From a virus: a stretch of DNA of 64,000 nucleotides. The stretch is taken from positions 1 to 64,000 of IMG/VR virus record IMGVR_UViG_3300040801_001572. One strand, 5' to 3'. The notes under the pieces were generated by a model. It worked only from the letters and a program-made list of their open reading frames with translations, made no database searches and was not told the DNA's origin. The position numbers and the translations under genes were made by a program. This document shows, one piece after another, positions 1 to 64,000 of this stretch (positions are counted from its first letter, which is position 1; each line of letters starts with the position of its first letter).

Positions 1-16
1 AGTCGGCCAAAGTGGG

Positions 17-298
17 ATGTATGGTCAACAGAACAACCGAGTCCAGACAGGAGAAAGACCAATGGAACTCTCGTCACGTAGTCAACATACCAACACGCAC
101 CTGTTCTCCACGGAGAATGCTCCGAACCGATTCGACCTGGGCCAGAAGGCTTTCGAGAATCGCGTCAAGTTCGACGGTCATGAGATCGCCAAGCGTTCCA
201 AGACGGTGATCGTGTATCGCCTGGGCCATCGGTTCACTGGCTGGTACGACACTTCCAAGAAGCACGGTTACGTCTGTGCAATGGGACTGCCTGAGTGA
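17..298 (+). CDS. hypothetical early protein (start uncertain)
   Basis: ORF whose stop overlaps the next GTG start (GTGA). Confidence 0.55.
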   Translation: MYGQQNNRVQTGERPMELSSRSQHTNTHLFSTENAPNRFDLGQKAFENRVKFDGHEIAKRSKTVIVYRLGHRFTGWYDTSKKHGYVCAMGLPE

Positions 299-579
299 AG
301 GTCCAGTACGTCAACGACGCCACACCACGTAGCGATGGGAGATCGGGTAAGCCCACGGGCATTACTCTCTTCCAGACGTACACTGTGGTCGCTGTTGAGG
401 GCGACAAATATGTTCTGCTCAACGACGACTACAAGCTTTGTCGCTATTCGCAGGCAAGGTTCTTGGTCACGAGCACACGTAAGATCGAGCCCATACGCAA
501 GGCTTTCAATTCACTGACACATCCCTTGCGTATGGAAGTCAAGCGGCTGAGGCAGTTGGTCACCGAACTAAACGGTTGA
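295..579 (+). CDS. hypothetical early protein
   Basis: coupled ORF; its TGA stop lies within the next TTGACA box. Confidence 0.65.
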   Translation: MKVQYVNDATPRSDGRSGKPTGITLFQTYTVVAVEGDKYVLLNDDYKLCRYSQARFLVTSTRKIEPIRKAFNSLTHPLRMEVKRLRQLVTELNG

Positions 580-627
580 CATTTCCATTCAGTTGTCGTA
601 CTATATGCACAGTTAGGACAACAGGAG
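576..627 (+). promoter_or_regulatory. sigma70-type early promoter with CAGTTAGG leader
   Basis: TTGACA-17-TACTAT then cagttaggacaacaggag. Confidence 0.85.
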
Positions 628-635
628 TAACAGCT

Positions 636-1085
636 ATGGGCTGGTGGGATTACGGTATTATGGGCGGTGACACTCCGCTCGATATGCAGGCACGTTTCGA
701 CGAGAAGTTCGGCTTCGTAGACGAAGAGTACGATCCGGTAACGCCTGCAGTGTTGCCGACCGGTGCACAAGTCGAAGACTTCATGCGCAACGAGCAGCCG
801 GACTGGTGTTACAACCTGGGCTACGAAAATATCTGGCCACAGGTGATCGGTTACCTCGTTATCGACCATAAGCTCGAGATGACCGACGCTGTGCGAGCTG
901 CTGCCATCAAAGGTGCCCAGGACGAGATCGACTCGATCCAGAAAGACAACCTGGACGGCTGGAACTCACCCTGTGAACGTACCGAACGACTGAAGGAGTT
1001 CATCGCTGTAGTCGAGGTGTACGACGGTACCCAGGAAGCGCCCGAGAGCAAGGGCTTGTTCGAAGCAATGGCGGAGGCACTGTAA
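636..1085 (+). CDS. hypothetical acidic protein (MGWWDYGIMGGD...)
   Basis: GGAG SD before ATG 636; the track start at 576 lies in the promoter. Confidence 0.8.
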   Translation: MGWWDYGIMGGDTPLDMQARFDEKFGFVDEEYDPVTPAVLPTGAQVEDFMRNEQPDWCYNLGYENIWPQVIGYLVIDHKLEMTDAVRAAAIKGAQDEIDSIQKDNLDGWNSPCERTERLKEFIAVVEVYDGTQEAPESKGLFEAMAEAL

Positions 1086-1357
1086 TGGAACTCTCCAACA
1101 ATGCAATGATGGTCTTGGGAATCTATCTGGGCCACAAGTCACATGCTCGCCGATCAGAGTGCGAGCACGTAGGCTGCGATTACGATAGCGGTGTTGCTGA
1201 ACTTGCCAAAGCAGGTGTAATGCGAGGTGGCCGTATCAATCGCAAGGAAGGCTATGCTGTGTTCCACGAACGCTTCCCCGATCAACTCGGAAGTCAAACA
1301 CACCAGTATCGCCACAAGTTGGGATTTCCTTACCCGGGAGAAACACAAAGTCGATAA
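1085..1357 (+). CDS. hypothetical protein
   Basis: TAATG overlap with upstream gene. Confidence 0.65.
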   Translation: MELSNNAMMVLGIYLGHKSHARRSECEHVGCDYDSGVAELAKAGVMRGGRINRKEGYAVFHERFPDQLGSQTHQYRHKLGFPYPGETQSR

Positions 1358-1365
1358 GTACTAGC

Positions 1366-1611
1366 ATGAAGTATATCACGTATAAGAACGAAGACGGTCA
1401 CAAGACCATGGTTATCTTCTGCGTGACTGAGCAACATGCCCTTATCGCCCAACAGATGCACGTTACGCCGCTGAGTGCAGGATTCATTAACATCACTGCA
1501 GACTGTGGCCAGGTGTGCGTAGAGATCGAATGCTACGGTGAGTCAACAAGTCTTGGATTGACTCCAACCGAAGAAGACAGTATACTAGCTCGTAAATTGT
1601 TAGACCTCTAG
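1366..1611 (+). CDS. hypothetical protein, paralog of 2823-3116
   Basis: KYI...VIF...H...AGFI...CYGxSxSLG shared with 2823-3116. Confidence 0.8.
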   Translation: MKYITYKNEDGHKTMVIFCVTEQHALIAQQMHVTPLSAGFINITADCGQVCVEIECYGESTSLGLTPTEEDSILARKLLDL

Positions 1612-1623
1612 CAGGAGGATCAC

Positions 1624-1869
1624 ATGTTCAACACACCAATGCCCCAGGTACGGTTTCGTGCCGGCGACGATCGCACCCTGTACACCAATGTAAACTTTGC
1701 ACGTGACGTCGCACAGGGCCTGGCCAACACTTCCGGTGTGCCTGTTCCTATTCATCACGTAGTGAACGGCAAGCAAGGCATGATCCTGCACGATGTTCAT
1801 CCAGAGAAGGGCGAACAGAATGTGGTTAGCTTCTTTGGTCGAGTAGCGGAGAAACTGCGTCGTGGTTGA
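1624..1869 (+). CDS. hypothetical protein
   Basis: AGGAGG SD. Confidence 0.7.
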   Translation: MFNTPMPQVRFRAGDDRTLYTNVNFARDVAQGLANTSGVPVPIHHVVNGKQGMILHDVHPEKGEQNVVSFFGRVAEKLRRG

Positions 1870-2044
1870 GTTCGTTCGTTTCGATGCTGATCCAAAGCTC
1901 CACATGGAACGGCATGTGGTGGCCGTAGGCTGTACGTTCTGGCAGAAGCTATGGCTGATTGGGTTCAGGGGCTTCCAGCCTCATCCCTTTCTGGGTGCCA
2001 AAGGTCACCCGTTTAAGCAGTATCCGATCAAACAAAAAGGTTGA
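1862..2044 (+). CDS. hypothetical protein
   Basis: overlapping GTG start; stop inside TTGACA. Confidence 0.55.
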   Translation: MVEFVRFDADPKLHMERHVVAVGCTFWQKLWLIGFRGFQPHPFLGAKGHPFKQYPIKQKG

Positions 2045-2087
2045 CATTTCCAGCCAGACCAAATATCATATACTTGTTAGTTAGGAG
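2041..2087 (+). promoter_or_regulatory. sigma70-type early promoter
   Basis: TTGACA-17-TATCAT, ttagttaggag leader. Confidence 0.8.
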
Positions 2088-2100
2088 TTTGGAGAAGACC

Positions 2101-2376
2101 ATGTCACTAGATAGGATCATTGAGCGAGTTAACGCTCGTCGCCAATTCGAGAACGAGTTCTGCACTGGTGCTCGTCGCGAGATGATCGCTCACCCTCTGG
2201 AGTCGGACGACATTGAGTCGCTCTGCTGCCACATCGAGAGTGAGCTCAGTCCTGAGAATCTTCACTGCGACGGAGAAATTTCTCCTCGCGAAGCCAAGCA
2301 CAAAGCCGAAGCACTGCACCGCGCATACGACGAGCTGTGCCAGCGCTATGCTTGTGTGCGGGAGTTGTACGTATGA
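2101..2376 (+). CDS. hypothetical protein (LSPENLHCDGE motif)
   Basis: GGAG SD, ATG 2101 downstream of promoter. Confidence 0.75.
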   Translation: MSLDRIIERVNARRQFENEFCTGARREMIAHPLESDDIESLCCHIESELSPENLHCDGEISPREAKHKAEALHRAYDELCQRYACVRELYV

Positions 2377-2591
2377 CTGAGTATGGTATTGCGACGCCCA
2401 GCGCTCGTGTTAAGATGCAGGGCTTGAGCAAAGAGGAAGCTTTTGCCTACATCGAGACTGAGGGGCAAAGCGGTGAGTTCGTAATTCGCAAGTGCCCGCC
2501 GGGTATGGGTTATCCCAAGGACGAGTGGTATGCAACTGCTACTGGTCATACCCTGGGCCAGATACGGTACGCACTAACGCTGGAGAATTAA
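2373..2591 (+). CDS. hypothetical protein
   Basis: ATGA overlap at 2373. Confidence 0.65.
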   Translation: MTEYGIATPSARVKMQGLSKEEAFAYIETEGQSGEFVIRKCPPGMGYPKDEWYATATGHTLGQIRYALTLEN

Positions 2592-2592
2592 T

Positions 2593-2669
2593 GCCCTGGT
2601 AGCTCAGCTGGATAGAGTAGTGGCCTTCTAAGCCATCGGTCGGGGGTTCGAATCCCTCCCAGGGTGCCA
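2593..2669 (+). tRNA. tRNA-Arg(TCT)
   Basis: cloverleaf: GCCCTGG/CCAGGGT acceptor, GTGGC-cttctaa-GCCAT anticodon arm, GTTCGAAT T-loop, encoded CCA. Confidence 0.95.
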
Positions 2670-2822
2670 GTTAGAAGAGACCTCTCGGTGTATGCACACC
2701 GGCTGGAGCCAAAACTCGCATTATCAGTGTAGCTACCCGGGAAGGGTTATACTGATACTAAGGCCCGGTCAAGCGCAGACAAGATCTGTGAGAGAGGAGA
2801 TTCTTTACCAGAGAGGCAAGAC

Positions 2823-3116
2823 ATGAAAGACGTTAAGTACATTGCATTCGAGAACGAATTCGGCAACGACGATCTTGTGATCTTTTCGAACCAGGTTATC
2901 CATTCCGAAATGGCTCGCAATCGACGGATCTTCCGTGAAGTGACGGGTGCTGGATTCATTCGCATTGGTGCTGACACGCACGGTGTGACTGTTCACTGTT
3001 ATGGCAAGAGCGAAAGCCTAGGTGTCGAAAGTCGCGGAGAGATCGATTCCAACCTCGCCCGACGTGTACTGGATCTGCCCAGCAACGAGCGGAAAGTTTT
3101 TGAACAAATAGGTTGA
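2823..3116 (+). CDS. hypothetical protein, paralog of 1366-1611
   Basis: GAGG SD; shared motifs; stop inside TTGACA. Confidence 0.8.
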   Translation: MKDVKYIAFENEFGNDDLVIFSNQVIHSEMARNRRIFREVTGAGFIRIGADTHGVTVHCYGKSESLGVESRGEIDSNLARRVLDLPSNERKVFEQIG

Positions 3117-3141
3117 CAAGTGTTGGCAGCATTGCTATACT
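3113..3141 (+). promoter_or_regulatory. sigma70-type promoter for putative ncRNA
   Basis: TTGACA-17-TATACT, not followed by an SD and credible ORF. Confidence 0.85.
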
Positions 3142-3147
3142 ACACTT

Positions 3148-3589
3148 GCACGGCGCAGTAGCGACAATGGTAAGACTACGTTCGGTAGTCAGCAGGTTTA
3201 GCACAATACGCTAGGGCGAGGATAAGGGGCCCACCTGCAATGAACACAACTGTTAGGAGAGGGTACAGAATACCTTCCACTAGCGAGGTATAGCAGAGCA
3301 TACCGCGGAGCAATCCCCGGATAGCACTGTTCGGCAACAAGCCGGCGAGCCAGGCAAGATGGCCAGGCAAGCGCCTGCTACGAGACGAAAGTCTGCCGCG
3401 AAGCTAGTATCTCCTGTCCTAACTGAAGGCCTGCGGATGAGTTATGGGCCACGGTGAATCAACGCACCGACCCATGACAAAGACCTTCCTAACAGAAGTC
3501 CGCTTAATCCCCTACGCCGGGGCCAGCAGCCGACACCCTGTACGGCGCACCCGGCACCCTTTAGCCCGCCATATGGCGGGCTTTTTTTT
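3148..3589 (+). ncRNA. putative large structured non-coding RNA (family unrecognised)
   Basis: own promoter and terminator, no credible ORF; helices 3174/3185, 3192/3233, 3250/3486, 3291/3375, 3442/3471; GNRA loops at 3310 and 3387. Confidence 0.65.
3563..3589 (+). terminator. intrinsic terminator
   Basis: agcccgcc-atat-ggcgggct + T run. Confidence 0.9.
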
Positions 3590-3591
3590 GG

Positions 3592-3641
3592 TTGACAATA
3601 ATCTCCATCCAGCTTATACTGTGCACAGTTAGATAAGAGGA
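3592..3641 (+). promoter_or_regulatory. sigma70-type early promoter
   Basis: TTGACA-17-TATACT, cagttagataagagg. Confidence 0.85.
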
Positions 3642-3648
3642 CAGCACA

Positions 3649-3999
3649 ATGGCAACTGAAGTTTACTTCACTGCAAAACAATCATACAATCCTGTGGGTT
3701 CCAGTCACTGGTTTACTTTTCCCCAGGAACTGCAGGAGACTGTGGATCGTGTGGTGTTTATGCATACGGACTCGGAAGAGCCTGAGATCCGTGCGCTGGC
3801 AAACGATGTATACCAGGACGAGGATTCCGACTACAGTGACCGTATGTGGCTGCGTTGTGGAAGTCGACTGTACGTGCTGTATCGTCGCCAGGGCGAATAT
3901 CGTGTTGCCTCTGGGTTTGATCATTCGGGCGACGCTTCCGTTATGTGGCCCTTTGACAAGGACGAAATCATTGCACACTTTGCTGCATACGCGGAGTAA
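3649..3999 (+). CDS. hypothetical protein
   Basis: SD + promoter. Confidence 0.75.
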   Translation: MATEVYFTAKQSYNPVGSSHWFTFPQELQETVDRVVFMHTDSEEPEIRALANDVYQDEDSDYSDRMWLRCGSRLYVLYRRQGEYRVASGFDHSGDASVMWPFDKDEIIAHFAAYAE

Positions 4000-4002
4000 G
4001 CT

Positions 4003-4299
4003 ATGGTCGCAAACACACGAGTAACACTGCCGCAATGTCGTAGCTTGGACTACTGGCATAAAGAGTACACCAGCTCTGACGGTGTAACCAAGTACACGGT
4101 GCACCTCACACACGACGAGCGTCAGTTCTCCTGTGAGTGCAAAGGATTTCAGTATCGTGGCGACTGCAAGCATGTGAAGCAGGCAGCTCAGGACTACTGT
4201 GGTTGGTGTGCACTGTGGTGCGACGAGCCATACGAAGAGAGTTCCAAGAAATGTCCTCGCTGTGGGGACGAAGTTGATTTCAGAAATCATATGGTATAA
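4003..4299 (+). CDS. SWIM-type zinc-finger protein with C-terminal zinc ribbon
   Basis: FSCECKGF...CKH; CGWC...CPRC. Confidence 0.75.
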   Translation: MVANTRVTLPQCRSLDYWHKEYTSSDGVTKYTVHLTHDERQFSCECKGFQYRGDCKHVKQAAQDYCGWCALWCDEPYEESSKKCPRCGDEVDFRNHMV

Positions 4300-4301
4300 T
4301 C

Positions 4302-4511
4302 ATGAGCTATCCGAATTTCAAATATCTGGTCAAAGTGTTCCAGCCCGGCAACGACTGTGCTGTTGATCACTTCGATCAAGTGTTCCCTAACCCGGTGAGC
4401 AAAGGTGATACCGTTTGCTTTGGCGACGAAGCACTCGAAGTTGATCGTGTTGTTCACCACAACGAACGCGGTGCCACGTGGAGTGAAATCCACTTGACAG
4501 AACACAACTAA
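4302..4511 (+). CDS. hypothetical protein
   Basis: operonic ORF. Confidence 0.6.
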   Translation: MSYPNFKYLVKVFQPGNDCAVDHFDQVFPNPVSKGDTVCFGDEALEVDRVVHHNERGATWSEIHLTEHN

Positions 4512-4543
4512 TCTGTTACTATAAGTACAGTTAGGATTCGAGG
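4494..4543 (+). promoter_or_regulatory. sigma70-type early promoter
   Basis: TTGACA-17-TACTAT, cagttagga. Confidence 0.8.
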
Positions 4544-4551
4544 ATTATGTC

Positions 4552-4770
4552 ATGGCAAGTTTGAAGAAAGCTATCGAAGAAAAGTGCAAGGATTGCATTT
4601 ACGACGACACCAAAAACTCTGGGCTAGGCAGCTGGCGCCAGCAAGTTGAGGCTTGCCCTTGCACCGATTGTCCGCTTTGGCCAGTTCGCCCGGTCACTGT
4701 GAAGACACGGAACGCCAACCGAAAGTCAAAGGGCGGTGATGACAACATTCCTACCAAGGAGGTAGCATGA
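4552..4770 (+). CDS. small Cys-rich protein
   Basis: CKDC...CPCTDCPLW; SD GAGG. Confidence 0.75.
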   Translation: MASLKKAIEEKCKDCIYDDTKNSGLGSWRQQVEACPCTDCPLWPVRPVTVKTRNANRKSKGGDDNIPTKEVA

Positions 4771-5105
4771 GCAACTCAGTTCGAGCCATTATCGTATTCG
4801 CTTTTGCGATGACACTGTTTACCATCGCCAATGTGGCCACTGCTGATTCCATCGACGACTTTCAGCAGTCGCTGCGAACCTTCGATACAGAGGTACTCCG
4901 CGAAGTAAAACAACCGGTCCGTCACGCGGCATCAGTGAGTGCACTGGTGGTATCACTACAGACGGACCTCCTGGGGAACGACAATGTTCAAGCTCCGTTT
5001 GATATCCGCGAGGTATCACAGCATACTGGTCGAGTTAGCCGCCAACGAGACAATCTGGCAACTGCCGCTCGCCGTGTTGATGTGTTCTTGAGATCCATTA
5101 GATAG
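4767..5105 (+). CDS. hypothetical exported protein
   Basis: N-terminal signal-peptide-like segment; AGGAGG SD. Confidence 0.7.
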   Translation: MSNSVRAIIVFAFAMTLFTIANVATADSIDDFQQSLRTFDTEVLREVKQPVRHAASVSALVVSLQTDLLGNDNVQAPFDIREVSQHTGRVSRQRDNLATAARRVDVFLRSIR

Positions 5106-5189
5106 TTGGATCCATTCTTCTGTTGCAATCTGTCACGGATGGCAATATCCTTTAACTGCACTTTGAACTAACCCCAAGGAGGAGCCTAT

Positions 5190-5552
5190 ATGGCAGGTGC
5201 AAAGACCAACACGAAGAGACGTGTTACCAAGAAGGAGCAGGCTTTCAAGATCTTCGACGCGAAACTGAAGATGCGAGCAGCCGGCAAGTTCGACAGCAAC
5301 AAGGCATTCCGCAGAGCCTGCCTGGATGAGATGGTCAAGAAGATCGGCGTGAGCATTCCGTCTGCTGCTACCATGTACAACCAGGCCAAGCAGGCTGCAG
5401 AAGCTGACAACCCGAGCCTGGGCCTGGGTCGCGATCCCAAGAAGGTTGTGGTCAAGAAGCCCAAGGCAAAGGCAAAGGCAAAGGCAAAGCCCGCTGCACA
5501 GCCGGCTGAAGCTGAGACCCCTGCGGAGAGCAACGAAGAAGCAACTGCTTAA
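5190..5552 (+). CDS. small basic putative DNA-binding protein
   Basis: K/A-rich; AATMYN matches AATLYN of 11680-12039; (AAGGCA)x4 repeat. Confidence 0.75.
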   Translation: MAGAKTNTKRRVTKKEQAFKIFDAKLKMRAAGKFDSNKAFRRACLDEMVKKIGVSIPSAATMYNQAKQAAEADNPSLGLGRDPKKVVVKKPKAKAKAKAKPAAQPAEAETPAESNEEATA

Positions 5553-5570
5553 TCGCTGCCCTGGGAGAAT

Positions 5571-5601
5571 AAAAAGCCCGCCCTGTGGTGGGCTTTTTTT
5601 T
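5571..5601 (+). terminator. intrinsic terminator
   Basis: aagcccgcc-ctgt-ggtgggctt + T run. Confidence 0.85.
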
Positions 5602-5603
5602 GG

Positions 5604-5650
5604 TTGACATTTATATCCATCCATCTTATAATGTGTTTGTTAGCTAGGAG
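5604..5650 (+). promoter_or_regulatory. sigma70-type early promoter
   Basis: TTGACA-17-TATAAT, ttagctaggag. Confidence 0.85.
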
Positions 5651-5657
5651 TTTGGAT

Positions 5658-5978
5658 ATGAAAATGTTCGAAATTGACAAAGGCACCCCTGCATTTCGCA
5701 TCACTCCGAAAGGTGAGATCATCACCTGGATTGTGCGCAAGGACCTTTGCTACGGTGACATGAACATTGCTAGCATGCCTTACCGGTATGCTAACAAAGG
5801 CTCGGCCGATACGCTCGATTACTTGGGCGACCTGGGCATGACACTGGATGCCATCAAATGTGTACTCAACAAGCTGGATCGTTTCTCGCTGTTCTGGGAA
5901 GAAGGTACGCAGACAGGCGAACCCCACTTCTTACTAGTAGACGATCGCTATTGCCGGCTCATGGGAGAAGACCAATGA
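5658..5978 (+). CDS. hypothetical protein
   Basis: SD; ATG 5658. Confidence 0.7.
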   Translation: MKMFEIDKGTPAFRITPKGEIITWIVRKDLCYGDMNIASMPYRYANKGSADTLDYLGDLGMTLDAIKCVLNKLDRFSLFWEEGTQTGEPHFLLVDDRYCRLMGEDQ

Positions 5979-6196
5979 CTCAAGTACCAAACTTTCCAGA
6001 TTCTGGAATCCCCTCAAACGAGCCGGACTACAGCTTCTTCGAGGAACAGTTCTGGCAGATGATGCGGGCACTGGAAGAGAGGCATTGCCAGCGAGAAGAA
6101 GTGCTCAACCGTGACACTGTACGTGCTGCGTACAATGCCTGGAACCAACGCTTCGGCACTGACATGGTGCCCAGGTTTGACGAGGAGAAGTGGTAA
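5975..6196 (+). CDS. hypothetical protein
   Basis: ATGA overlap. Confidence 0.65.
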   Translation: MTQVPNFPDSGIPSNEPDYSFFEEQFWQMMRALEERHCQREEVLNRDTVRAAYNAWNQRFGTDMVPRFDEEKW

Positions 6197-6618
6197 TGAA
6201 AATCGAATATTCATTCTGGTCGATGCTCACTGCTCGACGCAAGTGGTTCCGCAGTCGGATCAGCGATACGCCGATTCGCAACGTGTGGCTGAGCCTGTTC
6301 GACGAAGGTAAGAAGCTGCTGCAGAGCCTGGGTTTCTTTTTGCTCTGCCTGCTGGTTTGTCTTCTCAGCCCGCTGATTCCGCTGTGGCCATACTTCGCTG
6401 CATTCTGCAGTACCTGCATGAACTATCGCAGGGTGCCCACTGTGTGTGAGAAAGACTATGCCTTCGTGCAGAGCATCGATCGGGAGAACGTGTACAAGAT
6501 CAGGAACAACCTCAAGTTGTTGAACACCAAGAAGGAACAATACGGCGTGGACAACATCACGGCTCGTGAATACTGCGAGCAGGCGCTGTCGGTGCAAAAA
6601 CTCAAAGGAGTCGAGTAA
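6196..6618 (+). CDS. hypothetical membrane protein
   Basis: central hydrophobic segment; TAATG overlap. Confidence 0.65.
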   Translation: MKIEYSFWSMLTARRKWFRSRISDTPIRNVWLSLFDEGKKLLQSLGFFLLCLLVCLLSPLIPLWPYFAAFCSTCMNYRRVPTVCEKDYAFVQSIDRENVYKIRNNLKLLNTKKEQYGVDNITAREYCEQALSVQKLKGVE

Positions 6619-6884
6619 TGAAGCTGGTAGACTACTTCGTGATAATCGCACTGTGGTTTATGTACACGGTCAGCGGCATCTCAGCTGTCATGTATGGCCT
6701 GTATGCTGTCGCTGGATTCCTCAACAACCAAGGAGTCTTTGTGTTTACTGATGCCCATGTGTCTGTAATCACATACGCCCTGCTGTTTGCGATGACCAGC
6801 GGTTCGTGCCGGGCTACTCGAATCTCGCTGACTGCTGTCACTGAAGCACACAAGCCGGTACAGCCCCAGACCAGTACTGGTTGA
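6618..6884 (+). CDS. hypothetical membrane protein
   Basis: two hydrophobic segments; stop inside TTGACA. Confidence 0.65.
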   Translation: MKLVDYFVIIALWFMYTVSGISAVMYGLYAVAGFLNNQGVFVFTDAHVSVITYALLFAMTSGSCRATRISLTAVTEAHKPVQPQTSTG

Positions 6885-6927
6885 CAATTATCTCCAACCT
6901 GCTATAATACCTGCATAGTTAGGAGAT
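6881..6927 (+). promoter_or_regulatory. sigma70-type early promoter
   Basis: TTGACA-16-TATAAT, tagttaggagat. Confidence 0.8.
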
Positions 6928-6934
6928 CCAAGCA

Positions 6935-7453
6935 ATGGTCAAAGTAGTACTCACATCAACACCTTGCACTGACGTCGAGACGATCACTGTCAAGGTGCCC
7001 AAAGGCAAGAAGCCGACAGTTGCACTGCTCAAGGATGCAGTGAGCAAGGATAAGTGGAAAGAGATCCACGCTGCATCTGACGAGCTGCGTAAAGCTGGCA
7101 ATACACTTGCCGCTGCGTTTGCTGAGGTTCACAACGGCAAGAAGTACGACGACGAACTCAGCGGTGAGCTCACTGTTGCCCTGGACGAGATGATTGCTCC
7201 TCCGGTGCCCAAAGTGAAAGTCAAAGTCGGCAAGAAGAAGGACGGCACTACTGGTCCTGTTGCCGCTGACAAGAAGCCTGCTGCTACTAAGCCCAAAGGC
7301 AAGAGTGTAGCTGCGCAGGTTCGCGAGATGATCAAGGACAACCCCAAGCTGGGTATCCCCGAACTGATCGAACTGGTAGTCAAAGAAGGACTGCTGCCCG
7401 AAGGACGCGCCAAGGTGTATGTGCGCGAGAACGTGAAGAGGGTACGAGGATGA
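6935..7453 (+). CDS. basic protein with C-terminal helical (HTH-like) domain
   Basis: C-terminus resembles the tail of the SprT-like protein. Confidence 0.75.
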   Translation: MVKVVLTSTPCTDVETITVKVPKGKKPTVALLKDAVSKDKWKEIHAASDELRKAGNTLAAAFAEVHNGKKYDDELSGELTVALDEMIAPPVPKVKVKVGKKKDGTTGPVAADKKPAATKPKGKSVAAQVREMIKDNPKLGIPELIELVVKEGLLPEGRAKVYVRENVKRVRG

Positions 7454-7743
7454 GAAAGACCTGCCACGGTTGCCCTCACTTGCAGGTGCATCGTTTCGCC
7501 TTCATGGGTGTTATGCCCAGTTGTGGCGCTGTCGAAGAACCTTTCATTGTCCCCCATCGCAGCGAACTACAGTCGATGGCCGAAGCTGCATCCGACCAGG
7601 AGTACGAAGTTACGTACTGGCGAGTGCCGGAGGATTGTCCGCTGAGTGCATCTGAGGTGCACAAGAGCAAAGACAAGGCGCCTGTCAGTGATTGGCAATT
7701 GGTCACACTGCGTCTAGGTGACGTAGAGGAGTACACACCGTGA
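7450..7743 (+). CDS. small Cys-rich protein
   Basis: CHGCPH...C...CPL; ATGA overlap. Confidence 0.7.
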   Translation: MRKTCHGCPHLQVHRFAFMGVMPSCGAVEEPFIVPHRSELQSMAEAASDQEYEVTYWRVPEDCPLSASEVHKSKDKAPVSDWQLVTLRLGDVEEYTP

Positions 7744-7907
7744 AGTGCTATGTTGTGCAGCTGGCCGTGCAAGGAACGACCGAAGAACGAGTCGAGGCAA
7801 ACTCCGAAGCTGAAGCCAAGCAATTGGCCATCGAAGAAGCACGGCTTTCTCTTGATCACGCCAATGCCCGTGTCATCGACATTCAAGTCGAAGGAGACGA
7901 CGAATGA
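7740..7907 (+). CDS. hypothetical protein (55 aa, not in ORF track)
   Basis: GTGA/ATGA overlaps on both sides; VKCYVVQL...EGDDE. Confidence 0.65.
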   Translation: MKCYVVQLAVQGTTEERVEANSEAEAKQLAIEEARLSLDHANARVIDIQVEGDDE

Positions 7908-8125
7908 AGCGCTACTGGGACAAACCGAAGTACTTTACCTGGGAAACACGATGGTTCCTGCTCCAGATCGGAATCTCCGGTGACTGGCTGTGGTCGAACA
8001 CACAGACTGCTACTGCATTCGAGAAACGTACTCACTACTTCACGATCAGTAAAGTATCGCGTGGTGACCTCACTGCTGTGAGCGTGATCATTCTTCCAGT
8101 GAGCATCATGTTTGGCCTAGTTTAA
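7904..8125 (+). CDS. hypothetical protein
   Basis: GGAG SD, ATGA overlap. Confidence 0.65.
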   Translation: MKRYWDKPKYFTWETRWFLLQIGISGDWLWSNTQTATAFEKRTHYFTISKVSRGDLTAVSVIILPVSIMFGLV

Positions 8126-8127
8126 GG

Positions 8128-8180
8128 TTGACATCTCCATCCAACTGTCGTACACTGTGCACAGTTAGATAAGAGGACAG
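8128..8180 (+). promoter_or_regulatory. sigma70-type early promoter
   Basis: TTGACA-17-TACACT; 27 nt identical to the 3592 unit. Confidence 0.85.
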
Positions 8181-8184
8181 ACTC

Positions 8185-8787
8185 ATGCGCAACACGCTCG
8201 CTATTGAACTAATTACCAACGTGATGCAGGAGATACCTGCTGACCGTGCCCAGTCACTGCTGCAGGCCACTGTGAACTTCCTCGCTGTAGCAGAGAAAGA
8301 GAACCTTGCACATTTGCTGGTGCAGGTAGAAAGCCTGGAAGATGCATTCAGCGACATTCTCATCAACCGTGACAAGCTGCTGTCCGAGAAGGCGCCGGTG
8401 GTAGACATGCGTGGCTTCCCGCACATTGGCATGCCTGGAACCGGCAAGCATGAGCGTGTCACCGGGCTGTTCAAGACTGCTGGCATCGCTTCGCTGATCA
8501 CGAATTTCTACGACCTTGCCAGCGAGAACGACTCTACGGAGTACACCCTGGACGACTTCAACACTCGCATCGGTGATCAGCTGCGCAGTGCCGCTGAAGA
8601 TCTGGAAGACGGTGGCGGAGCGAGTTTCGATATGACTGACGTACATTTTGACGTCGAGGACGAGCTGGTACGCTCGGAACTTAACCAGGCCATGCACCGT
8701 GTTACCCACGCGATCATGATTGCCCTCCGCGAACGGGACGAAAGGAACATCCTGGACGCCCTTAACATGATGGGCGAGTCCGAATAA
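8185..8787 (+). CDS. hypothetical protein
   Basis: SD + promoter, 200 aa. Confidence 0.8.
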   Translation: MRNTLAIELITNVMQEIPADRAQSLLQATVNFLAVAEKENLAHLLVQVESLEDAFSDILINRDKLLSEKAPVVDMRGFPHIGMPGTGKHERVTGLFKTAGIASLITNFYDLASENDSTEYTLDDFNTRIGDQLRSAAEDLEDGGGASFDMTDVHFDVEDELVRSELNQAMHRVTHAIMIALRERDERNILDALNMMGESE

Positions 8788-8790
8788 CGG

Positions 8791-8841
8791 TTGACATTTC
8801 CATCCAACTGTCATACTATATACGCAGTTAGTTAGGAGATT
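8791..8841 (+). promoter_or_regulatory. sigma70-type early promoter
   Basis: TTGACA-17-TACTAT, cagttagttaggagat. Confidence 0.85.
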
Positions 8842-8846
8842 GCAAC

Positions 8847-9332
8847 ATGTTTGAGATTACCCAAGACCCCAAAGCTGCCGGACAACACTGGCCCGACGTT
8901 TCATACCGCGGCCACAACCTGTTCGACATCTACTGCGACGATAAAGAGATCGGAGACCTGATCAGTGATCAAGGTAACGGCCTTGACATTGACTGTCAGG
9001 AAAGCTACCTGGGTTACATTCCCGACGAGGACTGCTTCCTGTCTGGCTGGGACTGCTGGTACGACGATTCCAACGACTGCGATCACTGCTGGGGCGAAAC
9101 TGTCGACGAGGACACCGGTGAAGAGTGTACCCACTGTGATGGCAACGGTTACCTCGAAAGCGAGGACAGCGAGAACTTCAAAGGCTGCATGGCCAAGTTC
9201 GTGATAGACGACACAGGCAAGCTTTGTGTGCTCGAGATCATCCAGACCCACGGGCGCATGGTGTACTCGGACGATGTGCTAGCAGCCATGCACACTCGAT
9301 ACCCATCGTTGGTTGACCTTCGGTTGGATTGA
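8847..9332 (+). CDS. acidic protein with DnaJ-like CxxCxG zinc finger
   Basis: CDHCWG...CTHCDGNG. Confidence 0.75.
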   Translation: MFEITQDPKAAGQHWPDVSYRGHNLFDIYCDDKEIGDLISDQGNGLDIDCQESYLGYIPDEDCFLSGWDCWYDDSNDCDHCWGETVDEDTGEECTHCDGNGYLESEDSENFKGCMAKFVIDDTGKLCVLEIIQTHGRMVYSDDVLAAMHTRYPSLVDLRLD

Positions 9333-9367
9333 TCGTATACTGTGTGGGTTAGTTAGGACAACGGAGC
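9313..9367 (+). promoter_or_regulatory. sigma70-type early promoter
   Basis: TTGACC-17-TATACT, agttaggacaacggag. Confidence 0.75.
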
Positions 9368-9373
9368 AACACA

Positions 9374-9703
9374 ATGAACTACCTTCCTGTTAATGTATAC
9401 GGTGTACAGTCGGACAACACCTTTCTGTGCAGCGACAGCTCAAACTGTGGTGTGACCCTTACCCATCGTGACAAGCTGGTCGTGCCGCATGTCAGGGGCC
9501 AGTACACGGAGCAAGACGTCAAGGAACGTGGCATGGTCATCCTGGAACTGATGGAACCTGCTTTCCCTGGTTGCCCTCCGCGCTTCAAGCCTCAGGGCAT
9601 CGCAGGCCACGCAATGTTTGGTGGTCGCTACGTGATGGGTGACAGCCGGTTCACTGAGGCGTACAGTAAGCAGCCTGTCCAGGTACACGATCGGGTGGAG
9701 TAA
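9374..9703 (+). CDS. hypothetical protein
   Basis: SD + promoter; MFGG...DSRF...HDR motif. Confidence 0.75.
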   Translation: MNYLPVNVYGVQSDNTFLCSDSSNCGVTLTHRDKLVVPHVRGQYTEQDVKERGMVILELMEPAFPGCPPRFKPQGIAGHAMFGGRYVMGDSRFTEAYSKQPVQVHDRVE

Positions 9704-9805
9704 TTCACCCGGTCCAATTTGGTCAGAGAAATTTCTCAACCAGAATTGGTCACCCGGCCTAAACGGCTTAGACAAATAACCCAGGCAAGATAGGAGGCAT
9801 ACACA

Positions 9806-10018
9806 ATGATTTGGTACACTGTTATCATGCTGTGGTATGCTGTTGCCTGGGGATTCTTCCGTGCTATTGCTTGCGTATGTGCTGCTGCTGTGCTTACGTA
9901 CATGTATCCTGGTGACCACTGGCAAGTGTCAATGTACCTGTGGACTGTGCTTACTGTGCTGTGTGTAACGCCTAGTTTGCTTGCTGCTGTGGCTGCAGGA
10001 GTCTACATTGGTAAATAG
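9806..10018 (+). CDS. small membrane protein
   Basis: AGGAGG SD; hydrophobic. Confidence 0.7.
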   Translation: MIWYTVIMLWYAVAWGFFRAIACVCAAAVLTYMYPGDHWQVSMYLWTVLTVLCVTPSLLAAVAAGVYIGK

Positions 10019-10023
10019 CTAGT

Positions 10024-10413
10024 ATGAGCATTTCACTACTAGCTAACGTCCAAGAAACTGTCAACGCAATTGATCAAGGTCTTCGCCCAGTCGTAGACGA
10101 CGGACGCGGAGATATCTACGTACTTAATACCTCCCGCAAACAGTTCGGCAACTTAGTGTTCACGCAGTTCGATCGTAACACACTGTTTCCTATTGCTAGC
10201 TTCACAGTGAGATATGGAACTCAGCATGTAATCAACGAAGTCCTATTCGGGGCTTTCTCTAGCAGGCGACAACTCGAAGAGATCATCGACATGGAGATCC
10301 CTGGTCAGGTCCGAGAAGAGTTCGACCCACGTATCATCCCTGGTTGCACCCCTACCTTCCCAACTGAGGTTTCGGATACACAAGGTACCCCAAAGTTCAT
10401 ACAAGGTACTTGA
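10024..10413 (+). CDS. hypothetical protein
   Basis: operonic; stop inside TTGACA. Confidence 0.7.
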   Translation: MSISLLANVQETVNAIDQGLRPVVDDGRGDIYVLNTSRKQFGNLVFTQFDRNTLFPIASFTVRYGTQHVINEVLFGAFSSRRQLEEIIDMEIPGQVREEFDPRIIPGCTPTFPTEVSDTQGTPKFIQGT

Positions 10414-10460
10414 CATTTCCATCCAATGTGCTATAATGTGGCACAGTTAGATAGGAGATG
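10410..10460 (+). promoter_or_regulatory. sigma70-type early promoter
   Basis: TTGACA-16-TATAAT, cagttagataggagat. Confidence 0.85.
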
Positions 10461-10465
10461 CAGAC

Positions 10466-10777
10466 ATGATACAAGTAACGCTGATAGACCAGACGATTGC
10501 GAAGAAGCGCAGTGACGTTACCTTCACTGAGATCCTCAAGTACAAGTCACACAAGCTGCGCGTTCGTATCCGTAGCAATAGCTACGACTTCCAAAACTCT
10601 GCAGTCATTGACCGGTGGGATGGCGCCAAGTGGAACGTGGTATACACTATCCCCTACACTGCGATGACCACTCCGGACGGACTGGCAACTGTACGTGAGC
10701 CTGCAACCATGCTGGGCAAATACTTCCTGGATGATCGCGAGAAGCTGGTCAAAATGGCCCTGAAAATTATTTCCTAA
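10466..10777 (+). CDS. hypothetical protein
   Basis: SD + promoter. Confidence 0.75.
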   Translation: MIQVTLIDQTIAKKRSDVTFTEILKYKSHKLRVRIRSNSYDFQNSAVIDRWDGAKWNVVYTIPYTAMTTPDGLATVREPATMLGKYFLDDREKLVKMALKIIS

Positions 10778-10856
10778 AAGGGTTGACTTTCAATCCTAGT
10801 GAAGGCATAATGTGTTTGTTGGCTGTTAGGAGCCAGCGACACACAGGAGAAAGAAC

Positions 10857-11165
10857 ATGTTGCAAGAAATTCGCGTACAGATCAACGAAGCTGGTGACTA
10901 CTTTACCACTACGCCGTTCCAGCTGAGCCAGTGGCGCACTGGACTGAAGCTGGAGCACGAGACGGGCATGTCACTGTCACGTGGCCAGAAGGTATCAACG
11001 CACCTGCGCAAGCTGTTTGGCTGGAAGCGTTCAGTCAAGATCAGCACCATGTACAATGCGGTATGCCAGATCCAGAAGGACGTTGACGAGTCGCTGGGCC
11101 TGGAGCCGCGTGAGTTCCCCAAGCTGGGCCAGTACTGGAAAGACAAGCAAGAGAGCGCCGCTTAG
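10857..11165 (+). CDS. hypothetical protein
   Basis: promoter TTGACT-17-CATAAT at 10783; AGGAG SD. Confidence 0.75.
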   Translation: MLQEIRVQINEAGDYFTTTPFQLSQWRTGLKLEHETGMSLSRGQKVSTHLRKLFGWKRSVKISTMYNAVCQIQKDVDESLGLEPREFPKLGQYWKDKQESAA

Positions 11166-11193
11166 GCGCTCCACTCCCCAGGAGGATTCCAAA

Positions 11194-11496
11194 ATGGAAA
11201 TGGATTCACGAGACATCGGTCTGATGATCGTTGGTGTGCAAGAAGGCGTCTCAGTAACTGTGTGGCGACCTGGTACTAGCACTGTGCTGATCAAGGACCC
11301 TGTGACCTGGGTGGACCTGGACTGCTTCTCGGTTGACACGGAGATGACTCCGGACGAGATGATTCGCTACGTTGGCGAACGCATCCAGGAAGCCGATGAC
11401 CTGTGCGACGATGGTCAGCCCACCGAGTACGAAGAGTGGCAAGACTTCCACGGTGGTGACGATTGGGACCACGGCCAGTTCAACGACGGTTGCTGA
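11194..11496 (+). CDS. hypothetical acidic protein
   Basis: AGGAGG SD before ATG 11194; DGQPTEYEEWQDF. Confidence 0.7.
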   Translation: MEMDSRDIGLMIVGVQEGVSVTVWRPGTSTVLIKDPVTWVDLDCFSVDTEMTPDEMIRYVGERIQEADDLCDDGQPTEYEEWQDFHGGDDWDHGQFNDGC

Positions 11497-11679
11497 GGGG
11501 TTGACTTTTGGATGGATTAGTGCTAAAGGATTGGCTGGAAAATAATTTAAATTTCTGGTTGACGAAAGGCACAAGTTTCCATATAATTGTTTTTGAAAGT
11601 TAGGCATACACTGCTTTCAGGGCGTTGCGCTAGGCCCATACTAAACTAGACGCACTGACATATATCAGAGGAGATCACT

Positions 11680-12039
11680 ATGTCAAAGGCAAAAACCAAG
11701 CGCGAGATCGCTAACGGTGTTTTCAACAAGGCTCTGCCCACCCGCGAGAAAGTCGGTGATCGCAAGTTTCGCCAGAACGTCCTGGTAGCGATCGAGAAGC
11801 GCACTGGCGCCACTCGTCCGCAGGCTGCTACGCTGTACAACTTCGCCAAGAAGACTGCTGTTGCTGCCGGCCTGACCCCCGACTTCAGCCGCTCTGCCAA
11901 CACTGCCAATGTACCCCAGCCCGCCGAAGGCGACAACTGGAAGGCCGTGGACAAGGAGTCCGGCGAGATCCTGGGATACGGTCCGAGCCGCGCCAAGACC
12001 CGCGCTGCCTTCGAAGGTGCAACCGTCAGCAAGATCTAA
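11680..12039 (+). CDS. small basic putative DNA-binding protein, related to 5190-5552
   Basis: promoter TTGACG-17-TATAAT at 11559; AATLYN. Confidence 0.8.
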   Translation: MSKAKTKREIANGVFNKALPTREKVGDRKFRQNVLVAIEKRTGATRPQAATLYNFAKKTAVAAGLTPDFSRSANTANVPQPAEGDNWKAVDKESGEILGYGPSRAKTRAAFEGATVSKI

Positions 12040-12063
12040 CGCTGTCGGCCATCCAGGTCTTAC

Positions 12064-12087
12064 AGGGCTCTTCGGGGCCCTTTTTTT
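12064..12087 (+). terminator. intrinsic terminator
   Basis: agggctc-ttcg-gggccct + T run. Confidence 0.85.
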
Positions 12088-12203
12088 ATGGCCCCACTTG
12101 GTTGACATTCCATTCAAAAGATAGTAAGCATGGTTGGAAATTAATGGTTGACTTTCAACCTGCTGAATGTATACTAGTGGACAGTTAGGTAGGAGATGCA
12201 GAC

Positions 12204-12425
12204 ATGAGTTTAGACCTCGTTATTAAGTACAAAGCGCACAACGAACGCATCACGCAGATTCGTGACCTTGCTGCTGAAGCTGTGTTGCTTGAAGAAGCTG
12301 CTATACAAGCTGAGCGCAAGTTCGACCACGAGAAGGCGGAAGAGCTGCGCCACGACAAGCGCAATGCACAGAGCTTGATCGGTATGCTGGTCATTAACTC
12401 ACTCAAGGAACAAGGAGAGCTGTAA
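12204..12425 (+). CDS. hypothetical coiled-coil protein
   Basis: promoter at 12148; cagttaggtaggagat. Confidence 0.7.
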   Translation: MSLDLVIKYKAHNERITQIRDLAAEAVLLEEAAIQAERKFDHEKAEELRHDKRNAQSLIGMLVINSLKEQGEL

Positions 12426-12682
12426 TGGGCGCTGACACGTTCACAGCTACCGAAGCGGAAGTCGAGAAAGCTCGCATCGGGATCGAGATGCAGGCTCAGG
12501 CCGCTGGGTTGGATTTCGAAGACCCCAAGGTACGCCGGTTCCTGGACCAGATGATCGAGACCACCGCTGCCCACTTGGCCTGTGAGCGGTTCCAGCAAGA
12601 TGTGATCCATCGGGTCACTGCAGAAGGACACTGGTCACCCGATGGCTGCCAACACGTACACAAGCCCGAGGAGGAAGTCTAA
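12425..12682 (+). CDS. hypothetical protein
   Basis: TAATG overlap. Confidence 0.7.
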   Translation: MGADTFTATEAEVEKARIGIEMQAQAAGLDFEDPKVRRFLDQMIETTAAHLACERFQQDVIHRVTAEGHWSPDGCQHVHKPEEEV

Positions 12683-12846
12683 TGTATTTCGCAGTCTTCC
12701 TCACAGCGGTACTGATGGCGTCCGGGTTCAAACGTTTGCCCGATCAACCGGCCCTTGTTATCGCGGTTTCTATCATCTTCCTAGCCATGTGCCGGTCGGA
12801 GTATCTGAAAGATAAGAAACGGCGTGAGATTGAAACTAGTGGTTGA
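12682..12846 (+). CDS. small membrane protein (54 aa)
   Basis: GGAGG SD; stop inside TTGACA. Confidence 0.6.
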   Translation: MYFAVFLTAVLMASGFKRLPDQPALVIAVSIIFLAMCRSEYLKDKKRREIETSG

Positions 12847-12901
12847 CATTCCATCCAACTGTGCTATACTAGCGGACAGTTAGGAAACGAGGAGAACTGC
12901 A

Positions 12902-13132
12902 ATGGCAACTAACATGGCAACTGGTGAAGAGATGTTTGCCGCTGGCATGATGAATCTCGGAGGGTCTGGCTGCGGTACCTACGAGTATTTCTGGAGGCCT
13001 GGAACTACCACAGTGTACATGCGCAACATTGACACCGATGACATGCGCGAGTGGGGAGAGTTTGACACTGTGCCCGAGGATGCCGAGGAAGCCGAGGTAC
13101 TCATAGAATATATGGAAGGGGACGAATGGTAA
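12902..13132 (+). CDS. hypothetical acidic protein
   Basis: promoter at 12843; WRPGT motif shared with 11194-11496. Confidence 0.7.
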   Translation: MATNMATGEEMFAAGMMNLGGSGCGTYEYFWRPGTTTVYMRNIDTDDMREWGEFDTVPEDAEEAEVLIEYMEGDEW

Positions 13133-13293
13133 TGGAAAAGTCTACGAAGGTACGTTACTCCACTCGTAAGTATGACGGCGATGACCAGTATAGCTGGGCA
13201 GTCTTCGCCAGCAACCAAACCCACCCCGTGGTAACGGGCTGCTCTAGATCTGAAGCGCAGTACCACAAGAAAAAGCTCGAAAAGAAAGGTTGA
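13132..13293 (+). CDS. hypothetical protein (53 aa)
   Basis: RKYDGDDQYSWAVF; TAATG overlap; stop inside TTGACA. Confidence 0.65.
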   Translation: MEKSTKVRYSTRKYDGDDQYSWAVFASNQTHPVVTGCSRSEAQYHKKKLEKKG

Positions 13294-13346
13294 CATTTCC
13301 AACCAAGACGCTATACTAGTGGACAGTTAGGAAAGGAGCACGGAAC

Positions 13347-13775
13347 ATGAGCAACGAAGTCATCGAGCACATCAAGCAGATCAACGAAGAGAGCCGCAAG
13401 CGCATGGCCGACAACCCCAACCTGTTCATTGGTCTCCTCACTGAGGACCCCAACCACTGGGAAGAGTACAAGACCGTTGAAGAGTTCGAGGTGGCCATGG
13501 CCAAGGAGAGCTTCATTAACGTGTTCAAGAGCTACGAGGGCATCAAGCCTCGCTGGGAAGACTTCACCCACGAAGATGGTACTCCGATGACTTCCAAGGA
13601 GATCAACAAGATGACCTCCGACTTCATCGAGCGGGAGGAGAAGTGGGCACGGGAAGAGGCCGAGCGTGAAGAACGCGAAGAGCGCGAGCGTAAGGCCCGT
13701 GTAGCCAAGCAGGCTCGTGAGTGCACCCCTACACTGGGTGACGTGTTCGGTGACGTGCTGAGAGGTGCACTGTGA
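13347..13775 (+). CDS. hypothetical protein
   Basis: promoter at 13290; cagttaggaaaggag. Confidence 0.8.
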   Translation: MSNEVIEHIKQINEESRKRMADNPNLFIGLLTEDPNHWEEYKTVEEFEVAMAKESFINVFKSYEGIKPRWEDFTHEDGTPMTSKEINKMTSDFIEREEKWAREEAEREEREERERKARVAKQARECTPTLGDVFGDVLRGAL

Positions 13776-14005
13776 AGACTGTAGAGGGTGTCATTGGACT
13801 GAAGGTAGCCAACGGCAGTATGTCCGTTCAGGAAGCCGACAGGATGCTGCGGCACTATCGATCAGAGCTGGCGTTCATCCAAGCTGGCAAGGACGATACC
13901 GAGATCCCCAAGTTCCCCTGGGGACTAGCATGGGCAATCACTATACCTTGGTTCGTGTTCGGTGCAGTTCACATCTTCTACTTAGTAGCGGAGTTAGTAT
14001 CATGA
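13772..14005 (+). CDS. small membrane protein
   Basis: GTGA overlap; C-terminal TM segment. Confidence 0.65.
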   Translation: MKTVEGVIGLKVANGSMSVQEADRMLRHYRSELAFIQAGKDDTEIPKFPWGLAWAITIPWFVFGAVHIFYLVAELVS

Positions 14006-14385
14006 CCATATCCACAAAGTTTGGTAGCCGCTGGTACGAGTTCCCGAATCACAGTCAAGTCCAAGATGCATACGTGCTCTGGGGCGATGGCTGGGAGGAC
14101 GAGGAAGGTGACCAGGAGGCTTTCGAGAACGAAATGACTGCTCGAGGTATTGACTGGATCTTCGATGAGAGTGCCTTGGTGGATTCCTATGTCGACGAAG
14201 CACTGGAGGAATCGGAACTCGGGCAGCATTGCCGCTACATTGAAAGCCAGTTTGAAGGTCTGGCCCAGAGCGAAGACTATCCGATGATGCTCCAGGTGCG
14301 AGACTCCGAAGGTGGTCAGACCAACTGGCTGAATATCACGCCTCGCCAGGCCCAAAAGATCAAACAGATCCTCCGAGACGAGTAA
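14002..14385 (+). CDS. hypothetical acidic protein
   Basis: ATGA overlap at 14002. Confidence 0.7.
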   Translation: MTISTKFGSRWYEFPNHSQVQDAYVLWGDGWEDEEGDQEAFENEMTARGIDWIFDESALVDSYVDEALEESELGQHCRYIESQFEGLAQSEDYPMMLQVRDSEGGQTNWLNITPRQAQKIKQILRDE

Positions 14386-14460
14386 CCACTGTATAAATGT
14401 ACAGTTGACAAAAGTTTCCATCCTGCTATACTAGTGGACAGTTAGGTAGGAGATGAAACA

Positions 14461-14910
14461 ATGGCAAAGCAGAAATTGGTAACGCGCCAGCAGGTCATTG
14501 CAATCGTGAACGCCAAGTGGGAAGCGGCACAGAAAGGTGACACCGAAGCACGCCGCTTCCTGGAACAGTACATCGGCAAGGCTCTGATGGTACTGTTGGA
14601 TCGTCAGACGCAAGACGAGCAACGCGACACCACTGTGAAGTACCGCAACGAAATGGGCTTCACTGGCGCTGATGGACGTAGTGGCACTATTGCTGCTCGC
14701 ACCTACCTCAAGTACAAGGGCTTCCCGGAAGACTGGATGCTGAAGCAATGGGTCAAGCCCAATCGCAGAGGCGTGCCGCGTATCGCCAAGTACTGGAGAC
14801 AGCTGAACGAAGCTGCTATCCAGAAGGCCCGAAAGGCAGCCTACCAACAACTGAAACTGAACACTGGTTGCACTGCAGAAGACTATCGCACTGCAACCCA
14901 CGGAGCGTAA
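14461..14910 (+). CDS. hypothetical protein (QTxDE...NxxGF...D motif)
   Basis: promoter at 14405; SD. Confidence 0.8.
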   Translation: MAKQKLVTRQQVIAIVNAKWEAAQKGDTEARRFLEQYIGKALMVLLDRQTQDEQRDTTVKYRNEMGFTGADGRSGTIAARTYLKYKGFPEDWMLKQWVKPNRRGVPRIAKYWRQLNEAAIQKARKAAYQQLKLNTGCTAEDYRTATHGA

Positions 14911-14911
14911 C

Positions 14912-15097
14912 ATGTACTTCGACAACTGCGGACTCGTAACCGACGATCAGGGTGACCAGCGCATTTACATTGCCTGGAGACATGTGCACGGGATCATGAA
15001 GTGGCTCCAGGACGGGAAGTCCTACTTGACCTACCCTGGGCATTCATTCACTCGCCAGCAAGTAGGCTTCCTACTTGCTTACTATGGAGAGGACTAA
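14912..15097 (+). CDS. hypothetical protein
   Basis: GGAG SD. Confidence 0.6.
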   Translation: MYFDNCGLVTDDQGDQRIYIAWRHVHGIMKWLQDGKSYLTYPGHSFTRQQVGFLLAYYGED

Positions 15098-15098
15098 A

Positions 15099-15383
15099 AT
15101 GCAGGCAGTAGCCCTACTCGAGATCCATCGCAAGTTCCACGGCAAGGTGCGAGAGTTTCGATTCCAGAATTCCCAGTACCGTGGCTTCTATGGTGCTCTG
15201 GTCGATGATCCGCAGATGGTGGCCCAGCGCACTGCCGTTCACGCAGTCCGGCACGATCCCCACCTCACTGCTCAGCTCAGTTTCATGAGCTTCGACACCA
15301 ACGAGCTGCCCGACTATAGCAAGTGGTGGCACGTGAAGGTGGACCGCACCAACGTTGATGACTACCAGGAGATTGATCTGTGA
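15099..15383 (+). CDS. hypothetical protein
   Basis: GAGG SD before ATG 15099. Confidence 0.65.
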   Translation: MQAVALLEIHRKFHGKVREFRFQNSQYRGFYGALVDDPQMVAQRTAVHAVRHDPHLTAQLSFMSFDTNELPDYSKWWHVKVDRTNVDDYQEIDL

Positions 15384-15613
15384 AGAGTGTATTGACCTCC
15401 ATTGTGCATCACCAGTTCGCTCAGTGTTGCATCCAAAACACATTGGTAGAGCTTGGCAGGCATCCTCGTAAGTTCGAGCTCGATCAAGCCCGCTGGCGCG
15501 CCGACGAGTTCATCCAGCTGGCCAATCAAAGCTGGGGCCGTGGTAACTGGTACATCACAGGCTTCCGCAGAGTAGGAGTCTTCCTGCGCCCCAGGGTGAG
15601 GTTGACAAACTGA
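15380..15613 (+). CDS. hypothetical protein
   Basis: GTGA overlap. Confidence 0.55.
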   Translation: MKSVLTSIVHHQFAQCCIQNTLVELGRHPRKFELDQARWRADEFIQLANQSWGRGNWYITGFRRVGVFLRPRVRLTN

Positions 15614-15736
15614 CCAATTGATGCTATAGCCACCCAAAAAGAAATGGTCGAATAAATGGTTGACGTTGGGGCTGGTTGGATGTATCATGTGTTTTGTTAG
15701 CTGTTAGGAGCTAGCAACAACACACAGGAGATAGAA

Positions 15737-16846
15737 ATGTTTTTTGTTAAGATTGAAAACGCCAAGCACAGAAATCAAAAAGTGCCCGTTGATGTCTACC
15801 CTGTCGTTAAGGACTACGACGAAGACAAGGGTCAGATGACGATCCTCACTGACGGGAAGACCAAGCCCTTCCAAGTCAAGAACGCTCGCATCAAGCTGGA
15901 CGAGGGCGACTTCTTCTACTGCAACAAGGACGGGGAAGCTATTGACCCGGACACGATCCGCTCTATGCAGAGCGCTGCAGGCGAAGTTGAAACTGACGAA
16001 GCTGCTATTGCTGAGTTCCTCGCTAACGAAAGCGAAGACGACGCAATGGAGCGCATCGGCAAGCAGTTCCAAATGCTGGAGCGTATCACTGACGCGAGTG
16101 CGCGAGGCATTGTGCGCGGGCTTGTAGTGAGTGGTCCTCCCGGCATCGGTAAGAGCTTCGGCGTGTACAAGCAATTGGCCGAAGCGAACCTGACCCGCAA
16201 GCTTGCAGACGACGCTACCTGCTACGACATCGTGAAAGGCACTTGTACTGCGATCGCACTGTATCAGTCGCTGTACTTGAATCGTCACAAGGGCTTCGTT
16301 ACTGTGTTCGACGACTGTGACGACATCCTGTTCGACGACACTTGCCTGAACATGCTCAAGGCAGCACTGGACTCGGGCAACAAGCGCATACTGAGCTATC
16401 GCGCAGAGAGCCGTGTGCTGAAGGAAGCTGACATCCCCGACAGCTTCGAGTTCGAGGGCAGCATCATCTTCCTTACGAACTTGGACTTCGAGGCCCTGAG
16501 CCAGTCGGACAAGAAGAAGGCCATGCACTTGGGTGCTATCGTGTCGCGCTGTCACTACCTGGACTTGGAGATCAGCACTCAGCGTGATCAGCTGCTTCGC
16601 ATCAAGCAGATTGTACGCGCAGGCATGCTGGACGAGTTCGAGTTTGAGAACGGCGAAGAGCAGATGATCGTAGACTGGATCTTCCAGGAAGCGAACTACT
16701 TGCGTGAGCTGAGCCTGCGCATGGTCAAGAAGATTGCTGACTTCGTAGCAGCTGAACCTAACAACTGGGAAGACTTTGCTGTGAGCACTTGCTTGCGCAA
16801 GGACGCTCGTTACAGAAGGATGCTGGAGGCCAAGAAGGAGTCCTAA
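15737..16846 (+). CDS. AAA+ ATPase
   Basis: Walker A GPPGIGKS, Walker B VFDDCD, sensor-1 IFLTN, arginine finger SR; promoter at 15660. Confidence 0.9.
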   Translation: MFFVKIENAKHRNQKVPVDVYPVVKDYDEDKGQMTILTDGKTKPFQVKNARIKLDEGDFFYCNKDGEAIDPDTIRSMQSAAGEVETDEAAIAEFLANESEDDAMERIGKQFQMLERITDASARGIVRGLVVSGPPGIGKSFGVYKQLAEANLTRKLADDATCYDIVKGTCTAIALYQSLYLNRHKGFVTVFDDCDDILFDDTCLNMLKAALDSGNKRILSYRAESRVLKEADIPDSFEFEGSIIFLTNLDFEALSQSDKKKAMHLGAIVSRCHYLDLEISTQRDQLLRIKQIVRAGMLDEFEFENGEEQMIVDWIFQEANYLRELSLRMVKKIADFVAAEPNNWEDFAVSTCLRKDARYRRMLEAKKES

Positions 16847-16884
16847 GGGACTCCAACCTCCCCCGACCGAACATCTCCTGACCT

Positions 16885-16911
16885 GGACGCCCTAACACGG
16901 CGTCCTTTTTT
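16885..16911 (+). terminator. intrinsic terminator
   Basis: ggacgcc...ggcgtcc + T run. Confidence 0.8.
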
Positions 16912-16989
16912 GTTGGAGCCATTTCGAGCTTGCGCTCCAACACAGGAGCCCGGTATACTGTGCCCAACAATAACAAAGGAGGTTCAGCA

Positions 16990-17178
16990 ATGAACACACA
17001 ACTAGTCCTGGTCAACACAGAGACCAACGAAGCAACATTCTTTTCTACCATCACTGATGCAGCTCAGTACCTGCGTCGTGACACCAGCACTGTGAGTCGT
17101 GCGCTGAGTGGCGATCGTAACTGCCGCACTGTAGCAGGCCACGTAGCAGTAGCAGTACCTGAGTACCTGCTAGGCTAA
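16990..17178 (+). CDS. stand-alone NUMOD1-like HTH protein
   Basis: FxTIxDAAxxL...VSRAL...TVAGH; GGAGG SD. Confidence 0.7.
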   Translation: MNTQLVLVNTETNEATFFSTITDAAQYLRRDTSTVSRALSGDRNCRTVAGHVAVAVPEYLLG

Positions 17179-17202
17179 CACACTGCTAGCCCCCTACCCG
17201 AT

Positions 17203-17226
17203 AAGCCCGCTCCGTGCGGGCTTTTT
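17203..17226 (+). terminator. intrinsic terminator
   Basis: aagcccgc-tccgt-gcgggctt + T run. Confidence 0.85.
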
Positions 17227-17294
17227 CTTGGATTGACATTTTGGTCCATTGGCAGTATCATATGCTTGTTAGTTAGGAGTTAGGAGATCAACCC

Positions 17295-18044
17295 ATGCAC
17301 AACCTGAGCCAACTCAAGCGTGAATGTGAACAGCGCATTGAAGAGACCATCCAGAAGGTTGAAGCACACTACGACATCGAGTTCCCCCGTGTGCCTATCG
17401 TGTGGAGTCGCAAGATGACATCCACTGCTGGTACTGCTCGGTACTCGCGATTGACCTACAAGCCCGTTCGCATCACACTGAGCGAGCCCTTGCTGAAACT
17501 GAACCCCACTGAGTTCGTGGACGACACCCCTGCCCACGAAGCAGTACACCTGCTGGCCAACTTCATTCACCAAACGGACTGTGGTCATGGTCCCAAGTGG
17601 AAGAGCATGATGCGCTTGGTAGGTGCACCCACAGATCGTACTCACAACATGGAGACGCCCAAGACTGGTACCGCACACCACTGTCGCTGTCGTGTGTATC
17701 ACCTGGGCCCAGTTCGCACTCGCAAGATTGCCAACGGCTTAGCTTACACCTGCAAGACCTGTAAGCACAAGCTGGTAAGGGGCATGGGTCCTTTCCAGTC
17801 AGCCAGTGACCGAGTAGAGGTCCGCCCTGAGAAGCCGCAGGAGAAACTGTTCCGCCCCGAAACTGAGTCAGGTACCAAGAGCTCCATGGTGCGTGATTGG
17901 ATCCGCAAGTTTCAGAAGTCGGGCATCATGGACGCGAATGTGATCTGCGGCTCGGACAAGATCATGAGTGAGATCTGTGCATCAACTGGTTTGGATCTCG
18001 CCCTGGCCCGCAAGTATGTACGCAACAACTGGAGCAAGGTATGA
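17295..18044 (+). CDS. SprT-like zinc metalloprotease
   Basis: AGxA, HEAVH (HExxH), HGPKWK, CxC/CxxC; promoter at 17234. Confidence 0.85.
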   Translation: MHNLSQLKRECEQRIEETIQKVEAHYDIEFPRVPIVWSRKMTSTAGTARYSRLTYKPVRITLSEPLLKLNPTEFVDDTPAHEAVHLLANFIHQTDCGHGPKWKSMMRLVGAPTDRTHNMETPKTGTAHHCRCRVYHLGPVRTRKIANGLAYTCKTCKHKLVRGMGPFQSASDRVEVRPEKPQEKLFRPETESGTKSSMVRDWIRKFQKSGIMDANVICGSDKIMSEICASTGLDLALARKYVRNNWSKV

Positions 18045-18613
18045 AGCGACTGGCACGTAAGATGGCAGGCCCACTGTGCTTGATACTGATGGGCGCACTG
18101 TTCGGACTGGTAATAGGAGTACAACTATGAACTGGCTCAAGTTTGTGGGAGCACTGGTAATCTTGCTCCTCATATCGTTCATGGCAGTGAGAGCATTCCA
18201 AATGCTGTGCGAAGACCAGGGGTCAGACGAATGAGACTGATACCTTTCTTGTTGCTCATTGTGTTTCTAATGGGCGCACTGATCACTGTGATGCTATCGG
18301 AATGGGATGCCCAGTATGAAAGAAGCCAAGCGGAAAGAGTCAGAGATGCCATTGGTCATGTGTCTACCCGTGATCATATGGATCGTGTGTGAACTCAGTT
18401 ACAGAGTGTAGGAGGAAGGTAATGTACAGCCCTAGAAGAGGATGGGTGATACACCATATAGTCATACTGGTTATCAACGCAGTGGGCTTTGGTGCGCTGA
18501 TGCCCATCGACGCGATCGCGTACAAGATGCTGACTGCCTTGGGAGCAATGACATCCACTTGGCTGCTACTGAGCGAAGTGTTTCGAAAGGCACCCGAGGA
18601 GAGCAGTGACTGA
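18041..18613 (+). other. four coupled small membrane ORFs (18041-18130, 18127-18234, 18231-18392, 18422-18613)
   Basis: ATGA overlaps or SD; 1-2 hydrophobic segments each. Confidence 0.65.
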
Positions 18614-19004
18614 GTGACTTCCTAAAATATCCCACGGAGCCGGCTGTGTGCTGAAAACCCCAGAACTTGGAAGCCGGTGGCAATCCGCTACTCAAATTTT
18701 TTGGGTACAGTATAGGCCTCCCCTCCGTATACTATTAATGCCCCTCTCTAGAACTATTCACTAACTGTGTGCTCTACTGTATATGCATAATCTGTGTTCT
18801 CAATCTGGGTGAGCTAGATATATGGGCAAATCTCACTTTAACTTGTAAAAATACCCCTCAAACCGGGCAAAATCACAGAACAAATCCGGTCTGCATAATG
18901 TGAGCAAGGGTTTTGGTTTTTGAATGTATTCGACCCGAAATCATAAGTTGACTATTCACTAACTGTGCTGTACAGTGTGAGCTCTATTAACTGAGTTACT
19001 CACT
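18614..19004. other. non-coding gap with a direct repeat and promoter-like motif
   Basis: actattcactaactgtg at ~18753 and ~18951; TTGACT-17-TACAGT at 18948. Confidence 0.5.
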
Positions 19005-20587
19005 ATGCACAAGCGTCAAGTACAAGGTATTCAATTTGAAGCGGGCTACACAGGCTTTATGGTTGGTTTAGGGATAGCTATGAGCATGGCAGCATTTCAG
19101 CAAAGTGAAACATTCATAGGTTGGGTGTTTGCTGTGGGTAGCTTGTCACTTTTTGGCTTGTTTGTACGCAACTACATTCGTGCACCAGGAGAAACAGATT
19201 AATGTTTAACTCATTCTTTTTAGGTGTGCTGTTTGCAAGCTCTACCATAGTGAGCGTGTCAGCAGTGGTAGGTGCAGGTCCATTTTCAATAGCGCTAGCA
19301 AGTGGTGCTATCAGTGTAGCTTCACTGTTTGGGTTTTGGTATATTTCACGATGACATTCAATTCTGTACAACTCAATCGTTTTACTGGGGCAGTATTCAC
19401 TGTGCTGGGTTTTGTGCTGCTGGGTTCCGAAACAGATGCTCACTTGGGGATATGCTTGCTGGCAGGAATGGGCATATTTGTAGGTGGGGTATTCACAGGA
19501 GCAGCTACTCGTGAGTAACTTGGATAGATTCACTGCCGTTGTTACTGCGGTTTGGTACTTGGTATTCGTGCCCTGGTTTGTGATCACATTTACTGATTCT
19601 GCGTGGGCGTGGTTTGTGCTGGGTGTGATTGTGGTCCTAGCACTGGTTGATCTGTATGTGCTTTGTGTACATCGTGTGTGGCCATGGCAGTGGTATCGGC
19701 TTAGAGAGGAACACAATGACTAAATGGGCGTGGGCTGCGGCAGCGGCGGCGTGGTTCAGTCTAGCGGTGTGGGTCTTGTTTCTCGACCTGGGCCCAGATT
19801 GCCAGCCGGATATCAGCCAGAGCTGTGTGCTGGTGCCAGCCCTAGGTCTAGCTGTGTTTGTGGCTCTGTGTGCTGTGTGCATGGCACAAGCTGTGTGTTA
19901 TCCCGGAGAGGCAGATGACTAAACTGACCAAACTGTTGATCTGTGGTGGTAGTTTGATTGTGGGTGGTACTGCTATGACTCTTGCGGGCTCGGATCTGGG
20001 CTTGATCGGATGCTTTCTGGGTGGACTGCTCTTAGGTCGAGCTGTTAGACTGTGGGATTCAGGAGAAAACCTGTGAGCTTTCGACCTTTCCGTGATCTGC
20101 GAGACAACTTTACTCTAATTGCGTTTGCAGCAGGTGTTTCGGTTGGAGCGTTCCTAACTGCTCCTTCGGTGACTACTCTGCTGGCTGTGGTGGGTTGTGC
20201 TGTAGTTACCCGACTGGCCTATCTTAGATCGGAGAAAACTGATGAATTTTAATCCTATTGAAAACCCCCTAGATGAGCTGTGTGTGAACTGCTTTATCTC
20301 AGGTATCCTGGCAACCATGTGCTATTTTCGGCCCAGCTTTCTAGCTGCGTTCTGTGTGTCGGTTGCTATTATCCTTACTTACCGAGCCTATTCTAAAACT
20401 CGGCAGGAGATGACAGATGAAGTTTAACCCCTTTGAAAACTCTATTGATATGTTGACTGTCCAAGCTGTTCTTTCGGGCGCGATCCTGGGAGTGTTTGTC
20501 AGTAATAAGCCCAGTATGGTTGGTGCTGTGTTTCTGGGACTGGCAGCAGTGTTCCTGGTCCAAGCATACAGGCGTGTGCGAAGATAA
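19005..20587 (+). other. nine small 2-TM ORFs (19005-19202, 19202-19354, 19351-19518, 19511-19723, 19716-19922, 19915-20076, 20073-20252, 20242-20427, 20417-20587)
   Basis: continuous start/stop overlaps; hydrophobic; last three are paralogs. Confidence 0.7.
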
Positions 20588-20639
20588 CTGTGCTGATAAT
20601 TGTTCAGGGAGAAACCAGCGCTAGCGGCGGGCTGCGGCG

Positions 20640-23600
20640 GTGAGATCCGAACTCCACAGCTTCCTGGGCGTGATCCTTCTGCTCTGGAACTGTTTTCAAA
20701 CAGGCATGACTGCGATCATATTCTCCATTGAGCAGTTCGGTGATCTAAACGTTGTGGTTGCGGGTCTTATGCTTGGGTTTGGTATGTGGTACACCATGAA
20801 CTTCGCTGGGCATTGGATGGATCCAAGAAGCACCGAGGAACAACTGGGTGGGTGAAACTGGTGTACTTTTACTGTGCATAGTGATCACGGTGTGGTACCT
20901 AGTCACAGTGTCTTTGACTGCTGCACTGCTAGGACACTATGTTGATGTGAGTGATGCTCTGCTGGTGTTCTTTTGGGGTATTGCTACCTGCGCGAATGTG
21001 ATCAATTATATGGAAAGTGTACACCTGGAGAGTCGTTTATGAACCCGGGATTTGTAGCTGTGCACATCGGTCAGATCATATGGTACTGGGCACTGGCTAG
21101 CTTGTGTTCTGAAGCGATGTATGCTGCTAATGAACTTTGGTGGGTTAGCAAACCGGCCACTGTGAGCTCAGTGGCTATTCCTATCATGCTTCACTGCCTC
21201 AACAACTTGATCAGCATGGACGACTTTTAATGCTCATGCCCTTTCGAACTGCTCTTGGTGTGATTGTGATCCTGTGGTGTTGCACACTGGGCGGTGCAGT
21301 GGCCCAGGCACTAGAGTTAGTGGAAACAGCACTGAACTGGCCCCGGGGCATTTTATCTCTCAGTTGGATGGTGTTCACAGTGTATTCTGCACTGAACTGG
21401 GTAGACGGTGTAGCGCCAGAGGAGATGGAGTGGTGAGTGGCTGGCAAATGACACTGGGTGTATGCTTCATAGTATGGTGGAGCTCGGTTGCTTCGAGCAT
21501 AACCACATTCTGGATATTTTACGGCATGAACTTGGGTGACATACCTGTTGTGCTGTGTGTGCTGACTCTGTGCCTCGTGAACAGTTTTCGATGTGCCGAA
21601 CTGTGCTGGAATCCGCAGCAGTGGTACTATAGGATGATGCTGCAATGATAAGTCCGTGGGAACTGCTTGGTACTCTGTGTACCATAGTATGGTGTATGTT
21701 TATGATCAGTCTCATACTGTCTGTATCACTGTACATTGTGTCTCCTTATCTTTTGAGCGCGATTGCCATAGCAGTGTCGATAGTTTCTACTGTGCTGTTT
21801 GGTCTCAATCTTTCAGAAATTATACATCCCACCCCCCGTTCTCCCGGTGACTTTTTTAGCCATGGATTTTAGTCCGGGGTGGTTAACGGTTCACAGCACA
21901 CTACAGATAGTGACCTGTAGCTTAGGCGCTGTGTACTGTGCACAAAGTTTCACAGAAGCCGGAGTGCTGGTATCAATGCTGTTTGTGTTTACCACGTGGT
22001 GGTTGTTCAACATGCTGGAATATTGCTGGGAAGAGCAGAGGGCACCCCTATGAGTTTTCGCACTAGGGCCACAGTGTTTTGGTTTTTTGCACAGTACATG
22101 ATAGTGTCAAGTGGAATACTGATTTCGATGCCAGGAAATGGAGCTCTTCCAATCGCAATAGGGTTCGTACTGTTTAACATTCATGCGTGTTATAACTTTG
22201 ATCGAGAGCCCCAATCAACAATATGGTACTGGCATGAGTGAATCGCAATACATGGACATAGCTTCTTTTGGTGCTCTCTGGTGTATAGCACTGGGTGTAC
22301 TTGGAGGCTGGTTCTGCTTGAACTACAATGCAGTGTGGGCACTTCTGTACATGGCGATGTGCGCTGGCACAGGACTGAACTGGATTTTCTGGTGTGTTAG
22401 TCAGACACATTATTTCCATTTTCGATTCGGAGATGCCTAAGTGACTGGCAGAAGCCGGCCCAGGTCTGGCAGCTCTAGCTGGCTGTTCATAATCTCATCG
22501 GTCAGCTATGGCTTTGCAGGCAGTACCATGTTCATGTTGATACTAATGGGCATCCTAAATGATCCAATCACTGTATCAGCTGCACTGGTGGTAGGAACAC
22601 TGTATATTCATCAGATTCATCTGTTTGTGAAGCTAATACCGTGACAGTTCAGTTTCGTTGGATATTTTTATTAGTGCTATTTGTGTGCATAGGCAACAGT
22701 GTGTACAGCACCTGCTTAGAAAACTTTGAGCATCCTGAGTTAGTGTTGGGCTCAATGACTGCGATGATGGTAAACTTCGGTACTGTAATGAACTTAGCTC
22801 GTTGTGCTCAATCGTGACTAGTGGAACAAAACATACCCTTGTACAGTTACTGAACCTAGTAACATGGGGTGCAATTGCAGTACTGTGTAACCACATCGAG
22901 GTCAGTCCCCACCCTGCTGTGAGCTTTTTACTGTGGTTCTTTTTGGTAGTGACCACAGTGTTGCTATTTCTTCATCCTTTTTGTTATTATGCACAAGGAC
23001 GAAGCGACAAGGGATCAACGGAACCATGGTAACTGCTACAAAGTCTATCTTGCAGGGTATCCTTGTGCTTTGGATGCTGGCTAACCTAGCTCTTGCTTTG
23101 TTGGCAATTGGCGGGGGCCTAGGACTACTAGTATTCTGGGGAGATTGGGACGCAGCAGTTACAGCTGGTCACATATTGTATTCCCAGTCGTCGCAGATGA
23201 CATTTGCTGTGTTCGCGTATTCCGAGATCGAAGAGATTTGATATGTTGGCATTGTTTTTCAGTGCAATGACTGTGGTGGCTCTGCTGTTTTATGGAATAG
23301 TGACGTTGCTGTGGCTAGATACTAAACAGTACCATCGTCGAGCAAAAGGATGGTGTGCTTCGGTTATCGTTTCGTCTATGTTTGCGATGTTACTCACAGT
23401 AGGCCTAATTGATTATCAATTAGTCAAACCGGAAGCTCACGCATTGCTAGCTTCGTTTGGTGCACTAAGCGTGTTCGTATTGACAGGGATATACGGAGAT
23501 TTAATTCACGACATGACTTTGATAGATTGGTGGGACGATGACAGTTAACATTCAGGTGATGGTTAACAAATTATCATTCTTTATACACGTCGGTCTGTTT

Positions 23601-23947
23601 GTGGCTATCGCACTGAGCATGGTGTTCCGAGGTGTGCACGATATTGTGACTGAGTGCCTGTTCTTTAGTCTGCTTGTGATAATTCCCTTAGGTATGGGCT
23701 TTGGTTCGGAGGATGAATGAAACTTACAAATCTTTTGTGTCCAGCTGATCTTTCATCTGCTAGCAACTCGGAACTGGTGTTAATGTTCTTTCGGCAGAGT
23801 TTCAGTCTAGCAGTGACTCTTATTCTGTCGTTGCTTGCATGGCACTGGTGGATCCTTGTGTTGTTGGCCTTCCTTGCTTGGTTGTCTGGATCGTTCTGCT
23901 ATCACGGATGGCAAGAGCTTGAGCGTCGGCTAGACAGTGACAGTTGA
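20640..23947 (+). other. sixteen small membrane ORFs (starts 20640, 20848, 21039, 21230, 21433, 21645, 21862, 22050, 22234, 22441, 22641, 22814, 23026, 23243, 23538, 23717)
   Basis: overlapping or abutting starts/stops; about 2 TM segments each; Trp/Cys-rich. Confidence 0.65.
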
Positions 23948-24145
23948 AGAACTCATAACTGCCTTTTTCTCTGCCACGTGCTTCTGTTCTGTGATGACCG
24001 CAGGGCTCGTTGTGCAATCGGCAGGACTGGGATGTGTGATGCTGTATTTCACACTGCTGTTCATGCTACCAATGGTTTCCGACGATATGTCGCCTGGATT
24101 GCTTTGATCTAATAAATAACTGCATCACTGTTGTTGGAGATATCG

Positions 24146-27100
24146 ATGCACTGGCCGTGGCAACCGAAACAGAACGAACTGGACAGCCAATCCTTGCGTC
24201 GCCTAAAACAGTGGTACAGAATTCTCCTCGCTTCACGTTATATCTTTACTGCTGCACTGCTAATATCTTTGCTTGTGCTGATATCAAACTCACTGTTTGT
24301 GCCTTGCTTAATCTTACCCCTTATGTGGTGGTATATGTGGTGGATTTTGGGCAAATTTATCGACGATGTGGTGGATTATGCCCAAGACATCGTGGTATAC
24401 GATCATTGTCCTAAATTCAAGCACAAAATCTAATTGACATTACCACAGTTTGGTGCCATACTTCACTGAACTAAATGTGTTGCTAGAGGAAACACTGTGA
24501 CCGCTAATCGTATTGGGCCAGGCTGGCTAATCTTCATGGGTGTTATTTTTGTGCTACAGGCCCTAGGCGCTGTTGCTCTTCAAACAGCATCAGAAATTCT
24601 CGCATTTGTTGGCATCGGCTGTTTCTTTGTGTACGAGCTTGTACGCTACATGCGACAGGTAGAATGGTCCGATTGGCATCGTAATCAATTCTTTGCATTC
24701 GGGTGTTTCTTTCTCATGATGGCATTTTATGCAGACCCAGATCCGTCTGGGTTTGGACAGGTCTTGAAATGGTTCTACATACTGGGCACAGTGTGGTTCA
24801 CTTTCGGACTCATCGGAATCTACTATCAGTCAGTGAGAGGCGAAGATGATTAAATATGTGCTGATCCTGTTCATCAATTTTGGTCATCCGGATATTCCCA
24901 GCGACCAGTGGAGCATCTCGGTAACCAAGATCGACAAACAGTTCCAGAGCGAGAAAGACTGTCACCAGTTCGCTCGTGAAATACGAGAAGCAAACAACAT
25001 GTTGAGCAAGGTCACGGAAGCTCACATTTGCCAACCTGTGGAGTTCGAGGCGCCATGAACCAAACGATCAATTGGAAAATCCGTCTGTTCCATACCAAGA
25101 GCAGTTTTTACTGGCTGTGGACCGGAACACTGTTCTTTGGCCTTGCTGCAAGATTCTTGGTGTTACGAGGAACCGTAGAAGCCGAGCAAGTCTCCTTGCT
25201 TACTGTGTGCATAGGCATGCTGTGTGTGAGTGGCACTATTGCTTACGTAATGGCACACAAGGTTCGCCACGAATTTGATAAAGTGAGAGTTTCTAAGTGG
25301 CACAGAGAACGTTACACCGAAGAATAATGGACAGAAATGATCCGGTGTGTAACCTTGCAGGTGCAACACTTTGGTTCATTGTCGCTATCGGTCAGTTTCT
25401 TCTGCTCGAAGATTATCACTCAGAGTCAATACCATTTATGACAGTGATGGTTGCGGTTTCCGTTGCATGTTCTGTGCTGTTAGCAACCGGCCAGATATTC
25501 ACTGCATACGAAAACTACACCAAGCACACTGTTGAGTCGATAGAAGTAGCACAGTGGATTCGCTTCCGAAACAGCTAGATCCAGGACGCTACGCAACCAT
25601 GTGTGACTACATTCAGTGTGGCATCGACAATGGTCTGGATATAGAAGAAATCACTCCCTGTGATCTGCATACCGAACTTTGCGACTATGCAGATCTTCCT
25701 CAAGAGTTAGGTATTTCTTCCAGAGATCTACAAACCTATCTTTTTTATTGGTACTGGTTACGATAACAGGATAGCCGCTAAATAACAGTATCAATTCCAA
25801 CGAGGCAGAGATGCTGCAAAAACTGTATTTAGGGCTATGTTTTACTCTGCTGTTTTCTGCAATGGGCTTCTTCTTTCTCGCTGCATACACACTGCACTGG
25901 CTATGGGCAGGCTTAATGATATTGTGCTTAATAGCAGCTCAAGGATCATGGCGACGAATGGAGCGTCTTCAAGACCGTCGGCCTGATTGACAATATCGCC
26001 AACATGTCTTATAATTACGGCATGTCAAACTCTGATAACGAACAACCTATACTGCTCGGCAATTTTTTGCTGTTTTTTGGGCACGCCTTAGGAATTTTCC
26101 TTGCATATCTTACGCTGGGTGCAATATTCGCGCCAGGCGAGAAAGTATGGCTCGGTATACTGTTGATGGGAGGAATCACTGTCTGGCAGGCACGTAGCAC
26201 AGGAATACTCCAGCAAAGAATGAGATCTTTAGAACAAAACGATCATGAAGAATAGAAAACCTAAACCACCTTTTTTGTTTTTTCCGTCTGAGGGGAAGGA
26301 TTTAGACAAGCTGAAAAAAGAGCTGCTGGTTCTAGTGAACGGACTGATCATCGGAATAACAGTTTCTGTGTTGTCGTTTTGGTTTGCATTTACTGTTGCG
26401 ACTATTTTGCCAATGGCCGAGCTTAATCCTGTCTTAGAATTTTTAGCAGTAGCATGGATAGCTGCTACCCTAATCGGCAGCATGTTTCTGTCATATCTGT
26501 CAGTTAGCACAATCAGTTCAATCAGTTCCAAGATCAGAGCGATAAGGAGCAAGAGAAATGACCTCAGGAGTAACACAACGAGCTAAAGACAAGCTGATGG
26601 TTCTTGCTGGTCTAATTTTGTTTTTGTTGGGCACTGTGGTAGGAGTTTACATGAGGCCAGACATACCTAGTCTAGAACCAGTAATGGAAACCTACGCACA
26701 AATGGAAACCCAGTTCTCTAATCTTGCTGCGGCTTGTGCTAGACCGCAGCAAGGCACAGTCACAATTACAGGCGAAGATATTGTCGATGCTGTTCGAAAC
26801 AAACAGCTTCGATTTATCGTCAACACTGAAACTGTCGGAGGCACTCCGGTTAGATGAGTTTCATTGATCATCATCGACTGCAATCTATTACTTCTCGTGC
26901 TGCTAGAACTAATATACGTCAAGTAATGCGTCGAATAAAAGAGAACGAGCAGGAACTGCACGATAAGATCGCAAATACGTTTCATTGCGGATTTGCTTTC
27001 ATGCCGGTTCGACTGTCAAATGGAAAGTGGATCTGGCTCAAGAAATACTATTACAATTTTTTGCCTAAAGAAACACGACCGGGCGACAAATACTTTTCGT

Positions 27101-27271
27101 CATTGGTAAGGTACGTTCCTAGTCGCAAAAAAGACATAAAATTAACCCCAGATGAATATCTCATACGGAAGTTAAAAAATGGCTGAGGTACTAGGCTTCT
27201 TAGTAGTTACTGGGTTTTGTATCGGTTTCTGCTGGCTAGTATACCAAGGCGATCCCTGGAAAAAGAAATGA
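24146..27271 (+). other. further small ORFs, mostly membrane (24146-24433, 24497-24853, 24846-25058, 25055-25327, 25327-25578, 25554-25766, 25811-25990, 26022-26255, 26245-26586, 26558-26857, 26854-27186, 27179-27271)
   Basis: SDs and overlaps; sigma70 promoters at 24435 and 25987; 25554 and 26854 are soluble. Confidence 0.65.
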
Positions 27272-27618
27272 CCCCTTACATACTTAAATTTCCCATATAC
27301 GAAATCTTCGGAAGTGTATACCCGAAGGTTGCAAAGGATATCACGATCGGTAGCTCGAACTTGACTGAGATTTACAACGACCAGGGCGCCGGCGCAAGTC
27401 TAGTGAGGAAGTGTGTAGCAAAGGATAACTTGGTGTTTGAGTTTGAAACAGAAGACGCCATGCTGATGTTTACGTTAGGATGGGATAAGCACAGAATTCG
27501 TGACTGCTATATTAAGTATGTGATACAGTGGCTCAATGATATACTCGATACTAACCCAGGAAGACTTGAAGCCGACTATTACAAGAGTCTTGCTGCTCGC
27601 TTACAAGGTTTGATTTGA
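27268..27618 (+). CDS. small protein, paralog family member 1
   Basis: FEFETEDAMLMFTLGW. Confidence 0.7.
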   Translation: MTPYILKFPIYEIFGSVYPKVAKDITIGSSNLTEIYNDQGAGASLVRKCVAKDNLVFEFETEDAMLMFTLGWDKHRIRDCYIKYVIQWLNDILDTNPGRLEADYYKSLAARLQGLI

Positions 27619-27622
27619 GTCA

Positions 27623-27871
27623 ATGATTACAATCGGCATCATAAACAGTACATCAGAAAAAGAAGAATACAGTATTCGCACTGTAAAGAGTGCTTTAGAT
27701 AGATTGGGTTACACAGAATACGAATCTGTGATTTACGAAGATCAGGAAGTAAAATTGGTACTCACCGAAGAACAAGCAACCCTGTTTAATTTGCAGCTCG
27801 GGAAAGACAAGGTCTTTCAGGAAATTATAGATCACGTAATGGAAAGGACTAACGCATGGCTGAAACCGTAG
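27623..27871 (+). CDS. small protein, paralog family member 2
   Basis: LTEEQATLFNLQLG. Confidence 0.7.
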   Translation: MITIGIINSTSEKEEYSIRTVKSALDRLGYTEYESVIYEDQEVKLVLTEEQATLFNLQLGKDKVFQEIIDHVMERTNAWLKP

Positions 27872-28101
27872 AATTTAGACTAGCCTTACGTAACCTCCCG
27901 GAATTTGTTGATCTATGCAATCAGGCATTACAAGAAATGGGTTATTCCTCTGCTAAGGTTTATTCATACAGACACACAGCACTAAGCACTGAGTTGCTGT
28001 GTTTTTCTCTTTCAGAGCAAGAAGCAACCATTTATAACTTAAAGCACGGTGCTAGCTCTGATCTATTAGAAAAAATGAAAGAATTAGCATTAAAGAGATA
28101 A
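27856..28101 (+). CDS. small protein, paralog family member 3
   Basis: LSEQEATIYNLKHG. Confidence 0.7.
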   Translation: MAETVEFRLALRNLPEFVDLCNQALQEMGYSSAKVYSYRHTALSTELLCFSLSEQEATIYNLKHGASSDLLEKMKELALKR

Positions 28102-28105
28102 TCGA

Positions 28106-28459
28106 ATGCGCAAGACTGTAAGAAACATTTTAAATTGGATTGAGTTAGTTGTTAAGATTGTTTTCGTGATGATTATGATCCCTCTCTCGCCTATCACGGT
28201 ATATCGATTTTGCCGTGCAAAGAGGTTGCCACTTTCTGGTGTACCTTACAGTGATACTACGGAACACCAGATACTGATGCTGTTGCGTGATAAAGAATTA
28301 GACGTTCACTTAATGGATAAGGACCTTTGTGCACTAGGCTGCGACGATTCCGACGAAATGGAAATTTGGTTCAAAAGCAAACACGATGCATCTTTGTTTG
28401 AATTGAAGTACGGTCGAGAACAGCTCAAAAAGGACCTTTTAAAGCAATACTGGGTATAA
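28106..28459 (+). CDS. membrane-anchored protein, paralog family member 4
   Basis: N-terminal TM; WFKSKHDASLFELKYG. Confidence 0.7.
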   Translation: MRKTVRNILNWIELVVKIVFVMIMIPLSPITVYRFCRAKRLPLSGVPYSDTTEHQILMLLRDKELDVHLMDKDLCALGCDDSDEMEIWFKSKHDASLFELKYGREQLKKDLLKQYWV

Positions 28460-28554
28460 ACAAGACCAGAGCACACAATATGTATACTCTGGCCTTAAAA
28501 ATAGCAATTTTCGGTGAATTAATCACGGAAAACTGCTGAATTTGCCCTACTCTA

Positions 28555-30000
28555 TTACGGGAACGGACTTACGCCAGTAAACGTTATTCCTGTTACTCTC
28601 ACAAGCTGTGCACTGTTCAGAGTATTCACTGTTACTGTCTGGAAGTTACTTGCAGAAACGCTGATGTGTACCGAACCTGTATTATCCGATGTATACGCAG
28701 GACCAATAGCATAGTTTACGCCAAATCTCATCTGCCTTACATCGAGTGTAATTGTAGAATATGCTGCACCAAGCTGTGCACTTGGGAAGAATCCTTCCAC
28801 AACAATTTGATCATAGTAAATTGTGCTACCAGCTGTTCTTAGTGGATGATCAAGTAACACAGTACCAGATGTTGCACTAGCGTTATACAGTGTTTCACTG
28901 AAATATGTGCTAGTCGAGAACTGGTTGTCTACATATTCTTTGGTTGCAAGGTCTGCAGGGTTAGCAGGTGTTACACCAGCAGTTAGTCGAATGTTTCCAT
29001 CGATGCCGAACAACACCTGACGATTGTTTGCAGGGGTAGATGAATCTAGGTTAGTCTGGAAACTGAATACTACGTTCGAGTTGGTTCCGCCTGGTGTATC
29101 GTTTGCCGGGCCCATAATAAACAAAGGATTACCGAAAGAAGTAAATCTTGCCTGTAAGTTCTCTGCTGCTGGTACAGTTTCGTTTTCCCATTCGATCCAG
29201 TTACCGTTCGTTTCAAGTACGCCACCTAGCTGAGGGGAAGTGTCGTCTACTACAGCAGCTAGGCCACCGCCTCCGCCTGTTGAGTTAATGGTTAACTCGG
29301 TTGCAGTGTTTGTGATGGTTACACCGGTGCCTGCTACCAGGCTCTTAAACTCTAATGCAACACCATTCTTCTGAGCAAATACACCTTCGCCTGCTCCTAG
29401 GTTTGCACCAGTGTTTACTTCTCCGCCACCTGCGCCAGTCGCATCAATCTGAATGCTATCTGCGTTGTTGGTTAGTGTTACACCTGAGCCAGCTACTAGC
29501 GATTTAAATTCTAAATCTACACCAGTCTTCTGTGCAAAAATAGTGCCTGTTCCAGCACCAATGTTGCTAGCAGTGTTGACTTCGCCAGCACCTGTGATTG
29601 TGGTAAACTCCAAGCCAGTTCCGCCTGCATTTACTGCAACTACTTGGCCAGCTGCTCCAGCATAGTTAGCCGGGGTATCTGTTAGTCCGACAAAGGTCGA
29701 TGACCCTCCACCGGAGCCCACAGGGGTCCACGCAAGTGTGTCACCGTCTACTATGCCTGTGTTAACAAATAGAGTTCCAGCTACGTTGTTATACCACAAC
29801 TGTCCCGGAATAGGATTAGCAGGCGGAGCACTGTTGGCAAAATTTTCCAACAGGTGCACTTGAGTTTCTGCAATGATTGCTCCGTAGTTAGGTGCGTTAC
29901 GTCCTAACAGAGCAATACTGGTGTCGGCAGTGTTTGTTGTTGCATCATTAACAACAATATCCGGTAAATTCGGATCCGACCTTGGAATATTATATGCCAT
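28555..30000 (-). CDS. tail fibre/baseplate-associated virion protein
   Basis: GRN..YG..ENFA..P.NPIPGQLWY N-domain; two GEVNT...LEFKSLVAG repeats. Confidence 0.75.
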   Translation of the reverse strand: MAYNIPRSDPNLPDIVVNDATTNTADTSIALLGRNAPNYGAIIAETQVHLLENFANSAPPANPIPGQLWYNNVAGTLFVNTGIVDGDTLAWTPVGSGGGSSTFVGLTDTPANYAGAAGQVVAVNAGGTGLEFTTITGAGEVNTASNIGAGTGTIFAQKTGVDLEFKSLVAGSGVTLTNNADSIQIDATGAGGGEVNTGANLGAGEGVFAQKNGVALEFKSLVAGTGVTITNTATELTINSTGGGGGLAAVVDDTSPQLGGVLETNGNWIEWENETVPAAENLQARFTSFGNPLFIMGPANDTPGGTNSNVVFSFQTNLDSSTPANNRQVLFGIDGNIRLTAGVTPANPADLATKEYVDNQFSTSTYFSETLYNASATSGTVLLDHPLRTAGSTIYYDQIVVEGFFPSAQLGAAYSTITLDVRQMRFGVNYAIGPAYTSDNTGSVHISVSASNFQTVTVNTLNSAQLVRVTGITFTGVSPFP

Positions 30001-30012
30001 GTTTTTATCCTA

Positions 30013-31401
30013 TTAGTACGTAAATGTATCGTAAATAATTACCTGCACAACTTGGTTATCAGGAGGAGATGTAACCAATGGGCTTGTATACTGACCAAAC
30101 AATACAGTTTGGGCGCCTGGGTTAGCGATAATGTCGTCATTTTCCACGACGCTATTGTATGCGCTAATTGTTACCCAACCATCGTCGATTGTTCTTCCTG
30201 ATGCGCCTGAGTTAAAGCCCTGGGCACCTACTGCTGCTCCGATACCGACAGTTCCTAACGTGTATGCTTGAACCGAACCTACTACACTAAATGCACGATC
30301 TGCTAGTGTTGCACCCGGTATTGTGAGTGCGTCGAGTTCAGGTAGATAAAAGTCCCACACACCTGCAGGAATTGTGGTAGAAGTTGCTAGAGCAGGGTCG
30401 TCTGATCTTACCGGTGCATTTGGTCCTACAGTGTCAACACCGTACGGGTTACCAAAGAATGAACCTGCACCTGCCATGCTAAATGAAAATGCAGTAAGTA
30501 CTCTCGGTCCTTGGAAACCTCTTGTTATTAGATCTCGTTCGTTGACTGGATCTGCAGCATCGGTGTCTCTTCTTAGGTTACCGTCGTTTTGGAAACGAAG
30601 TGATTGTGTGCCTGGGTTAAGTGCGCCTGGCGCTTCAATAAACACTTCGCCGTTTTCGTCTGCACCGAAGAATGTCTGGTTCGCTTTAGTTGCAGTATCT
30701 CCGACATCCAGTCTATCACTGAACTGCATACGTAGTGTTGCTTCGCCGCCACCTAGTGGTCCGCCGCCTGCTATGATTACAGTAGGACGGTTGGTAGTAG
30801 CGTTAACGTCGATGTCAGTTAAGAAGAAGCCCGGGCTAGTGCCCACAGTTCCTTCAATCTTTGCAGCACGTTGAATAACGACGTTTTCAGATGTATCAGT
30901 AGTAAGCAGTCGGAATGTGCTGGTGTCTAAGTTGCCGCCTAGTACAGGACTAGGGTCATCAGATACAGCATTTAATCCACCTGAGCCAGAACCTGTAACA
31001 AACTCTAGTCCAGTCTCTGCAACGTTTACACGAACAAACTGTCCGCCTTGGCCAGCATAGCTAGTAGGGGTATCAGTTAGTCCTAGGAACACAGAAGTTC
31101 CTCCGCCTGCTCCGACAGCAGTCCATGTCTGTTCGCCGTCTGTGGTTCCGGTATTTACATTTAGTTGTGAAGTTCCACTGTCATACCATAGCTGCCCTGG
31201 AATAGGGTTAGCAGGTGCAGTAGGACTTGCAAAATTTTCGAGTAATCTAACCTGAGTCTCTGCAATGTTATCTCCGTAATCAATTGCATTCCTGCCCACT
31301 AGGTCAATACTTAGTGCAGGTGTAGAGCTGCCTTCGATTAAGTTATCCTGAACAGTAACCACACCGTTGGCTGGGTTCGATCTTGGTACACTATAAGCCA
31401 T
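30013..31401 (-). CDS. tail fibre/baseplate-associated virion protein (paralog)
   Basis: same N-domain and GLTDTP..Y.G module as 28555-30000. Confidence 0.75.
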   Translation of the reverse strand: MAYSVPRSNPANGVVTVQDNLIEGSSTPALSIDLVGRNAIDYGDNIAETQVRLLENFASPTAPANPIPGQLWYDSGTSQLNVNTGTTDGEQTWTAVGAGGGTSVFLGLTDTPTSYAGQGGQFVRVNVAETGLEFVTGSGSGGLNAVSDDPSPVLGGNLDTSTFRLLTTDTSENVVIQRAAKIEGTVGTSPGFFLTDIDVNATTNRPTVIIAGGGPLGGGEATLRMQFSDRLDVGDTATKANQTFFGADENGEVFIEAPGALNPGTQSLRFQNDGNLRRDTDAADPVNERDLITRGFQGPRVLTAFSFSMAGAGSFFGNPYGVDTVGPNAPVRSDDPALATSTTIPAGVWDFYLPELDALTIPGATLADRAFSVVGSVQAYTLGTVGIGAAVGAQGFNSGASGRTIDDGWVTISAYNSVVENDDIIANPGAQTVLFGQYTSPLVTSPPDNQVVQVIIYDTFTY

Positions 31402-31407
31402 TTTGAA

Positions 31408-32079
31408 TTAATCTCCCATTTGAATTCTTAACGTGTATGTCACTTCCAGTGTTCTGTTCAATGATTTTTGAACTGGGTGGAAAATAACATGAGTAATTAG
31501 TATTTTGTCTGCTTCGGCGAGGAAGTTGTTAATTGAAGATTGATCTTCTAGCACAGATCCTCCGCCTGTTCCAATTTCGCCTGTATACAAAGCAATTTCG
31601 TTGAACACAAAGTTGCTCTGTGTATCTGAGTTAGCTTGGTCGTTAACGTTACCTGCGTTATCAATATTCTGTTGTGTTGAAGGTGTGCCTGGTTCTAGAA
31701 CCACTGTGGTCACGATATCTTCAAAGTTAGAAGTGTTGCCGCCTGGAACGTCTACATCGACATCTCCGAGTGGATTGTCGTTGTTGTCTAGTTCGTAAAT
31801 AAGAACAGTGTTGTAAAGCTGATCATTTGGATTTTTATTTACGCTAGTGTTAGTGTCTCTGTAAATAATATTACCGGCGTTGTCTACGATGACTCCGCCG
31901 TTGCCGAATGCCATGTATCTAATAAAAGAATCGTTGCGTCCGGTCAGTGCTTGAGCAATTTCAGTACTGATATTCCCGAAATGAATTGCATTGTCTTTGT
32001 CTACAATCACTTCGCCAGTGTCACGATCACGTATTGTGATATGACCTTTGATAAAGCTTTTCAATGTTTCGCCCAGCAT
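31408..32079 (-). CDS. virion structural (baseplate) protein
   Basis: GHI.I.D...NAIH...FGNGG...THVIFHPVQKS; position in tail module. Confidence 0.7.
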   Translation of the reverse strand: MLGETLKSFIKGHITIRDRDTGEVIVDKDNAIHFGNISTEIAQALTGRNDSFIRYMAFGNGGVIVDNAGNIIYRDTNTSVNKNPNDQLYNTVLIYELDNNDNPLGDVDVDVPGGNTSNFEDIVTTVVLEPGTPSTQQNIDNAGNVNDQANSDTQSNFVFNEIALYTGEIGTGGGSVLEDQSSINNFLAEADKILITHVIFHPVQKSLNRTLEVTYTLRIQMGD

Positions 32080-32080
32080 C

Positions 32081-32218
32081 TTATCCTCGTTTATTGACTA
32101 GAACAGTCCCGGTATTCGGATCTTTGATCACAATGTATGCTGATACGTCGACTTTGGCATTTTCGTCAGGCTTATCGCTAGATTGCGTCTGTTTCTGTTC
32201 GTTTTCATTATTTATCAT
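32081..32218 (-). CDS. small protein (45 aa, not in ORF track)
   Basis: ...PDENAKVDVSAYIVIKDPNTGTVLVNKRG resembles the N-terminus of the next gene. Confidence 0.6.
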   Translation of the reverse strand: MINNENEQKQTQSSDKPDENAKVDVSAYIVIKDPNTGTVLVNKRG

Positions 32219-32241
32219 AAAGAATTAACCACCCTGTTTAT

Positions 32242-35200
32242 TTACGTGATACTTCGCACAAATTCCAAAACTTCTGGATACTTGTTAGGGAAGAAGGTAT
32301 GATTTTCACCTTCGATCTCGATGTATTCAATTTGTGGGAACGTAGCTGCCATTAGCTGTGCCTGCGAAACGTCTACGATGATATCATCTGTTCCGTGCAG
32401 GATTAGATATTCAACTGTGCCCGGCAATGGGTTCAGCGTAGGTGAAACTGCTGAACTTGGGAACGCACCTTGATATGCCGCAGCAAATGCGCCGCCTAGT
32501 GTTGCAGGATCTAGCGTATCGAAATCATAAACTCCGTAGAAGCTGACTACACCGGAAACGTCTGTCGGGTCAAGCTGAGATGCTAGCGTTGCTAGATGGC
32601 CGCCTGCGCTGAAGCCCATCATTATCACAGGCTGTCCGTATGTTGCTGCCATGAAGTTTTTAGCTTCGATTATGTCTTGTACGCCCAGGTCATGCACTCC
32701 TAGTTCGTAGTTGATGTTCACTGTTGGATAGCCAAGTCGTGCATACTGTTGCATGATCTTAGAATCGAATTGAGGTCCAATCTGCTTGTCGCCAGTGAAC
32801 CAGCCTCCGCCATGCACAAACATAACAACCGGCTTGTTGATCTGATTAGGAAGCACTGCATCGTATAAATTAAACACAGTATCGGCGCCGTACAATTCGT
32901 CATACAAATATGTCAGGTTGCTTGTTGTTCCTGGGCAATCTAATAGGAAGCTTGCTTGTGCTGTACGTGCAAACAAAACTATGTCTCCGTTGGCATCTAC
33001 TTGAACTTCGCCGCTTCCTGCGACATCTGCTGAGAACCAAGGATCAGTTAGAGGTACACGATCGCCTCCGGTGTTAACAAACGTTTGATTAGTAGGCAGC
33101 GCTGCCACATCGTTTGGATCTTGAATTGCTTGTAGTTCGCTTCCGTCGTTTACTCGTGAACCCTGCGGATGACTTGCAATTCTGGTTCCGTTGGTTCCTC
33201 GGCGAATGTCGATTAGTGTATCACCGCTTATGATCCAGTATTCAATTCTTTCTGCATTAATCCAAATTACGCCTGGCTCGCCTACGTCTGGTACTGCTAG
33301 TACACTTGCGTCAGCAACGTCGATTGTTGTCGACAGTGGGGTCAAATCTTCTTCTAGTGTCGTAGAAGCAGCGTCACATGTTCTGCTGTACTCAAATGTT
33401 CCAAATGGAGTCTTGTGCAGTCTGTAGCCAATGTCAGTTGGTGCACCTGTGGTTGCATCCCACAAATCGCCGTCCCAGTTGCCTAGCAGAATAGGATCGG
33501 AGTTATCGTCAGTAAATCCGCTGTCAGTTGTATCCTGGTTGTCCCAGCCTACGCTTGCAGTTGCAATATAGTCTAGAGAAATCACAACGTCTTCTACAGG
33601 CGCAAGTAGGATCTGCTCTTCTGGAGTTTCCCCTGCAGAACCAAACGCACTAGCGTCGACAAGAAGATCAGGATCAGTTTCGCTGAACAAGAAGTCGCCA
33701 ATTGAACCGTTAAAGGTGTTTAGGTCCCATCCGTAAAGTAATTCGCCTAGTCCGTTCGAAACTTGTGTCCACACAATTCCTTGTGGAGTCACTGTAGATT
33801 CGTATCCACTCGGTACACCAGTTATTTCGTCAAAACCGAAAATAGTGATGTTGCCGTCTGACGGAACAGTGTCCCAGCCAAGCAAAAACGCTCCGCCTGA
33901 AATTGCAAGTCTGCTACAGTCTCCTGCCTGCGTATCTAGCAAGTATGACGGGCCGGTTGATGCAGCAAGGTCACCGTCGAATGCTGTAGTGTCCCATGGC
34001 TCCGAATCAAACTGCTCAGTGAAGGTAGACAGATATTCGTCGCGCTCTTCTTCGGAGCACCATACACGAGAATAATTCAGCCTAATGTTGAATAGTCTGA
34101 GGTTCTCTGTAATACTGTCATCGTCCCAATAGCAGCTTTCAGTAATTTCTTGGTCCGGGTTAATTGGATCAACAATCGGTGTATCTAGTGGCACACAAAT
34201 TCTTTCGCCAATGGCGTCGTCAAATGCAGTACCCGGTGCTAAGTCCTCTGTGGATACTAGAACTGTTGTTGCGTCACGCAGTTTGGTATGATATGGCTTC
34301 GCTTCCTCTACATATGACAAGAACTCGTCTAGTAGGTCCGGTTCGAAGTTTGGACGCTGTTCTAGTAGAACGTTATCCTGCAAGAATCTAATATAGGTAG
34401 TCTTGAATACCCAGTCCACATCTTTCTGCTCACTTAATGCATAATTAACCATCGAGAAGAAGAAGAAGTTTTCGTTAATCTCTAGCTCGCTGATGAACAC
34501 ATTGTCTCTTAGTGCAGTAAGAAGCTCACGAATTTCTCTGTACAGTGTTACATTGTTTTGATCAGTGTAAACAGTATCTAAGAAATTGATAGTTCCGTTC
34601 TGTCTGCGAACCAATGTGAAAGTTTCGTCAGATGCTGCATATTCGTAAATCTCGAATACGTCGTTTACGTCAGGTACTGTTGGGAATACTCTTACTAGCG
34701 TTCCGTCGGGTATTGTGCCTGCTAGTGCAAGCAACTCAGTTAAGTTTTCGACCTGCAGTTTTGCGGTTGTGTTTGTGGCATCGTAGCCGTCCTCGAACCA
34801 ATCTACAAACTGCCAGTATGTTCCGCCAGCAAAAGGATCAAGTGGATCATATCCTGTTAAGTCTTCGTTCCAGTTCAAGAATCTTGCATTCCACAACTGA
34901 ATATCGTTCATTATAGAATTGATTTTCTGCGCCATGACTTTACGGGCGCCATTGACGTCAACAAACAACGATTGCTGCGGCCTAATACGTATTCCGTATT
35001 TTTCGTTCTCGCTTAGTGTTGGGCTAGGCACAGGAAGAACAACCTCTGTGTCACTAACTGGCACACCTTGTGAATATTCATCTGCAGGCAGTACATCTGT
35101 GTAACCTACAAGAGAATCGATAGTTTTGTTCCAGAGATAATCCGGGATTTCTGAGAACCGGTCGCCTTCACCAATTAGTTGCCACTGGTCGTGCGCCACG

Positions 35201-38200
35201 TTTGCATCTTCACGCAGCTTGTAGTTAACCTGCAGAACAGCATTCCTGTTAGAAAGAATGTTGTCGACATTTGCAAAGGTCACGCTGTTTGTTTGCTCAG
35301 TTAACTGTATTGGGCTGAACCAGCTGTAACCAAGCGCACGAGGATTCGAAATCAGTCTTTCGATTTCTATAGTAGTTAACGTTCTGTTCGGTATGTTACT
35401 CGGCTTTTCGGTTTTGTCGGTAACCCAGAAATAATAATTTGTAGTTGTAATACGGTTAAACGTATCGAACTCGTCAATCTGCACAAAGTCAGTTGTGTTT
35501 CTTGGTGTGCCGTCTCCGTTGTATTGTGCCGGAGGAACAGGACTCTTAACCCATTCGTACACATCAGCAGAACTACCCGGGAACAATCTGCCCCAGTTGT
35601 CTCTTCTGTATAGAAGGTTGTTTGTTCTCTCAGTGAAGTCATTTCTCTGAGGGAAGATAGGTGGCTGTTCGTAATACAAGAATCTTGTATTAGTGTAGTC
35701 CCACCATATCATGCCAACTTGTGCTTCGCCGAATGTCCTAGAAGGATTAATCAGTCTCTCATCACTTGCATTAGTGTATCTAGCCGGGTCTCTTGCTGAT
35801 TTGAAATCGATGTTCTGATCTGCTGGGCCAGCTAGGATGTCCTTAAACGGATCATACACAGGCAAGCGAGAAAGTGTATCAGCAGTTCTGATATCACGTA
35901 TAAATGCGTTCTCGTACAGACTTGTATCTACTAGGACATTCTGCTGTCTGAATAGTGTGGTTCCTGTGTCAAATCCTTCGGTTCCGCTATCCCATGCAAG
36001 CGTATCCCATGCTTGGATACCGTCGCCTAGGAATTCGACTCTCCATAGTCCGTCGACATCGTCTACCCATGACAGATAGTTTCTATCAAAGTTATATTTT
36101 ACACGTTCGCTCTGTGTACGGAATCTCAAATTAAATGGCGTATACGCATTTATGAACGAAGTGTCAGTAGGTGCAAAAGTTTCGTCCCAAGACACAGGTG
36201 TTCCGTCTTGATTTTGCAAGAACCAGACACCTAAGTCACTGTCGTAGCTATAACGGTACACCTCGTTGAGGTCCGGTGTCTCAATAACAATTATTCCGCT
36301 GTCATTGAATGATCCGCTAAACTCGTGGTCAAGATATCTTCTTGGCAGCTCTTCGCTGTCGCCAATAAAGAAACTGTTGTCGATATCTAGCAGAACCATG
36401 TCTCCAGTTCCACCAGTCTCGCTATCCCAAGGATTGTTATCGAATTGGTTGTTACCGAATCCGTCTGCGCTAGATCTTATGTTTGATGCTGCTCCGGAGA
36501 ACAGAATATAAACGCCCCAATCTTCCTGTTTGTTAACTGCTACCCAAATAGTATCCTCGAATCCAAGTGGTTCGATGTCAGGCAACGAGAAAACTGCTTC
36601 AGTGTTAAATGCTGTACGGTTAACGTCATCTAGGTGCACGTAACCTGCGTTTGGTGCAGTGTAATCTAACCAATTTTTTTCTGTTGTCGGAACTGCAAAT
36701 CTTGCATCGACGCCGCGAGGACGAAGTACCCACTTGTCTGTGTCATCGATGTCGACTTCTACAATTGCATCAGTTGACAGATCTTGCACAACGTCAGGCT
36801 GGAACACACTGTATGCAAAGTCAGTCTGAGGATTTGATGTATCTACTCTCGTGTCTTCGATTACAATATCGGGTGCACCGGTGTATCCTTCGCCGGCGTT
36901 GGTTACTGTGATAGATTCTAGTCGGTTGTTGCTGTTCAGTGTTGCAGTTGCAGTTGCTTCTACAGTTGGTGTTTCACCATTAGCAGGTACTACAGTGATG
37001 CCTGGTACAGATGCATAGAAATCTTCTGCGTTATAGATCACAATGTCTCTAACAGAACCTGTGCCGCTGCGAACATAGTTCAAGCGATATGTCTGCGGGT
37101 CACTTCTTACTTCGTCGAAATTAGAAACAAACTCAATAGTAATGTTTTCATCTGTTCCGCCAAAGTCTGCGATCTTGAACGCCCACTCTTCAGTAAAGCT
37201 GATGTCATCTTTTCCGGTAATTGCATCGGAACGCAGCAGCTTGTCAACTGCATTAGCAGTACCTTTTTGGCGAATAAATCCTTGGTAGAAGTTAAACTGC
37301 ACATCGTCTGAAATTTCTAGTTCGTCTAAGAACTCTCTATTTTCTTGGCCAATAAGGTGTCTAGCACCTGCTTCGATTTCAGGATTGTCAAGCGCAGTTT
37401 CTGTGTCGTAGTAACGACGGATACTTTCTGCAAGGTTGTCAAAGTTCTGTATTAGTGTGTTGTCTTGCACAAGGAAGCCCGGCGCTTCTAGTTTACCGAA
37501 CCAGTTGTTAGTCTTGGTTCCTGTAAACTGTAGACGGTCTTGTCGCACACGAAGTAGCGGATCATACACAGTATCGTTGAACTCTGTAATGTTATCAAAC
37601 AGAACAATATGCTCTGTTTCTTTTGCACTAACTCGTAGATAGTATACACCGGTTCCGAGATCATTAGGAACAACCTGGATAAATCTATCCTGTCTGTTAA
37701 TCAGTGTATCTTGTGGATTGATGCTTACACCGCGCTTGTCGAGAATACTGTAAACACCGTTGCTTAATTTCTCAACGTTTGCTGGATAACCTGTTTCGAC
37801 TTCTAGTGTTACTGCATCTGCGCCTGGGCTCAGGAACAGCGCATTGTCTGGAGCCCACTCGTTAACAACCCAGAACAAGAACTGATCGCCTGCTAGGCGC
37901 CAGTTCAGTATTTGATTAAGATCGTTTGATCTTTCAAAGTTAAATCCTTCACTTTCTAAGAAAGCACCGTATCCGATTAGGAAATCGAATACTGCCTGTG
38001 CGTCTGGAAGGATGGTTGCATAAGGTACAATTTCTGGTTCGTCTACTCTGTCTGGGAAATAGGTAACAGTGATTCCGCCTACCTCTGGCAATGCATTTAG
38101 TCTAGTCCAGTTTGCAGACACAAACGTATCGGCAGTATGTGAAACATTTGCCTGATAGAATTGTGTGCGGTATCTTACAATATCGCCAGCTGAGTAAGTC

Positions 38201-41200
38201 TCACCGAATTCAAATTCACGGAACGCTGCTGGCGTGCCGCCTTGATTGACCTGTATTGCGCGACTGGTGTCTCTTGCCGGCAACACTTTAAATGTTTGGC
38301 ACAGTAGATCATAGCCATAAACAGTGAATGTTCCGTCTGCATTTGCGCGAACAATTACACCGCTGTATGTGTAATCTCTAATGCTAGATCCAGTGTAGAG
38401 GAATGTCTGGTAGTTATTAGTCGGTACCAATAAGTTTCCTGTTGACGACCCAGTGCTGCTGCTTGATAATCTAAAGCGCAGTGTATCCTGGTTAGTGAAC
38501 GATGCTGTTTTGTAACCCAGATTGATGTCTAGGTTGCGCACAAGATTACCGAAGTTGTCGGTAATATTCTTGCTCAAGAAAAACAGCCTGTCGGAAATAT
38601 ATTGCTGGTAACCAGTACGGTATACTACAGAGCCGCTAACGGTTTCGCCGTGAACAGTTTGTGTTTCGTTCTTAAGTCTTTCGTTTGTGAGCAGGTCAAG
38701 TAACTGGTCTCCACGGAAATCTAAATCAGCGGGTGCCCAGAAAAATTCTCCGAACTCTGCAGGACGCATTAGGTAATAAAATTCTAGTTGACTGAAATAG
38801 TATTCACTCGATTCGTACCATGCTCTTTCTACTGGCGCGCCATCACCGTATACCCACGGTCCGTCTACTCCGTCCCACTGACCAAGAGGATCTAGCCCAA
38901 AGATATCTGCAATAGGTCGTATTGCTCCTGCGCCGTCTACAGGAAGCACTGTGCTTAGTCCTGGACGTACAAATTCTTCATTAACGCCTGCGCGAGTTCC
39001 ACGACGAACTAATCCTGCTTCTAGGTCAGCCCACAGAGGATCTGTGCTAGGGTATGGTCCAGGGCCGTATCCGTTGAAGCCGTCTCCTGTATCAGGTGTA
39101 GCTTCCCACCAGTCTGGCTCTCTACTAAATCCAAGCATCTCCCACGGGGCATCAGCAGGATCACAAGTATCGTATAACCACTCGAATATTCCTTTCCAGT
39201 GTCCTGGTAAGTTTTCTCCTGTTAGCGGATCTACTTGAGTACTGTAATTCCATGTTCTCCATTCTGCAGAATTATAGAATTCGTTAATCCTGTAATCTGC
39301 TCTGTTCTCTGCGCTCCACTTTGAGAAGAAGCTTTCTGTAATCTTATAAAATTCGTCTCGGGTGTAACGATTAATATCAGTTTCGATAATCTCGTTGTTT
39401 ACTGTGTCTAACTGACGGAAATATCCAGGACGAATATCCTCGATGCGAAGCAATGTGTTCGGATCACGGTTAAATTTCGGATTAATGCCGTTGTAAATTC
39501 TTTTCTCAAGTTCGTACAGCAGTAGATCCCTAATATCGGTACTAGTCGGAATATTTTCCGCATCAAATGTGATATCACCGAATGTAGGAGTTTTAGATCC
39601 GTCGTGACCAACAAGAACAAAAATTGGTGTAACATAAGAATCGTCTAGTTCAAACCTAGGCTGAACTGCTGGCGCCATTCCTAGCTTGGCAGGAGTTGCA
39701 GGAATAAATGCCGGAGGAGAATCTTCGTAAATTCTTCCGATAATCTCGTCACCAAACGAAAGTATGTCGCTAGGCAGGAACGTAATTTCTGTGCCGAGCT
39801 CTGTGCCAGTCACAATATAATCACGGTCAACAAGCAACAGCTCTGCCTGCTCGTAGATGTCGTTGTTATCTGTATCTACAATTTTGTATAGGTACAGCAC
39901 ATTAGTCGGGTCGGACAAATCGACATCAAAGAAACTAGGATTGTTAAAGTCTACTGTGGTTTCTTCTGTACGGAAAACATCAGACCTGCCAATCATATAA
40001 CTGAAAGCAAAAGAGTCAGAAAACTCTCTAGTAGCCGACAGCACAGCTAGGATTTCTTCTAGCCACAGGTCGATGAAGATTTCATTCTCTCCTACAAGTG
40101 GACTAAATCCTGCAATGTCTCTTTGTGTTGCAATTTTCAAGAACCTGGCCTTGAAGTTTACATACTCATTTTGTGCAAAACGAATTGCCGGAATTACATC
40201 AACATCATCTGTAGAAGATGCAAACATTGTGCGCAACAGGCTGGCTTGGTTTTGTAGAATGAATGTACCCAGCGAAGGATCTTGAAGCGTATCTCTGTAT
40301 GTATTCTTGCCTAGGCTGTTTCCTGTTACACCGATTTGGTTACCAATGATTGTGGTAAAGTGCGGAGTAAGATCACTAAAGCTCTGGTCAAACACTTCTA
40401 GGTTAGTCGGGTTAGCTTCTATCTGCTGAGGTATCTCAAAATAGCCTAAGTCTTCTTCTTGCAGGCGCCCATAAGTATAAGTGAAAGCTTCAATCACATC
40501 GTTCTGTACGATGTCTTGTGCTTCTGGTTCATCGCTGTTTACACCGTTGATTAGTCTAAGAGTTGGTTCCCCGTTCACATACAAGAACTGGAAATTAGTT
40601 GTCGGTTCGCTGTTAACAAACACTTCCATGTTTGCAGCATCGTCATTAAGCGGTGCAAGGCTAAGAATATAATCAATTTGTGTGCTATCAGTTCGGAAAG
40701 CAGCATAGCGATCGATTACTCGCTGGCGACTCTCGGCTTCGGTTTGGTACCAGCCGTTATCTAGTTGCCATGTTGTCTGATCAGCTTCGTCGTCGGTTAA
40801 GCTAGTTGTTCTGTAATAGTAATAACCAGGAATAGAAACAAGGTTGTTGTCTACAACATAACTGTATCTTTCAGTCTGTAAATCGTTTTCGAATACAATG
40901 TCACTTAGCTGGCCAAGCGATTCAAATACAATTGGTAGTCCTAAAACGCCATCGATAACTGCTTCAGGATCAGTAGACAATTTGTAAGAGAATATTTCTG
41001 ATCCACCGAAGTTGCTGCCTGGGAATAGCACATCGTCATCTAGTGGGACATATGTTTCTCCACCTAGTGAGTCTAGTGCGTAAAGGTTGAACTTAGGAAA
41101 AGGTGTGTCCGCAGTTTTCTGCGATTCTGCCAGTACCCACAGTCCTGGTTCCCATGTTGCGTTGTCGCTTGGTGTGCCAACGTCAGCTGTGAAGAAGTGT

Positions 41201-42708
41201 GTTTCACCGAAGTGGTTATACACATTGTTTCTAGGACCATTATTAATTAGAATAATGTCGCCTTCGTTGATAGCTGCGTTCTGTGGCATAAGTGGGTCAA
41301 CAACTTCGCCTTCTTTATAAGGCACAAGTACCACAGTGTCGGTGCCACCGTCGTCGACAATTGTGATTTGCCACACAAACTGTCGTACAGTTAGAGGGTT
41401 ACCTTCGTCGTCGAGTACTTGGTCGTAATCCCATTCTAGGCCGTCCCAGTTACCCCTCAGTATCGGCGAGAATGTTTCGTCTAGTTCACCAGTTGGTGTC
41501 GGGTCCTGGTTATCCCAACCCGACGGAATTGACAGGGTAGAAAAATCACAAGGGAAAACAATTCTAGTTCCTGCAGAAACAGGACCTTCACTGAATATCG
41601 GAAGCGCTTGTACATCTGCAAGCGGCTGTCCTTGTACTGTGTTGAACTGCAAAGAGTTCACATCGCAACAGGTTATGCTGTTTCCGTTACCATTATCGTC
41701 TTTGTTTACGACCTGTGCAAAGTATTCTACTTCTGTTAAGAAATTTGTACCCGAACGGAATAATTCAATGTCACGGAAGAACTCGATGATTGGTCGTTGT
41801 GCTCTAACTGCATTGTCTGGGAAACCTTGTCCAGCGCCTGCAGATATAGCTTGGTTAATTACATCAATGTGATACCATTTGTTAGTTCTGCTCCATGCAT
41901 TAAGGTCTAGTGCACCTCGTTGCATAGTTACGTAATCAGGATTGAAGTTTGCAGTGTTGATACTGTCGAACGGCTGCGAATCCCATCTTGTGTTGTCGGA
42001 ACTAGGATCATTCGGGAACGAACTATCCCATGGCAAGTTAGCAGGATCTTCTTGTATTTGAATTTCTGTCTGATCAGCAACTAACAGTATTGCATCACCT
42101 ACATTTTCCACAGTGTAGATACGATTGTAACTTGCCGAACCTTGGAAACGAACACGCAGACCGCTAGTAAATTCTATGTCTTGTGGCGAAGCTGCTACGA
42201 CCTGAGTAGTATTGAAGTTTGCTTGTCCTAACACAAGTGTCTCAACATCAGTGTCAGTCATTCCTGAGATAATGATGTCGCTTAGTCTGTTAGGTAGCCA
42301 GAAATAGTTCTGGAAGTTTACAAACTTGTCTACGTCAATCGGAGGACTGTAGCTGTAGTATTCACCGTTAAACAATCTGTCGTGATTCTCAACGTCGCCT
42401 CCGTAGAAGCGAATTCGATCAATCATGTCTTTGTAGAAGAACTGATTGGTTTTCTCGAGCGTGTCGATATTAGTCGAATATGCAGTCGGTTCAAGCTGAT
42501 ACCAAGTTCTGTCTTTATCTGGCTCCGGCAAATAGAAATCGTTAATAGGATCGAACTCGCCGCCTACGCGACGACCGATAAATCCAGTTAGTCTATCTGC
42601 ATCTCTTTTAGAAAATACCTGATCAAACGTCGCATCAAAGAACTTGCGTTCTGTTACTGTTTGAAAGACGCTAGGTAAGCGACGGATGGTATCTGTGTTA
42701 TTTGCCAT
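32242..42708 (-). CDS. giant baseplate wedge-like protein with C-terminal alpha/beta hydrolase
   Basis: 3488 aa, directly after the gp6-like gene; C-terminal HGGGW, GFSAG, HGTDD, H. Confidence 0.8.
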   Translation of the reverse strand: MANNTDTIRRLPSVFQTVTERKFFDATFDQVFSKRDADRLTGFIGRRVGGEFDPINDFYLPEPDKDRTWYQLEPTAYSTNIDTLEKTNQFFYKDMIDRIRFYGGDVENHDRLFNGEYYSYSPPIDVDKFVNFQNYFWLPNRLSDIIISGMTDTDVETLVLGQANFNTTQVVAASPQDIEFTSGLRVRFQGSASYNRIYTVENVGDAILLVADQTEIQIQEDPANLPWDSSFPNDPSSDNTRWDSQPFDSINTANFNPDYVTMQRGALDLNAWSRTNKWYHIDVINQAISAGAGQGFPDNAVRAQRPIIEFFRDIELFRSGTNFLTEVEYFAQVVNKDDNGNGNSITCCDVNSLQFNTVQGQPLADVQALPIFSEGPVSAGTRIVFPCDFSTLSIPSGWDNQDPTPTGELDETFSPILRGNWDGLEWDYDQVLDDEGNPLTVRQFVWQITIVDDGGTDTVVLVPYKEGEVVDPLMPQNAAINEGDIILINNGPRNNVYNHFGETHFFTADVGTPSDNATWEPGLWVLAESQKTADTPFPKFNLYALDSLGGETYVPLDDDVLFPGSNFGGSEIFSYKLSTDPEAVIDGVLGLPIVFESLGQLSDIVFENDLQTERYSYVVDNNLVSIPGYYYYRTTSLTDDEADQTTWQLDNGWYQTEAESRQRVIDRYAAFRTDSTQIDYILSLAPLNDDAANMEVFVNSEPTTNFQFLYVNGEPTLRLINGVNSDEPEAQDIVQNDVIEAFTYTYGRLQEEDLGYFEIPQQIEANPTNLEVFDQSFSDLTPHFTTIIGNQIGVTGNSLGKNTYRDTLQDPSLGTFILQNQASLLRTMFASSTDDVDVIPAIRFAQNEYVNFKARFLKIATQRDIAGFSPLVGENEIFIDLWLEEILAVLSATREFSDSFAFSYMIGRSDVFRTEETTVDFNNPSFFDVDLSDPTNVLYLYKIVDTDNNDIYEQAELLLVDRDYIVTGTELGTEITFLPSDILSFGDEIIGRIYEDSPPAFIPATPAKLGMAPAVQPRFELDDSYVTPIFVLVGHDGSKTPTFGDITFDAENIPTSTDIRDLLLYELEKRIYNGINPKFNRDPNTLLRIEDIRPGYFRQLDTVNNEIIETDINRYTRDEFYKITESFFSKWSAENRADYRINEFYNSAEWRTWNYSTQVDPLTGENLPGHWKGIFEWLYDTCDPADAPWEMLGFSREPDWWEATPDTGDGFNGYGPGPYPSTDPLWADLEAGLVRRGTRAGVNEEFVRPGLSTVLPVDGAGAIRPIADIFGLDPLGQWDGVDGPWVYGDGAPVERAWYESSEYYFSQLEFYYLMRPAEFGEFFWAPADLDFRGDQLLDLLTNERLKNETQTVHGETVSGSVVYRTGYQQYISDRLFFLSKNITDNFGNLVRNLDINLGYKTASFTNQDTLRFRLSSSSTGSSTGNLLVPTNNYQTFLYTGSSIRDYTYSGVIVRANADGTFTVYGYDLLCQTFKVLPARDTSRAIQVNQGGTPAAFREFEFGETYSAGDIVRYRTQFYQANVSHTADTFVSANWTRLNALPEVGGITVTYFPDRVDEPEIVPYATILPDAQAVFDFLIGYGAFLESEGFNFERSNDLNQILNWRLAGDQFLFWVVNEWAPDNALFLSPGADAVTLEVETGYPANVEKLSNGVYSILDKRGVSINPQDTLINRQDRFIQVVPNDLGTGVYYLRVSAKETEHIVLFDNITEFNDTVYDPLLRVRQDRLQFTGTKTNNWFGKLEAPGFLVQDNTLIQNFDNLAESIRRYYDTETALDNPEIEAGARHLIGQENREFLDELEISDDVQFNFYQGFIRQKGTANAVDKLLRSDAITGKDDISFTEEWAFKIADFGGTDENITIEFVSNFDEVRSDPQTYRLNYVRSGTGSVRDIVIYNAEDFYASVPGITVVPANGETPTVEATATATLNSNNRLESITVTNAGEGYTGAPDIVIEDTRVDTSNPQTDFAYSVFQPDVVQDLSTDAIVEVDIDDTDKWVLRPRGVDARFAVPTTEKNWLDYTAPNAGYVHLDDVNRTAFNTEAVFSLPDIEPLGFEDTIWVAVNKQEDWGVYILFSGAASNIRSSADGFGNNQFDNNPWDSETGGTGDMVLLDIDNSFFIGDSEELPRRYLDHEFSGSFNDSGIIVIETPDLNEVYRYSYDSDLGVWFLQNQDGTPVSWDETFAPTDTSFINAYTPFNLRFRTQSERVKYNFDRNYLSWVDDVDGLWRVEFLGDGIQAWDTLAWDSGTEGFDTGTTLFRQQNVLVDTSLYENAFIRDIRTADTLSRLPVYDPFKDILAGPADQNIDFKSARDPARYTNASDERLINPSRTFGEAQVGMIWWDYTNTRFLYYEQPPIFPQRNDFTERTNNLLYRRDNWGRLFPGSSADVYEWVKSPVPPAQYNGDGTPRNTTDFVQIDEFDTFNRITTTNYYFWVTDKTEKPSNIPNRTLTTIEIERLISNPRALGYSWFSPIQLTEQTNSVTFANVDNILSNRNAVLQVNYKLREDANVAHDQWQLIGEGDRFSEIPDYLWNKTIDSLVGYTDVLPADEYSQGVPVSDTEVVLPVPSPTLSENEKYGIRIRPQQSLFVDVNGARKVMAQKINSIMNDIQLWNARFLNWNEDLTGYDPLDPFAGGTYWQFVDWFEDGYDATNTTAKLQVENLTELLALAGTIPDGTLVRVFPTVPDVNDVFEIYEYAASDETFTLVRRQNGTINFLDTVYTDQNNVTLYREIRELLTALRDNVFISELEINENFFFFSMVNYALSEQKDVDWVFKTTYIRFLQDNVLLEQRPNFEPDLLDEFLSYVEEAKPYHTKLRDATTVLVSTEDLAPGTAFDDAIGERICVPLDTPIVDPINPDQEITESCYWDDDSITENLRLFNIRLNYSRVWCSEEERDEYLSTFTEQFDSEPWDTTAFDGDLAASTGPSYLLDTQAGDCSRLAISGGAFLLGWDTVPSDGNITIFGFDEITGVPSGYESTVTPQGIVWTQVSNGLGELLYGWDLNTFNGSIGDFLFSETDPDLLVDASAFGSAGETPEEQILLAPVEDVVISLDYIATASVGWDNQDTTDSGFTDDNSDPILLGNWDGDLWDATTGAPTDIGYRLHKTPFGTFEYSRTCDAASTTLEEDLTPLSTTIDVADASVLAVPDVGEPGVIWINAERIEYWIISGDTLIDIRRGTNGTRIASHPQGSRVNDGSELQAIQDPNDVAALPTNQTFVNTGGDRVPLTDPWFSADVAGSGEVQVDANGDIVLFARTAQASFLLDCPGTTSNLTYLYDELYGADTVFNLYDAVLPNQINKPVVMFVHGGGWFTGDKQIGPQFDSKIMQQYARLGYPTVNINYELGVHDLGVQDIIEAKNFMAATYGQPVIMMGFSAGGHLATLASQLDPTDVSGVVSFYGVYDFDTLDPATLGGAFAAAYQGAFPSSAVSPTLNPLPGTVEYLILHGTDDIIVDVSQAQLMAATFPQIEYIEIEGENHTFFPNKYPEVLEFVRSIT

Positions 42709-42711
42709 GTA

Positions 42712-45700
42712 TTAAAGTCTCAAGTTTGTATCAGTATAGTTTGCTACAATTACCACGCTGTCTACTGTAGCAGTAGACAGGAATATTTCATCTGGGTTTG
42801 ATGTAATTTCGAATAAGTCGCCGAATTCTGATTCTTCCTTTTCAGGAACAATCACCACTGAGCTAAGGAATCTACTTAGCTGTGTATGGATAAACGCAGC
42901 TAGTTCTGTATAGTAGAATGTTTCACCGAAGTCCCAGTTATCAATATCAAAGTATTCATCAATTGCATCGATAATTCTTGTTTTCAACTCGTTGTCACTA
43001 ATTGTTGCAGTCGGTATTTTTACTGCCTTAAATGTTGCTCTTAGCTCTGGCTCTGCTTGCGGACCAAACAGAATTTTAAACTTGCCCGAGTTGTAAATAA
43101 TCTCATCTGAGATGCTCTTAAACTGGTTAAGTTCCCCAAACTGAACTCTTAGCTCTTCAGTTGTCGGAGGAGCCGGCAGATCAGCAGCAGTTCCTCTTTC
43201 GTCTTTCCATACTAAGACTGCATCGTTATACGAATTTGTTAATAGAACAGTGTCAATGATGTTAGTCGAGCTCGGATCAATTCTTTGGTCGGCTGGAGCA
43301 ACATGATTCCATTTGTAAACTAAAATCTCTCTGTCCGGAATCGGCACATTAGTATCTTGGTTGAACGATATGCCGTTTCTTCCGAAGTGGTTTGGATCTT
43401 GTTCTTCTGTAACAACAGTTCCATTTAACACTAAGTTTCGATACACAGGTGTGCCAATGTTTGTGCCCACAGGGCCTACGCGAAGTGTCTTGCTGTTAAT
43501 TGTAGAAACAAACGTTGACAGGTTCACGTTGGTCGAATACGTTGCATTTAGGATGTTCACAATCTCATCAATTACTGCTTGATCTAAGAAGATGAATATG
43601 TCCGCATCGCTTAATGCTAGTTCCAGGCCGCTGCCTTGTCCGAATCCCATCTCATCAATTGTTGCATTTGGTGTAGTAGGAATAATCACTTCTATGTTTG
43701 CCGCAGTTACAGATCCTAACAAATCACTCTGCCCGGACACCCACGGTCTTGTTCTTTCGTATCCGTCGATGTCTATAAATCTTTCAAAGATCACTTCGTC
43801 GTCGTCTGCTACTAGTTTTCTAAACGCAGCAGGTACATCCGGTGCTCCGTCTTCGTCTTGGTCAGCAGCTACTACTTCTATCTTTGCAGGATCCTGGAAA
43901 CCATCTTCCTGAATGAATACACCGGAAAGCTCCCAGCTTACTGTCTCGTCTAGTGGCTGGCCGTCTGCGTCGGTGTTTACATTTTTCACAATGTCAATTG
44001 TGTCTTGTACTGGTCTACCTGTTTGTGCGCTGAACACCTGCTGGTCAGGATCGAAGAAAAATCTAGCTTGGTTAAGTGATTCGAAAATTGTCACTGTTCC
44101 TCTAGAAATAAATTCGTAACTGTCGGCCTGGCCTTGTCCGCTGTTAAACTTCGCAAGTATTAACCACTCGCCTGGCTCAGCTCCTTGGATTAAGTTGCCG
44201 CCTGGTGCATTTAATTGGAATTGTGCAAATTCATCGACTTGTGCTGCATCTAGCACATACCACGGGTCAGCATTGTTACCGACGTTGTAGCCAAGTGCAA
44301 AGTCAACTCTCGCGGTAATTCTCGATTCGATGTCTGCTAACACCGATGCACTAAAGCTGTCGTTGAAGTTCGGGAAAACTTCAACGGCTTGATAATTTCT
44401 AATTACTTCCGCACCTAGTTCGATTGGACCGATACTGAATCCACTGCCAACAACACCGTTGTTAACAATTGACCTTACTGCAATGTTTCTAGTTTCTGTA
44501 GGAGTAGTTGCATTATCTTGGAAGATAAGTGTTGCTCCGCCCTCAATGTAAGAGTATGCAGGATTAGCCTGAGTAGAAACATTAATGCTGCTGTTTGGAT
44601 TATTCGAAGAAGAGTCTGTACTCAAGAAGCCAGTATCGTTTTTGGTCTTGTCTGGCAGATTCCTCCAGAAGTTCCCGTTAGTTCCAGTGAGCTCGAAATA
44701 ATTTTCGCCCGCATTACTAGGCTCTAAGAATTCACTTAGGTAATCGTTGTCAAAGAATGTTTGCAACGCCGTACTTTGTGCAAATTGTTCAATTTGGAAA
44801 GTAACTGCATCAGTAATCTCACTTTCTACTGTGCTGGTCAATTCAATTACAGATCTTTGTTCTTCGTTGTCGTTGTACAAGGCGCCATCGTCGCCCAACA
44901 CTGTTAGATCGGTATGGAAACCAGTCGGATCGTTTACTGCGATATAACGACTGTGACCTGCGTGAGTCCTATTAATAGCACGTATTTTTGCAATTTCGTT
45001 TCCGCGTAGCAAAGGAAAGACATTATAGTCTTCGTTGTTCACCATGCGCTCTTGCGTATAGTAGGTTTGCGGAGCACGTAGTTTAATCTGCTCGTCTGTT
45101 TCCGTTGCTGCACCATTTGCCACAGTCTGTAGCAAATCAAATGTAATAGTTAAGTTATAAGTCTGTCCATCTACACCAACATAAGGAATAGTGATTTGCA
45201 ATCCTGTTGCATCTTCCGGGCGAATAACAATGTTACGTCCGATGCTGGTTCTGTACCAGTAACGCAAAATGCCAGTTGGTGTATTACCGAAATTACCATC
45301 AGCATACTTGACAGAGATTCTATCGTTAACTTGTGTGATAACTTCGAATATATTTCTTTCGTTAAAGTTGACACTGTTAAAAATAACATTCGAGCCACTA
45401 ACACTAGGAACCTGCTCCCACTGGTTAATCACAACGCCCTGGTCGTCAATCTCTTGTACATACACATCAGTTTGGTTAATGTTGTCAACGTTAATGTCTT
45501 CTACACGGTTAGGAACAGGGAAATCATAACGGAAGTCCTGTTTCTGTAGTGTTCCCTGGCGGAAGTACAAAAAGAAACCTGTGTTATCGGAACTAGTGCC
45601 TAAACTGTCGTTTCTGTACAGCATGCCAAACGGTGCATCTGGATCTGGATCTCTCTCAAATATAGTCTCACCGTCGACAAAGTCAGGATTAACAACATCA

Positions 45701-46335
45701 ACAGGAACAGTCTCTCCGTTTACACGTATTGACACAGGCTGTGTCACGTTAAGACCCAGCACATTGTTTAGTTCGTACAGGTCAGTAGGAATACTGCCAA
45801 TTGTTCCGCTTTTAGTAGGACGGCCAAATGGATTAGTAGGGCTCAGTGCATTATTAATGATAGTAAGGAACTGATCGAACCAGTCTGGGTTGTTAGGATC
45901 ACTCCAAAATACCGCAGTGTTTTGCAAGCTGTTACCGACGCTGTCTGTAAGGGGCTGCGTTGTTCTTATGCTTGCTACTTTAAACAGTCCATTTGCTGCT
46001 AGGTTGCGTCGAGGCTGATAATTAATAAGTCTCGCAAGACGCACAATGCTTTCGCGTCTTTGGGCAGTGTCCATGATGTTTTCACGGCTGTTAAGATCGA
46101 CACGAAACGCTAGGCTAGTTCCTAGATACGCTAACAATTCAATGATTGCAATAAATTCTGAACTTTCAATGTAGTCATTGAAATCTTCTGGATACTGTGT
46201 TCTTACGTACTCAACCAATGCTTGTTTGATTGTGTCGAAATCATATGCGGTAAAATCAATGTCCTGGAAAGACTTATAGATTTTAGTGAAATCTTCAGCC
46301 GCAAACAGATTGCTCTGTCTAACTATCTGACTCAT
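42712..46335 (-). CDS. baseplate wedge subunit (T4 gp6-like)
   Basis: DFDTIK..L...FNDY.ESS...E..MDTA.RR.SI..LA..INY.P. Confidence 0.85.
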   Translation of the reverse strand: MSQIVRQSNLFAAEDFTKIYKSFQDIDFTAYDFDTIKQALVEYVRTQYPEDFNDYIESSEFIAIIELLAYLGTSLAFRVDLNSRENIMDTAQRRESIVRLARLINYQPRRNLAANGLFKVASIRTTQPLTDSVGNSLQNTAVFWSDPNNPDWFDQFLTIINNALSPTNPFGRPTKSGTIGSIPTDLYELNNVLGLNVTQPVSIRVNGETVPVDVVNPDFVDGETIFERDPDPDAPFGMLYRNDSLGTSSDNTGFFLYFRQGTLQKQDFRYDFPVPNRVEDINVDNINQTDVYVQEIDDQGVVINQWEQVPSVSGSNVIFNSVNFNERNIFEVITQVNDRISVKYADGNFGNTPTGILRYWYRTSIGRNIVIRPEDATGLQITIPYVGVDGQTYNLTITFDLLQTVANGAATETDEQIKLRAPQTYYTQERMVNNEDYNVFPLLRGNEIAKIRAINRTHAGHSRYIAVNDPTGFHTDLTVLGDDGALYNDNEEQRSVIELTSTVESEITDAVTFQIEQFAQSTALQTFFDNDYLSEFLEPSNAGENYFELTGTNGNFWRNLPDKTKNDTGFLSTDSSSNNPNSSINVSTQANPAYSYIEGGATLIFQDNATTPTETRNIAVRSIVNNGVVGSGFSIGPIELGAEVIRNYQAVEVFPNFNDSFSASVLADIESRITARVDFALGYNVGNNADPWYVLDAAQVDEFAQFQLNAPGGNLIQGAEPGEWLILAKFNSGQGQADSYEFISRGTVTIFESLNQARFFFDPDQQVFSAQTGRPVQDTIDIVKNVNTDADGQPLDETVSWELSGVFIQEDGFQDPAKIEVVAADQDEDGAPDVPAAFRKLVADDDEVIFERFIDIDGYERTRPWVSGQSDLLGSVTAANIEVIIPTTPNATIDEMGFGQGSGLELALSDADIFIFLDQAVIDEIVNILNATYSTNVNLSTFVSTINSKTLRVGPVGTNIGTPVYRNLVLNGTVVTEEQDPNHFGRNGISFNQDTNVPIPDREILVYKWNHVAPADQRIDPSSTNIIDTVLLTNSYNDAVLVWKDERGTAADLPAPPTTEELRVQFGELNQFKSISDEIIYNSGKFKILFGPQAEPELRATFKAVKIPTATISDNELKTRIIDAIDEYFDIDNWDFGETFYYTELAAFIHTQLSRFLSSVVIVPEKEESEFGDLFEITSNPDEIFLSTATVDSVVIVANYTDTNLRL

Positions 46336-46739
46336 TAAACTGCGTCCTCGCTGTCTCTGACAAAGTCAATAAACAATGTCTCTGCTGTGTCGCCTGGCGT
46401 ATAAATTAATCTTAGTTCGATCTGAAGACCGTAGTCTGTTTCGACTACATTGGAACTTTCTAGTGTTGCACGAGGCTCAAATGTAAGAACACGGTCGATG
46501 TCTTCTAGTACTTCATCTCTAGTAAAGTCATCAAACGGCTCAAACAACAAATCATGAATTCTGCTTCCGAACTCTGGTAACATCACACGTTCGCCGATTC
46601 TAGTCTGAAACACATTAAGTAGATCTTGCTTAACACACTCAATATCGGTAACCGTGTAAGGCGGCTGAGTTCTTTGGTAGGTAGTGAATCCAACATATGT
46701 TGGTGTGCTAGCTCTGCTTTGCTGTGTAATAATCGGCAT
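46335..46739 (-). CDS. baseplate wedge subunit (gp25-like)
   Basis: T..GERVM.PEFGS.I..LLFEP...EPR. Confidence 0.9.
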   Translation of the reverse strand: MPIITQQSRASTPTYVGFTTYQRTQPPYTVTDIECVKQDLLNVFQTRIGERVMLPEFGSRIHDLLFEPFDDFTRDEVLEDIDRVLTFEPRATLESSNVVETDYGLQIELRLIYTPGDTAETLFIDFVRDSEDAV

Positions 46740-46879
46740 TTTTGTTTCCAAAATTCATTTTCGTTTATTTATCATGGAATAATTAAGTGGTGTTTTAATT
46801 CTTGACATCAGCATTTCACGGTGCTATTATTAGCGAGTGACTTAGGTCATACTGTGTTCAATAACCGAGAAATATAATA

Positions 46880-47116
46880 ATGAGCAGAAAAATTGACATC
46901 TCTCGTTTCGAATCTTTAGTTGGTGCTGCTGAGAAATATAACAGCAGCCATCCTGGCAAAAGATTTTACCCAATCCAAACACGAGAAGGAAAGATCTTGA
47001 TCTTCGGTATGTATGATTACAAGACCAAGAAATATTCCGTGTCTAAGCCGTTTGAGGACGTCAATAAGATTTTTGACGAAATTGAACAGATGCTCAAGCG
47101 AGCAAAAGCGCTTTAA
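46880..47116 (+). CDS. hypothetical protein
   Basis: own TTGACA-17-TATTAT promoter at 46802; hairpin at 47121-47137. Confidence 0.7.
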   Translation: MSRKIDISRFESLVGAAEKYNSSHPGKRFYPIQTREGKILIFGMYDYKTKKYSVSKPFEDVNKIFDEIEQMLKRAKAL

Positions 47117-47198
47117 TTAAAGGGGCTTCGGCCCCTATTCAAGAATAAAAGACCTTCAACTGTCGGGAAAAAACTCTTTTTCTGACATAAATATCTAT

Positions 47199-47411
47199 AT
47201 GAATATTAAAGAAGAACTCGAGTTAGCTGAAAGAGAACGCAGAGAATTCGAAGATAGTTTACCCCTAGAAGAAGAGAAAATTCGTCGGCTGATGAAGCGT
47301 AATCCTGAGTTAGAATATCCTAGATCCAGGGAATGGGCAATCGAAGAAATTCGAAAAATGTACAAGATAAGAATCGATTTACTAGAAAAAATACTAAAGT
47401 ACTCTAAATAA
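47199..47411 (+). CDS. hypothetical charged protein
   Basis: ORF after an ATAAATA motif. Confidence 0.45.
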   Translation: MNIKEELELAERERREFEDSLPLEEEKIRRLMKRNPELEYPRSREWAIEEIRKMYKIRIDLLEKILKYSK

Positions 47412-48063
47412 CTTTGCAATTTTCGAAATGCCACCTAACCATTCCCGATTTGTGTCCGGATTTATTGCAATGTGGGCAAGTCACAACGGGCGATAGCTGA
47501 GGTTTTCCTTTCTGTCTGGCAGATATTGCTTCGCCGAAAGATTTATCGTATTTTCTGCCCTTCTGATTTTGCGATCGTTTTTGACGCAACTCGTCAGAGA
47601 TGCCATTTTTGCGAAAATGTGATTTAAGTGATTCGCTAATCTTGATTTTAGTCGAATCAGAGATCTCTCTAGTGCTATTAGATTCCGAAATTCTCTGTCG
47701 CTGGTAGTCGGATAGTTCTCTGCCGGTCATTTGCTCTGAAACAGCATTGGCGTGTTTCCTTCGTAACCAGCCATACATTTTGTTGTTGCCGGCATTGCAA
47801 GTGGATCCGTCGGTCATCCTTTTAACAGCATAGATTAGACTGCGATTGTTGGGATTTAATTTAACCAGTAACTGATGAACGACAAAGTGTTCTTCAGGTG
47901 TCAGATACACTAGATTTTCTATATCATCTGAGCCTCCCAAACACCTAGGTACAATGTGGTGTAACTCAAAGTATCCTTTTTTATTTTTCTTTTGAAGCTT
48001 ACGAATTTTAAATTGATTTAAAGCCGAATATATTATATTGTCGTGTATCTTTTTATAATTCAT
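47404..48063 (-). CDS. free-standing HNH homing endonuclease
   Basis: HHIVPRCLGG...NLV.LT.EEH...H; NUMOD3-like repeats; CPHC...RWHF.NC. Confidence 0.85.
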   Translation of the reverse strand: MNYKKIHDNIIYSALNQFKIRKLQKKNKKGYFELHHIVPRCLGGSDDIENLVYLTPEEHFVVHQLLVKLNPNNRSLIYAVKRMTDGSTCNAGNNKMYGWLRRKHANAVSEQMTGRELSDYQRQRISESNSTREISDSTKIKISESLKSHFRKNGISDELRQKRSQNQKGRKYDKSFGEAISARQKGKPQLSPVVTCPHCNKSGHKSGMVRWHFENCKVI

Positions 48064-49756
48064 CCTGATCACCACGATTTAAATGTTCTCTGCAGGGTTC
48101 GTAGGTCATGAGCCTTTGAACTATAGTCTGGATCTCTTCTGTGTTGCGATCCCAGTAATTTGGAATTGTAGCGGTCCTCTGTGCGGAAGCAGCAGACACT
48201 CGACTGTTAGGGCCTTGGTCGTTTCCTAGCTTAATTACTGCGTCACCATTAAATTCCGCTAGAACGTTGGTTTTAGTAACTGTAGGAATTGCATCAATTG
48301 GTGTTGCTTCTGCAGCTTCCGGGCCAGTTGGAGGCGAAGGCTGTGATCCAGCACCGCCTCCACCTACGGCAGGATTCGATCCGCCGTGTACGTGTCCTAC
48401 CAATCCTACTGTTGGTGTTTGGAAATTAGTAGCAAACATCGACCCTTCAGCAACGACATTGCCATCTGTTCCGATGGTGCCACCTGCTAGGAATGTACCG
48501 GTAATTTCTAAATTGCCAGAGCTGTCTAAGTTAAAATTAGTTGACTTAGTAGCAGTTGAACCGCCCATGGTCTCTTGGTAATCGCCGTCTACACGTAAAT
48601 CTGCATTACCAGCAACACGCTCTGTTCTATTACCAGTTTGGATATCTGTATCAACATTGCCATTAGTAACTGTCGTGGAAACATTGTCGTCGACTAGAAC
48701 GTTTAGATTATTGGCCGCTTGGATGTTGATATCGCCGCCGGTGCCAGCACCTTCACCTACAATAGCAGTTCCGTCACTGTCTTGGGCAGCTTTCATGTTG
48801 ATACTCTGGCCGGCTTCGATGTTTACATTGCCATCTGCACGTAAATTAAAATCTTGCTCAGACCTCATAGATATGCTTTGGGCGCCAAAGATGTCCACGT
48901 TACCGTCAGCATCCATTTGTATCCACGATGTTCCTGCTTTGTTTATAGCATAAATTAAGCCGTTGGTTTCGTCTAGACGTATCATTGCACCAGAACGTGT
49001 ACGAAAACCGATGTACTCATCGTTGCCGTCAGTGTCGCCGTCGTCCATTACAAAGGTGTGGCCGCCCAGTCTCCCAATTCCTTGCTCCGGGTTGTTTCGT
49101 CTCGGATCAACAGGCCCTGGTGTACTAAGACCAAACACACGACTTGGCGATTCTCTCATTGCAGAGCTAGAAGTTAGCCCTCTCACACGATCACGTATTA
49201 GTCCTTGCTGGCCGATTCCTCTTGTTCTTGTTTCGTGCCAAGGACGTCTAGGGAAAATCTCATCAACTGTATCTAGTGTTCTGTCCCACTTGTTGTATTC
49301 TGATACCGGAACAGGTTCGTCTGGATTAGTTACGCTGACTCCGCCTGGTGCATTGTTCTTGTTCATAGAACTCGATGCGATACCTGGCACTTCATGTAGC
49401 ATGTATTCTTTAAATAGACTTCCGATCCAAAATGCTCTGTCAACTTGTCCACTGGCAAAAATTACCAAAACTTCGTTGTTGATATCGGGAGGCACAGCCC
49501 AAAAACCGTATGCATTTTGTGTGTCTTGTTGCGTATCAACAATGCTTTGCGAGTTAGCATTGCGGTCTGTTGCGCCTGCAAACGGCGAACAATAGTCGCA
49601 GGTAATCCACGTAGACTCGTCGAATTCGTCTCCGTCTTGATCAGGTATCCACACACGAATACGACCTGCTCTTTTTGAGTCTTGGTTATCTTTTACTATA
49701 CCGATATAAATTCGGTCTAGAAATTTTTCGCCTATAGTTCTATGTTGCTTTGGCAT
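48053..49756 (-). CDS. baseplate spike protein (gp5/VgrG-like)
   Basis: D....GRIRVW...YG.W..PP....VLV.F N-domain; GHTFVMDD; beta-helix-like repeats. Confidence 0.85.
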   Translation of the reverse strand: MPKQHRTIGEKFLDRIYIGIVKDNQDSKRAGRIRVWIPDQDGDEFDESTWITCDYCSPFAGATDRNANSQSIVDTQQDTQNAYGFWAVPPDINNEVLVIFASGQVDRAFWIGSLFKEYMLHEVPGIASSSMNKNNAPGGVSVTNPDEPVPVSEYNKWDRTLDTVDEIFPRRPWHETRTRGIGQQGLIRDRVRGLTSSSAMRESPSRVFGLSTPGPVDPRRNNPEQGIGRLGGHTFVMDDGDTDGNDEYIGFRTRSGAMIRLDETNGLIYAINKAGTSWIQMDADGNVDIFGAQSISMRSEQDFNLRADGNVNIEAGQSINMKAAQDSDGTAIVGEGAGTGGDINIQAANNLNVLVDDNVSTTVTNGNVDTDIQTGNRTERVAGNADLRVDGDYQETMGGSTATKSTNFNLDSSGNLEITGTFLAGGTIGTDGNVVAEGSMFATNFQTPTVGLVGHVHGGSNPAVGGGGAGSQPSPPTGPEAAEATPIDAIPTVTKTNVLAEFNGDAVIKLGNDQGPNSRVSAASAQRTATIPNYWDRNTEEIQTIVQRLMTYEPCREHLNRGDQDEL

Positions 49757-51795
49757 TATTCTTCAATTCTGTTGAATACTTCTTCAATGTTTAATGTCGG
49801 ATCAACAGTTGCAGTCAATCTCTGTGTAAACTTGCCGTTTGAAAATTCGTGATCAATTGTGTTAACTAGATACACACCGTTAATTGCAGTTTCTCTTGCA
49901 CGTACTGTTCCGGTATTAACACCAGGCAATTCTGGAGTTCTTAGCGTGAACACAAACGCCGGCTGACCGATGAAAGAAGCAATCGGCTCGGGTATGTTTG
50001 GGAACGGTTGTCCGGAAGGGTCAGTAGGCTGAACTTCGTCCGGTTCAACAGAAGCGCCGAGCCAGTACGGGTCTCCTTTGATCATAACTTCAATATTAGC
50101 AAGGTCGCCACTCGGTCCCGTGAATGCCTGGTTAAACAAACTGTTCACATATGCTGGGCCACTAGATCTAGTTGTGTCTTGTCCCCTGTTGGTTTTATTA
50201 CCTTCTCTGTTTTTCTCAACAGACGTTTCTAGGAACGCAAGAGGGTACTTTCTAAACTGTGTGCCCTTCTCGAGGTCTTCGATTGTGATTTCCTCAACAA
50301 ATCTTGTTCTGCTTTGTCTTTCTGCAAATGGTATTCTTTCTTCTCGTGCATTATTCAGCAAACGAGTAATTGTTTCTTGTTCTTCGGGCGTTAGTTCGAT
50401 CTGCTGTATTTGTGCTGCTACAGACTCTGCTTCACGAGCAAATTCTGTCGGTGTAAGTTCTCTTGATCTTGCACTGGCTAGCTTGTCTAACAGCTCTGCA
50501 ACCTGTCTTTTGTTATCTCTCAGTCGTTGCAGGTCTTCTGCGAACTTCTTGCCTTCCGCTACGTGAGCATAGTCAGTTCCAAACCCTCCCTGCACTGGCA
50601 TGTTTACGTACCAGGAGAAGTTAAAGGTCAAATCAAACTCTAGCACCTGGTCGTTCTGGCCGGTAAATATGAAATAATATCTTTTGGCAAGAAGATCATT
50701 GTTTAAGTATTGCTGAAAACGATCTGAAGAACTGATATTAGTGTCAGCATTGTTAGCAACAATCTGCCCCATGAGATGAGGAACAACAATGTATGTAAAT
50801 TCACGCTGATATACTCCACGGCCGGTGTCGTACTCAAGCTGTCTTGTTTTAGTAATCACTCGGTGCAACTGTTTTAGTTCACCGTCTCTCTTGTCACGCT
50901 TGGCATCGTTGTTTTCTGTGTCGGTTTGCTGAGCAACTCGTTGGTAATCGGGACTAGAGGTCACAATTCTATTCACAGTATCAATGATGCTGATATTCTG
51001 TTCTGTTTTGATGGTTTTAACTTCGCTGCTGCCGACTTCGTCTTCCGTAAAGCCCGCATTACGATTAAGGTTAGCAAGGTCAGCATCTGTTAAGCGATAT
51101 GCAGCAATAGTAGGGTCTACAACAAATCGATACTGGTCAGGCTTCGTTAGGCCCGTAACAGACTGCTGCACAGATCTTAACGACATTTGCGTTGCTAATT
51201 GGTCAAGTGCTCCGCCTACTGTTCGGTCTGTAATTTGCCAGCTCTTGCTTACCATTCCGAACTCGTCTCTTTGTACAGCTTCGTCGTAATGATATGCAGT
51301 TACAGAATACGTGGAGCCACCTGCATCGATTGCAGTTTCTACTGAACCAATCAGTACTGGCCAGCGATATGTTAGGTTCGGAATAGAACCCTGTGGCTCG
51401 GATCCATTTGGCTCTTGCCTGTTTGCTTTGAACGTTAACTGAATGAAATATGGAATCTGAAAATAATTTTCTACGCCTAACTCTAAACTTGCAGCAATAA
51501 TTTTGTCAATTAAACTTGCGCCTGTGAATTCTCTCAGTGTCATGCTGAGCTGAGTAAATGTAGAGTTTTTAGAAGCCTTTGAATAACTAGGGTGGCTGCG
51601 AAATGTGAAATCTTCAATAAACACCTGGCTAGTTACACCAGACTGTGCAATCACAATTCCGTTAGACGGATCCCAGTCGACGGATCGGTTCTCGCTGCGA
51701 ATACTACGGTTCGGCAACATATAAAATGTTAAGTTATATGTTGTTAAGTTGTATTCGTCTAGTATGTTTCCCTGTGGTGTAAAGGTAGTGCTCAT
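49756..51795 (-). CDS. baseplate hub protein (gp27-like)
   Basis: GDPYWL; G.Y.V..I.HEF.NG.FTQ.L; precedes spike gene. Confidence 0.65.
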   Translation of the reverse strand: MSTTFTPQGNILDEYNLTTYNLTFYMLPNRSIRSENRSVDWDPSNGIVIAQSGVTSQVFIEDFTFRSHPSYSKASKNSTFTQLSMTLREFTGASLIDKIIAASLELGVENYFQIPYFIQLTFKANRQEPNGSEPQGSIPNLTYRWPVLIGSVETAIDAGGSTYSVTAYHYDEAVQRDEFGMVSKSWQITDRTVGGALDQLATQMSLRSVQQSVTGLTKPDQYRFVVDPTIAAYRLTDADLANLNRNAGFTEDEVGSSEVKTIKTEQNISIIDTVNRIVTSSPDYQRVAQQTDTENNDAKRDKRDGELKQLHRVITKTRQLEYDTGRGVYQREFTYIVVPHLMGQIVANNADTNISSSDRFQQYLNNDLLAKRYYFIFTGQNDQVLEFDLTFNFSWYVNMPVQGGFGTDYAHVAEGKKFAEDLQRLRDNKRQVAELLDKLASARSRELTPTEFAREAESVAAQIQQIELTPEEQETITRLLNNAREERIPFAERQSRTRFVEEITIEDLEKGTQFRKYPLAFLETSVEKNREGNKTNRGQDTTRSSGPAYVNSLFNQAFTGPSGDLANIEVMIKGDPYWLGASVEPDEVQPTDPSGQPFPNIPEPIASFIGQPAFVFTLRTPELPGVNTGTVRARETAINGVYLVNTIDHEFSNGKFTQRLTATVDPTLNIEEVFNRIEE

Positions 51796-52100
51796 TAGCT
51801 CAGTGATGGTAGTCTTTCAACTGCGTCTCTTGTTGGCGCAAAGATTAATATGCCCGACCTAAAATCATTGATAGGATCGATCAGTGTATCTGGATTTCTT
51901 ATTGCAAATACCCACCACAATCTTGGTGTACCGTACAGATCAAATGATAGCAGGTCTGGTCTTTCGTCGTACTTCGGGTCAACTTCAATCAACAGATCGT
52001 TTGGACTTTCGGGTATTTCTATTTCGGTCCAGAGATCCAAATAGAAATCTTTAATCGGTGTCCCGCGATATCTACTAGTAAACTTATGAATATCAGCCAT
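51795..52100 (-). CDS. baseplate wedge protein (gp53-like, LysM-like)
   Basis: RPDLLSFDLYG...LWWVFA.RN. Confidence 0.85.
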   Translation of the reverse strand: MADIHKFTSRYRGTPIKDFYLDLWTEIEIPESPNDLLIEVDPKYDERPDLLSFDLYGTPRLWWVFAIRNPDTLIDPINDFRSGILIFAPTRDAVERLPSLS

Positions 52101-52756
52101 TAGATAAATCCTGTATTACCGTCTCTATCTGCTAACAAGTCGCCATTTCTAAACTTAGCAAGATCGAAGTTTTCTCTAACTGTTCTTGGATTGTAGTTAA
52201 CATCCATAGTTATTGTGATGTTAATAAAAGTAGGCACATATGTGGTTTTGCCGTCTACTTCGACTGCAACGTAATCAACATCAGGCTGTAGAGCATAGGT
52301 GTAAGATTTGATAATAACTGGAACGTTAGTGAACATCTTTTCACCTAAGTAACTGAAGTTAACAATAGGAGGTGGAGTTCCTGCTAGGTTGCCGCCTTGT
52401 CTACCAAAGTTACTTTTAGTCACTGTCCTAAAGAAGTGCATACAGCCTAGCGTGTATTCGGCTTCTTCTTGTGTTTGACTAGTAAAGTCACAGGTAAGCA
52501 CAATTTCACTGATATAGGATCTAGAATACGCATTGTATTTGTAGATAGCATGAGTAAAGGTGTACTCTTCGTATTCTGCGTTGCCGGTTACCTGAATTGT
52601 CGGAGTGTAAGGAAACACTAATCCTCTTTTGTCTCGCAGCGGTCTAGTGATGTCTCCGGAGCCAAACAAATTCTCAAGTCTCGACGGGGCACCTGCACCA
52701 CTGGTCGCAGTGTTTCCTGTGCCTCTAGGGGTAATTCTCGCTCTAAAGTCTGGCAT
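52100..52756 (-). CDS. baseplate/tail-tube initiator (gp48/gp54-like)
   Basis: FPYTP.I...PPP...F...G..F..VP. Confidence 0.7.
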   Translation of the reverse strand: MPDFRARITPRGTGNTATSGAGAPSRLENLFGSGDITRPLRDKRGLVFPYTPTIQVTGNAEYEEYTFTHAIYKYNAYSRSYISEIVLTCDFTSQTQEEAEYTLGCMHFFRTVTKSNFGRQGGNLAGTPPPIVNFSYLGEKMFTNVPVIIKSYTYALQPDVDYVAVEVDGKTTYVPTFINITITMDVNYNPRTVRENFDLAKFRNGDLLADRDGNTGFI

Positions 52757-52775
52757 AATGTTCTCCGGTTTTCAT

Positions 52776-52819
52776 TATTTATCAGAACATAATTAACTGC
52801 GTATTTAACTCGATAAATA
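52776..52819. promoter_or_regulatory. back-to-back late-type promoters (GATAAATA)
   Basis: minus copy 52776-52783, plus copy 52812-52819; similar to T4 late TATAAATA. Confidence 0.65.
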
Positions 52820-52897
52820 GTATGTCGGTTGACATCCTGTTCCGATTTCACGTATAATTGCAGCATAATAACTATAACACTTGCAAAGGATTGCTTA

Positions 52898-53749
52898 GTG
52901 AAAAAGAAAATCAATTATCTCAATAACAAGGATATGTTGTTAGAGATACACAGAAGCAAATTGTCCTTTTGCGACTACAAAGATCCTGAACATGGTTGGT
53001 TCGATCTGATCGTAGAAAATGTCGAAGATATCACAGCAGATGTAATTGACGAAGCAAAAGAGCGCAGAGCTGCTAGAATTGCTGACATGGCTTACAGAAA
53101 GGCTTTGTACGAGTCTACTAGCACGCCACGGCCAAAATTAAGCGAATACAAGTTCGATCCACAAACAATCGACGATTCGGAATTGGTATTTCGAGTGGTT
53201 ACTTGGGAACATATTCCGGAAGAACCAGGCCGTAAGAAGAACCCTAAAACAGTTGCTGACCACCATGTTCGCCTGAACTTTATTCCGTTCAAGCATTATG
53301 TGCTAGATCTAAGTAAAACTGTAAAGAAAGGCCCATTGCCTGTTATTGAAGTTTTGCGTTCTCACACAAAGGACGGCGAGTTCTGCATGACCCACGGATC
53401 AATTACCGATAAATTGGCTAAAATGTACATGCTGATGGTAAACAAGTATAGTCAGAAATCCAACTGGCGTGGGTACACATATCTAGAAGAAATGAAAGGA
53501 CAAGCGCTGTTACAGCTTAGTCAAATGGGACTACAGTTCAACGAAGCAAAATCGGATAATCCTTTCTCATATTACACAGCTTCTATCACAAATAGCTTTA
53601 CTCGTGTTCTGAACATTGAAAAGAAAAATCAGAACCTCAGGGATGACCTGCTCGTAGATGCAGGACAGAATCCAAGTTTCACTCGCCAGCTCGAGATTGA
53701 ACAAGAGATTCGAAAAATGCGAGAAGACGCTGCAATAGACAGCGAATAA
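52898..53749 (+). CDS. late-transcription sigma factor (T4 gp55-like)
   Basis: NYLNNK; SNWRGYTY.EEM...; NPFSYYT; precedes gp47/gp46; sigma70 promoter at 52829. Confidence 0.85.
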   Translation: MKKKINYLNNKDMLLEIHRSKLSFCDYKDPEHGWFDLIVENVEDITADVIDEAKERRAARIADMAYRKALYESTSTPRPKLSEYKFDPQTIDDSELVFRVVTWEHIPEEPGRKKNPKTVADHHVRLNFIPFKHYVLDLSKTVKKGPLPVIEVLRSHTKDGEFCMTHGSITDKLAKMYMLMVNKYSQKSNWRGYTYLEEMKGQALLQLSQMGLQFNEAKSDNPFSYYTASITNSFTRVLNIEKKNQNLRDDLLVDAGQNPSFTRQLEIEQEIRKMREDAAIDSE

Positions 53750-53760
53750 GGAGGGAAACC

Positions 53761-54196
53761 GTGAGTTTTATACGGGTATCTCAAGACGGGTATGATCAAG
53801 TTGAGGTTGACCCTGCACATCGGCACACCATAAAAAAATCTTTAGAAGGATGGGTCGATTTCGATAGTTGTTTTAGATCAGGAGTAATCGAAGGCGAAAT
53901 TTGTCCTTACGAAGTCGGTGTTGGTGTTCCTCCAGCGATCACAGGCAATTTCGCACAAGAAAAGGAATACGTAAGGGAAGTTCGGTCATTTCGCGAATTG
54001 CAAGGCGAATGTGCCCCCCAGAAGCAATCATGCAACAGGCTCCCCTAAGATATACGACGAAGATATTTTAATTGTCGAGACTTACTACGACCAAGACGAA
54101 AACAATTTCGGCATATTCGTACACTATGACAATGATAAGCTAAAAGAATATTGGGTATACGACGTTTGTTCATCTACAAAATCACAAATCTGGTAA
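53761..54196 (+). other. small gene split across two frames by a structured insertion
   Basis: strong SD at 53749; second half (..IYDEDILIVETYY..EYWVY) in the +1 frame has no SD. Confidence 0.45.
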
Positions 54197-54978
54197 ACAA
54201 GAAAATTTACATCGGATACGACACTAGCAGTACCGACGAGTGTTTACGCTGGAAGTATCACTTAATTGCATACAAAAGAAAGAATGCAAAAAAGCGACTT
54301 TATCTAGCAATGAAAAAATACGGCGCTGAGAAATTTTGTCACGAAGTTCTCGATACTGCCGAATCACTCGACGAGCTTAAAGAAAAAGAGATACTGTACA
54401 TCAGTATATTAGAGTCTACCGATCGAAGCGTCGGCTATAACGATACACGCGGCGGCGACGGAGGTGACACATTTATATATAAGTCCGAAGACGAGCTTAA
54501 CCTCATCAAAGAAAGGATGAGTATTTCAGCAAAAACAAGATGGGAGAATATCTCAGACAGCGAAAAAGAGCTTATATTAAAGAATTTTATCGGGTCTAAA
54601 TGGAAGAACGTGTCTGTGCAAGATAGAAAAAGAAAAATGCAACACCTCTACACCAGCGAAGTTAGCAGCAAGAAGTCGCAGACACTGAAGAAATTTTACG
54701 CAGGCTGCTCTGATCGAGGAGCTGAAAAAGGGCGAGCCATTAAAGAGTGGCAAAACAAGAACAAAAACATCGTTAGAAAACAGAATAAAATTGCAGCGGA
54801 AAAAGCAGCAGAAAAGAAAAGACAAAGAATAAAAGCAATCAGCCCTTTGGGAGAAACACTTTTCTTTAACTCAAAGAAAGAGTTCAAAGAAAAACACGGG
54901 TATATCCTAGATAGAATAATTAAAAAGACAGCTAATAATAGCAGTCACAACGGATGGAGAGCATGGGAAATTGAGTGA
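54151..54978 (+). CDS. GIY-YIG homing endonuclease (Seg-like; start uncertain)
   Basis: FIYKITN..N.KIYIG; E..YI; GYN...GG.GG. Confidence 0.85.
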   Translation: MGIRRLFIYKITNLVNKKIYIGYDTSSTDECLRWKYHLIAYKRKNAKKRLYLAMKKYGAEKFCHEVLDTAESLDELKEKEILYISILESTDRSVGYNDTRGGDGGDTFIYKSEDELNLIKERMSISAKTRWENISDSEKELILKNFIGSKWKNVSVQDRKRKMQHLYTSEVSSKKSQTLKKFYAGCSDRGAEKGRAIKEWQNKNKNIVRKQNKIAAEKAAEKKRQRIKAISPLGETLFFNSKKEFKEKHGYILDRIIKKTANNSSHNGWRAWEIE

Positions 54979-55987
54979 CCAACTATTTAAACGGTTAGCT
55001 GCGTTTACAGATATCCACTTTGGAAATAAACACAACAGCAGACTACACAATGCAGATTGTGAAGAGTTTGTGTTGTGGTTTATTGACGAAGCTAAAAAGA
55101 GAAATTGTGATACTTGCATCTTCTTAGGAGACTGGCACCATCACAGAGCAGCAGTTAATGTTTCCACAATGAATTACACTGTGAGTAACATCGGCTTTTT
55201 AAACGATGCTTTCGAGAAAGTATACATCATTACCGGCAACCACGACCTGTTTTACAGAGAAAAACGAGAGATCCATTCCTTAGTAATGGGTAAGAACTTT
55301 GAGAATGTGGTTCTAGTCGACGAACCTGTAATAGATGGTGACGTTGCTATTGTGCCATGGCTAATTGAAGACGAATGGAAGAAAGTCAAAAAGATTAAGA
55401 CCAAGTACATGTTCGGTCACTTTGAGATCCCCGGGTTCAAAATGAACGCACAGATTGAGATGCCAGACCATGGTGCAATCAACAAGCGTCATTTCGAGCA
55501 TCAGGACTTAGTGTTCAGTGGACACTTTCACAAAAGACAAAACGATGGGCACATTCACTACATTGGCAATCCGTTCGGACACAACTTTGCAGATGCATGG
55601 GACTTTAATCGTGGGGCAATGTTCTTGGAATGGGACAAAGAACCAGAGTATGTGAATTATCCGCATGGTCCTAGATACATTACTTGTTATCTTAGCGAAC
55701 TGCTTGACAACACCGAAGATTATCTTAAGCCAAAGACATATGTCCGTGTGACACTGGACTCAAATATCTCTTACGAAGAAATTAACTTCTTGAGAGAAAC
55801 ACTAATCGAAAACTATGAGATTCGAGATTTAAAACTAATATACGATCGCACTGTTGAAGAAGATATTGAATTCGAGGGTGAGATCACTTTCCAGACTGTT
55901 GATCAGATTGTAACCGAACAATTGAGCAACCTGGACCTAGGAACGTACGACCGTAAAAAACTTGTTGAGATTTACAATAACCTATAA
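54971..55987 (+). CDS. recombination nuclease subunit (gp47/Mre11/SbcD-like)
   Basis: DIH, GD, GNHD, GHFH metallophosphoesterase motifs. Confidence 0.92.
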   Translation: MSDQLFKRLAAFTDIHFGNKHNSRLHNADCEEFVLWFIDEAKKRNCDTCIFLGDWHHHRAAVNVSTMNYTVSNIGFLNDAFEKVYIITGNHDLFYREKREIHSLVMGKNFENVVLVDEPVIDGDVAIVPWLIEDEWKKVKKIKTKYMFGHFEIPGFKMNAQIEMPDHGAINKRHFEHQDLVFSGHFHKRQNDGHIHYIGNPFGHNFADAWDFNRGAMFLEWDKEPEYVNYPHGPRYITCYLSELLDNTEDYLKPKTYVRVTLDSNISYEEINFLRETLIENYEIRDLKLIYDRTVEEDIEFEGEITFQTVDQIVTEQLSNLDLGTYDRKKLVEIYNNL

Positions 55988-55989
55988 AC

Positions 55990-57759
55990 ATGATTAATCT
56001 TAAAAACGTCACTATCAAAAATTTCATGTCTGTGGGCAATGTGTCTCAGGCAATTAGCTTTTCCGAAAACGAACTTGTGCTAGTGCTAGGTGAGAATCTA
56101 GACCTAGGCGGCAATGACAGCAGGAACGGTGTAGGTAAGAGTACTGCACTTAATGCGCTCAGTTACGCACTGTACGGAGAGGCACTTGTAAAGATCAAGC
56201 GAGATAACTTGATTAACAAGGTTAACGGGAAAGGCATGATGGTTACGCTGGACTTCGAAAAAGACGGAGTAACCTATCGTATCGAACGCGGACGCAAGCC
56301 TAACATATTCAAGTTCATTGTGAACGGGCACGAGATTGAGGATGAGACTGACGAAGCACAAGGCGACAGTCGTCTCACTCAGGAAGAAGTCGAAAGAGTC
56401 ATGGGCATCTCCCATGACATGTTCAAGCAGATTGTGGCACTTAACACATACAGCGAACCGTTTCTTAGCTTACGTGCCAACGATCAAAGATCAATCATTG
56501 AGCAGCTACTAGGCATCACCAAGTTGTCAGAAAAAGCCGAAGTGCTAAAGACACAGCTCAAGGAGGTTAGAGATGCCATTAAGGAAGAGGAGTTCCGGGT
56601 TAAAGCGACCCAGGAGGCGAATAAAAAGATTGAGGAGAACATTAAGACGCTTACGCTCCGTTCCCAAGCGTGGGAGAAAACCAAAACTAACACGATTAAA
56701 GACTACGAAGACAGCCTCCTCGCCCTCGACGAAGTCGACATCGAAAAAGAGCTTGAGACGCATAAAGAGAATAAGAAGGCTCGGGAGTCGATAAGAGAGC
56801 GCGACAAACTGGAACGTGAGATTAAATCTCTAACTCGCGAAATCAAGCTGCACAAGAACAGTTTAGAGCAAGTCGAAAAGAACATACACAGAACTTCTGA
56901 AGGCAAAGAGTGTCCTACTTGTCACCAAGAAATGGACAAAGAAACACACGAAAGGGTCCATGCAGAGTACGAAGCACAGGCACTGCAAGCTCGTGATAAA
57001 ATTGCCGAAAAGCAGCAAGAATTAGATGAGCTAGAAGCAGTGTTGTCGTCTACTCCTGACGTAAACGAAGAAGACACCTTTTATAGCTTTGTGGAAGATG
57101 CATATAACCACAGATCCACAATGCAAGAGCTTGCGAACAATCTTGCACGTGAGCAAAGTTCGGAAAATCCGTACACTGAACAGATCGAAAGCTTACAGAC
57201 ATCTGGTATTCAGCAGGTTGATTACTCGTACATTAACGAAATGACCAGCTTGCGTGATCACCAAGAGTTTCTGCTCAGTCTACTAATCAACAAAGACAGT
57301 TTTATTCGCAAGAAAATTATTGATCAGAATCTGCTGTATCTAAACAACAGACTGTCTCACTACTTAGGCAAGTTAGGTTTGCCCCACGAAGTTAAGTTTA
57401 AGTCAGATCTCGAAGTCGAAATCACACAATACGGCAGAGACTTTGACTTTGACAACCTCAGCCGAGGTGAACGCACACGACTAATACTAAGCCTCAGCTT
57501 TGCTTTCCGTGATGTTTACGAAAGCTTAAACACCAAGATCAATCTGCTGTTCATTGACGAACTAATAGATAGTGGTCTTGACACAGCTGGTGTAGAAAAC
57601 GCACTAGCAGTATTCAAAGGTATGACAAGGGAACAAAGAAGAAACATCTTCTTGATCAGTCATCGTGACGAACTCATTGGACGAGTTACTAGCGTATTAA
57701 AAGTGATCAAAGAAGGGGGCTTTACATCCTTTGATAGTACCGACACAAACTTAATATAA
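55990..57759 (+). CDS. recombination ATPase subunit (gp46/Rad50/SbcC-like)
   Basis: NGVGKST, Zn hook CPTC, LSRGE signature, FIDE. Confidence 0.93.
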   Translation: MINLKNVTIKNFMSVGNVSQAISFSENELVLVLGENLDLGGNDSRNGVGKSTALNALSYALYGEALVKIKRDNLINKVNGKGMMVTLDFEKDGVTYRIERGRKPNIFKFIVNGHEIEDETDEAQGDSRLTQEEVERVMGISHDMFKQIVALNTYSEPFLSLRANDQRSIIEQLLGITKLSEKAEVLKTQLKEVRDAIKEEEFRVKATQEANKKIEENIKTLTLRSQAWEKTKTNTIKDYEDSLLALDEVDIEKELETHKENKKARESIRERDKLEREIKSLTREIKLHKNSLEQVEKNIHRTSEGKECPTCHQEMDKETHERVHAEYEAQALQARDKIAEKQQELDELEAVLSSTPDVNEEDTFYSFVEDAYNHRSTMQELANNLAREQSSENPYTEQIESLQTSGIQQVDYSYINEMTSLRDHQEFLLSLLINKDSFIRKKIIDQNLLYLNNRLSHYLGKLGLPHEVKFKSDLEVEITQYGRDFDFDNLSRGERTRLILSLSFAFRDVYESLNTKINLLFIDELIDSGLDTAGVENALAVFKGMTREQRRNIFLISHRDELIGRVTSVLKVIKEGGFTSFDSTDTNLI

Positions 57760-57777
57760 AAATAAAAAGGTACACAC

Positions 57778-58443
57778 ATGAAATTTACCCCGAGCTACCT
57801 CTGCAAGGAGGACACACTTAAGGTTTTACCGGGATCCCTTTATAGAGAAGTGCTGTATAAGCAGCAAGAGCTCTACTACAACAACCTCAGTAATCTAAAT
57901 TTCAAACAGATACGTTTTGCAAATTTAGATCCTTCTGAAGTTCCTCCGACAGATTCTATCGACTATATACGTGACTGGATGGGCTGTGTTCCTGTCGGTG
58001 TTCTGCCTATCTACGGTAGACACGGCGACGATGGTATTACACCAGACGGCACAGGCATCGAAACAAAGACACTTATGATTGACGAAGACAAATGGGAACG
58101 CGGCCCAAGAGGTGGTATTCGCTCAAAAAGCAAAGGTAATTGCAACATGGGCAGCTACTACAACATCGGCTACGGAAACGACCATGGTATTTTTGACACA
58201 GAACATAAAGTCAAAGACACCTATGTGATTATCATTTCCCGTGCATTAGATCAAGTAGTGTCGGTGTTCTACTTAGATCCAGATGCTGTAAGAGAACGCC
58301 TCAACAATTACGGCGGTAGTTGCAAAAAGATCTATCTACGTCACATTTTAAACGATGGTATTGACGTTAGCGGACAAGGCGACGTAATGGAAGCGATTGG
58401 TTGGGAACGATATCAACAGTTTTTAGACAGCTATATCGTTTAA
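57778..58443 (+). CDS. hypothetical protein, possible PD-(D/E)xK nuclease
   Basis: GDDG..PDG.GIETK. Confidence 0.6.
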   Translation: MKFTPSYLCKEDTLKVLPGSLYREVLYKQQELYYNNLSNLNFKQIRFANLDPSEVPPTDSIDYIRDWMGCVPVGVLPIYGRHGDDGITPDGTGIETKTLMIDEDKWERGPRGGIRSKSKGNCNMGSYYNIGYGNDHGIFDTEHKVKDTYVIIISRALDQVVSVFYLDPDAVRERLNNYGGSCKKIYLRHILNDGIDVSGQGDVMEAIGWERYQQFLDSYIV

Positions 58444-58859
58444 TCTAGTCGCGCCTTTTCAGGGCACTTTCCGGTCTTCCCAAGGAACTCATTGTAATAG
58501 CGTCTGCTTGGTATAGCATCTTCCATTACAATGCGTTTGGTTTCGCCGTAGCTAAGTTCCCACTTGGTATCATACAATTCCAGTATAGTAAAGGTAAACT
58601 TGTCTTTGCCTAATTTTTCTATATCTGCGTTTAGCTCTTTAGATGAGCCTGTGTATGTGCGCCAATCTGACTCTTTAGTGCTGCGGCGGCGGTTCTTTCG
58701 GCCTTTGAGCGGAGGCTTAGAGACTTTGAAATGCAAGAGTTTTTGCCCTATGTATTTGCGGCCATCTACAGTGTTTACTATCTCGTAAACAAAGCCTAGA
58801 TGGTCAGCAGGATCGAATTCGGGGCCGGACCAATGTCCGTAATCAGTTTTTTCGCTCAT
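58440..58859 (-). CDS. compact GIY-YIG nuclease-domain protein
   Basis: GFVYEI.N..DGRKYIG; Y.GSS; E; YYN. Confidence 0.85.
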   Translation of the reverse strand: MSEKTDYGHWSGPEFDPADHLGFVYEIVNTVDGRKYIGQKLLHFKVSKPPLKGRKNRRRSTKESDWRTYTGSSKELNADIEKLGKDKFTFTILELYDTKWELSYGETKRIVMEDAIPSRRYYNEFLGKTGKCPEKARLD

Positions 58860-58951
58860 TTTAAAACAGCTTGCATAATTATGTATGCTGTTATTTACCA
58901 GGCAAAAAGTTTCGGTTGACTGCCAAATGGTAAAGACATTATACTTTTATA

Positions 58952-59446
58952 TAGAAGCTTGTGAGACTATCGCGACTCGCAAGTCGAAAATCGCAGCGTT
59001 AGATTACTTCGCAAAGCCCCCGCTGACAATGCTAGGCGGGAATTGGTACTCAGCATTAAATTAGGCTATCTGACTCACTACAATCGGCAATATCGCACAG
59101 CACTCGGCCATTTGTGCTGTGTCCTATTGAGACTGCCAGCGCGAGCTGTTGCCGTCGGACACTTAGGAGCCGAATCTCAATAACGATTGTGCTCTACGCC
59201 TCCGATATCGGAGAATAAATCGAATGCAGATATGCAGCGTAACACAGTCCGAAATACATTACTTCACTATGGTGTATTTTGGTTCCGTTGTTGGCGGATC
59301 GATGGTACCGGGCAACCGCCTACTAGCCATGCGTTAGTACTTTGCTGTGAGTCGCAAGGATCGATTGTAGTGAAAGACCCAGATGGCCTCAACCAAGGCA
59401 CTGACTGTTAACTAGAAGAAGATTACCCTCTGGGTGATCTTTTTTT
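58952..59446 (+). ncRNA. putative large structured non-coding RNA (family unrecognised)
   Basis: TTGACT-18-TATACT promoter at 58916; perfect 12-bp long-range helix 59075-59086/59362-59373; many hairpins; terminator. Confidence 0.7.
59417..59446 (+). terminator. intrinsic terminator
   Basis: aagattaccc-tct-gggtgatctt + T run. Confidence 0.8.
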
Positions 59447-59695
59447 AGTGGCCCTGAAAAGGGCTAGAGTCATGACCGATAAATCAGTCATTCCTCTTTT
59501 GTTGACAGACAATTCCTAACCAATCATATTCAGTTCGTCTGCTCAAGCAGCCGTATTTAAACAGAACCAGAATAAGATATGGTAGATAAACCAACGAGCT
59601 TGCGAGTTAGGGATAGATACCATATCTTCGAGAGCAGCTTCGCTGCCTCGATTAACTATTAGGGAGTAACAGTTATTTCTAAACAATCTCGAGTT

Positions 59696-59968
59696 ATGCT
59701 AGGGCAAGTTCTGAGTATTGCAAAGACAATAGGGTACTCAGATACAATTCAACGTTTCGTAATTAATGAACTTCGCAAAGATCTCAGTGATGATTGTGCG
59801 AGTGTTTGTAAGAAATGTGGCAGGAAAATATATCAGGTAGTGCTACAGAGCTATGTGAATCAATTGCCAAGAAAAAAGCGCATCTGTTCCCAGTGCGCTC
59901 ATTTAAAAGATGATTTTAAACCCAACTGCACATATCAAGCAGCTTGGGATAAAAATGTCAAGGTGTAG
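59696..59968 (+). CDS. small zinc-ribbon protein
   Basis: CKKC...CSQC. Confidence 0.55.
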   Translation: MLGQVLSIAKTIGYSDTIQRFVINELRKDLSDDCASVCKKCGRKIYQVVLQSYVNQLPRKKRICSQCAHLKDDFKPNCTYQAAWDKNVKV

Positions 59969-60464
59969 GTAACTTCTTATACACTTTCTTAAATAGCTTT
60001 TCGGCTTCTGGTGGGAATTGTGCTAGGGCTGGCTGAAATGGCTTGAGCCATACACGACGAATATCACTGCCTACTGATTCAAATGTGACACAGCCTGAAT
60101 GTTTCTGCATGTACATGGTCACAAATGCACTGATTCTCAAATCCACTGCACCCACAACTTCATCCTCAAATTGCTCACTGAAATGATCCCAGTGAGCTAA
60201 CCACTTGACTTCTCCTCTCTGCACAATTGCTTGTGTGAATTTTACCTGGCCGGTATTTTCTTCTAGATACACATCTGTTGATACTTCAGTGATTGTGTTG
60301 AGAAATTGTGGCTCCGAATGGTAAAATGGTTCCTGGAGGAACGGTAGCCATTGTATGTTTTGTGCGTCTAGTACACGAGTAAGATCATATACCCAGTTTA
60401 GCTTAGGGTATCTTGTGTATGCTTCTCTATCTATGCGGGGAAAATCATATTCTAGGTAATTCAT
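59958..60464 (-). CDS. hypothetical protein
   Basis: coupled to the upstream gene. Confidence 0.7.
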   Translation of the reverse strand: MNYLEYDFPRIDREAYTRYPKLNWVYDLTRVLDAQNIQWLPFLQEPFYHSEPQFLNTITEVSTDVYLEENTGQVKFTQAIVQRGEVKWLAHWDHFSEQFEDEVVGAVDLRISAFVTMYMQKHSGCVTFESVGSDIRRVWLKPFQPALAQFPPEAEKLFKKVYKKLPTP

Positions 60465-60682
60465 TACATGTACTCCCTTCCGTCTCCGCTCATTTTCTGT
60501 AGTGTCTTGTTGATCATTGTGATTATCTTTTTGCGGCTGATGTGATCAATTGCCCACGCTTGATCCCAGGTCACTCCGCCTCTCATCCAGTAACATATAT
60601 CAATAATCTGCTGGGTCAGTGCATTTGTGTCTCGATCTAAATCTTTAATGAACTCGGAAATCTCTTCAGGACTTCTGGTCAT
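60464..60682 (-). CDS. baseplate hub assembly protein (gp51-like)
   Basis: WMRGGVT...A; follows the gp26-like gene. Confidence 0.65.
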   Translation of the reverse strand: MTRSPEEISEFIKDLDRDTNALTQQIIDICYWMRGGVTWDQAWAIDHISRKKIITMINKTLQKMSGDGREYM

Positions 60683-61524
60683 TAAGACCCCATAAAAAAA
60701 TTTACAGGATTAAAGTCCACTGTAGATTTCCACTTGTGCTCGCACTTTTCACATGTAGCATCAAAATCTTTGCGCACACCGATTGAATTAATGCTAGAAA
60801 TAAGATTGTCTACAGCTTTGTAGGTTTTCTTATCGAGGTTAGCCATATATTCGTCTATGTGTGCTCGTTCTGTTACTTCCACTCCGTCTGGTGTAACAAT
60901 TTTCTGAATGCTGTTGATTAACAGCTCGATGTTTGTTTCTGATATCTTTTGATAGCTCTTAGAGAACAGAGCAAGTCTAGTGTCTTCGTCTATGTTTTCT
61001 TTTGCAAACACTTTGCTGGCTTTGATCTGTTCAAACTGAATTTTAAGGGCACTTACGCCGTCTTTATACGTGTACGGTCTTACGTATATGACTACCCCGC
61101 TCTCTGTGTGAACTGTGTATTCTGGGTCTAAATGATCCATTTGTGCCAAGTTTACACTGAGGTCAACGGTGTAAGTATTTTCGTGCTGACAGTTCGGACA
61201 AGGAGTTTTGATTTCCAAATCCTCTGCATATGTAGCGTGTCGAATACCAATCATAATAGCATCAACGTCGTTTGCCAGTAGCTGCTTTGGGTCTTTGATG
61301 CTAGGTGCACAGCTTTTGATAATATCTAGGATAGCATCGCCGTTAAGTAGTGCATCTGGATTTTTAGTGATCATTTCATCACGTGCTGTCATTGGCATGA
61401 TGCCAATTTCGCCTGAATCATTGAAGTCCACTACATCCGAGCCATAGTAGTTTGTGCCACTAGGCAAGCCGATGTAGATCTTTGTTGTCCTGAAATACTG
61501 TTGTAGCGGATTAGCTTCAGACAT
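60682..61524 (-). CDS. baseplate hub assembly protein (gp26-like)
   Basis: LPS...PMTA.DE...PDALLNG; IR.ATY; CPNC and CEKC. Confidence 0.8.
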   Translation of the reverse strand: MSEANPLQQYFRTTKIYIGLPSGTNYYGSDVVDFNDSGEIGIMPMTARDEMITKNPDALLNGDAILDIIKSCAPSIKDPKQLLANDVDAIMIGIRHATYAEDLEIKTPCPNCQHENTYTVDLSVNLAQMDHLDPEYTVHTESGVVIYVRPYTYKDGVSALKIQFEQIKASKVFAKENIDEDTRLALFSKSYQKISETNIELLINSIQKIVTPDGVEVTERAHIDEYMANLDKKTYKAVDNLISSINSIGVRKDFDATCEKCEHKWKSTVDFNPVNFFMGS

Positions 61525-61542
61525 TTCGCAGTCTCCAAAAAG

Positions 61543-61576
61543 GTAGATAAATAATAAACTACGACTATTTATCTAC
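61543..61576. promoter_or_regulatory. inverted pair of late-type promoters
   Basis: gtagataaata...tatttatctac between divergent late genes. Confidence 0.7.
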
Positions 61577-61599
61577 GTATTTAATGGTGGAAACAAAGA

Positions 61600-63666
61600 G
61601 TGGCTGATGGAGTAATTATTGAGGGCTATGGCCCCGGCGCGAAGCAGTGGGCAACTGAAGCTACTCAGGCTCAGGTACTAGCGACCCTGCAAAAGCTAGG
61701 CAGGCTTTCAGAAGACCAAATCAAAGAGATCAAAAAGGCAGCAGATGCCCAGTCTCCTGACGAATTGTTTAAAGGTGTCAAAAAAGAAGCAGACGAGCTA
61801 GACGAAGCTTTAGACGAACTAGAAAGTAGTACTAAAGGTCAAACCAAAGCCACAAAAGCAGCCACAAAAGAAACCAAAAACTATGCCGCAGCATTAGGTA
61901 AGTCTCTGCAAGAAACTGGTATTGCTACAGCAGCAACACTGGCAGCAGCAGGCACAGCATTCGCAGTTGGAGCAGCAGATCAGCTGCAGATGTACCTACA
62001 ATTAAATGCAGCAGGTATGAATTTAACTAGTTCAGTCGACGGAGTTCGCTCAGGGCTAGAAACATTTGCACGTTCAGCAGAAACAGCAGAATTAAGATTT
62101 GCTGATCTAGCAGATCTACAGCAACGTTACGGCAACGTACTAAACCTGTACGGTGTGCAACAGTTTGCTCGTGATTCTCAGCAACTAAACAATCAATTGA
62201 GTGTGCTAGGTTTTACTAGCCAAGAAACAGCAGAGTTCTTGTCTAGCTATGCAGAACAACAGCGTTTCTTTAGTCTCCAAGAACAGCTAGGCTCCCAAGA
62301 AAACATTAGACGAATAAACGAGTCTGCAAAAAGCTTAGATTCGTGGAGTAAGGTACTAGGTCGTTCCAGAACAGAGTTGTTAGATGATATCAAAGAAAGC
62401 CAGCAATCTAGTATAAATGTAGCAGGTTTCATTGCACAGCAGCTTGCAGGCGGAAACAACGATATTAAACAAGCAATGGCCGAAGTAGCCATCGGATTTG
62501 GTGATGCCGGTCAAGACGTAGCAGAATTATTTGCAGCTAGGGCAGCAGCAGAAGCTCCGATATTTCAACAATTAGCGATTACTGCACCTGATGCACTTAA
62601 TGCATTATTAGATATGCGTGAGCAGGTCAGAAACGGAGTAATACCTACCACAGAAGAAATGGCGAGAGTTACTTCGCTGGTAACTGATGCATCTATCACC
62701 TCAGCAAAGGCTATGGGTCCGTTGGGCGACGAAGCTATGGCAACTATTTTAAGTATGCAGAGGGCTAACGCAAATATAACGAAACGAGCAGAAATAGAAG
62801 CGAAAGAACAAGACAAAGCACTAGGTGCGCTTGCTGAGACAGCTAATGCTGTAACTAATGTTCAGGGTTCATTTGAAAGATCAGAGGCAAAAGCAGTCGG
62901 CACAGAAGAGTCGATGGACATTATAACTCGACAGTTAGATAAACTAGCTAACGAAGTGTTGGCACCTCAAAAGCTAGCTGAGATAACAGATAACATCGGT
63001 GAAGCAGGCGCAGACCTAATTTCAGCATTAGATGGTACTGCAAACGGATTGTTAGATCTGGCCAACGATATTATCAGTCCAGACTACAGTACAGGCGAAA
63101 TAATTGCTGCTGGTCTTGCAGGAATGTTCCTGAGTACCACGGTAGTAAAAGCAGCAGGTAGTGCTATTCTCGGCGGATTAGGAAAGTTATTAGGAGTTAA
63201 GTCCTTAGGCGGTGCACTAAGTACTACCGGAGCGGCCGCTGGCGGCCTTAGTACTGGCGCAGCTTTAGGAGTTGCAGGTGCAGGTATTGTAGGCTACGGT
63301 GCAGGCTCCCTCTTTAATACAGGGTACGAAAGATTAACTGGATCTTCTGTCGGTAGTGACTTGTTTGATTTCTTTACTGGTGGTAGCCAAGAAGCGCAAG
63401 TGGCTGCAATGCTATCTTCATCTAACGTTAATGTGAGAAACTCACCTGGTGTAATGCCTACTGATCAAGGAGCGTCAGTTAGTAAATCTACTCCTCCGAC
63501 GTCGGCTAGCTTAACCACATCCTCTAGTCAAACCACAATGGACTCGATAAATAGCTTGATATCGGTTGTTCAAGAACAAACTTCTGCAGTACACAGATCA
63601 AATGAACAGCTAGACATGGCAGTAAGCCACCTCAAACAGATTAGAAGAAACACGGAAGATACTTAA
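61600..63666 (+). CDS. tape-measure-like / tail-length determinant (gp29-like)
   Basis: long Ala/Gln-rich helical protein with Gly-rich hydrophobic segments; next to gp26-like and portal genes. Confidence 0.6.
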   Translation: MADGVIIEGYGPGAKQWATEATQAQVLATLQKLGRLSEDQIKEIKKAADAQSPDELFKGVKKEADELDEALDELESSTKGQTKATKAATKETKNYAAALGKSLQETGIATAATLAAAGTAFAVGAADQLQMYLQLNAAGMNLTSSVDGVRSGLETFARSAETAELRFADLADLQQRYGNVLNLYGVQQFARDSQQLNNQLSVLGFTSQETAEFLSSYAEQQRFFSLQEQLGSQENIRRINESAKSLDSWSKVLGRSRTELLDDIKESQQSSINVAGFIAQQLAGGNNDIKQAMAEVAIGFGDAGQDVAELFAARAAAEAPIFQQLAITAPDALNALLDMREQVRNGVIPTTEEMARVTSLVTDASITSAKAMGPLGDEAMATILSMQRANANITKRAEIEAKEQDKALGALAETANAVTNVQGSFERSEAKAVGTEESMDIITRQLDKLANEVLAPQKLAEITDNIGEAGADLISALDGTANGLLDLANDIISPDYSTGEIIAAGLAGMFLSTTVVKAAGSAILGGLGKLLGVKSLGGALSTTGAAAGGLSTGAALGVAGAGIVGYGAGSLFNTGYERLTGSSVGSDLFDFFTGGSQEAQVAAMLSSSNVNVRNSPGVMPTDQGASVSKSTPPTSASLTTSSSQTTMDSINSLISVVQEQTSAVHRSNEQLDMAVSHLKQIRRNTEDT

Positions 63667-64000
63667 TGTCTTGGAAAAAACATTTTCGACCAGTCAACTC
63701 GGTGTTGCCTGCACAGTCTAGAAACATAGACAGCTCGTATGCTAGCGCAAGCAAGTACAATTCTTGGCTGCCGGAAGTGTATGCAGGTCCGCCTGACAGA
63801 TTGCAGCGTTACAACATATACGAAACAATGAATCTGGACCATGAGATTCATGCAGCCCTAGACACTATTGCTGATTTTTCAACAGAAGAAGATAACGAGA
63901 CTAAACTTCCGTTTGTGTTTGAGTGGGGTGATGATCCTACTCCGAACGAAATGCAAATCTTAGAAAAGAGTTTGCGTCAATGGTGTATTCTGAACGAATG
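63666..64000 (+). CDS. portal protein (gp20-like), 3' truncated by window edge
   Basis: MSWKKHF...WLPEVYAG.P.R..RY..YE.M..D.EI.AALD.IA.F. Confidence 0.85.
   Translation, partial: MSWKKHFRPVNSVLPAQSRNIDSSYASASKYNSWLPEVYAGPPDRLQRYNIYETMNLDHEIHAALDTIADFSTEEDNETKLPFVFEWGDDPTPNEMQILEKSLRQWCILNE

Follow-up and report, generated by a model that had tools for sequence, protein, structure and literature searches.

A Candidate Structured Non-Coding RNA with Complementarity to the Shared Early Leader of an Uncultured Jumbo Phage

A unit of about 440 nt in the early region of this phage is described here as a self-contained, non-coding, and strongly structured RNA that has a promoter and a terminator to itself and belongs to no described Rfam family; the description is credible but unproven. 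Two segments of this RNA are complementary to the leader that the early transcripts of the phage share. We propose, tentatively and at somewhat less than an even chance, that the RNA acts in trans as an anti-leader/anti-Shine−Dalgarno (anti-SD) RNA that would damp the early regulon.

Genomic Setting and Boundaries of the RNA Unit

The window analyzed here comprises the initial 64 kb of an IMG/VR virus record of 114,654 bp, and all coordinates refer to it unless another sequence is named. The CheckV completeness of the record is 31%, which corresponds to a genome of about 370 kb. The source phage is assigned to the PA5oct/RaK2 clade of jumbo phages; its baseplate wedge protein shares 43% identity with the homologue of Pseudomonas phage PA5oct and 33−35% with those of the RaK2-like phages and Atu_ph07. 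The early region (0.5−18 kb) consists of small plus-strand ORFs and is driven by about 19 near-consensus sigma70 promoters.

The unit is preceded at a distance of some 450 nt by a tRNA-Arg(TCT) gene (2593−2669), in line with the nearby tRNA mentioned in the earlier note on this DNA. It is a single isolated tRNA within the operon upstream. The whole record carries 42 tRNA genes spanning most amino acids, 41 of which are found at 79.8−114.2 kb, outside the window. The protein encoded immediately upstream of the unit (97 aa, 2823−3116) matches phrog_3988 and phrog_8320, both of unknown function, and has one relative, of 72% identity, found only on a pair of Logan contigs, each about 1 kb long. 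This match alone points to a closer relative of the phage. The 116-aa protein encoded downstream matches nothing but itself among 5.8 billion proteins.

The unit opens with a plus-strand sigma70-type promoter, TTGACA-17-TATACT (3113..3141), which agrees with the consensus at 11 of 12 positions and has a TG-extended −10 box. It is the sole promoter of the early region without the shared GTTAG leader downstream. At the other end there is a plus-strand intrinsic terminator (3563..3590), composed of an 8-bp stem with seven G−C pairs (3563−3582) and a U8 tract; on the minus strand no U-run follows the stem, and the terminator should therefore act on the plus strand only. Placing the start 7 nt past the −10 box and the end within the U-run, we infer a plus-strand transcript of approximately 435−443 nt (3148..3590). 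The near-consensus promoter, the strong terminator, and the non-coding unit of about 430 nt that the earlier note had described are thus all recovered, the span between the two signals being about 440 nt. The terminator and the promoter of the next gene form a cassette (3563−3620) of which a repeat copy is present at 5575−5632, and the terminator stems of the two copies differ by changes that preserve the pairing. The GC content of the unit is 57.3%, compared to 52.6% in its flanks.

The possibility that the unit is a folded mRNA for a microprotein was also considered, for example for the 32-aa ORF at 3359−3457 or the 15−17-aa ORFs at 3167 and 3240. Short ORFs are indeed present. However, no plus-strand ORF of at least 10 aa within the unit has an SD sequence within 16 nt, in agreement with the earlier claim that no SD accompanies a credible ORF, whereas every neighboring early gene has a strong AGGAG leader. 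In addition, the short ORFs sit inside stable helices, and the longest reading frames give no Pfam match. We consider a microprotein mRNA highly improbable.

Predicted Fold of the RNA

The plus-strand RNA folds with a minimum free energy (MFE) of −171.8 kcal/mol, corresponding to z = −4.22, and none of 100 shuffled sequences is as good; the minus strand of the unit gives z = −1.49. All five local domains of the plus-strand RNA are more stable than their shuffles, with z values from −2.2 to −4.4.

The 5′ domain (3170..3242, plus strand) is made up of a hairpin at 3174−3190 and a branched hairpin at 3192−3238; its z value is −3.44, and the MFE structure accounts for 77% of the ensemble. It is followed on the same strand by a hairpin at 3243−3292 (z −3.2) and by a central multibranch domain (3285..3413, z −2.5) with hairpins closed by GCAA and GAAA tetraloops, within which a tandem repeat of GCCAGGCAAG is found at 3349−3371. 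In the 3′ domain (3430..3512, plus strand, z −4.42) a GCGG/CCGC helix encloses a hairpin at 3441−3476 and a second hairpin that carries anti-leader site 2, described below. A GC-rich plus-strand hairpin (3516..3555, z −2.4) precedes the terminator.

A number of helices had previously been picked out by eye, and all of them are present in the sequence at the places given. Those that appear in the MFE and centroid folds are gactac/gtagtc (3174−3179/3185−3190), gcaggt/acctgc (3192−3197/3233−3238), and ttatggg..cggtg/caccg..cccatga (3442−3476), as well as gcgga/tccgc, of which the four pairs gcgg/ccgc (3434/3500) are formed. The two GNRA tetraloops, gga-GCAA-tcc and gac-GAAA-gtc, are likewise seen in these folds. 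For the helices atacct/aggtat and tagcag/ctgcta, on the other hand, the predicted ensemble contains competing pairings, and the same is true for the pseudoknot between actagc and gctagt, the sequences of which are present.

For comparison, 38 tiled windows of 440 nt covering the early region have folding energies between −110 and −159 kcal/mol, none reaching the −171.8 kcal/mol of the unit. Their background z value is about −1, and two of them (starting at 9681 and 10561) are at about −3.5. The RNA stretch is hence the most stable of the early-region windows, but its z value by itself is not unique. The two windows in question, 9681−10120 and 10561−11000, were scored with only 20 shuffles and may represent structured mRNA segments or further RNA elements.

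Search for Known Families and Homologues

An Rfam 15 cmscan of the whole window at the gathering score returns tRNA only, and a scan of 2900−3800 at E ≤ 10 with lax filters returns chance matches at the terminator only. The earlier statement that the RNA could be assigned to no family consequently holds, even at E ≤ 10.

GOLLD and ROOL are large, ORF-free, structured RNAs that are often carried by phages near tRNAs and occur mostly in Firmicutes and their phages. A link to these RNAs, which the earlier note had brought up, is not sustained: neither GOLLD (RF01998) nor ROOL (RF03087) gives a covariance-model match at the gathering score or at E ≤ 10, and a lone tRNA in an upstream operon is no signature. 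The RNA studied here is also smaller than either of them.

Bacterial RNase P RNA (RF00010/RF00011) was ruled out as well, there being no covariance-model match. The criterion for RNase P was the P4 helix formed from GAAAGUCC.. and ACAGAA..GGCUUA; the look-alike segments GACGAAAGUCUG (3384) and ACAGAAGUCCGCUUAA (3492) yield no canonical P4 when paired by hand. A tmRNA was rejected on the grounds that ARAGORN gives only the tRNA-Arg near the unit and Rfam gives no match, and an intron on the grounds that neither the Rfam nor the ARAGORN scan gives a match.

Homologues of the RNA were sought at several levels. Searches by blastn against 50,697 phage records found none, and BLAST against 20 records of related jumbo phages, four of them complete, gave only matches of 14−16 nt inside coding sequence. 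Scans of viral, metagenome, and genome contigs by way of the flanking proteins and a 20-mer scan of metagenomes revealed no homologue either. A two-motif scan of viral contigs retrieved tandem-repeat coding sequence only, and a scan for the phage-specific promoter module retrieved chance matches only. The covariance models of two domains, R1 and R2, found nothing in 21 relatives and PA5oct, and R1 together with BLAST found no homologue in 50 records that share the leader. The RNA is thus an orphan, with no homologue in any collection searched or in 71 related records.

The Shared Early Leader and Its Antisense Copies

About 18 of the early promoters are followed by a common leader, CAGTTAGG..AGGAG. 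The 18 promoter−leader units proposed as targets lie on the plus strand at 576..17290, with −35 boxes at 576, 1558, 2041, 3592, 4494, 5604, 6881, 8128, 8791, 9313, 10410, 10783, 12148, 12843, 13290, 14405, 15660, and 17233. Their transcripts open with (A)CAGTTAGG or TTGTTAG, and AGGAG and the start codon follow. At 11559−11680, a consensus-like promoter has an unusually long leader after it, about 90 nt that contain AGTTAGG and neither a nearby SD sequence nor a start codon ahead of the next ORF.

The RNA contains two plus-strand segments that are antisense to this leader. Anti-leader site 1, ATCTCCTGTCCTAACTG (3409..3425), is the reverse complement of the consensus early leader including the SD sequence. 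Anti-leader site 2, TTCCTAACAG (3486..3495), is predicted to present CUAACA (3489−3494) as a 6-nt hairpin loop. Together the two sites form a direct repeat of TCCTAACWGAAG with a spacing of 70 nt. For 16 of the 18 leaders the best duplex is anchored at 3426, and 13 of the 18 have a Watson−Crick complement of at least 8 nt, always at site 1 or site 2.

One shared 8-mer is expected by chance in about 2% of windows, and a stricter control based on 23-mer duplexes was therefore used. The 23-nt fragment containing site 1 pairs with the 18 leaders with a median duplex energy of −21.3 kcal/mol; ten leaders are at −20 kcal/mol or lower, and the best duplex is at −29.1 kcal/mol. The control set comprised 17,960 23-mers of the same genome, taken from 72 kb of the plus strand and 54 kb of the minus strand. 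The best median among them is −18.0 kcal/mol and the best count is five leaders, so that none reaches site 1, which corresponds to a chance of roughly p < 0.004 for a stretch of 443 nt. The complementarity of the RNA to the translation-initiation regions of the proposed targets is beyond chance and is the most informative feature of the unit.

The two sites differ in their predicted accessibility. Site 1 is paired in the MFE structure, with a predicted opening cost of 5.2 kcal/mol, while the CUAACA loop of site 2 has a predicted unpaired probability above 0.9 and an opening cost of 0.0. The first four bases of this loop match the YUNR pattern of antisense recognition loops. In the leaders at 10783 and 15660, GUUAGG can be read from the sequence as lying in a hairpin loop, which makes a loop−loop contact with site 2 possible.

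The RNA also contains leader-like segments in the sense orientation. One of them, CTGTTAGGAGAGG (3250..3262, plus strand), is an internal leader copy that includes an SD sequence and is not followed by a start codon. It pairs with site 1 at −17.2 kcal/mol and with site 2 through 9 perfect base pairs at −17.5 kcal/mol. A more degenerate leader-like segment, CAGTAGCGACAATGG (3156..3170, plus strand), is located at the 5′ end and pairs with site 1 in the MFE structure (helix P1, −10.3 kcal/mol). These sense copies could act as masks, belong to structural helices, or have been left behind by rearranged leader cassettes.

Proposed Mechanism of Early Regulon Control

In the mechanism that we propose, CUAAC in the open loop of site 2 would start the contact with the target, for some leaders through loop−loop kissing with a GUUAGG loop. 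Site 1 would then pair with the first 17−25 nt of most early mRNAs, from the conserved 5′ CAGUUAGG through AGGAG. Such pairing would block binding of the 30S subunit and/or make a duplex for RNase III, and as the stable RNA accumulates the early regulon would be damped or shut off. The internal sense copy at 3250−3262 and the RNA's own 5′ end might keep the sites covered until they are displaced by a leader that matches better.

The promoter and terminator consensus, the lack of a translatable ORF, the folding excess, and the non-chance complementarity are observed, while transcription itself, pairing in vivo, repression as the direction of the effect, and its timing are all features that we infer. 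Two points bear on them. The early-type sigma70 promoter of the RNA would fire together with those of the targets, which leaves the logic of a shut-off tentative. Moreover, the sense copies within the RNA bind the sites at −17 kcal/mol, and the complementarity could consequently serve folding or be the relic of an inverted duplication of the leader.

In an alternative reading, the unit is a transcribed but functionless remnant of one or more decayed early-gene cassettes, with leader fragments in both directions, and has been retained only because it separates a promoter from the terminator−promoter cassette as a spacer. The 5′ end (CAGTAGCGACAATGG) resembles a leader plus ATG minus the SD sequence when it is set against the leader of the next gene, leader fragments are present in sense and antisense, and the terminator is part of a repeated cassette. 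The lineage being an orphan, conservation of the unit is not demonstrable, which is counted in favor of a remnant. However, a near-perfect promoter with an extended −10 box has been retained, the GC content is raised, and each local domain is more stable than its shuffles on the transcribed strand only. The 17-nt site 1, furthermore, is an intact consensus rather than a decayed copy. A decayed protein gene was ruled out: when all stop-free segments were searched against the genome with tblastn, no trace of a former protein emerged, the sole match being the terminator−promoter cassette shared with 5575−5632. On balance we judge a functionless remnant to be improbable.

The anti-leader mechanism has its nearest functional models, by analogy, in RNAIII-type anti-SD regulators and in the P4 CI and P1 C4 antisense RNAs. 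RNAIII of Staphylococcus aureus is a multi-hairpin RNA of 514 nt whose C/U-rich hairpin loops are complementary to ribosome-binding sites in several mRNAs; pairing begins at the loops, blocks translation, and recruits RNase III, so that one RNA governs a regulon. RNAIII is bacterial, encodes a peptide (hld), and acts on targets without a common leader, whereas the present RNA is a phage-borne orphan whose proposed targets share a 5′-terminal leader. The P4 CI and P1/P7 C4 RNAs are phage antisense immunity RNAs that pair with repeated complementary leader sites of their own transcripts and thereby control a block of genes. They are 70−80 nt long, are processed from the transcript that they regulate, and act on one operon of temperate elements through termination or masking of translation. 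The RNA of the source phage, in contrast, is about 440 nt long, has its own promoter, belongs to a lytic jumbo phage, and would address about 18 separate predicted target transcripts.

In phage T4, the early shut-off is carried out by proteins, the nuclease RegB and the translational repressor RegA, which silence early mRNAs via GGAG ribosome-binding sites. The outcome proposed here is the same, with an RNA instead of a protein as the agent. In its boldest form, which we regard as speculative and rather unlikely, the proposal is that the early program of a jumbo phage has this large folded RNA as its master off-switch. Two anti-leader/anti-SD elements, masked by the internal leader copy, would capture the common 5′ leader ACAGUUAGGAG of about 18 separate early transcripts, as an RNA-only counterpart of RegA/RegB.

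Phage non-coding RNAs are given one sentence only in a 2026 review on jumbo phages (PMC13282480). Jumbo phages of the PA5oct/RaK2 clade produce abundant RNAs of about 450 nt, and the present locus offers a concrete and testable mechanism for one such RNA, namely silencing of the whole early regulon via the shared leader. Confirmation would bring an RNA-based temporal switch into phage gene regulation and would provide a compact set of parts (promoter, leader, and anti-leader RNA) that works with the host sigma70 polymerase.

Leader and Anti-Leader Elements in Related Phages

The locus also reveals a leader that is conserved across many uncultured phages. A complete relative of 328 kb (IMGVR_UViG_3300040801_001224, G003), the wedge protein of which is 47% identical, has about 17−20 consensus promoters at 6.6−21.6 kb that are followed by the same ACAGTTAGGAG. 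The distance of this motif to the −10 box is variable and that to the start codon is fixed, which indicates that the motif is a transcribed leader linked to translation. A pattern scan finds the promoter followed by ACAGTTAGGAG in at least 119 IMG/VR contigs. As judged from these matches, the early leader is not private to the source phage and appears to be common to a clade of uncultured jumbo phages.

Among 5,334 windows of G003, the top anti-leader window contains UUCCUAACUGU (9959−9971), an exact complement of the leader, in the non-coding 3′UTR of a 46-aa ORF. In the stretch around it (9741−10020 of G003), this ORF, which encodes a membrane protein, is under the control of a promoter without the shared leader, and UUCCUAACUGU is followed by a hairpin and a terminator. 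Other relatives speak against a general occurrence of anti-leaders. In two other complete relatives, G001 (minus strand) and G002 (plus strand), the 40−55 early promoters have a different shared leader, ACAT(C/A)GCAACAA(A)GGAG, and the 60−70 kb examined contain no contiguous same-strand anti-leader. Among the 25 partial loci that share the leader, anti-leader 8-mers on the same strand are not enriched (they occur at 4 loci, compared to about 3.8 occurrences expected).

A further stretch of G003 that was analyzed, 4857−5270, is free of ORFs and contains five direct repeats of TCAAGGRYTTAGGNTC spaced 30−40 nt apart together with one inverted copy. It follows two terminators and could represent iterons or another non-coding RNA.

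We have also considered that the locus might act at the DNA level, with AACTG/CAGTT and the two copies of GCCAGGCAAG as clustered half-sites of operators or iterons, or as a transcription-activated replication origin, in which case the transcript would be incidental or an R-loop primer. The −10 box of three to four early promoters is surrounded by a dyad whose AACTG half is in the spacer and whose CAGTT half is in the leader, the region holds several AACTG/CAGTT half-sites in addition to the tandem 10-mer, and the ORF-free stretch of G003 has its five direct repeats with CTTAGG. However, such a role is very unlikely: there is no AT-rich unwinding element, the GC content is above that of the flanks, and the folding excess is strand-specific. 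Furthermore, the dyad is found in a minority of the promoters, and the leader has a fixed spacing from the start codon but not from the −10 box.

Comparison with ncRNA002 of Phage PA5oct

The closest analogue of the RNA is ncRNA002 of PA5oct, although homology between the two is not demonstrable. ncRNA002 was described as an ORF-free "putative lncRNA" of 451 nt (MK797984.1, 21951−22401; Lood et al. 2020, PMC7318152) and accounts for 4.65% of the early phage reads (PMC7318152). In the surrounding unit (MK797984.1, 21904−22424) we find a sigma70-like promoter, TTTACA-17-TATTAT at 21904, that is absent from that paper.

The genomic setting and the build of ncRNA002 are matched by the RNA of the source phage. 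Both phages belong to the same clade, as the wedge proteins mentioned above indicate, and both RNAs are situated in the early/terminal-repeat (DTR) region, which consists of small plus-strand ORFs, at a distance of about 39 kb from the wedge gene. Each is an ORF-free RNA of about 450 nt, bounded by a sigma70-like promoter and an intrinsic terminator, with a GC content above that of its flanks. ncRNA002 has a folding excess of z −4.73 and, like the RNA of the source phage, is without an Rfam family. ncRNA002 is experimentally abundant. The predicted architectures of the two RNAs differ.

Direct comparison reveals no detectable sequence similarity. The Smith−Waterman score between the two RNAs is 19, compared to a shuffle mean of 19.0, and BLAST in both directions returns nothing, as do the R1 and R2 models in PA5oct. 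Homology to the second PA5oct RNA, ncRNA001, was rejected likewise. PA5oct does not have a shared long leader, and the anti-leader idea is thus not transferable to ncRNA002.

These observations bear on another explanation, namely that the RNA of the source phage is a structured non-coding RNA of the ncRNA002 kind whose role is unrelated to the leader. It might serve proteins as a sponge or scaffold, build an RNA-only assembly, or act as a ribozyme, and its leader-like segments would simply be parts of long-range helices. PA5oct, with no shared-leader system, still has an abundant RNA of about 450 nt. The folding excess is strong in each domain and GNRA loops are present; the sense elements pair with the antisense ones at −10 to −17.5 kcal/mol (helix P1 and the inverted repeats I1 and I3); and purine-rich and repeat motifs (the two copies of GCCAGGCAAG) could bind proteins. 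However, site 1 fits the consensus leader with its SD sequence (median −21.3, best −29.1 kcal/mol) better than it fits its internal partners (−10.3 and −17.2 kcal/mol). Neither a ribozyme nor a large-RNA family gives a match, and there is no protein partner or conserved neighbor, the two flanking proteins being orphans. We consider a role unrelated to the leader doubtful but deserving of serious weight, and retain the anti-leader RNA as the preferred reading.

In five Wroclawvirus genomes the core of ncRNA002 is near-invariant, and the changes are packed into two segments. No double compensatory pairs occur among these genomes, so covariation is uninformative there. Some of the Wroclawvirus records have small ORFs annotated over ncRNA002. 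The ncRNA001 unit of PA5oct (MK797984.1, 8208−8498) likewise has a sigma70-like promoter, TTTACA-17-TATACT, which is absent from the paper.

Follow-up and report, generated by a model that had tools for sequence, protein, structure and literature searches.

Computational evidence that a phage non-coding RNA carries a stretch complementary to the ribosome-binding leader shared by about 16 early genes

Many early genes of an uncultured jumbo phage are preceded by the same short leader, and a non-coding unit lying among these genes contains what appears to be its complement. This raised the question of whether the unit encodes an RNA that acts in trans on the early mRNAs as a group, or whether the match has a more trivial origin. 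The original prediction, made from sequence alone, was that the segment 3409-3425 of a large non-coding RNA is antisense to the shared leader plus SD, that the RNA can adopt two exclusive folds that hide or expose this segment, and that one trans-acting, possibly switchable RNA controls the translation or stability of a dozen or more early mRNAs through a common 5' tag, with the reservation that part of the match is simply the SD. We found that the observation itself is real and lies well beyond chance, whereas the interpretation was only partly supported by the analysis described below.

The window analysed is the first 64,000 nucleotides of a 114,654-nt IMG/VR virus record (IMGVR_UViG_3300040801_001572, handled here as G000), derived from a microbial-mat metagenome and rated 31% complete by CheckV, so that the full genome would be roughly 370 kb. 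The record has T4-like baseplate genes and a 3488-aa structural protein (32242-42708, - strand), which ends in a BD-FAE / alpha-beta hydrolase domain and carries a CBM5/12 module. Its baseplate wedge protein is 43% identical to that of the Pseudomonas jumbo phage PA5oct, the closest cultured relative, and 42-66% identical to those of many environmental contigs; the phage is a jumbo myophage, a distant PA5oct relative. DNA contigs of the source sample showed a second strain with clustered substitutions at 7354-8682 and 10233, while none were listed inside the RNA gene, where the listed DNA contig covers 2874-3438 without differences.

Positions 576-17290 of the + strand hold a dense array of sigma70-type promoters, with 31 promoter-like sites in 16 kb in comparison to 10.9 +/- 3.3 in shuffled sequences. 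About 16 of these promoters are followed, 5-8 nt after the -10 box, by a shared leader whose core is CAGTTAGG (or TGTTAG), the SD AGGAG following the core either directly (contiguous type) or after 2-6 nt (split type), and the start codon following the SD by 6-10 nt. Every leader string and coordinate of the original prediction was present, give or take one base, the leader given at 8826 starting at 8825. The leaders, with the predicted energy of their duplex with the RNA, were as follows.

610-635, + strand: early leader, split type, candidate target (-23.8 kcal/mol)
2075-2100, + strand: early leader, contiguous type (-21.3 kcal/mol)
3626-3648, + strand: early leader, weak match (-14.7 kcal/mol)
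4528-4551, + strand: early leader (-19.5 kcal/mol)
5638-5657, + strand: early leader, weak match (-14.1 kcal/mol)
6914-6934, + strand: early leader, weak match (-12.1 kcal/mol)
8162-8184, + strand: early leader, weak match (-14.9 kcal/mol)
8825-8846, + strand: early leader (-21.1 kcal/mol)
9347-9373, + strand: early leader (-24.6 kcal/mol)
10443-10465, + strand: early leader, 18-bp duplex (-27.1 kcal/mol)
12181-12203, + strand: early leader, best duplex, 18 bp with one bulge, covering the SD (-29.1 kcal/mol)
12876-12901, + strand: early leader (-23.1 kcal/mol)
13323-13346, + strand: early leader (-22.0 kcal/mol)
14438-14460, + strand: early leader (-25.4 kcal/mol)
15694-15736, + strand: early leader of the SprT-like gene, contiguous type, also matching the second anti-leader described below (-23.2 kcal/mol, and -14.4 kcal/mol with the loop of that anti-leader)
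17267-17294, + strand: early leader with a tandem motif (-23.5 kcal/mol)

To determine whether the putative RNA constitutes a gene-like unit, we examined its signals, coding potential, family membership and folding. The unit has a near-consensus promoter and a strong intrinsic terminator, and the only + strand ORF in it (3444-3632) runs through the terminator and the next promoter, so that no credible ORF was found. Searches with Rfam covariance models, both at the gathering threshold and at E up to 10, returned only the tRNA and sub-threshold, terminator-driven hits, with no match to GOLLD, ROOL, HEARO, OLE, raiA, 6S or RNase P, and ARAGORN found no tmRNA. The 443-nt transcript inferred from promoter and terminator folds much better than shuffled sequences (-171.8 in comparison to -145.4 +/- 6.3 kcal/mol, z -4.22), with several hairpins capped by stable tetraloops. 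The parts of the unit were as follows.

3113-3141, + strand: sigma70-type promoter of the non-coding RNA, with a consensus -35, a 17-nt spacer and an extended -10 (11 of 12 hexamer matches, with TG before the -10)
3148-3590, + strand: non-coding RNA of about 443 nt, with ends inferred from promoter and terminator rather than mapped
3156-3166, + strand: degenerate leader-like segment near the 5' end of the RNA, nine bases in, predicted partner of 3415-3425 (helix P1)
3250-3261, + strand: internal sense copy of the leader, which can pair with either anti-leader
3285-3291, + strand: SD-like segment, predicted partner of the anti-SD half 3407-3413 (helix P5)
3407-3425, + strand: anti-leader 1, complementary to the shared leader core plus SD of the early mRNAs
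3486-3495, + strand: anti-leader 2, TTCCTAACAG, a short complement of the contiguous leader type with its centre 3489-3494 in a predicted hairpin loop
3563-3590, + strand: intrinsic terminator with an 8-bp G+C-rich stem, a 4-nt loop and T8

Contigs of two metatranscriptome runs from the source sample cover 3269-3438 and 3293-3446, and in the 12 kb compared only three places were covered by RNA-library contigs, of which this one appeared in both runs and at the highest depth. This is weak evidence that the RNA is abundant. Assembled contigs give no strand, ends or level, and DNA carry-over cannot be formally excluded; both the RNA contigs and a DNA contig stop at 3438, so that this stop is an assembly break and not an RNA end. 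The other two places, 5235-5401 and 11742-11919, lie in two early genes (5190-5552 and 11680-12039) noted in the original prediction as sharing a helical domain, in which Pfam found nothing. The junction of the terminator and the next promoter at 3563-3597 is duplicated at 5575-5609 with 91% identity.

To further demonstrate how the complementarity compares with chance, we carried out a series of tests against shuffled sequences and against the rest of the record. The complementary stretch, 3407-3425, is slightly longer than originally described, and with the leaders at 12181, 10443 and 14438 it forms 17-18 bp with a single bulge, covering the core and the whole SD, at -25 to -29 kcal/mol, while across all 16 leaders the range is -12 to -29 kcal/mol with a median near -22, the four weak leaders falling at -12 to -15 kcal/mol. 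The heptamer core of the leader occurs 27 times in comparison to 9.1 +/- 3.2 in shuffles, a three-fold over-representation. The leader-plus-SD pattern occurs outside promoter units only six times in 229 kb of both strands, and two of these six lie inside the 443-nt RNA, one sense (3250) and one antisense. Of 516 windows of 443 nt on both strands of the record, only the five that are literal reverse complements of leaders pair better with the leaders than the RNA window does (-25.2 for the RNA window in comparison to -17.5 +/- 2.2 kcal/mol). For 150 dinucleotide shuffles of the RNA the value was -16.4 +/- 1.0 in comparison to -23.1 kcal/mol observed (z -6.95), with none of the shuffles as good. 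The 16 leaders pair at -22.7 kcal/mol on average in comparison to -12.0 for 25 other ribosome-binding regions of the phage (Mann-Whitney p 4.7e-7), showing that the SD alone does not explain the match. Anti-leader 2 forms 9-10 bp with the leader at 15700, and the 7-mer shared by the two anti-leaders occurs 12 times on the + strand of the record, two of them in the RNA (P 7e-4). The layout also mirrors the targets, in that the split leaders are matched by the split anti-leader 1 and the contiguous leaders by anti-leader 2. Two further copies of the reverse complement of the leader core lie at 18761-18769 and 18959-18968, in the ORF-free gap at the right end of the early region, one of them inside a promoter-like site.

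We next asked whether the anti-leader would be accessible in the free RNA. In the predicted thermodynamic ensemble 3407-3425 is mostly paired intramolecularly, 3415-3425 with 3156-3166 (pair probabilities 0.82-0.97, but about 0.5 at U3159, which alternates between A3421 and A3422; duplex -18.9 kcal/mol with two bulges) and 3407-3413 with 3285-3291 (0.65-0.80), and together these two helices close the main domain. The computed cost of opening 3409-3425 is 5.2 kcal/mol, and the loop 3489-3494 of anti-leader 2 is predicted to be unpaired with a probability of 0.97-0.99. The alternative pairings proposed for the switch do exist with nearly equal energies, 3250-3261 pairing with 3406-3424 at -18.5 kcal/mol and with 3482-3496 at -17.8 kcal/mol, the latter being a pseudoknot relative to the first helix. 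However, the ensemble does not favour the hide-or-expose switch (pair probability about 0.02), and in the MFE structure 3250-3261 forms a local hairpin, although the switch cannot be excluded. The RNA thus contains two leader-like and two anti-leader-like segments, and the anti-leader can be read either as a structural strand or as a masked effector. The second reading is favoured by the fact that the strand is a perfect complement of the consensus leader (11 contiguous bp plus the SD) but pairs with its own 5' partner only through two bulges, and by the fact that 10 of the 16 leaders pair more stably (-21 to -29 kcal/mol) than the internal competitors (-18.5 to -18.9 kcal/mol), while the computed opening cost is only 5.2 kcal/mol.

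Covariation of leader and antisense segment in related phages had been named beforehand as a check, but no homologue of the RNA was found in which to count it. Blastn against 50,697 phage records returned none, blastn in 20 related IMG/VR records gave only 14-17-nt chance hits, and a covariance model of the core 3285-3413 found none in 42 related records, including four complete genomes and PA5oct, although this was a single-sequence model with low sensitivity. The flanking proteins have no relatives in IMG/VR; the downstream protein has none among 5.8 billion proteins, the upstream protein has one relative at 72% identity on a 1-kb Logan contig, and a metagenome scan with a profile of the upstream protein found nothing. 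The 17-mer gave 58 matches in public metagenomes, all in unrelated contexts and in the number expected by chance for its length.

The relatives did show that dense sigma70 arrays with a lineage-specific shared leader are a family trait, with 13-45 sigma70 promoters per 10-35 kb in the related records G010 (L094-L095) and L134-L153, one promoter per small early gene being a family-wide design. Most of them use A/C-rich leaders quite unlike the present one, and in the fragments available for these relatives we saw no long anti-leader outside promoter units, but only short chance matches or promoter-spacer matches. In seven of these records (L134 5947-6990, L135 1028-1910, L139 4380-5270, L144 3593-4450, L149 3613-4620, L152 4389-5310 and L153 6843-7650) a conserved early gene for a lysine/alanine-rich protein of about 140 aa has an unusual hairpin-containing leader and is followed by a conserved non-coding element of about 60-100 nt before a conserved 72-aa gene. 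We also considered that promoter spacers might generally be complementary to their own leaders, so that read-through transcripts would hide the SD, as at some T4 genes. A few striking cases exist, with pairing up to -19 kcal/mol, at 15660-15736 of the window and at 6473-6540, 5575-5640 and 3392-3450 of the related record G012 (L103), but the effect was not significant across promoters in any genome tested (p 0.08-0.7).

The informative case was G003 (L212), a complete 328-kb genome whose wedge protein is 47% identical and the only one of 50 related records that uses the same leader, with 13 copies of the 9-mer, all forward. In G003 the motif lies at a variable distance (7-20 nt) from the -10 box but at a fixed distance from the start codon, indicating that it is an RBS-linked leader element rather than strictly a 5' tag at the transcription start, as had been originally proposed. 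The only + strand copy of the 11-nt anti-leader TTCCTAACTGT in the 328 kb of G003 (0.08 expected) lies at 9960-9970, inside the early array. The surrounding unit (9741-10027) comprises an early promoter, a 45-codon membrane-peptide ORF and a non-coding tail with the order hairpin, seed, hairpin and terminator with a U7 tail, making it a candidate 3'-UTR sRNA against the G003 early leaders. This is the classical layout of a base-pairing sRNA. The seed is predicted to be 0.87-0.99 unpaired, it is the best pairing site within that tail for 17 of 18 G003 leaders (mean -15.9 in comparison to -9.4 +/- 0.5 kcal/mol in 300 shuffles, z -13), and its window is the best of 1093 + strand windows. The seed shares its first eight bases with anti-leader 2, and the layout also tracks the lineage, since G003 has contiguous leaders and a contiguous seed while G000 has mostly split leaders and a split anti-leader 1. 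Homology between the G003 tail and the 3' domain of the G000 RNA is not demonstrable, so that G003 was treated as an independent analogue. G003 also holds a second ORF-free unit of about 85 nt from promoter to terminator (4740-5034), which contains an anti-SD-like run and is followed by five copies of a roughly 17-nt iteron-like repeat.

Based on these results, the reading we consider most likely, although with a confidence of only about even odds, is that the unit 3113-3590 is an early non-coding RNA transcribed by the host RNA polymerase, whose segment 3407-3425 base-pairs in trans with the leader-plus-SD element shared by about 16 early mRNAs, possibly helped by the loop-displayed 3486-3495. 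In this view, pairing would cover the SD to within a few bases of the start codon, block 30S binding and probably expose the mRNAs to decay, so that the whole early regulon would be turned down together as the stable RNA accumulates, as an RNA timer. The anti-leader would probably be masked in the free RNA by 3156-3166 and 3285-3291, which pair less well than most real leaders do, so that targets could displace them. What the analysis itself establishes is limited to the sequences, their statistics, the predicted energies, the presence of part of the RNA in RNA libraries and the parallel in G003, whereas the transcript ends, pairing in vivo, trans action, repression as its direction, and displacement of the internal mask are inferred. 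A further-reaching reading, which we regard as possible but rather unlikely on present evidence, is that a lineage of environmental jumbo phages tags its early genes with a common RBS-linked leader and encodes a master antisense RNA against that tag, in G000 as a large, self-masked RNA whose internal leader mimics make it a strand-displacement switch and in G003 as a minimal sRNA in a 3' tail, either of which would shut off or meter the whole early regulon post-transcriptionally as an RNA counterpart of T4 RegB.

Among the alternatives, the most serious, though still unlikely, is that 3407-3425 is purely structural, being the continuous strand of two stacked helices (P1 and P5) that close the main domain of a large structured RNA with some other function, and resembling an anti-leader only because the 5' part of the RNA descends from a promoter-leader module. 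This reading is supported by the predicted pairing, which alone could be the purpose of the segment, and by the recognisable degenerate leader at the 5' end, while the stable UUCG, GCAA and GAAA-type hairpins and the size of 443 nt, far larger than a base-pairing sRNA needs to be, suggest a folded RNA machine rather than a simple antisense RNA. On the other hand, selection for an internal helix alone would predict a better match to the 5' partner than to the consensus leader, which is the opposite of what was observed, and neither the second anti-leader in a loop nor the independent, unpaired anti-leader in G003 is explained. A decoy or sponge, which would display leader-like (3156-3166, 3250-3261) and anti-SD-like elements to titrate a leader-recognising factor such as a phage or host RNA-binding protein, a nuclease or the 30S subunit without pairing with the mRNAs, appears less likely still. 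It would fit the two sense copies and the conservation of the leader between G000 and G003 at a fixed distance from the start codon, which implies a conserved trans factor, but no leader-binding protein was identified, Pfam gave no informative match among the ten early proteins scanned, GGA motifs are not enriched by inspection of the RNA (about 5 seen, about 7 expected), and the G003 tail carries only the antisense element.

Coincidence, or a decaying relic of an inverted leader module, is similarly improbable; the search was post hoc, part of the match is anti-SD and the 17-mer is found in metagenomes at chance frequency, but the chance tests within the genome are strong, and the expectation that a relative with the same leader has an anti-leader in early non-coding RNA was borne out. 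A gene on the minus strand at 3407-3425 was rejected because there is no promoter upstream and no start codon at a workable distance, and a relic would have had to lose everything except the 19 nt. A DNA-level signal, in which the leader core is an operator for a phage DNA-binding protein that shuts off early promoters and the copies in the RNA gene are extra binding sites, was also judged improbable. The motif lies at +1 to +8 of most early promoters in G000, some promoters have a short dyad around the -10 box, and three copies lie within 250 bp in the RNA gene, but spacer-leader dyads are not significant overall, and the position of the motif in G003 and the location of all 13 G003 copies and all G000 leader copies on the coding strand fit an RNA or RBS element rather than an operator. 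In addition, a leader-like copy at 2668 directly follows the tRNA with no promoter in front. This copy overlaps the encoded CCA end of tRNA-Arg(TCT) (region 2593-2830), and the 164 nt up to the next gene fold well (z -3.0), the only ORF there (2692-2826) giving an unconvincing peptide; this could be a processed 5' end that mimics a leader or a second small structured RNA.

How jumbo phages that rely on host RNA polymerase end their early programme is largely unknown, as is the role of their abundant early non-coding RNAs. A single RNA aimed at a leader shared by a dozen or more independently promoted early mRNAs would be a simple post-transcriptional shut-off or timing device, would explain why the leader is conserved between phages whose structural proteins are only about 47% identical, and would suggest a function for at least one orphan phage ncRNA, while the leader and anti-leader pair would form a compact, portable regulatory module. 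In the literature searched we found no description of a phage RNA aimed at a leader shared by its own early regulon, the closest concepts being multi-target sRNAs such as GcvB, the P1 c4 and P4 CI antisense RNAs and, as a functional analogue, T4 RegB.

In comparison to known systems, the large ornate RNAs of phages and bacteria (GOLLD, ROOL) and 6S RNA are similar in large size, location near a tRNA gene and many stable hairpins, but no covariance model matched and the rod-with-bubble shape of 6S RNA is absent. In PA5oct, RNA-seq found the ORF-free ncRNA001 and ncRNA002 (236 and 451 nt) in the corresponding early or terminal-repeat region, each 1.2-5% of phage reads (PMC7318152), which sets a precedent for abundant early non-coding RNAs of similar size and good folding (z -4.05) in this phage group. 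However, the pairwise alignment with ncRNA002 was not convincing, the covariance model found nothing in the whole PA5oct record, PA5oct shows no shared leader of this type, and its ncRNAs show no global complementarity to early RBS regions (z -0.5 and -0.8), so that such complementarity is not a general property of the ncRNAs of the group. Multi-target trans-acting sRNAs such as GcvB, which pairs with C/A-rich enhancers of many mRNAs, similarly have their own promoter and intrinsic terminator and a short region complementary to a motif shared by many mRNAs at or next to the SD, with a block of translation as the expected outcome; the present RNA differs in being phage-encoded and aimed at the phage's own early regulon, in its ornate structure and size of about 443 nt, outside the 50-300 nt typical of such sRNAs, and in the predicted internal masking of its main anti-leader. 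The P1/P7 c4 RNA and P4 CI RNA are phage-encoded RNAs that pair with short repeated target boxes in phage early transcripts and shut expression down, but they are short processed RNAs of temperate elements that act on the one operon from which they are cut, while the G000 RNA has its own promoter and terminator and about 16 independently promoted candidate targets in a virulent-type jumbo phage, and no sequence relation was seen; the G003 tail might fit that type if it is processed. A functional analogue is the T4 RegB endoribonuclease (reviewed in PMC3014915). RegB globally inactivates early mRNAs through a short element at their SD, in a distantly T4-like myophage, but it is a protein nuclease that cuts within the SD, whereas the effector proposed here is an RNA acting by pairing. 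Finally, 3'-UTR-derived sRNAs have the order seed, hairpin and terminator, which is exactly the layout of the putative G003 element after its 45-codon ORF, and the 3' domain of the G000 RNA has the same order of anti-leader 2, hairpin and terminator, there as a module within a much larger RNA.

Follow-up and report, generated by a model that had tools for sequence, protein, structure and literature searches.

In the stretch of DNA analyzed here (the window, 64,000 nucleotides from an uncultured giant phage of microbial mat origin), our gene model chains 42 plus-strand ORFs of 29 to 118 amino acids (median, 66) over positions 18041 to 27271, and hydropathy assigns 38 or 39 of their products to small membrane-spanning proteins (Table 1). 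The preliminary description had reported an array of about 39 tiny membrane proteins at this site; the array is confirmed over its ~9 kb (9.2 kb), with 42 ORFs in the model. The chaining by ATGA, GTGA, or TAATG or by short overlaps was recovered as well, since 31 of the 41 junctions overlap by 1 to 29 nt, mostly as ATGA or GTGA (4 nt, 13 junctions), with further overlaps of 8 nt (seven junctions), 11 nt (six), 1 nt (three, of the TAATG type), 7 nt (one), and 29 nt (one). Two junctions abut, and the remaining eight are spaced by 13 to 63 nt, except for a single case of 391 nt. Of 10 gene models compared with the JGI/IMG gene calls, nine matched exactly. The start of g32 is probably the ATG at 24536, because its 105-aa database counterpart begins to align at residue 14, and that of g37 is uncertain because the exact model is absent from the protein collection.

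Table 1. Genes and regulatory features of the array and its upstream neighbor (window coordinates; TM, predicted membrane-spanning segments)
Feature	Position	Strand	Description	Source or match
Early promoter	17233-17261	+	strong sigma70-type, TTGACA-17-TATCAT, shared GTTAG..AGGAG leader; last of early set; drives SprT-like gene, probably g1-g4	
SprT-like gene	17295-18044	+	zinc metalloprotease, 249 aa; stop overlaps g1 start (ATGA)	Pfam PF10263, E=1e-19
g1	18041-18130	+	29 aa, 1 TM	
g2	18127-18234	+	35 aa, 1 TM, ATGA overlap, AGGAG SD	
g3	18231-18392	+	53 aa, 1 TM, ATGA overlap	
g4	18422-18613	+	63 aa, 2 TM, AGGAGG SD; alternative GTG start at 18389	
Noncoding gap	18614-19004	.	391 nt; exact 15-nt direct repeat (18755 and 18953)	
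Weak promoter	18948-18976	+	TTGACT-17-TACAGT, inside gap	
g5	19005-19202	+	65 aa, 1-2 TM	identical to IMG call
g6	19202-19354	+	50 aa, 2 TM, 1-nt overlap	IMG call
g7	19351-19518	+	55 aa, 2 TM, ATGA	IMG call
g8	19511-19723	+	70 aa, 2 TM, Trp-rich tail	
g9	19716-19922	+	68 aa, 2 TM, 5 Cys	IMG call
g10	19915-20076	+	53 aa, 2 TM	
g11	20073-20252	+	59 aa, 2 TM; paralog of g12 and g13	
g12	20242-20427	+	61 aa, helical hairpin; g11-g13 paralog family	AF2 model
g13	20417-20587	+	56 aa, 2 TM; g11-g13 paralog family	
g14	20640-20855	+	71 aa, 2 TM; start uncertain, no SD; paralog of g17	
g15	20848-21042	+	64 aa, 2 TM	
g16	21039-21230	+	63 aa, two weaker hydrophobic segments	
g17	21230-21436	+	68 aa, 2 TM; paralog of g14	IMG call
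g18	21433-21648	+	71 aa, 2-3 TM, 6 Trp and 5 Cys	
g19	21645-21872	+	75 aa, 2 TM	IMG call
g20	21862-22053	+	63 aa, 1-2 TM	
g21	22050-22241	+	63 aa, 2 TM	
g22	22234-22440	+	68 aa, 2-3 TM; alternative start at 22183	
g23	22441-22644	+	67 aa, 2-3 TM	
g24	22641-22817	+	58 aa, 2 TM, GTGA overlap	
g25	22814-23032	+	72 aa, 2 TM	
g26	23026-23241	+	71 aa, 1-2 TM	
g27	23243-23548	+	101 aa, 3 TM; weak paralog of g39	IMG call
g28	23538-23720	+	60 aa, 2 TM	
g29	23717-23947	+	76 aa, 2 TM	IMG call
g30	23937-24107	+	56 aa, 2 TM	
g31	24146-24433	+	95 aa, 1-2 TM, 7 Trp	
Promoter-like site	24434-24462	+	TTGACA-17-CATACT with extended TG, upstream of g32	
g32	24497-24853	+	118 aa, ~4 TM	
g33	24846-25058	+	70 aa, soluble or signal-like N terminus	
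g34	25055-25327	+	90 aa, 2 TM; paralog of g35	
g35	25327-25578	+	83 aa, 2 TM; paralog of g34	
g36	25599-25766	+	55 aa, acidic, 4 Cys, no TM	
g37	25811-25990	+	59 aa, 2 TM	
Promoter	25987-26015	+	perfect sigma70 consensus, TTGACA-17-TATAAT; spacer covers g38 ATG	
g38	26004-26255	+	83 aa, 2-3 TM; alternative ATG at 26022, possibly leaderless	
g39	26245-26586	+	113 aa, 2-3 TM	IMG call
g40	26558-26857	+	99 aa, N-terminal TM anchor and soluble domain of ~65 aa	
g41	26854-27186	+	110 aa, soluble	phrog_7749
g42	27179-27271	+	30 aa, 1 TM	

As a chance control, the array region was submitted to 200 dinucleotide-preserving shuffles. The best ORF chain covers 96.2% of the array versus 73.5±3.1% of the shuffles (maximum, 82%), with 33 coupled junctions versus 11.0±3.0 (maximum, 20) and 38 TM-bearing ORFs versus 6.8±2.4 (maximum, 15), so that coverage, coupling, and TM content lie 7 to 13 sd above the shuffled sequences; the minus strand is shuffle-like (coverage of 71%, seven coupled junctions, one TM ORF). 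Furthermore, an SD core (GGAG, GAGG, or AGGA, 4 to 17 nt upstream) precedes 25 of the 42 chosen starts versus 30 of the 641 other ATG, GTG, or TTG triplets of the region (4.7%; binomial p ~7e-23), an enrichment that is slightly circular in that a few starts were picked with the help of SDs. The acidic C termini double as the code for the SD of the next gene.

With a TM segment defined by at least one 19-residue window of mean Kyte-Doolittle hydropathy of at least 1.6, 38 of the 42 ORFs carry one, and 39 contain an uncharged hydrophobic run of at least 15 residues. The helices range from one to four, as previously described for nearly all members, with two-helix hairpins in ~27 of the 42 products, and g33, g36, and g41 represent the soluble members. 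The N-terminal tails hold 55 K+R versus 31 D+E, and the interhelix loops 18 K+R versus 42 D+E (Fisher p=9e-5), a distribution which follows the positive-inside rule. For g12, AF2 predicts a helical hairpin (helices 9 to 29 and 33 to 60; mean pLDDT, 73). Counted in 3-kb bins along the 114-kb contig, small TM ORFs amount to 15, 14, and 8 from 18 to 27 kb. Other bins have 0 to 2 where the plus strand codes and up to 5 where the minus strand codes, the latter regarded as noise. It is highly likely that the TM-bearing members are membrane-inserted proteins. The reported richness in Trp and Cys is also present (Trp, 3.5% versus 1.2%; Cys, 2.4% versus 0.5%; array versus the long genes of the phage). 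The content of Trp, Cys, Val, Gly, and Phe tracks the G+T richness of the strand, with a third-position G of 0.30 in the array versus 0.15 to 0.20 in the remaining gene blocks beyond the early region, and part of the hydrophobic character is thus explained by composition.

Pairwise comparison of the array members, scored against shuffles, identified paralogy in nine of the 42 genes, with five pairs (z of 19.6, 9.0, 7.1, 6.9, and 5.0); only g11 to g13, g14/g17, g34/g35, and g27/g39 reached a z of at least 5. In particular, g12 and g13 (36% identity, z of 19.6) have 20 residues in common, 12 of them on different codons; the corresponding figures are 20 and 14 for g14/g17 and 16 and 13 for g11/g13. 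In all five pairs, the called frame gives the highest similarity (89 versus at most 34, 56 versus at most 38, 56 versus at most 31, 52 versus at most 38, and 50 versus at most 46). These sequence patterns point to selection at the protein level in the paralog pairs, and, since paralogy concerns nine genes only, selection is demonstrated for a minority of the array. Tandem duplication probably accounts for part of the growth of the block, the copies then diverging fast under such selection. The earlier claim of real genes, as opposed to a by-product of G/T-rich DNA, is thus upheld by the shuffles, the SD enrichment, the positive-inside charges, the frame-specific similarity of the paralogs, and the independent IMG calls (nine of 10 models), and there is little doubt that the ORFs are protein coding.

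The block that precedes the array (576 to 17290) consists of ~20 single-gene units, each with its own strong promoter and a shared leader. Within the array, only three sigma70-like sites occur in 9.2 kb, and a search for strong terminators returned none; a recognizable early promoter lies ahead of g1 to g4 only, and the membrane architecture is found in the array. The 391-nt gap is probably the start of a long operon spanning g5 to g31. It is possible to hypothesize that a small number of long, translationally coupled polycistronic messages cover the array, namely, g1 to g4 from the last early promoter, g5 to g31 from the weak gap promoter, and g32 to g37 and g38 to g42, each behind another host-type promoter. 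Hyperplastic regions and promoter-early stem-loop (PeSL) cassettes are features of T4-type phages, which the array resembles in being a variable block of small, probably early ORFan genes carried by a large myovirus. However, PeSL-type cassettes provide each small gene with its own early promoter, whereas the array shows its three sites versus ~20 in the preceding 17 kb and joins its genes by start-stop overlaps.

The contig covers ~31% of the genome of a jumbo myovirus for which Pseudomonas phage PA5oct is a distant relative, and the array is syntenic with the small-gene arm of PA5oct that converges on the tail-fiber, giant-protein, and baseplate genes. At the same site, PA5oct and the IMG/VR record G001 carry small-gene blocks that are not membrane rich, which indicates that the membrane array is not needed by the lineage. 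No homologues of the TM members were found in Pfam, PHROGs, NCBIfam, or PADLOC, where all members were searched, nor for four TM genes compared with 1.8 to 5.8 billion proteins; g32 remained an ORFan when compared with 1.8 billion representative proteins, and the relatives found were all too distant for reading frames to be compared. The only clear family match is that of g41, to a PHROG of unknown function (E=1e-7). The flanking soluble genes are likewise ORFans, so that the ORFan status reflects poor sampling of the lineage. The array is best explained as a block of ~42 genes that is specific to this lineage and situated in the arm of the jumbo myovirus genome that carries its small (early/accessory) genes.

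The 38 or 39 membrane products would be small integral proteins of the inner membrane, most of them two-helix hairpins whose N and C termini both lie in the cytoplasm. During infection, they may enter the cytoplasmic membrane of the host and act singly, binding or blocking membrane proteins. A real, lineage-specific block of membrane genes encoding such a repertoire is the explanation that we favor, with a probability of roughly 0.5. By analogy, the likeliest function would be that of inner-membrane binders, for instance in Imm-like superinfection exclusion, and we suggest only tentatively that exclusion or takeover of the host membrane is their main job. If so, a varied repertoire would exclude many competing phages or neutralize many host membrane proteins in a dense mat. 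HK97 gp15 is a small phage-encoded inner-membrane protein of superinfection exclusion. The precedent with the best documentation is the 9.3-kDa membrane protein Imm of T4, which binds the tape-measure protein of the incoming phage and stops genome translocation (bioRxiv 10.64898/2026.03.06.709160), and SieA is a superinfection-exclusion protein of P22 (PMC10883804). The array proteins are likewise small, phage encoded, and predicted to reside in the inner membrane. However, Imm, gp15, and SieA are single genes in their phages, with known activity, whereas the array aligns 38 or 39 different membrane proteins in a row, and no TM member has a PHROG or Pfam match, to the Imm, Sp, and SieA families or to any other.

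For membrane proteins, we found no described array this large, but jumbo phages G and 121Q are reported to contain tandem arrays of >30 "very similar genes," attributed to tandem duplication (Hua et al. 2017, PMC5646251). Both cases share a jumbo phage and >30 small genes in tandem; different from those similar copies, the members described here are united by membrane architecture and not by sequence. The lysis cassettes of actinobacteriophages place side by side diverse sets of holin-like proteins with one to four TM helices (Pollenz et al. 2022, PMC9671378), and the array resembles them in helix number, high diversity, and adjacency of several different TM genes. Those sets, however, comprise up to four genes adjoining endolysins, versus 38 or 39 here with no endolysin found nearby.

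The earlier suggestion of a nursery of new genes survives in part. According to it, the ORFs would be translated but mostly young and weakly selected or unselected, arising from G/T-rich DNA, a ready source of hydrophobic helices, and retained only because they do no harm in a jumbo genome that has room to spare. All TM members tested are ORFans, the Trp, Cys, Val, and Gly excess fits G/T-rich codons, as does the third-position G, and the relatives hold other small genes at the same site; moreover, yeast offers documented cases of membrane proteins that emerged de novo from thymine-rich sequences (PMC7005711). However, shuffles of the same composition yield far fewer TM ORFs and lower coverage, the translation signals and the coupling are mature, the charges follow the positive-inside pattern, and the paralogs keep residues on diverged codons. 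Since the flanking soluble genes are ORFans too, poor lineage sampling accounts for that status, and we consider this origin unlikely for the array.

A more speculative form of the binder reading, to which we would give a rather small chance, is that of an "immunity" library open to expansion, in which each two-helix hairpin would jam a different membrane-inserting weapon, such as the tape-measure or ejection channels of competing phages or the pore-forming effectors of host abortive-infection systems. It would form the phage counterpart of a colicin-immunity repertoire, with duplication and rapid divergence as the source of its variety.

A reading in which the genes jointly specify one large hetero-oligomeric membrane assembly (such as a phage-made channel, scaffold, or membrane domain), each supplying a subunit and coupling securing equimolar synthesis, is improbable. 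The 27 genes from g5 to g31 apparently form one message with overlaps at nearly all junctions, and small-xxx-small-xxx-small motifs occur in 17 of the 42 products and GxxxG in 16, motifs of these types being known to mediate helix packing. However, start-stop overlaps are common in phage genomes regardless of function, and the array is missing in relatives, where a structural machine is expected to be conserved.

A role in timing lysis, as holins, antiholins, or pinholin-like proteins, appears slightly less plausible still. The products have the holin hallmark of small size, one to four TM helices, and a charged hydrophilic C terminus, which is generic, and cassettes with up to four holin-like genes are known from Gordonia phages (PMC9671378); an ESM Atlas neighbor with Phage_holin_2 scored 0.82, below the lead threshold. 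However, none of the 42 proteins matched a holin family in Pfam or PHROGs, and no Phage_lysozyme (PF00959), Amidase_2 (PF01510), or SLT (PF01464) endolysin was found in the 114-kb contig, a span of ~31% of the genome, so that a distant lysis cassette may exist. The upstream neighbor is the SprT-like protease, the first genes lie behind an early-type promoter, and thirty-eight TM proteins far exceed the needs of any lysis system.

Type I toxin peptides (Ibs, Hok, and TisB) were rejected, as the one Ibs_toxin match (E=0.0045) is not significant after scanning 42 proteins; no Rfam antitoxin RNA was found, the sole Rfam match in the window being a tRNA. Small photosynthetic TM peptides (HLIP, light-harvesting antenna, and PSII small subunits) were likewise discarded, as the Pfam scan of all 42 proteins returned no such family.

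Finally, an ORF chain arising as an accident of skewed base composition would fit the lack of homologues for the TM members tested and the only moderate in-frame advantage of the RSCU correlation with long genes (0.65 versus 0.56 in one antisense frame), but it is very improbable in view of the shuffles, SD enrichment, positive-inside charges, IMG agreement, and paralog codon and frame data, and the long minus-strand ORFs begin with TTG and give low-complexity translations rich in Thr, Ser, His, and Gln.

Computational analysis showed that the array (g1 to g42, numbered 5' to 3') comprises real genes, which encode predicted small hairpin membrane proteins, are arranged for coupled translation and have increased in number partly by duplication. 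In particular, a listing of ORFs and candidate starts yielded 42 plus-strand ORFs of 29 to 118 aa (median, 66), whose 41 junctions are mostly overlaps: 13 of 4 nt (ATGA or GTGA), seven of 8 nt, six of 11 nt, three of 1 nt and one each of 7 and 29 nt. Two junctions are abutting, and the remaining eight have spacers of 13 to 63 nt or, once, of 391 nt. The start positions of g4, g14, g22, g25, g32, g37 and g38 are uncertain; the gene models are letter-for-letter those of the JGI/IMG gene calls in nine of the ten cases looked up. SD cores precede 25 of the 42 chosen starts, a few of which were picked with the help of SDs, compared to 4.7% of 641 other start-like triplets.

Coordinates of the features discussed (window positions, except for the last row)
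Feature	Position	Strand	Remark
Early block of small genes	576-17290		
Early block, span used for third-position GC	576-17200		
AAA gene	15737-16846		
Terminator	17203-17223		
Last early-block promoter	17233		
SprT-like protease gene	17295-18044		Pfam E=1e-19; stop overlaps g1 start
Array, g1-g42	18041-27271	+	
Gap after g4	18614-19004		391 nt
Exact 15-nt direct repeat	18755 and 18953		TATTCACTAACTGTG
Promoter-like site	18803-18776	-	TTGAGA-16-TACAGT
Weak promoter	18948	+	
Stretch of 27 genes	19005-24433	+	
Promoter-like site	24434		
g36	25599-25766	+	55 aa
Promoter-like site	25987		TTGACA-17-TATAAT, perfect consensus
g38, first ATG	26004	+	
g38, second in-frame ATG	26022	+	
g41	26854-27186	+	110 aa, soluble
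Tail and baseplate block	28.5-52.8 kb	-	
223-aa gene	31408-32079		
PA5oct, equivalent site	39446-43467 of PA5oct		

The preliminary description had held that these are real genes and not a by-product of T/G-rich DNA, and the controls against chance bear this out. A dynamic-programming ORF chain, blind to the gene model and set against 200 dinucleotide shuffles, covers at best 96.2% of the plus strand, compared to 73.5±3.1% in the shuffles (maximum, 82%) and 71% on the minus strand. Similarly, 33 junctions fall within -11 to +1 nt (11.0±3.0 in the shuffles and 7 on the minus strand), and 38 ORFs bear a transmembrane (TM) segment, against 6.8±2.4 in the shuffles (maximum, 15) and a single one on the minus strand. 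The plus strand therefore lies so far above the shuffles that G/T-rich composition alone does not have the power to yield the pattern. Furthermore, the count of small TM ORFs per 3 kb is 15, 14 and 8 across the array and 0 to 2 in other plus-coding stretches of the contig, and the longest minus-strand ORFs have TTG starts and low-complexity translations. By RSCU, the called frame correlates only modestly better with the long genes (0.65) than one antisense frame does (0.56), and this measure was given little weight.

With TM calls defined by hydropathy windows and not by a trained predictor, 38 of the 42 proteins contain a 19-residue window with a mean Kyte-Doolittle hydropathy of at least 1.6, and 39 contain an uncharged hydrophobic run of at least 15 residues. 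About 27 look like two-helix hairpins. One helix is seen in each of g1 to g3, g40 and g42, three in g27 and about four in g32; g33, g36 and g41 are soluble. Trp and Cys represent 3.5% and 2.4% of the residues, respectively, compared to 1.2% and 0.5% in the 26 long genes of the phage, and the portrait of chained, Trp/Cys-rich tiny membrane proteins drawn beforehand was accurate. The N-terminal tails carry 55 Lys and Arg versus 31 Asp and Glu, and the loops between segments carry 18 versus 42 (Fisher p=9e-5), which is the positive-inside pattern expected of hairpins whose N terminus would be cytoplasmic and whose loop would lie outside. The C-terminal tails are basic at the start and acidic at the end (62 acidic versus 34 basic among the last six residues); the acidic ends stem partly from the coupling itself, since the SD of the next gene, GGAG or GAGG, reads as Gly, Glu and Arg codons. 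The acidic g36 protein features four Cys residues (positions 2, 7, 21 and 28) and an aromatic C terminus, YLFYWYWLR; sitting among membrane genes, it is possibly a small metal-binding protein.

In place of close relatives, within-array paralogs served for a test of frame conservation. Pairs were picked by composition-preserving shuffles, with z-scores of 19.6 for g12/g13, 9.0 for g11/g12, 7.1 for g11/g13, 6.9 for g34/g35, 5.3 for g27/g39 and 5.0 for g14/g17; moreover, the top within-array BLAST score (38.5 bits) exceeds those of all 60 shuffled sets (maximum, 28.9). The paralog pairs compared by codon have a nucleotide identity of only 0.40 to 0.50, and most shared residues are specified by different codons (12 of 20 in g12/g13, 13 of 16 in g11/g13 and 14 of 20 in g14/g17). 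In all five pairs examined, the called frame gives the highest similarity (89 versus at most 34, 56 versus at most 38, 56 versus at most 31, 52 versus at most 38, and 50 versus at most 46). As far as the sequences indicate, this is what purifying selection on the protein after duplication looks like, and the pattern covers seven genes. The g11-g13 family retains M1, F3, P5, D11, G21, a Pro-Ser turn and an Ala-Tyr pair, and the AlphaFold2 model built from its three-row alignment is a helical hairpin (helices 9 to 29 and 33 to 60; mean pLDDT, 73).

Of all classes of phage genes, those for small membrane proteins are understood least, and they often escape gene callers and family databases. The array DNA had no match in 50,697 phage records (megablast and blastn), and the TM proteins had no meaningful match in Pfam, PHROGs, NCBIfam or PADLOC, the PADLOC scan of the array proteins giving no match at all. 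The Pfam matches to NrsF, Ibs_toxin, DUF7649, UbiA, NfeD_membrane, Na_H_Exchanger and DUF2127 (E between 0.001 and 0.01) are non-significant given that 42 proteins were scanned, as is a single weak NCBIfam match (E=0.007). Only g41 has a clear family match, to phrog_7749 (E=1e-7) and phrog_5613 (E=5e-5), both function-unassigned. An exhaustive HMMER search of 1.8 billion representatives with g32 retrieved only g32 itself and one match of 28% identity (E=4e-4); g41 and the g11-g13 profile found only themselves among 5.8 billion proteins, g39 and g40 had no tblastn match in the 50,697 phage genomes, and g27 reached no score of at least 0.9 in the ESM Atlas. The soluble genes flanking the array are ORFans as well, and the ORFan status seems to say more about a poorly sampled lineage than about anything special in the array.

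The early block contains about 20 strong, near-consensus sigma70-type promoters, which is close to one promoter for every small gene, and all of them precede the shared leader GTTAG...AGGAG. Only three promoter-like sites occur within the array. The last early-block promoter lies just after a terminator and ahead of the SprT-like gene; since the stop of this gene overlaps the start of g1, g1 to g4 are probably early. The gap following g4, located at a compositional step, is devoid of a credible ORF and contains a direct repeat whose reverse complement includes the early leader word CAGTTAG, a weak plus-strand promoter and a minus-strand promoter-like site whose transcripts would run to the left, antisense to g1-g4. 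Across the 27 genes that follow, neither a strong promoter nor a strong terminator was found. The spacer of the perfect-consensus site spans the first ATG of g38, and the second lies about 7 nt past the -10 box; leaderless translation of g38 is therefore possible.

With 38 to 39 different small membrane proteins, all with clean translation signals, in 9 kb, the array makes a compact and unusually rich test set. The proteins would act at the cytoplasmic membrane of the infected host, and the reading that we tentatively favour, with a probability of about 0.35, is that they could form a repertoire of Imm-like binders whose targets would be competing phages or membrane proteins of the host. The nearest characterized example is Imm of T4: this membrane protein of 9.3 kDa binds the tape-measure protein of the incoming phage and blocks genome translocation (bioRxiv 10.64898/2026.03.06.709160). 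If members do specifically block membrane proteins, the array would reveal by what means a giant phage controls the envelope of its host and would be a source of new small inhibitors. An unlikely alternative is a largely neutral gene nursery, a process with a documented precedent in yeast, where membrane proteins are born from T-rich DNA (PMC7005711); were most members inert, this would be a rare case in a prokaryotic virus of membrane micro-gene birth on a large scale. It is improbable that the proteins are subunits of one membrane assembly, and quite improbable that they control lysis: Gordonia phage lysis cassettes do contain holin-like TM genes in sets of as many as four (PMC9671378), but the contig has no match to an endolysin family (Phage_lysozyme, Amidase_2 or SLT) and the promoter ahead of the first genes is of the early type. 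Different from those known counterparts, the array is much larger, comprising 38 to 39 membrane proteins in 9.2 kb, mostly without sequence kinship to each other, and it is organized in long coupled operons, not one-promoter cassettes, in the small-gene arm and not by lysis genes. That the ORF chain is an artefact is very improbable, given its excess over the shuffles.

The parent record is linear (114,654 bp; completeness of 31% as estimated by CheckV), and its DNA is present in four DNA runs of one microbial-mat metagenome study, as contigs at a depth of about 2 to 7 with almost no variants. The minus-strand block carries the genes for tail-fibre-like proteins, a virion protein of 3488 aa, a hub/lysozyme-like protein and a baseplate wedge protein of 1207 aa. 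The wedge protein shares 43% identity over its full length with its counterparts in the Pseudomonas jumbo phage PA5oct and related phages and 33 to 41% with those of Atu_ph07, SCTP-2 and RaK2-like phages. PA5oct has the same layout: small hypothetical genes form a long arm on the plus strand, which converges on tail-fibre genes of the minus strand, the gene of a virion protein (11.5 kb) and the wedge gene. The array occupies the inner end of this small-gene arm. Third-position GC drops in steps along the contig, from 0.62 in the early block to 0.49 and 0.45 in two parts of the array and 0.39 to 0.41 in late and other genes; early genes may have a codon use suited to the tRNAs of the host, ahead of the expression of the phage tRNA arrays.

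Used as bait, the SprT-like gene had no match in IMG/VR or JGI metagenomes, and the AAA gene retrieved 20 IMG/VR loci at 41 to 46% identity, none with an array-protein homologue or a comparable TM array. The region beside the wedge gene of Salicola phage SCTP-2 was rejected as a counterpart, not being syntenic. The closest relative found, the metagenome contig Ga0181372_1000001 (319,623 bp), was reached through the 223-aa gene (56% identity). It features a giant protein of over 3228 aa and, after it, nine further same-strand genes of 115 to 469 aa that take the position of the tail-fibre genes of the phage; this block is much longer than that of the window, and the 10-kb flank of the bait match ends inside it. 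A 68%-identical gene led from this contig to the IMG/VR record G001, whose block converging on the tail fibres consists of ORFs of 100 to 230 aa without TM segments. The equivalent PA5oct genes are small and non-hydrophobic, with a TM segment in 17 of 81 and in none of the 17 nearest the tail fibres. Neither block is membrane-rich, so the membrane array belongs to this phage alone or is shared at most with unsampled near kin. At the equivalent site, PA5oct harbors about 16 tightly packed non-hydrophobic genes of 54 to 85 aa, alike in their Ile/Asn/Tyr-rich composition, which may represent a different lineage-specific small-gene array.

Follow-up and report, generated by a model that had tools for sequence, protein, structure and literature searches.

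A predicted pseudoknotted RNA gene divergent from a minimal GIY-YIG nuclease gene in a T4-like giant phage

What does a phage encode in half a kilobase of DNA that holds no credible reading frame and lies back to back with the gene of a very small nuclease? If an RNA is made there, does it serve the nuclease or does it act on its own? We addressed these questions computationally in the window, i.e., the whole stretch of 64,000 nucleotides that was analyzed, which spans the initial 64 kb of an IMG/VR virus record of 114,654 nt with an estimated completeness of about 31%. The sequencing runs that contain this stretch were DNA runs only and all stem from one microbial-mat study.

An SbcD/gp47-like gene (54971–55987) and an SbcC/gp46-like gene (55990–57759) lie on one side of the locus and a baseplate-hub gene (60682–61524, minus strand) on the other. 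Judged by their sequences, the genes flanking the RNA mark a T4-like giant phage. Among cultured phages, Pseudomonas phage PA5oct has the closest gp46 (56% identity). For two neighboring proteins of 221 and 168 aa, no close relatives were found among viral contigs.

The RNA unit and its fold

A promoter-to-terminator unit of about 500 nt without a credible ORF had been described in the initial annotation, and this description held. The unit is bounded by a predicted sigma-70-type promoter and an intrinsic terminator (Table 1). The interval 58860–59695, from the GIY-YIG ORF to the next credible ORF at 59696, is poor in ORFs, with a longest frame of at most 74 aa. The terminator was read directly from the letters; a simple motif scan had no terminator in its list. 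The plus strand folds with −179 kcal/mol compared with −143 ± 6 kcal/mol for shuffled sequences (z = −6.1), and none of 100 shuffles folded as well. The corresponding value for the minus strand was z = −2.0.

Table 1. Features of the RNA unit and the adjoining nuclease gene in the window.
Feature	Position	Strand	Remarks
Minimal GIY-YIG nuclease gene (SegE type), 139 aa	58440..58859	-	Divergent from the RNA; ORF and Pfam match
Predicted sigma-70-type promoter, TTGACT-18-TATACT	58916..58945	+	10 of 12 matches
Predicted non-coding RNA, ~495 nt	58950..59446	+	Start inferred from promoter, end from U-tract
5' hairpin P1	58957..58984	+	5 of 8 pairs altered on both sides between window and L002
Pseudoknot 1: hairpin CCCGC/GCGGG, loop 59028–59033 paired with 59052–59057	59019..59057	+	Hairpin in consensus fold
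Long-range closing helix UCACUACA/UGUAGUGA	59075..59082 with 59366–59373	+	Lies in a perfect 12-nt inverted repeat
Central domain: helices 59085–59088/59169–59172 and 59123–59126/59164–59167 around GCGA-loop hairpin 59137–59148	59085..59172	+	
Hairpin CUCCG/CGGAG	59200..59213	+	Stem sequence differs in 4 of 4 RNAs, pairing kept
Pseudoknot 2: CCGUUGU 59285–59291 with GCAACCG 59312–59318; GGUACCGG loop 59304–59311	59285..59320	+	
Long-range helix: hexamer 59298–59303, just 5' of GGUACC, with 59360–59365	59298..59365	+	
Predicted intrinsic terminator: 8-bp stem 59421–59439, loop UCU, seven U 59440–59446	59421..59446	+	Read from sequence
GC-rich hairpin with GAAA-type loop, directly 3' of the U-tract	59450..59465	+	Kept with altered stems and GNRA-like loops in L002, L100 and L101

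Searches among known RNAs gave no assignment. At gathering score, nothing in the whole window matched Rfam except one tRNA, and nothing credible was found in 58700–59750 at E up to 10. An alpha_tmRNA match (18 bits) was rejected, as only unstructured columns were aligned and ARAGORN reported no tmRNA. Neither the window RNA nor a type-1 relative (described below) had a blastn match in 50,697 phage records. The exact two-block pattern GGTACCGGGCAA...GCCTCAACC occurred at 15 places in metagenome and genome contigs, none of which matched the RNA profile; the two places that were read were both chance occurrences, and the pattern is too specific to the window.

The closest relatives of the locus were more informative. 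L002 lies on a viral contig, together with loci L082 and L098, whose gp46 is 76% identical to that of the window. Its RNA homologue (nhmmer E = 3e-22) has the position and arrangement seen in the window, with a promoter at the homologous place (TTGACA-17-TATACT, 11 of 12 matches). The alignment of gp46 led to 80 related loci, and clear RNA homologues were present in two of them, L100 and L101. No sigma-70 promoter consensus was seen upstream of the RNA in L100 and L101. In L002, L100 and L101, terminator-like hairpins with U-tracts end the RNA. The hairpin that follows the U-tract (Table 1) may be part of the RNA unit.

We built a consensus fold on these four clade RNAs, i.e., the window, L002, L100 and L101. 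It contains 58 pairs, 27 of which show compensatory changes, and it backs several pairings that had been read from the single sequence. The H-type pseudoknot aatgct/agcatt, our pseudoknot 1, has the loop pairing AAUGCU/AGCAUU in the window and AACGCU/AGCGUU in L101; a U-A pair is exchanged for C-G in L101 and also in L002. The cagc-GCGA-gctg hairpin likewise has compensatory changes in the relatives, and for ctccga/tcggag pairing is kept though the sequence differs across all four RNAs. Of the inverted repeat tcactacaatcg/cgattgtagtga, compensatory changes support the first 8 bp only, i.e., the closing helix, where a C-G pair of the window is U-A in L002. The long-range helix next to GGUACC occurs as AUCGAU/AUCGAU, GUCGAU/AUCGAC, AGUCAA/UUGACU and GGUCGU/ACGACU in the four RNAs. 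Within the central domain, which also contains a clade-variable hairpin at 59095–59122, the central helix is formed by CGGC/GCCG, UAGC/GCUA or UGAC/GUCA and the second central helix by CCUA/UAGG, CUCA/UGAG or CCCA/UGGG.

Other pairings from the initial annotation were not shared by the relatives or gave way to other helices. The pair tattgaga/tctcaata is outcompeted by CCUA/UAGG and CGGC/GCCG, which covary in all four RNAs, and ggcgg/ccgcc by the pseudoknot GUUGU/GCAAC. Pairing of ggctatctg with cagatggcc is confined to the window, and the gcacagcac/gtgctgtgt hairpin is missing from L002.

A wider RNA superfamily

All four clade RNAs have GGUACCGGNNAACCGCC in common. With this motif, a degenerate scan of viral contigs gave at least 120 places, and among the matches listed there were 79 new loci (L179–L257) with the same extended covarying context. 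Of 14 loci examined, 13 had RF01718 (Polynucleobacter-1 RNA, 141 nt) upstream of the core motif, at a distance of about 105 nt. From this constant position we conclude that, by sequence, the catalogued motif is the first third of a longer RNA of about 430 nt that is closed by a terminator-like hairpin. RNAs of this superfamily are about 430–500 nt long, pseudoknotted and located in PA5oct-like/T4-like giant phages. Every locus of L179–L257 with sufficiently long flanks had gp47 and gp46 first, then variable genes, the GIY-YIG gene and the RNA, then again variable genes, and p72 and the hub gene last. The gene order of the window corresponds to this slot, with gp47–gp46, then the RNA, then p72/baseplate-hub genes.

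Profiles made from relatives only had a single place below E 0.1 in the 114-kb genome, namely 59286–59341 (E = 0.0017 to 0.014). Conversely, the window-clade profile matched L158 (E = 5.7e-5) and L150 (E = 0.004). Matches in both directions point to homology of the window RNA with the wider family. We hence assign it to the superfamily as a divergent member, which has the knot, the genomic slot and the neighbor gene in common with the others.

The knot in question is pseudoknot 2, which is shared by the clade of the window and 56 further relatives. Its helix CCGUUGN/NNAACCG is a pseudoknot, with the 3' strand sitting within the loop of a hairpin. In the alignment of these 60 sequences, 99.7% of the cells pair, and compensatory changes occur at two pairs (G-C/A-U/G-U and U-A/A-U/G-C/C-G/U-G). 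Mutual information calculated on 60 RNAs recovers many Watson-Crick helices, and the joint covariation score of three helices was reached by none of 500 shuffles. Taken together, fold, covariation and signals argue for a real, strand-specific, conserved and doubly pseudoknotted RNA with its own predicted promoter and terminator.

Only part of this superfamily is catalogued. RF01718 had no match in the window at gathering score, or at E up to 10 in 58700–59750. At gathering score (37 bits) it also failed to match L100 and L101, and the L150-type RNAs were without a match too; scores of the relatives were 62–114 bits. The superfamily therefore appears to comprise at least three sequence types, of which only one is catalogued. 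For the type-2 relatives, the alignment was too ragged for a consensus fold.

An origin-associated RNA was the second idea of the initial annotation. A conserved transcript next to replication genes might be the primer, or form the R-loop, of a replication origin, as RNA II primes ColE1 replication. The RNA of the window does lie beside the recombination/replication genes gp46 and gp47, where transcription units meet. However, GC and AT skew track gene orientation only and give no separate signal at the RNA. Neither an initiator gene nor an iteron array was seen in the clade of the window. A run-on primer, moreover, needs neither conserved pseudoknots nor an intrinsic terminator, and we consider an RNA-primed origin very unlikely.

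The nuclease and the role of the RNA

The 139-aa product of the adjoining gene matched Pfam SegE_GIY-YIG (PF19835) with E = 2.9e-31. Its AlphaFold model (pLDDT 93) had the I-TevI catalytic domain as top match in the PDB (1LN0/1MK0, probability 0.96–0.99), and the family-invariant residues G22, Y25, Y36, G38, K40, W66, Y69, E106 and N123 are all present. A basic β-hairpin is inserted at residues 43–63, within the Pfam domain match. No second or C-terminal DNA-binding domain was found in the sequence or in the AlphaFold model. The description in the initial annotation, a 139-aa GIY-YIG catalytic domain with an Arg/Lys-rich loop, held. In 457 deposited phage records, most of them from cyanophages, there are homologues with 38–50% identity, often labelled 'NAD synthetase'.

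In nearly all related loci, a covarying RNA lies next to a homologue of this nuclease. Given enough upstream sequence, nearly all of these loci have a SegE-type GIY-YIG ORF of about 142 aa on the same strand just upstream of the RNA. The spacing is about 20 nt, which is also the distance in L202 between the end of the ORF and the RF01718 match. Weinberg et al. (2010, PMC2864571) had noted a single gene family upstream of Polynucleobacter-1 RNAs. The GIY-YIG gene comes right after gp46 in about 60 of 79 gp46-anchored loci. An insert of about 0.8 kb separates nuclease and RNA in 5 of about 65 loci, which makes this the least disrupted junction of the region.

The window differs from this arrangement. 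Here, RNA and nuclease gene are divergent on opposite strands, with the gene upstream of the RNA promoter, and the same-strand position downstream of a GOS11034/SegE-like gene that characterizes RF01718 is not found. The gene is inverted in L002 and L100 as well, with the RNA core intact in all three. In L101 the RNA core is intact and there is no GIY-YIG gene on the 64.7-kb contig, which covers about 18% of the genome, so that the gene might lie elsewhere. L115, L139 and L145 probably also have the RNA without a detectable adjacent GIY-YIG gene. Conversely, in the cultured phages Melnitz, ACP17 and S-SSM7 other genes follow the nuclease gene at once or after about 150 nt, leaving no room for an RNA behind it. 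The syntenic gap of PA5oct has neither a nuclease nor a detectable RNA, and none of the four published PA5oct ncRNAs maps there. All cases of linkage occupy one syntenic slot in one phage lineage and are hence not independent evidence; they may reflect inherited synteny.

That the RNA core is intact in loci whose nuclease gene is inverted or was not found suggests that the RNA acts in trans and that co-transcription with the nuclease is not needed. Our proposal, to which we give an even chance, is a free-standing, trans-acting structural RNA of the superfamily, with the nuclease as ancestral syntenic neighbor and not as obligate partner. The RNA would be transcribed as its own gene of about 495 nt, from the sigma-70-type promoter to the intrinsic terminator. 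It is predicted to fold into a junction of several helices that long-range helices and two pseudoknots close, with pseudoknot 2 presenting the invariant GGUACCGG loop. Acting in trans, it would meet its partner, a protein or a nucleic acid, via the invariant knot, and the GGUACCGG knot is likely to be the contact surface. The GIY-YIG gene would be an old neighbor, which most relatives co-transcribe with the RNA from an upstream position and which is inverted in the window, and its product would be neither obligate partner nor guided enzyme.

In most relatives, only some 20 nt separate the stop codon from the RNA, too few for a promoter, and this position would also suit a cis-acting 3'-UTR element of the nuclease mRNA, serving stability, translation control or self-cleavage. 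In the window, however, the RNA lies on the strand opposite to the gene and has its own promoter, and L101 has the RNA without a detectable gene. Some 450 nt with several knots also far exceed what known UTR elements need. We hold a 3'-UTR role to be most improbable.

Co-transcription in bacteria and phages often signals a common function. It counts against the free-standing RNA that its junction with the GIY-YIG gene is the least disrupted one and that both are co-transcribed in most relatives. The RNA might instead bind the domain-poor nuclease in a particle and either supply or tune its target choice or restrain the enzyme. This would be in line with near-universal adjacency and co-transcription in relatives, and with an enzyme that has only a catalytic domain, with a basic hairpin in it. 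Moreover, the pair stays together after the inversion, around one divergent promoter region.

The type-1 relatives contain a further element that bears on this idea. All 73 of them have two 7-nt boxes, about 50 nt apart, that are identical within each RNA and differ between RNAs. Eight variants of these twin boxes occur, and they vary even where the nucleases are 80–90% identical, i.e., the boxes evolve as fast as a specificity element would. In these relatives, neither a complement in cis nor a third copy of the boxes was found, nor was there clear covariation between boxes and protein. The clade of the window is without twin boxes; L002, L100 and L101 have no repeat. Within the clade, only the window shows a repeat, GGAUCGAU; its core, AUCGAU, is palindromic and forms one side of a covarying helix. 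Where box 1 would lie, the clade has a segment that pairs within the same RNA with the hexamer preceding GGUACC.

The lack of strong box–protein covariation and the clade without boxes speak against a nuclease–RNA particle. So do the facts that every case belongs to one syntenic lineage, that the RNA occurs without the gene and the gene, in three cultured phages, without room for the RNA, and that the basic hairpin is inside the Pfam domain match. A guide-like variable segment was found at neither end of the RNA in the clade of the window. Overall, a particle of this kind seems unlikely to us. As to the nuclease–RNA pair of the initial annotation, adjacency and covariation stood; a ribonucleoprotein with a guide was not supported, given the single lineage, RNAs without the gene, nuclease homologues of three cultured phages without room for the RNA, the divergent arrangement here and the lack of a guide. 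The narrower version, in which the RNA of a ribonucleoprotein gives the DNA recognition missing from the GIY-YIG protein and the clade has rearranged it into two divergent genes, has in our view only a slim chance. If true, recognition supplied by the RNA would make this a new class of RNA-dependent nuclease.

The nuclease could also be a free-standing homing-type endonuclease, for which the highly conserved RNA gene would be a landmark that contains the site it cuts. Such an arrangement would follow the model of SegB, whose gene lies next to the tRNA genes of T4. SegB is referred to as a homing endonuclease of T-even phages in PMC13096335. SegE family membership and the I-TevI-like fold are consistent with homing, as is the variation in presence, absence and orientation of the gene among the closest relatives. 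L100 has an additional HNH-like ORF as a neighbor, and a second GIY-YIG gene lies at 54151 in the window. Yet across the lineage the gene is nearly fixed at a constant spacing of about 20 nt, and the family behaves as a conserved gene in hundreds of cyanophages. Of the traits of SegE-type homing enzymes, the catalytic domain is present, whereas a separate C-terminal DNA-binding domain and a sporadic distribution are not observed. A homing landmark is thus a possibility that we rate as low.

For the free-standing RNA, the clade of the window is a natural experiment: the RNA is a separate gene, the nuclease is flipped or not found, the 5' motif is unrecognizable and the boxes have given way to an internal helix. 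This argues for an RNA that works in trans. The GGUACCGG pseudoknot remained unchanged in the clade, which points to the knot as the functional core. The RNA family is common in uncultured giant phages, and only a 141-nt orphan motif has been catalogued so far. Its sigma-70-type promoter should allow the window version to be expressed readily in a laboratory strain, so that its structure and binding can be examined. Large, multiply knotted and deeply conserved RNAs are uncommon; those solved so far, few in number, are ribozymes, scaffolds or cages.

Comparison with known systems

A group I intron with a GIY-YIG gene does not fit the locus, as there is no upstream exon, the oppositely oriented GIY-YIG gene being the flank, and the unit has its own promoter and terminator. 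Intron_gpI had no match in 58700–59750 at E up to 10, nor in L202 at E up to 1. Compared with I-TevI and the T4 Seg proteins, the 139-aa protein has the catalytic fold and the GIY-YIG motifs in common. In contrast to them, it has no linker and no DNA-binding domain, carries the basic β-hairpin insert and is encoded outside an intron.

The OMEGA RNAs of IscB/TnpB (HEARO) resemble the locus in that a large structured RNA lies beside a small nuclease gene. The window differs from OMEGA in its GIY-YIG fold, the lack of transposon ends and of a variable guide end, and the lack of a HEARO match. Moreover, the RNA persists without the nuclease in the clade, unlike the constant pairing of OMEGA- or CRISPR-like systems. 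An RNA-guided nuclease system is not supported, given the lack of a guide-like end, the RNA without a detectable nuclease and the nucleases of three cultured phages without room for the RNA.

GOLLD, ROOL and OLE are alike in size class, in their many helices and pseudoknots and in phage association. In contrast to these RNAs, the window RNA, which matches none of them in Rfam, has no tRNA cluster adjoining and another genomic setting.

The nearest known form is Polynucleobacter-1 (RF01718, PMC2864571), from the same phage lineage and with the same gene family adjoining. In our own reading, the central domain of the window has a layout like RF01718, i.e., an outer helix around two hairpins, followed by another hairpin. 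The Rfam model covers 141 nt only of RNAs that are 430–500 nt long. Unlike the RF01718 form, the window RNA has its own predicted promoter, diverges from the gene and has no RF01718 match. By sequence comparison, we regard the free-standing divergent form without RF01718 match or twin boxes as new, and the family as partly known through its RF01718 third. From the type-1 relatives with twin boxes, the clade of the window differs in the lack of identical boxes, in its other 5' domains and in a nuclease gene that is inverted or not found; in common with them it has the slot, the neighbor gene family and the pseudoknot with the GGUACCGG loop.

Surroundings of the RNA

In the window, the divergent GIY-YIG and RNA pair is enclosed between the arms of a perfect 12-nt inverted repeat, CCTTTTCAGGGC/GCCCTGAAAAGG, of which no copies besides these two were found in 64 kb; allowing up to 2 mismatches, the expected number is 0.27. 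The final codons of the nuclease gene contain the left arm, and the right arm is a hairpin 3' of the RNA terminator. This post-terminator hairpin is also present in relatives, where its stems differ. Directly upstream of gp47 we found a second, longer GIY-YIG gene; the SbcD/SbcC-like gp47-gp46 pair therefore has nuclease genes on both sides.

The interval that separates gp46 from the RNA is a swap zone, whose contents differ by relative. It holds an orphan 221-aa ORF in the window and a 341-aa ORF in the related viral contig L002. In L100, two additional ORFs accompany a 238-aa ORF that looks HNH-like from a histidine and cysteine pattern judged by eye, and the contig L101 carries an unrelated ORF. 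In Pseudomonas phage PA5oct, the nearest cultured relative by gp46, the syntenic gap contains, apart from about 660 nt of gene-free sequence, just four annotated ORFs, all of them tiny. The four ncRNAs published for PA5oct all lie outside this gap, and profile searches of it gave no match.

Features of the window and of related loci
Feature	Sequence	Position	Strand	Remark
GIY-YIG gene next to the RNA	window	58440-58859	-	139 aa
Second GIY-YIG gene	window	54151-54978		275 aa; PHROG homing endonuclease families
12-nt inverted repeat	window	58454-58465 and 59451-59462		perfect
238-aa ORF	L100	8936-9652	-	putative HNH-like
174-aa ORF	L101	7789-8313	+	gp46-RNA space
Syntenic gap	PA5oct (L099)	75.7-77.2 kb		
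Twin boxes	L179-L257	about 50-110 nt 3' of GGUACC motif		

Twin boxes in the RNAs of relatives

RNAs of the wider family (L179-L257) carry paired 7-nt boxes, CUC-NNAUNAN and UCU-NNAUNAN. Inside each of 73 RNAs both boxes are the same as each other; among the RNAs they are fast-changing, with eight variants. We found no cis complement of the boxes in these RNAs. The consensus of another sequence type, L150, has a like pattern, with ACAUGA.

Annotation and active site of the GIY-YIG protein

Homologues of the 139-aa protein are widely labeled 'NAD synthetase' in deposited genomes of cyanophages and other phages, and likewise in PHROG 447. Fold and Pfam family mark the protein as a nuclease rather than an NAD synthetase. 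In the family alignment Lys40 is invariant and no Arg is, although the canonical GIY-YIG active site includes one Arg. Residue 67, which follows an invariant Trp, is Arg in the window protein (DWR) and Gln in many relatives of type 1, the form containing RF01718.
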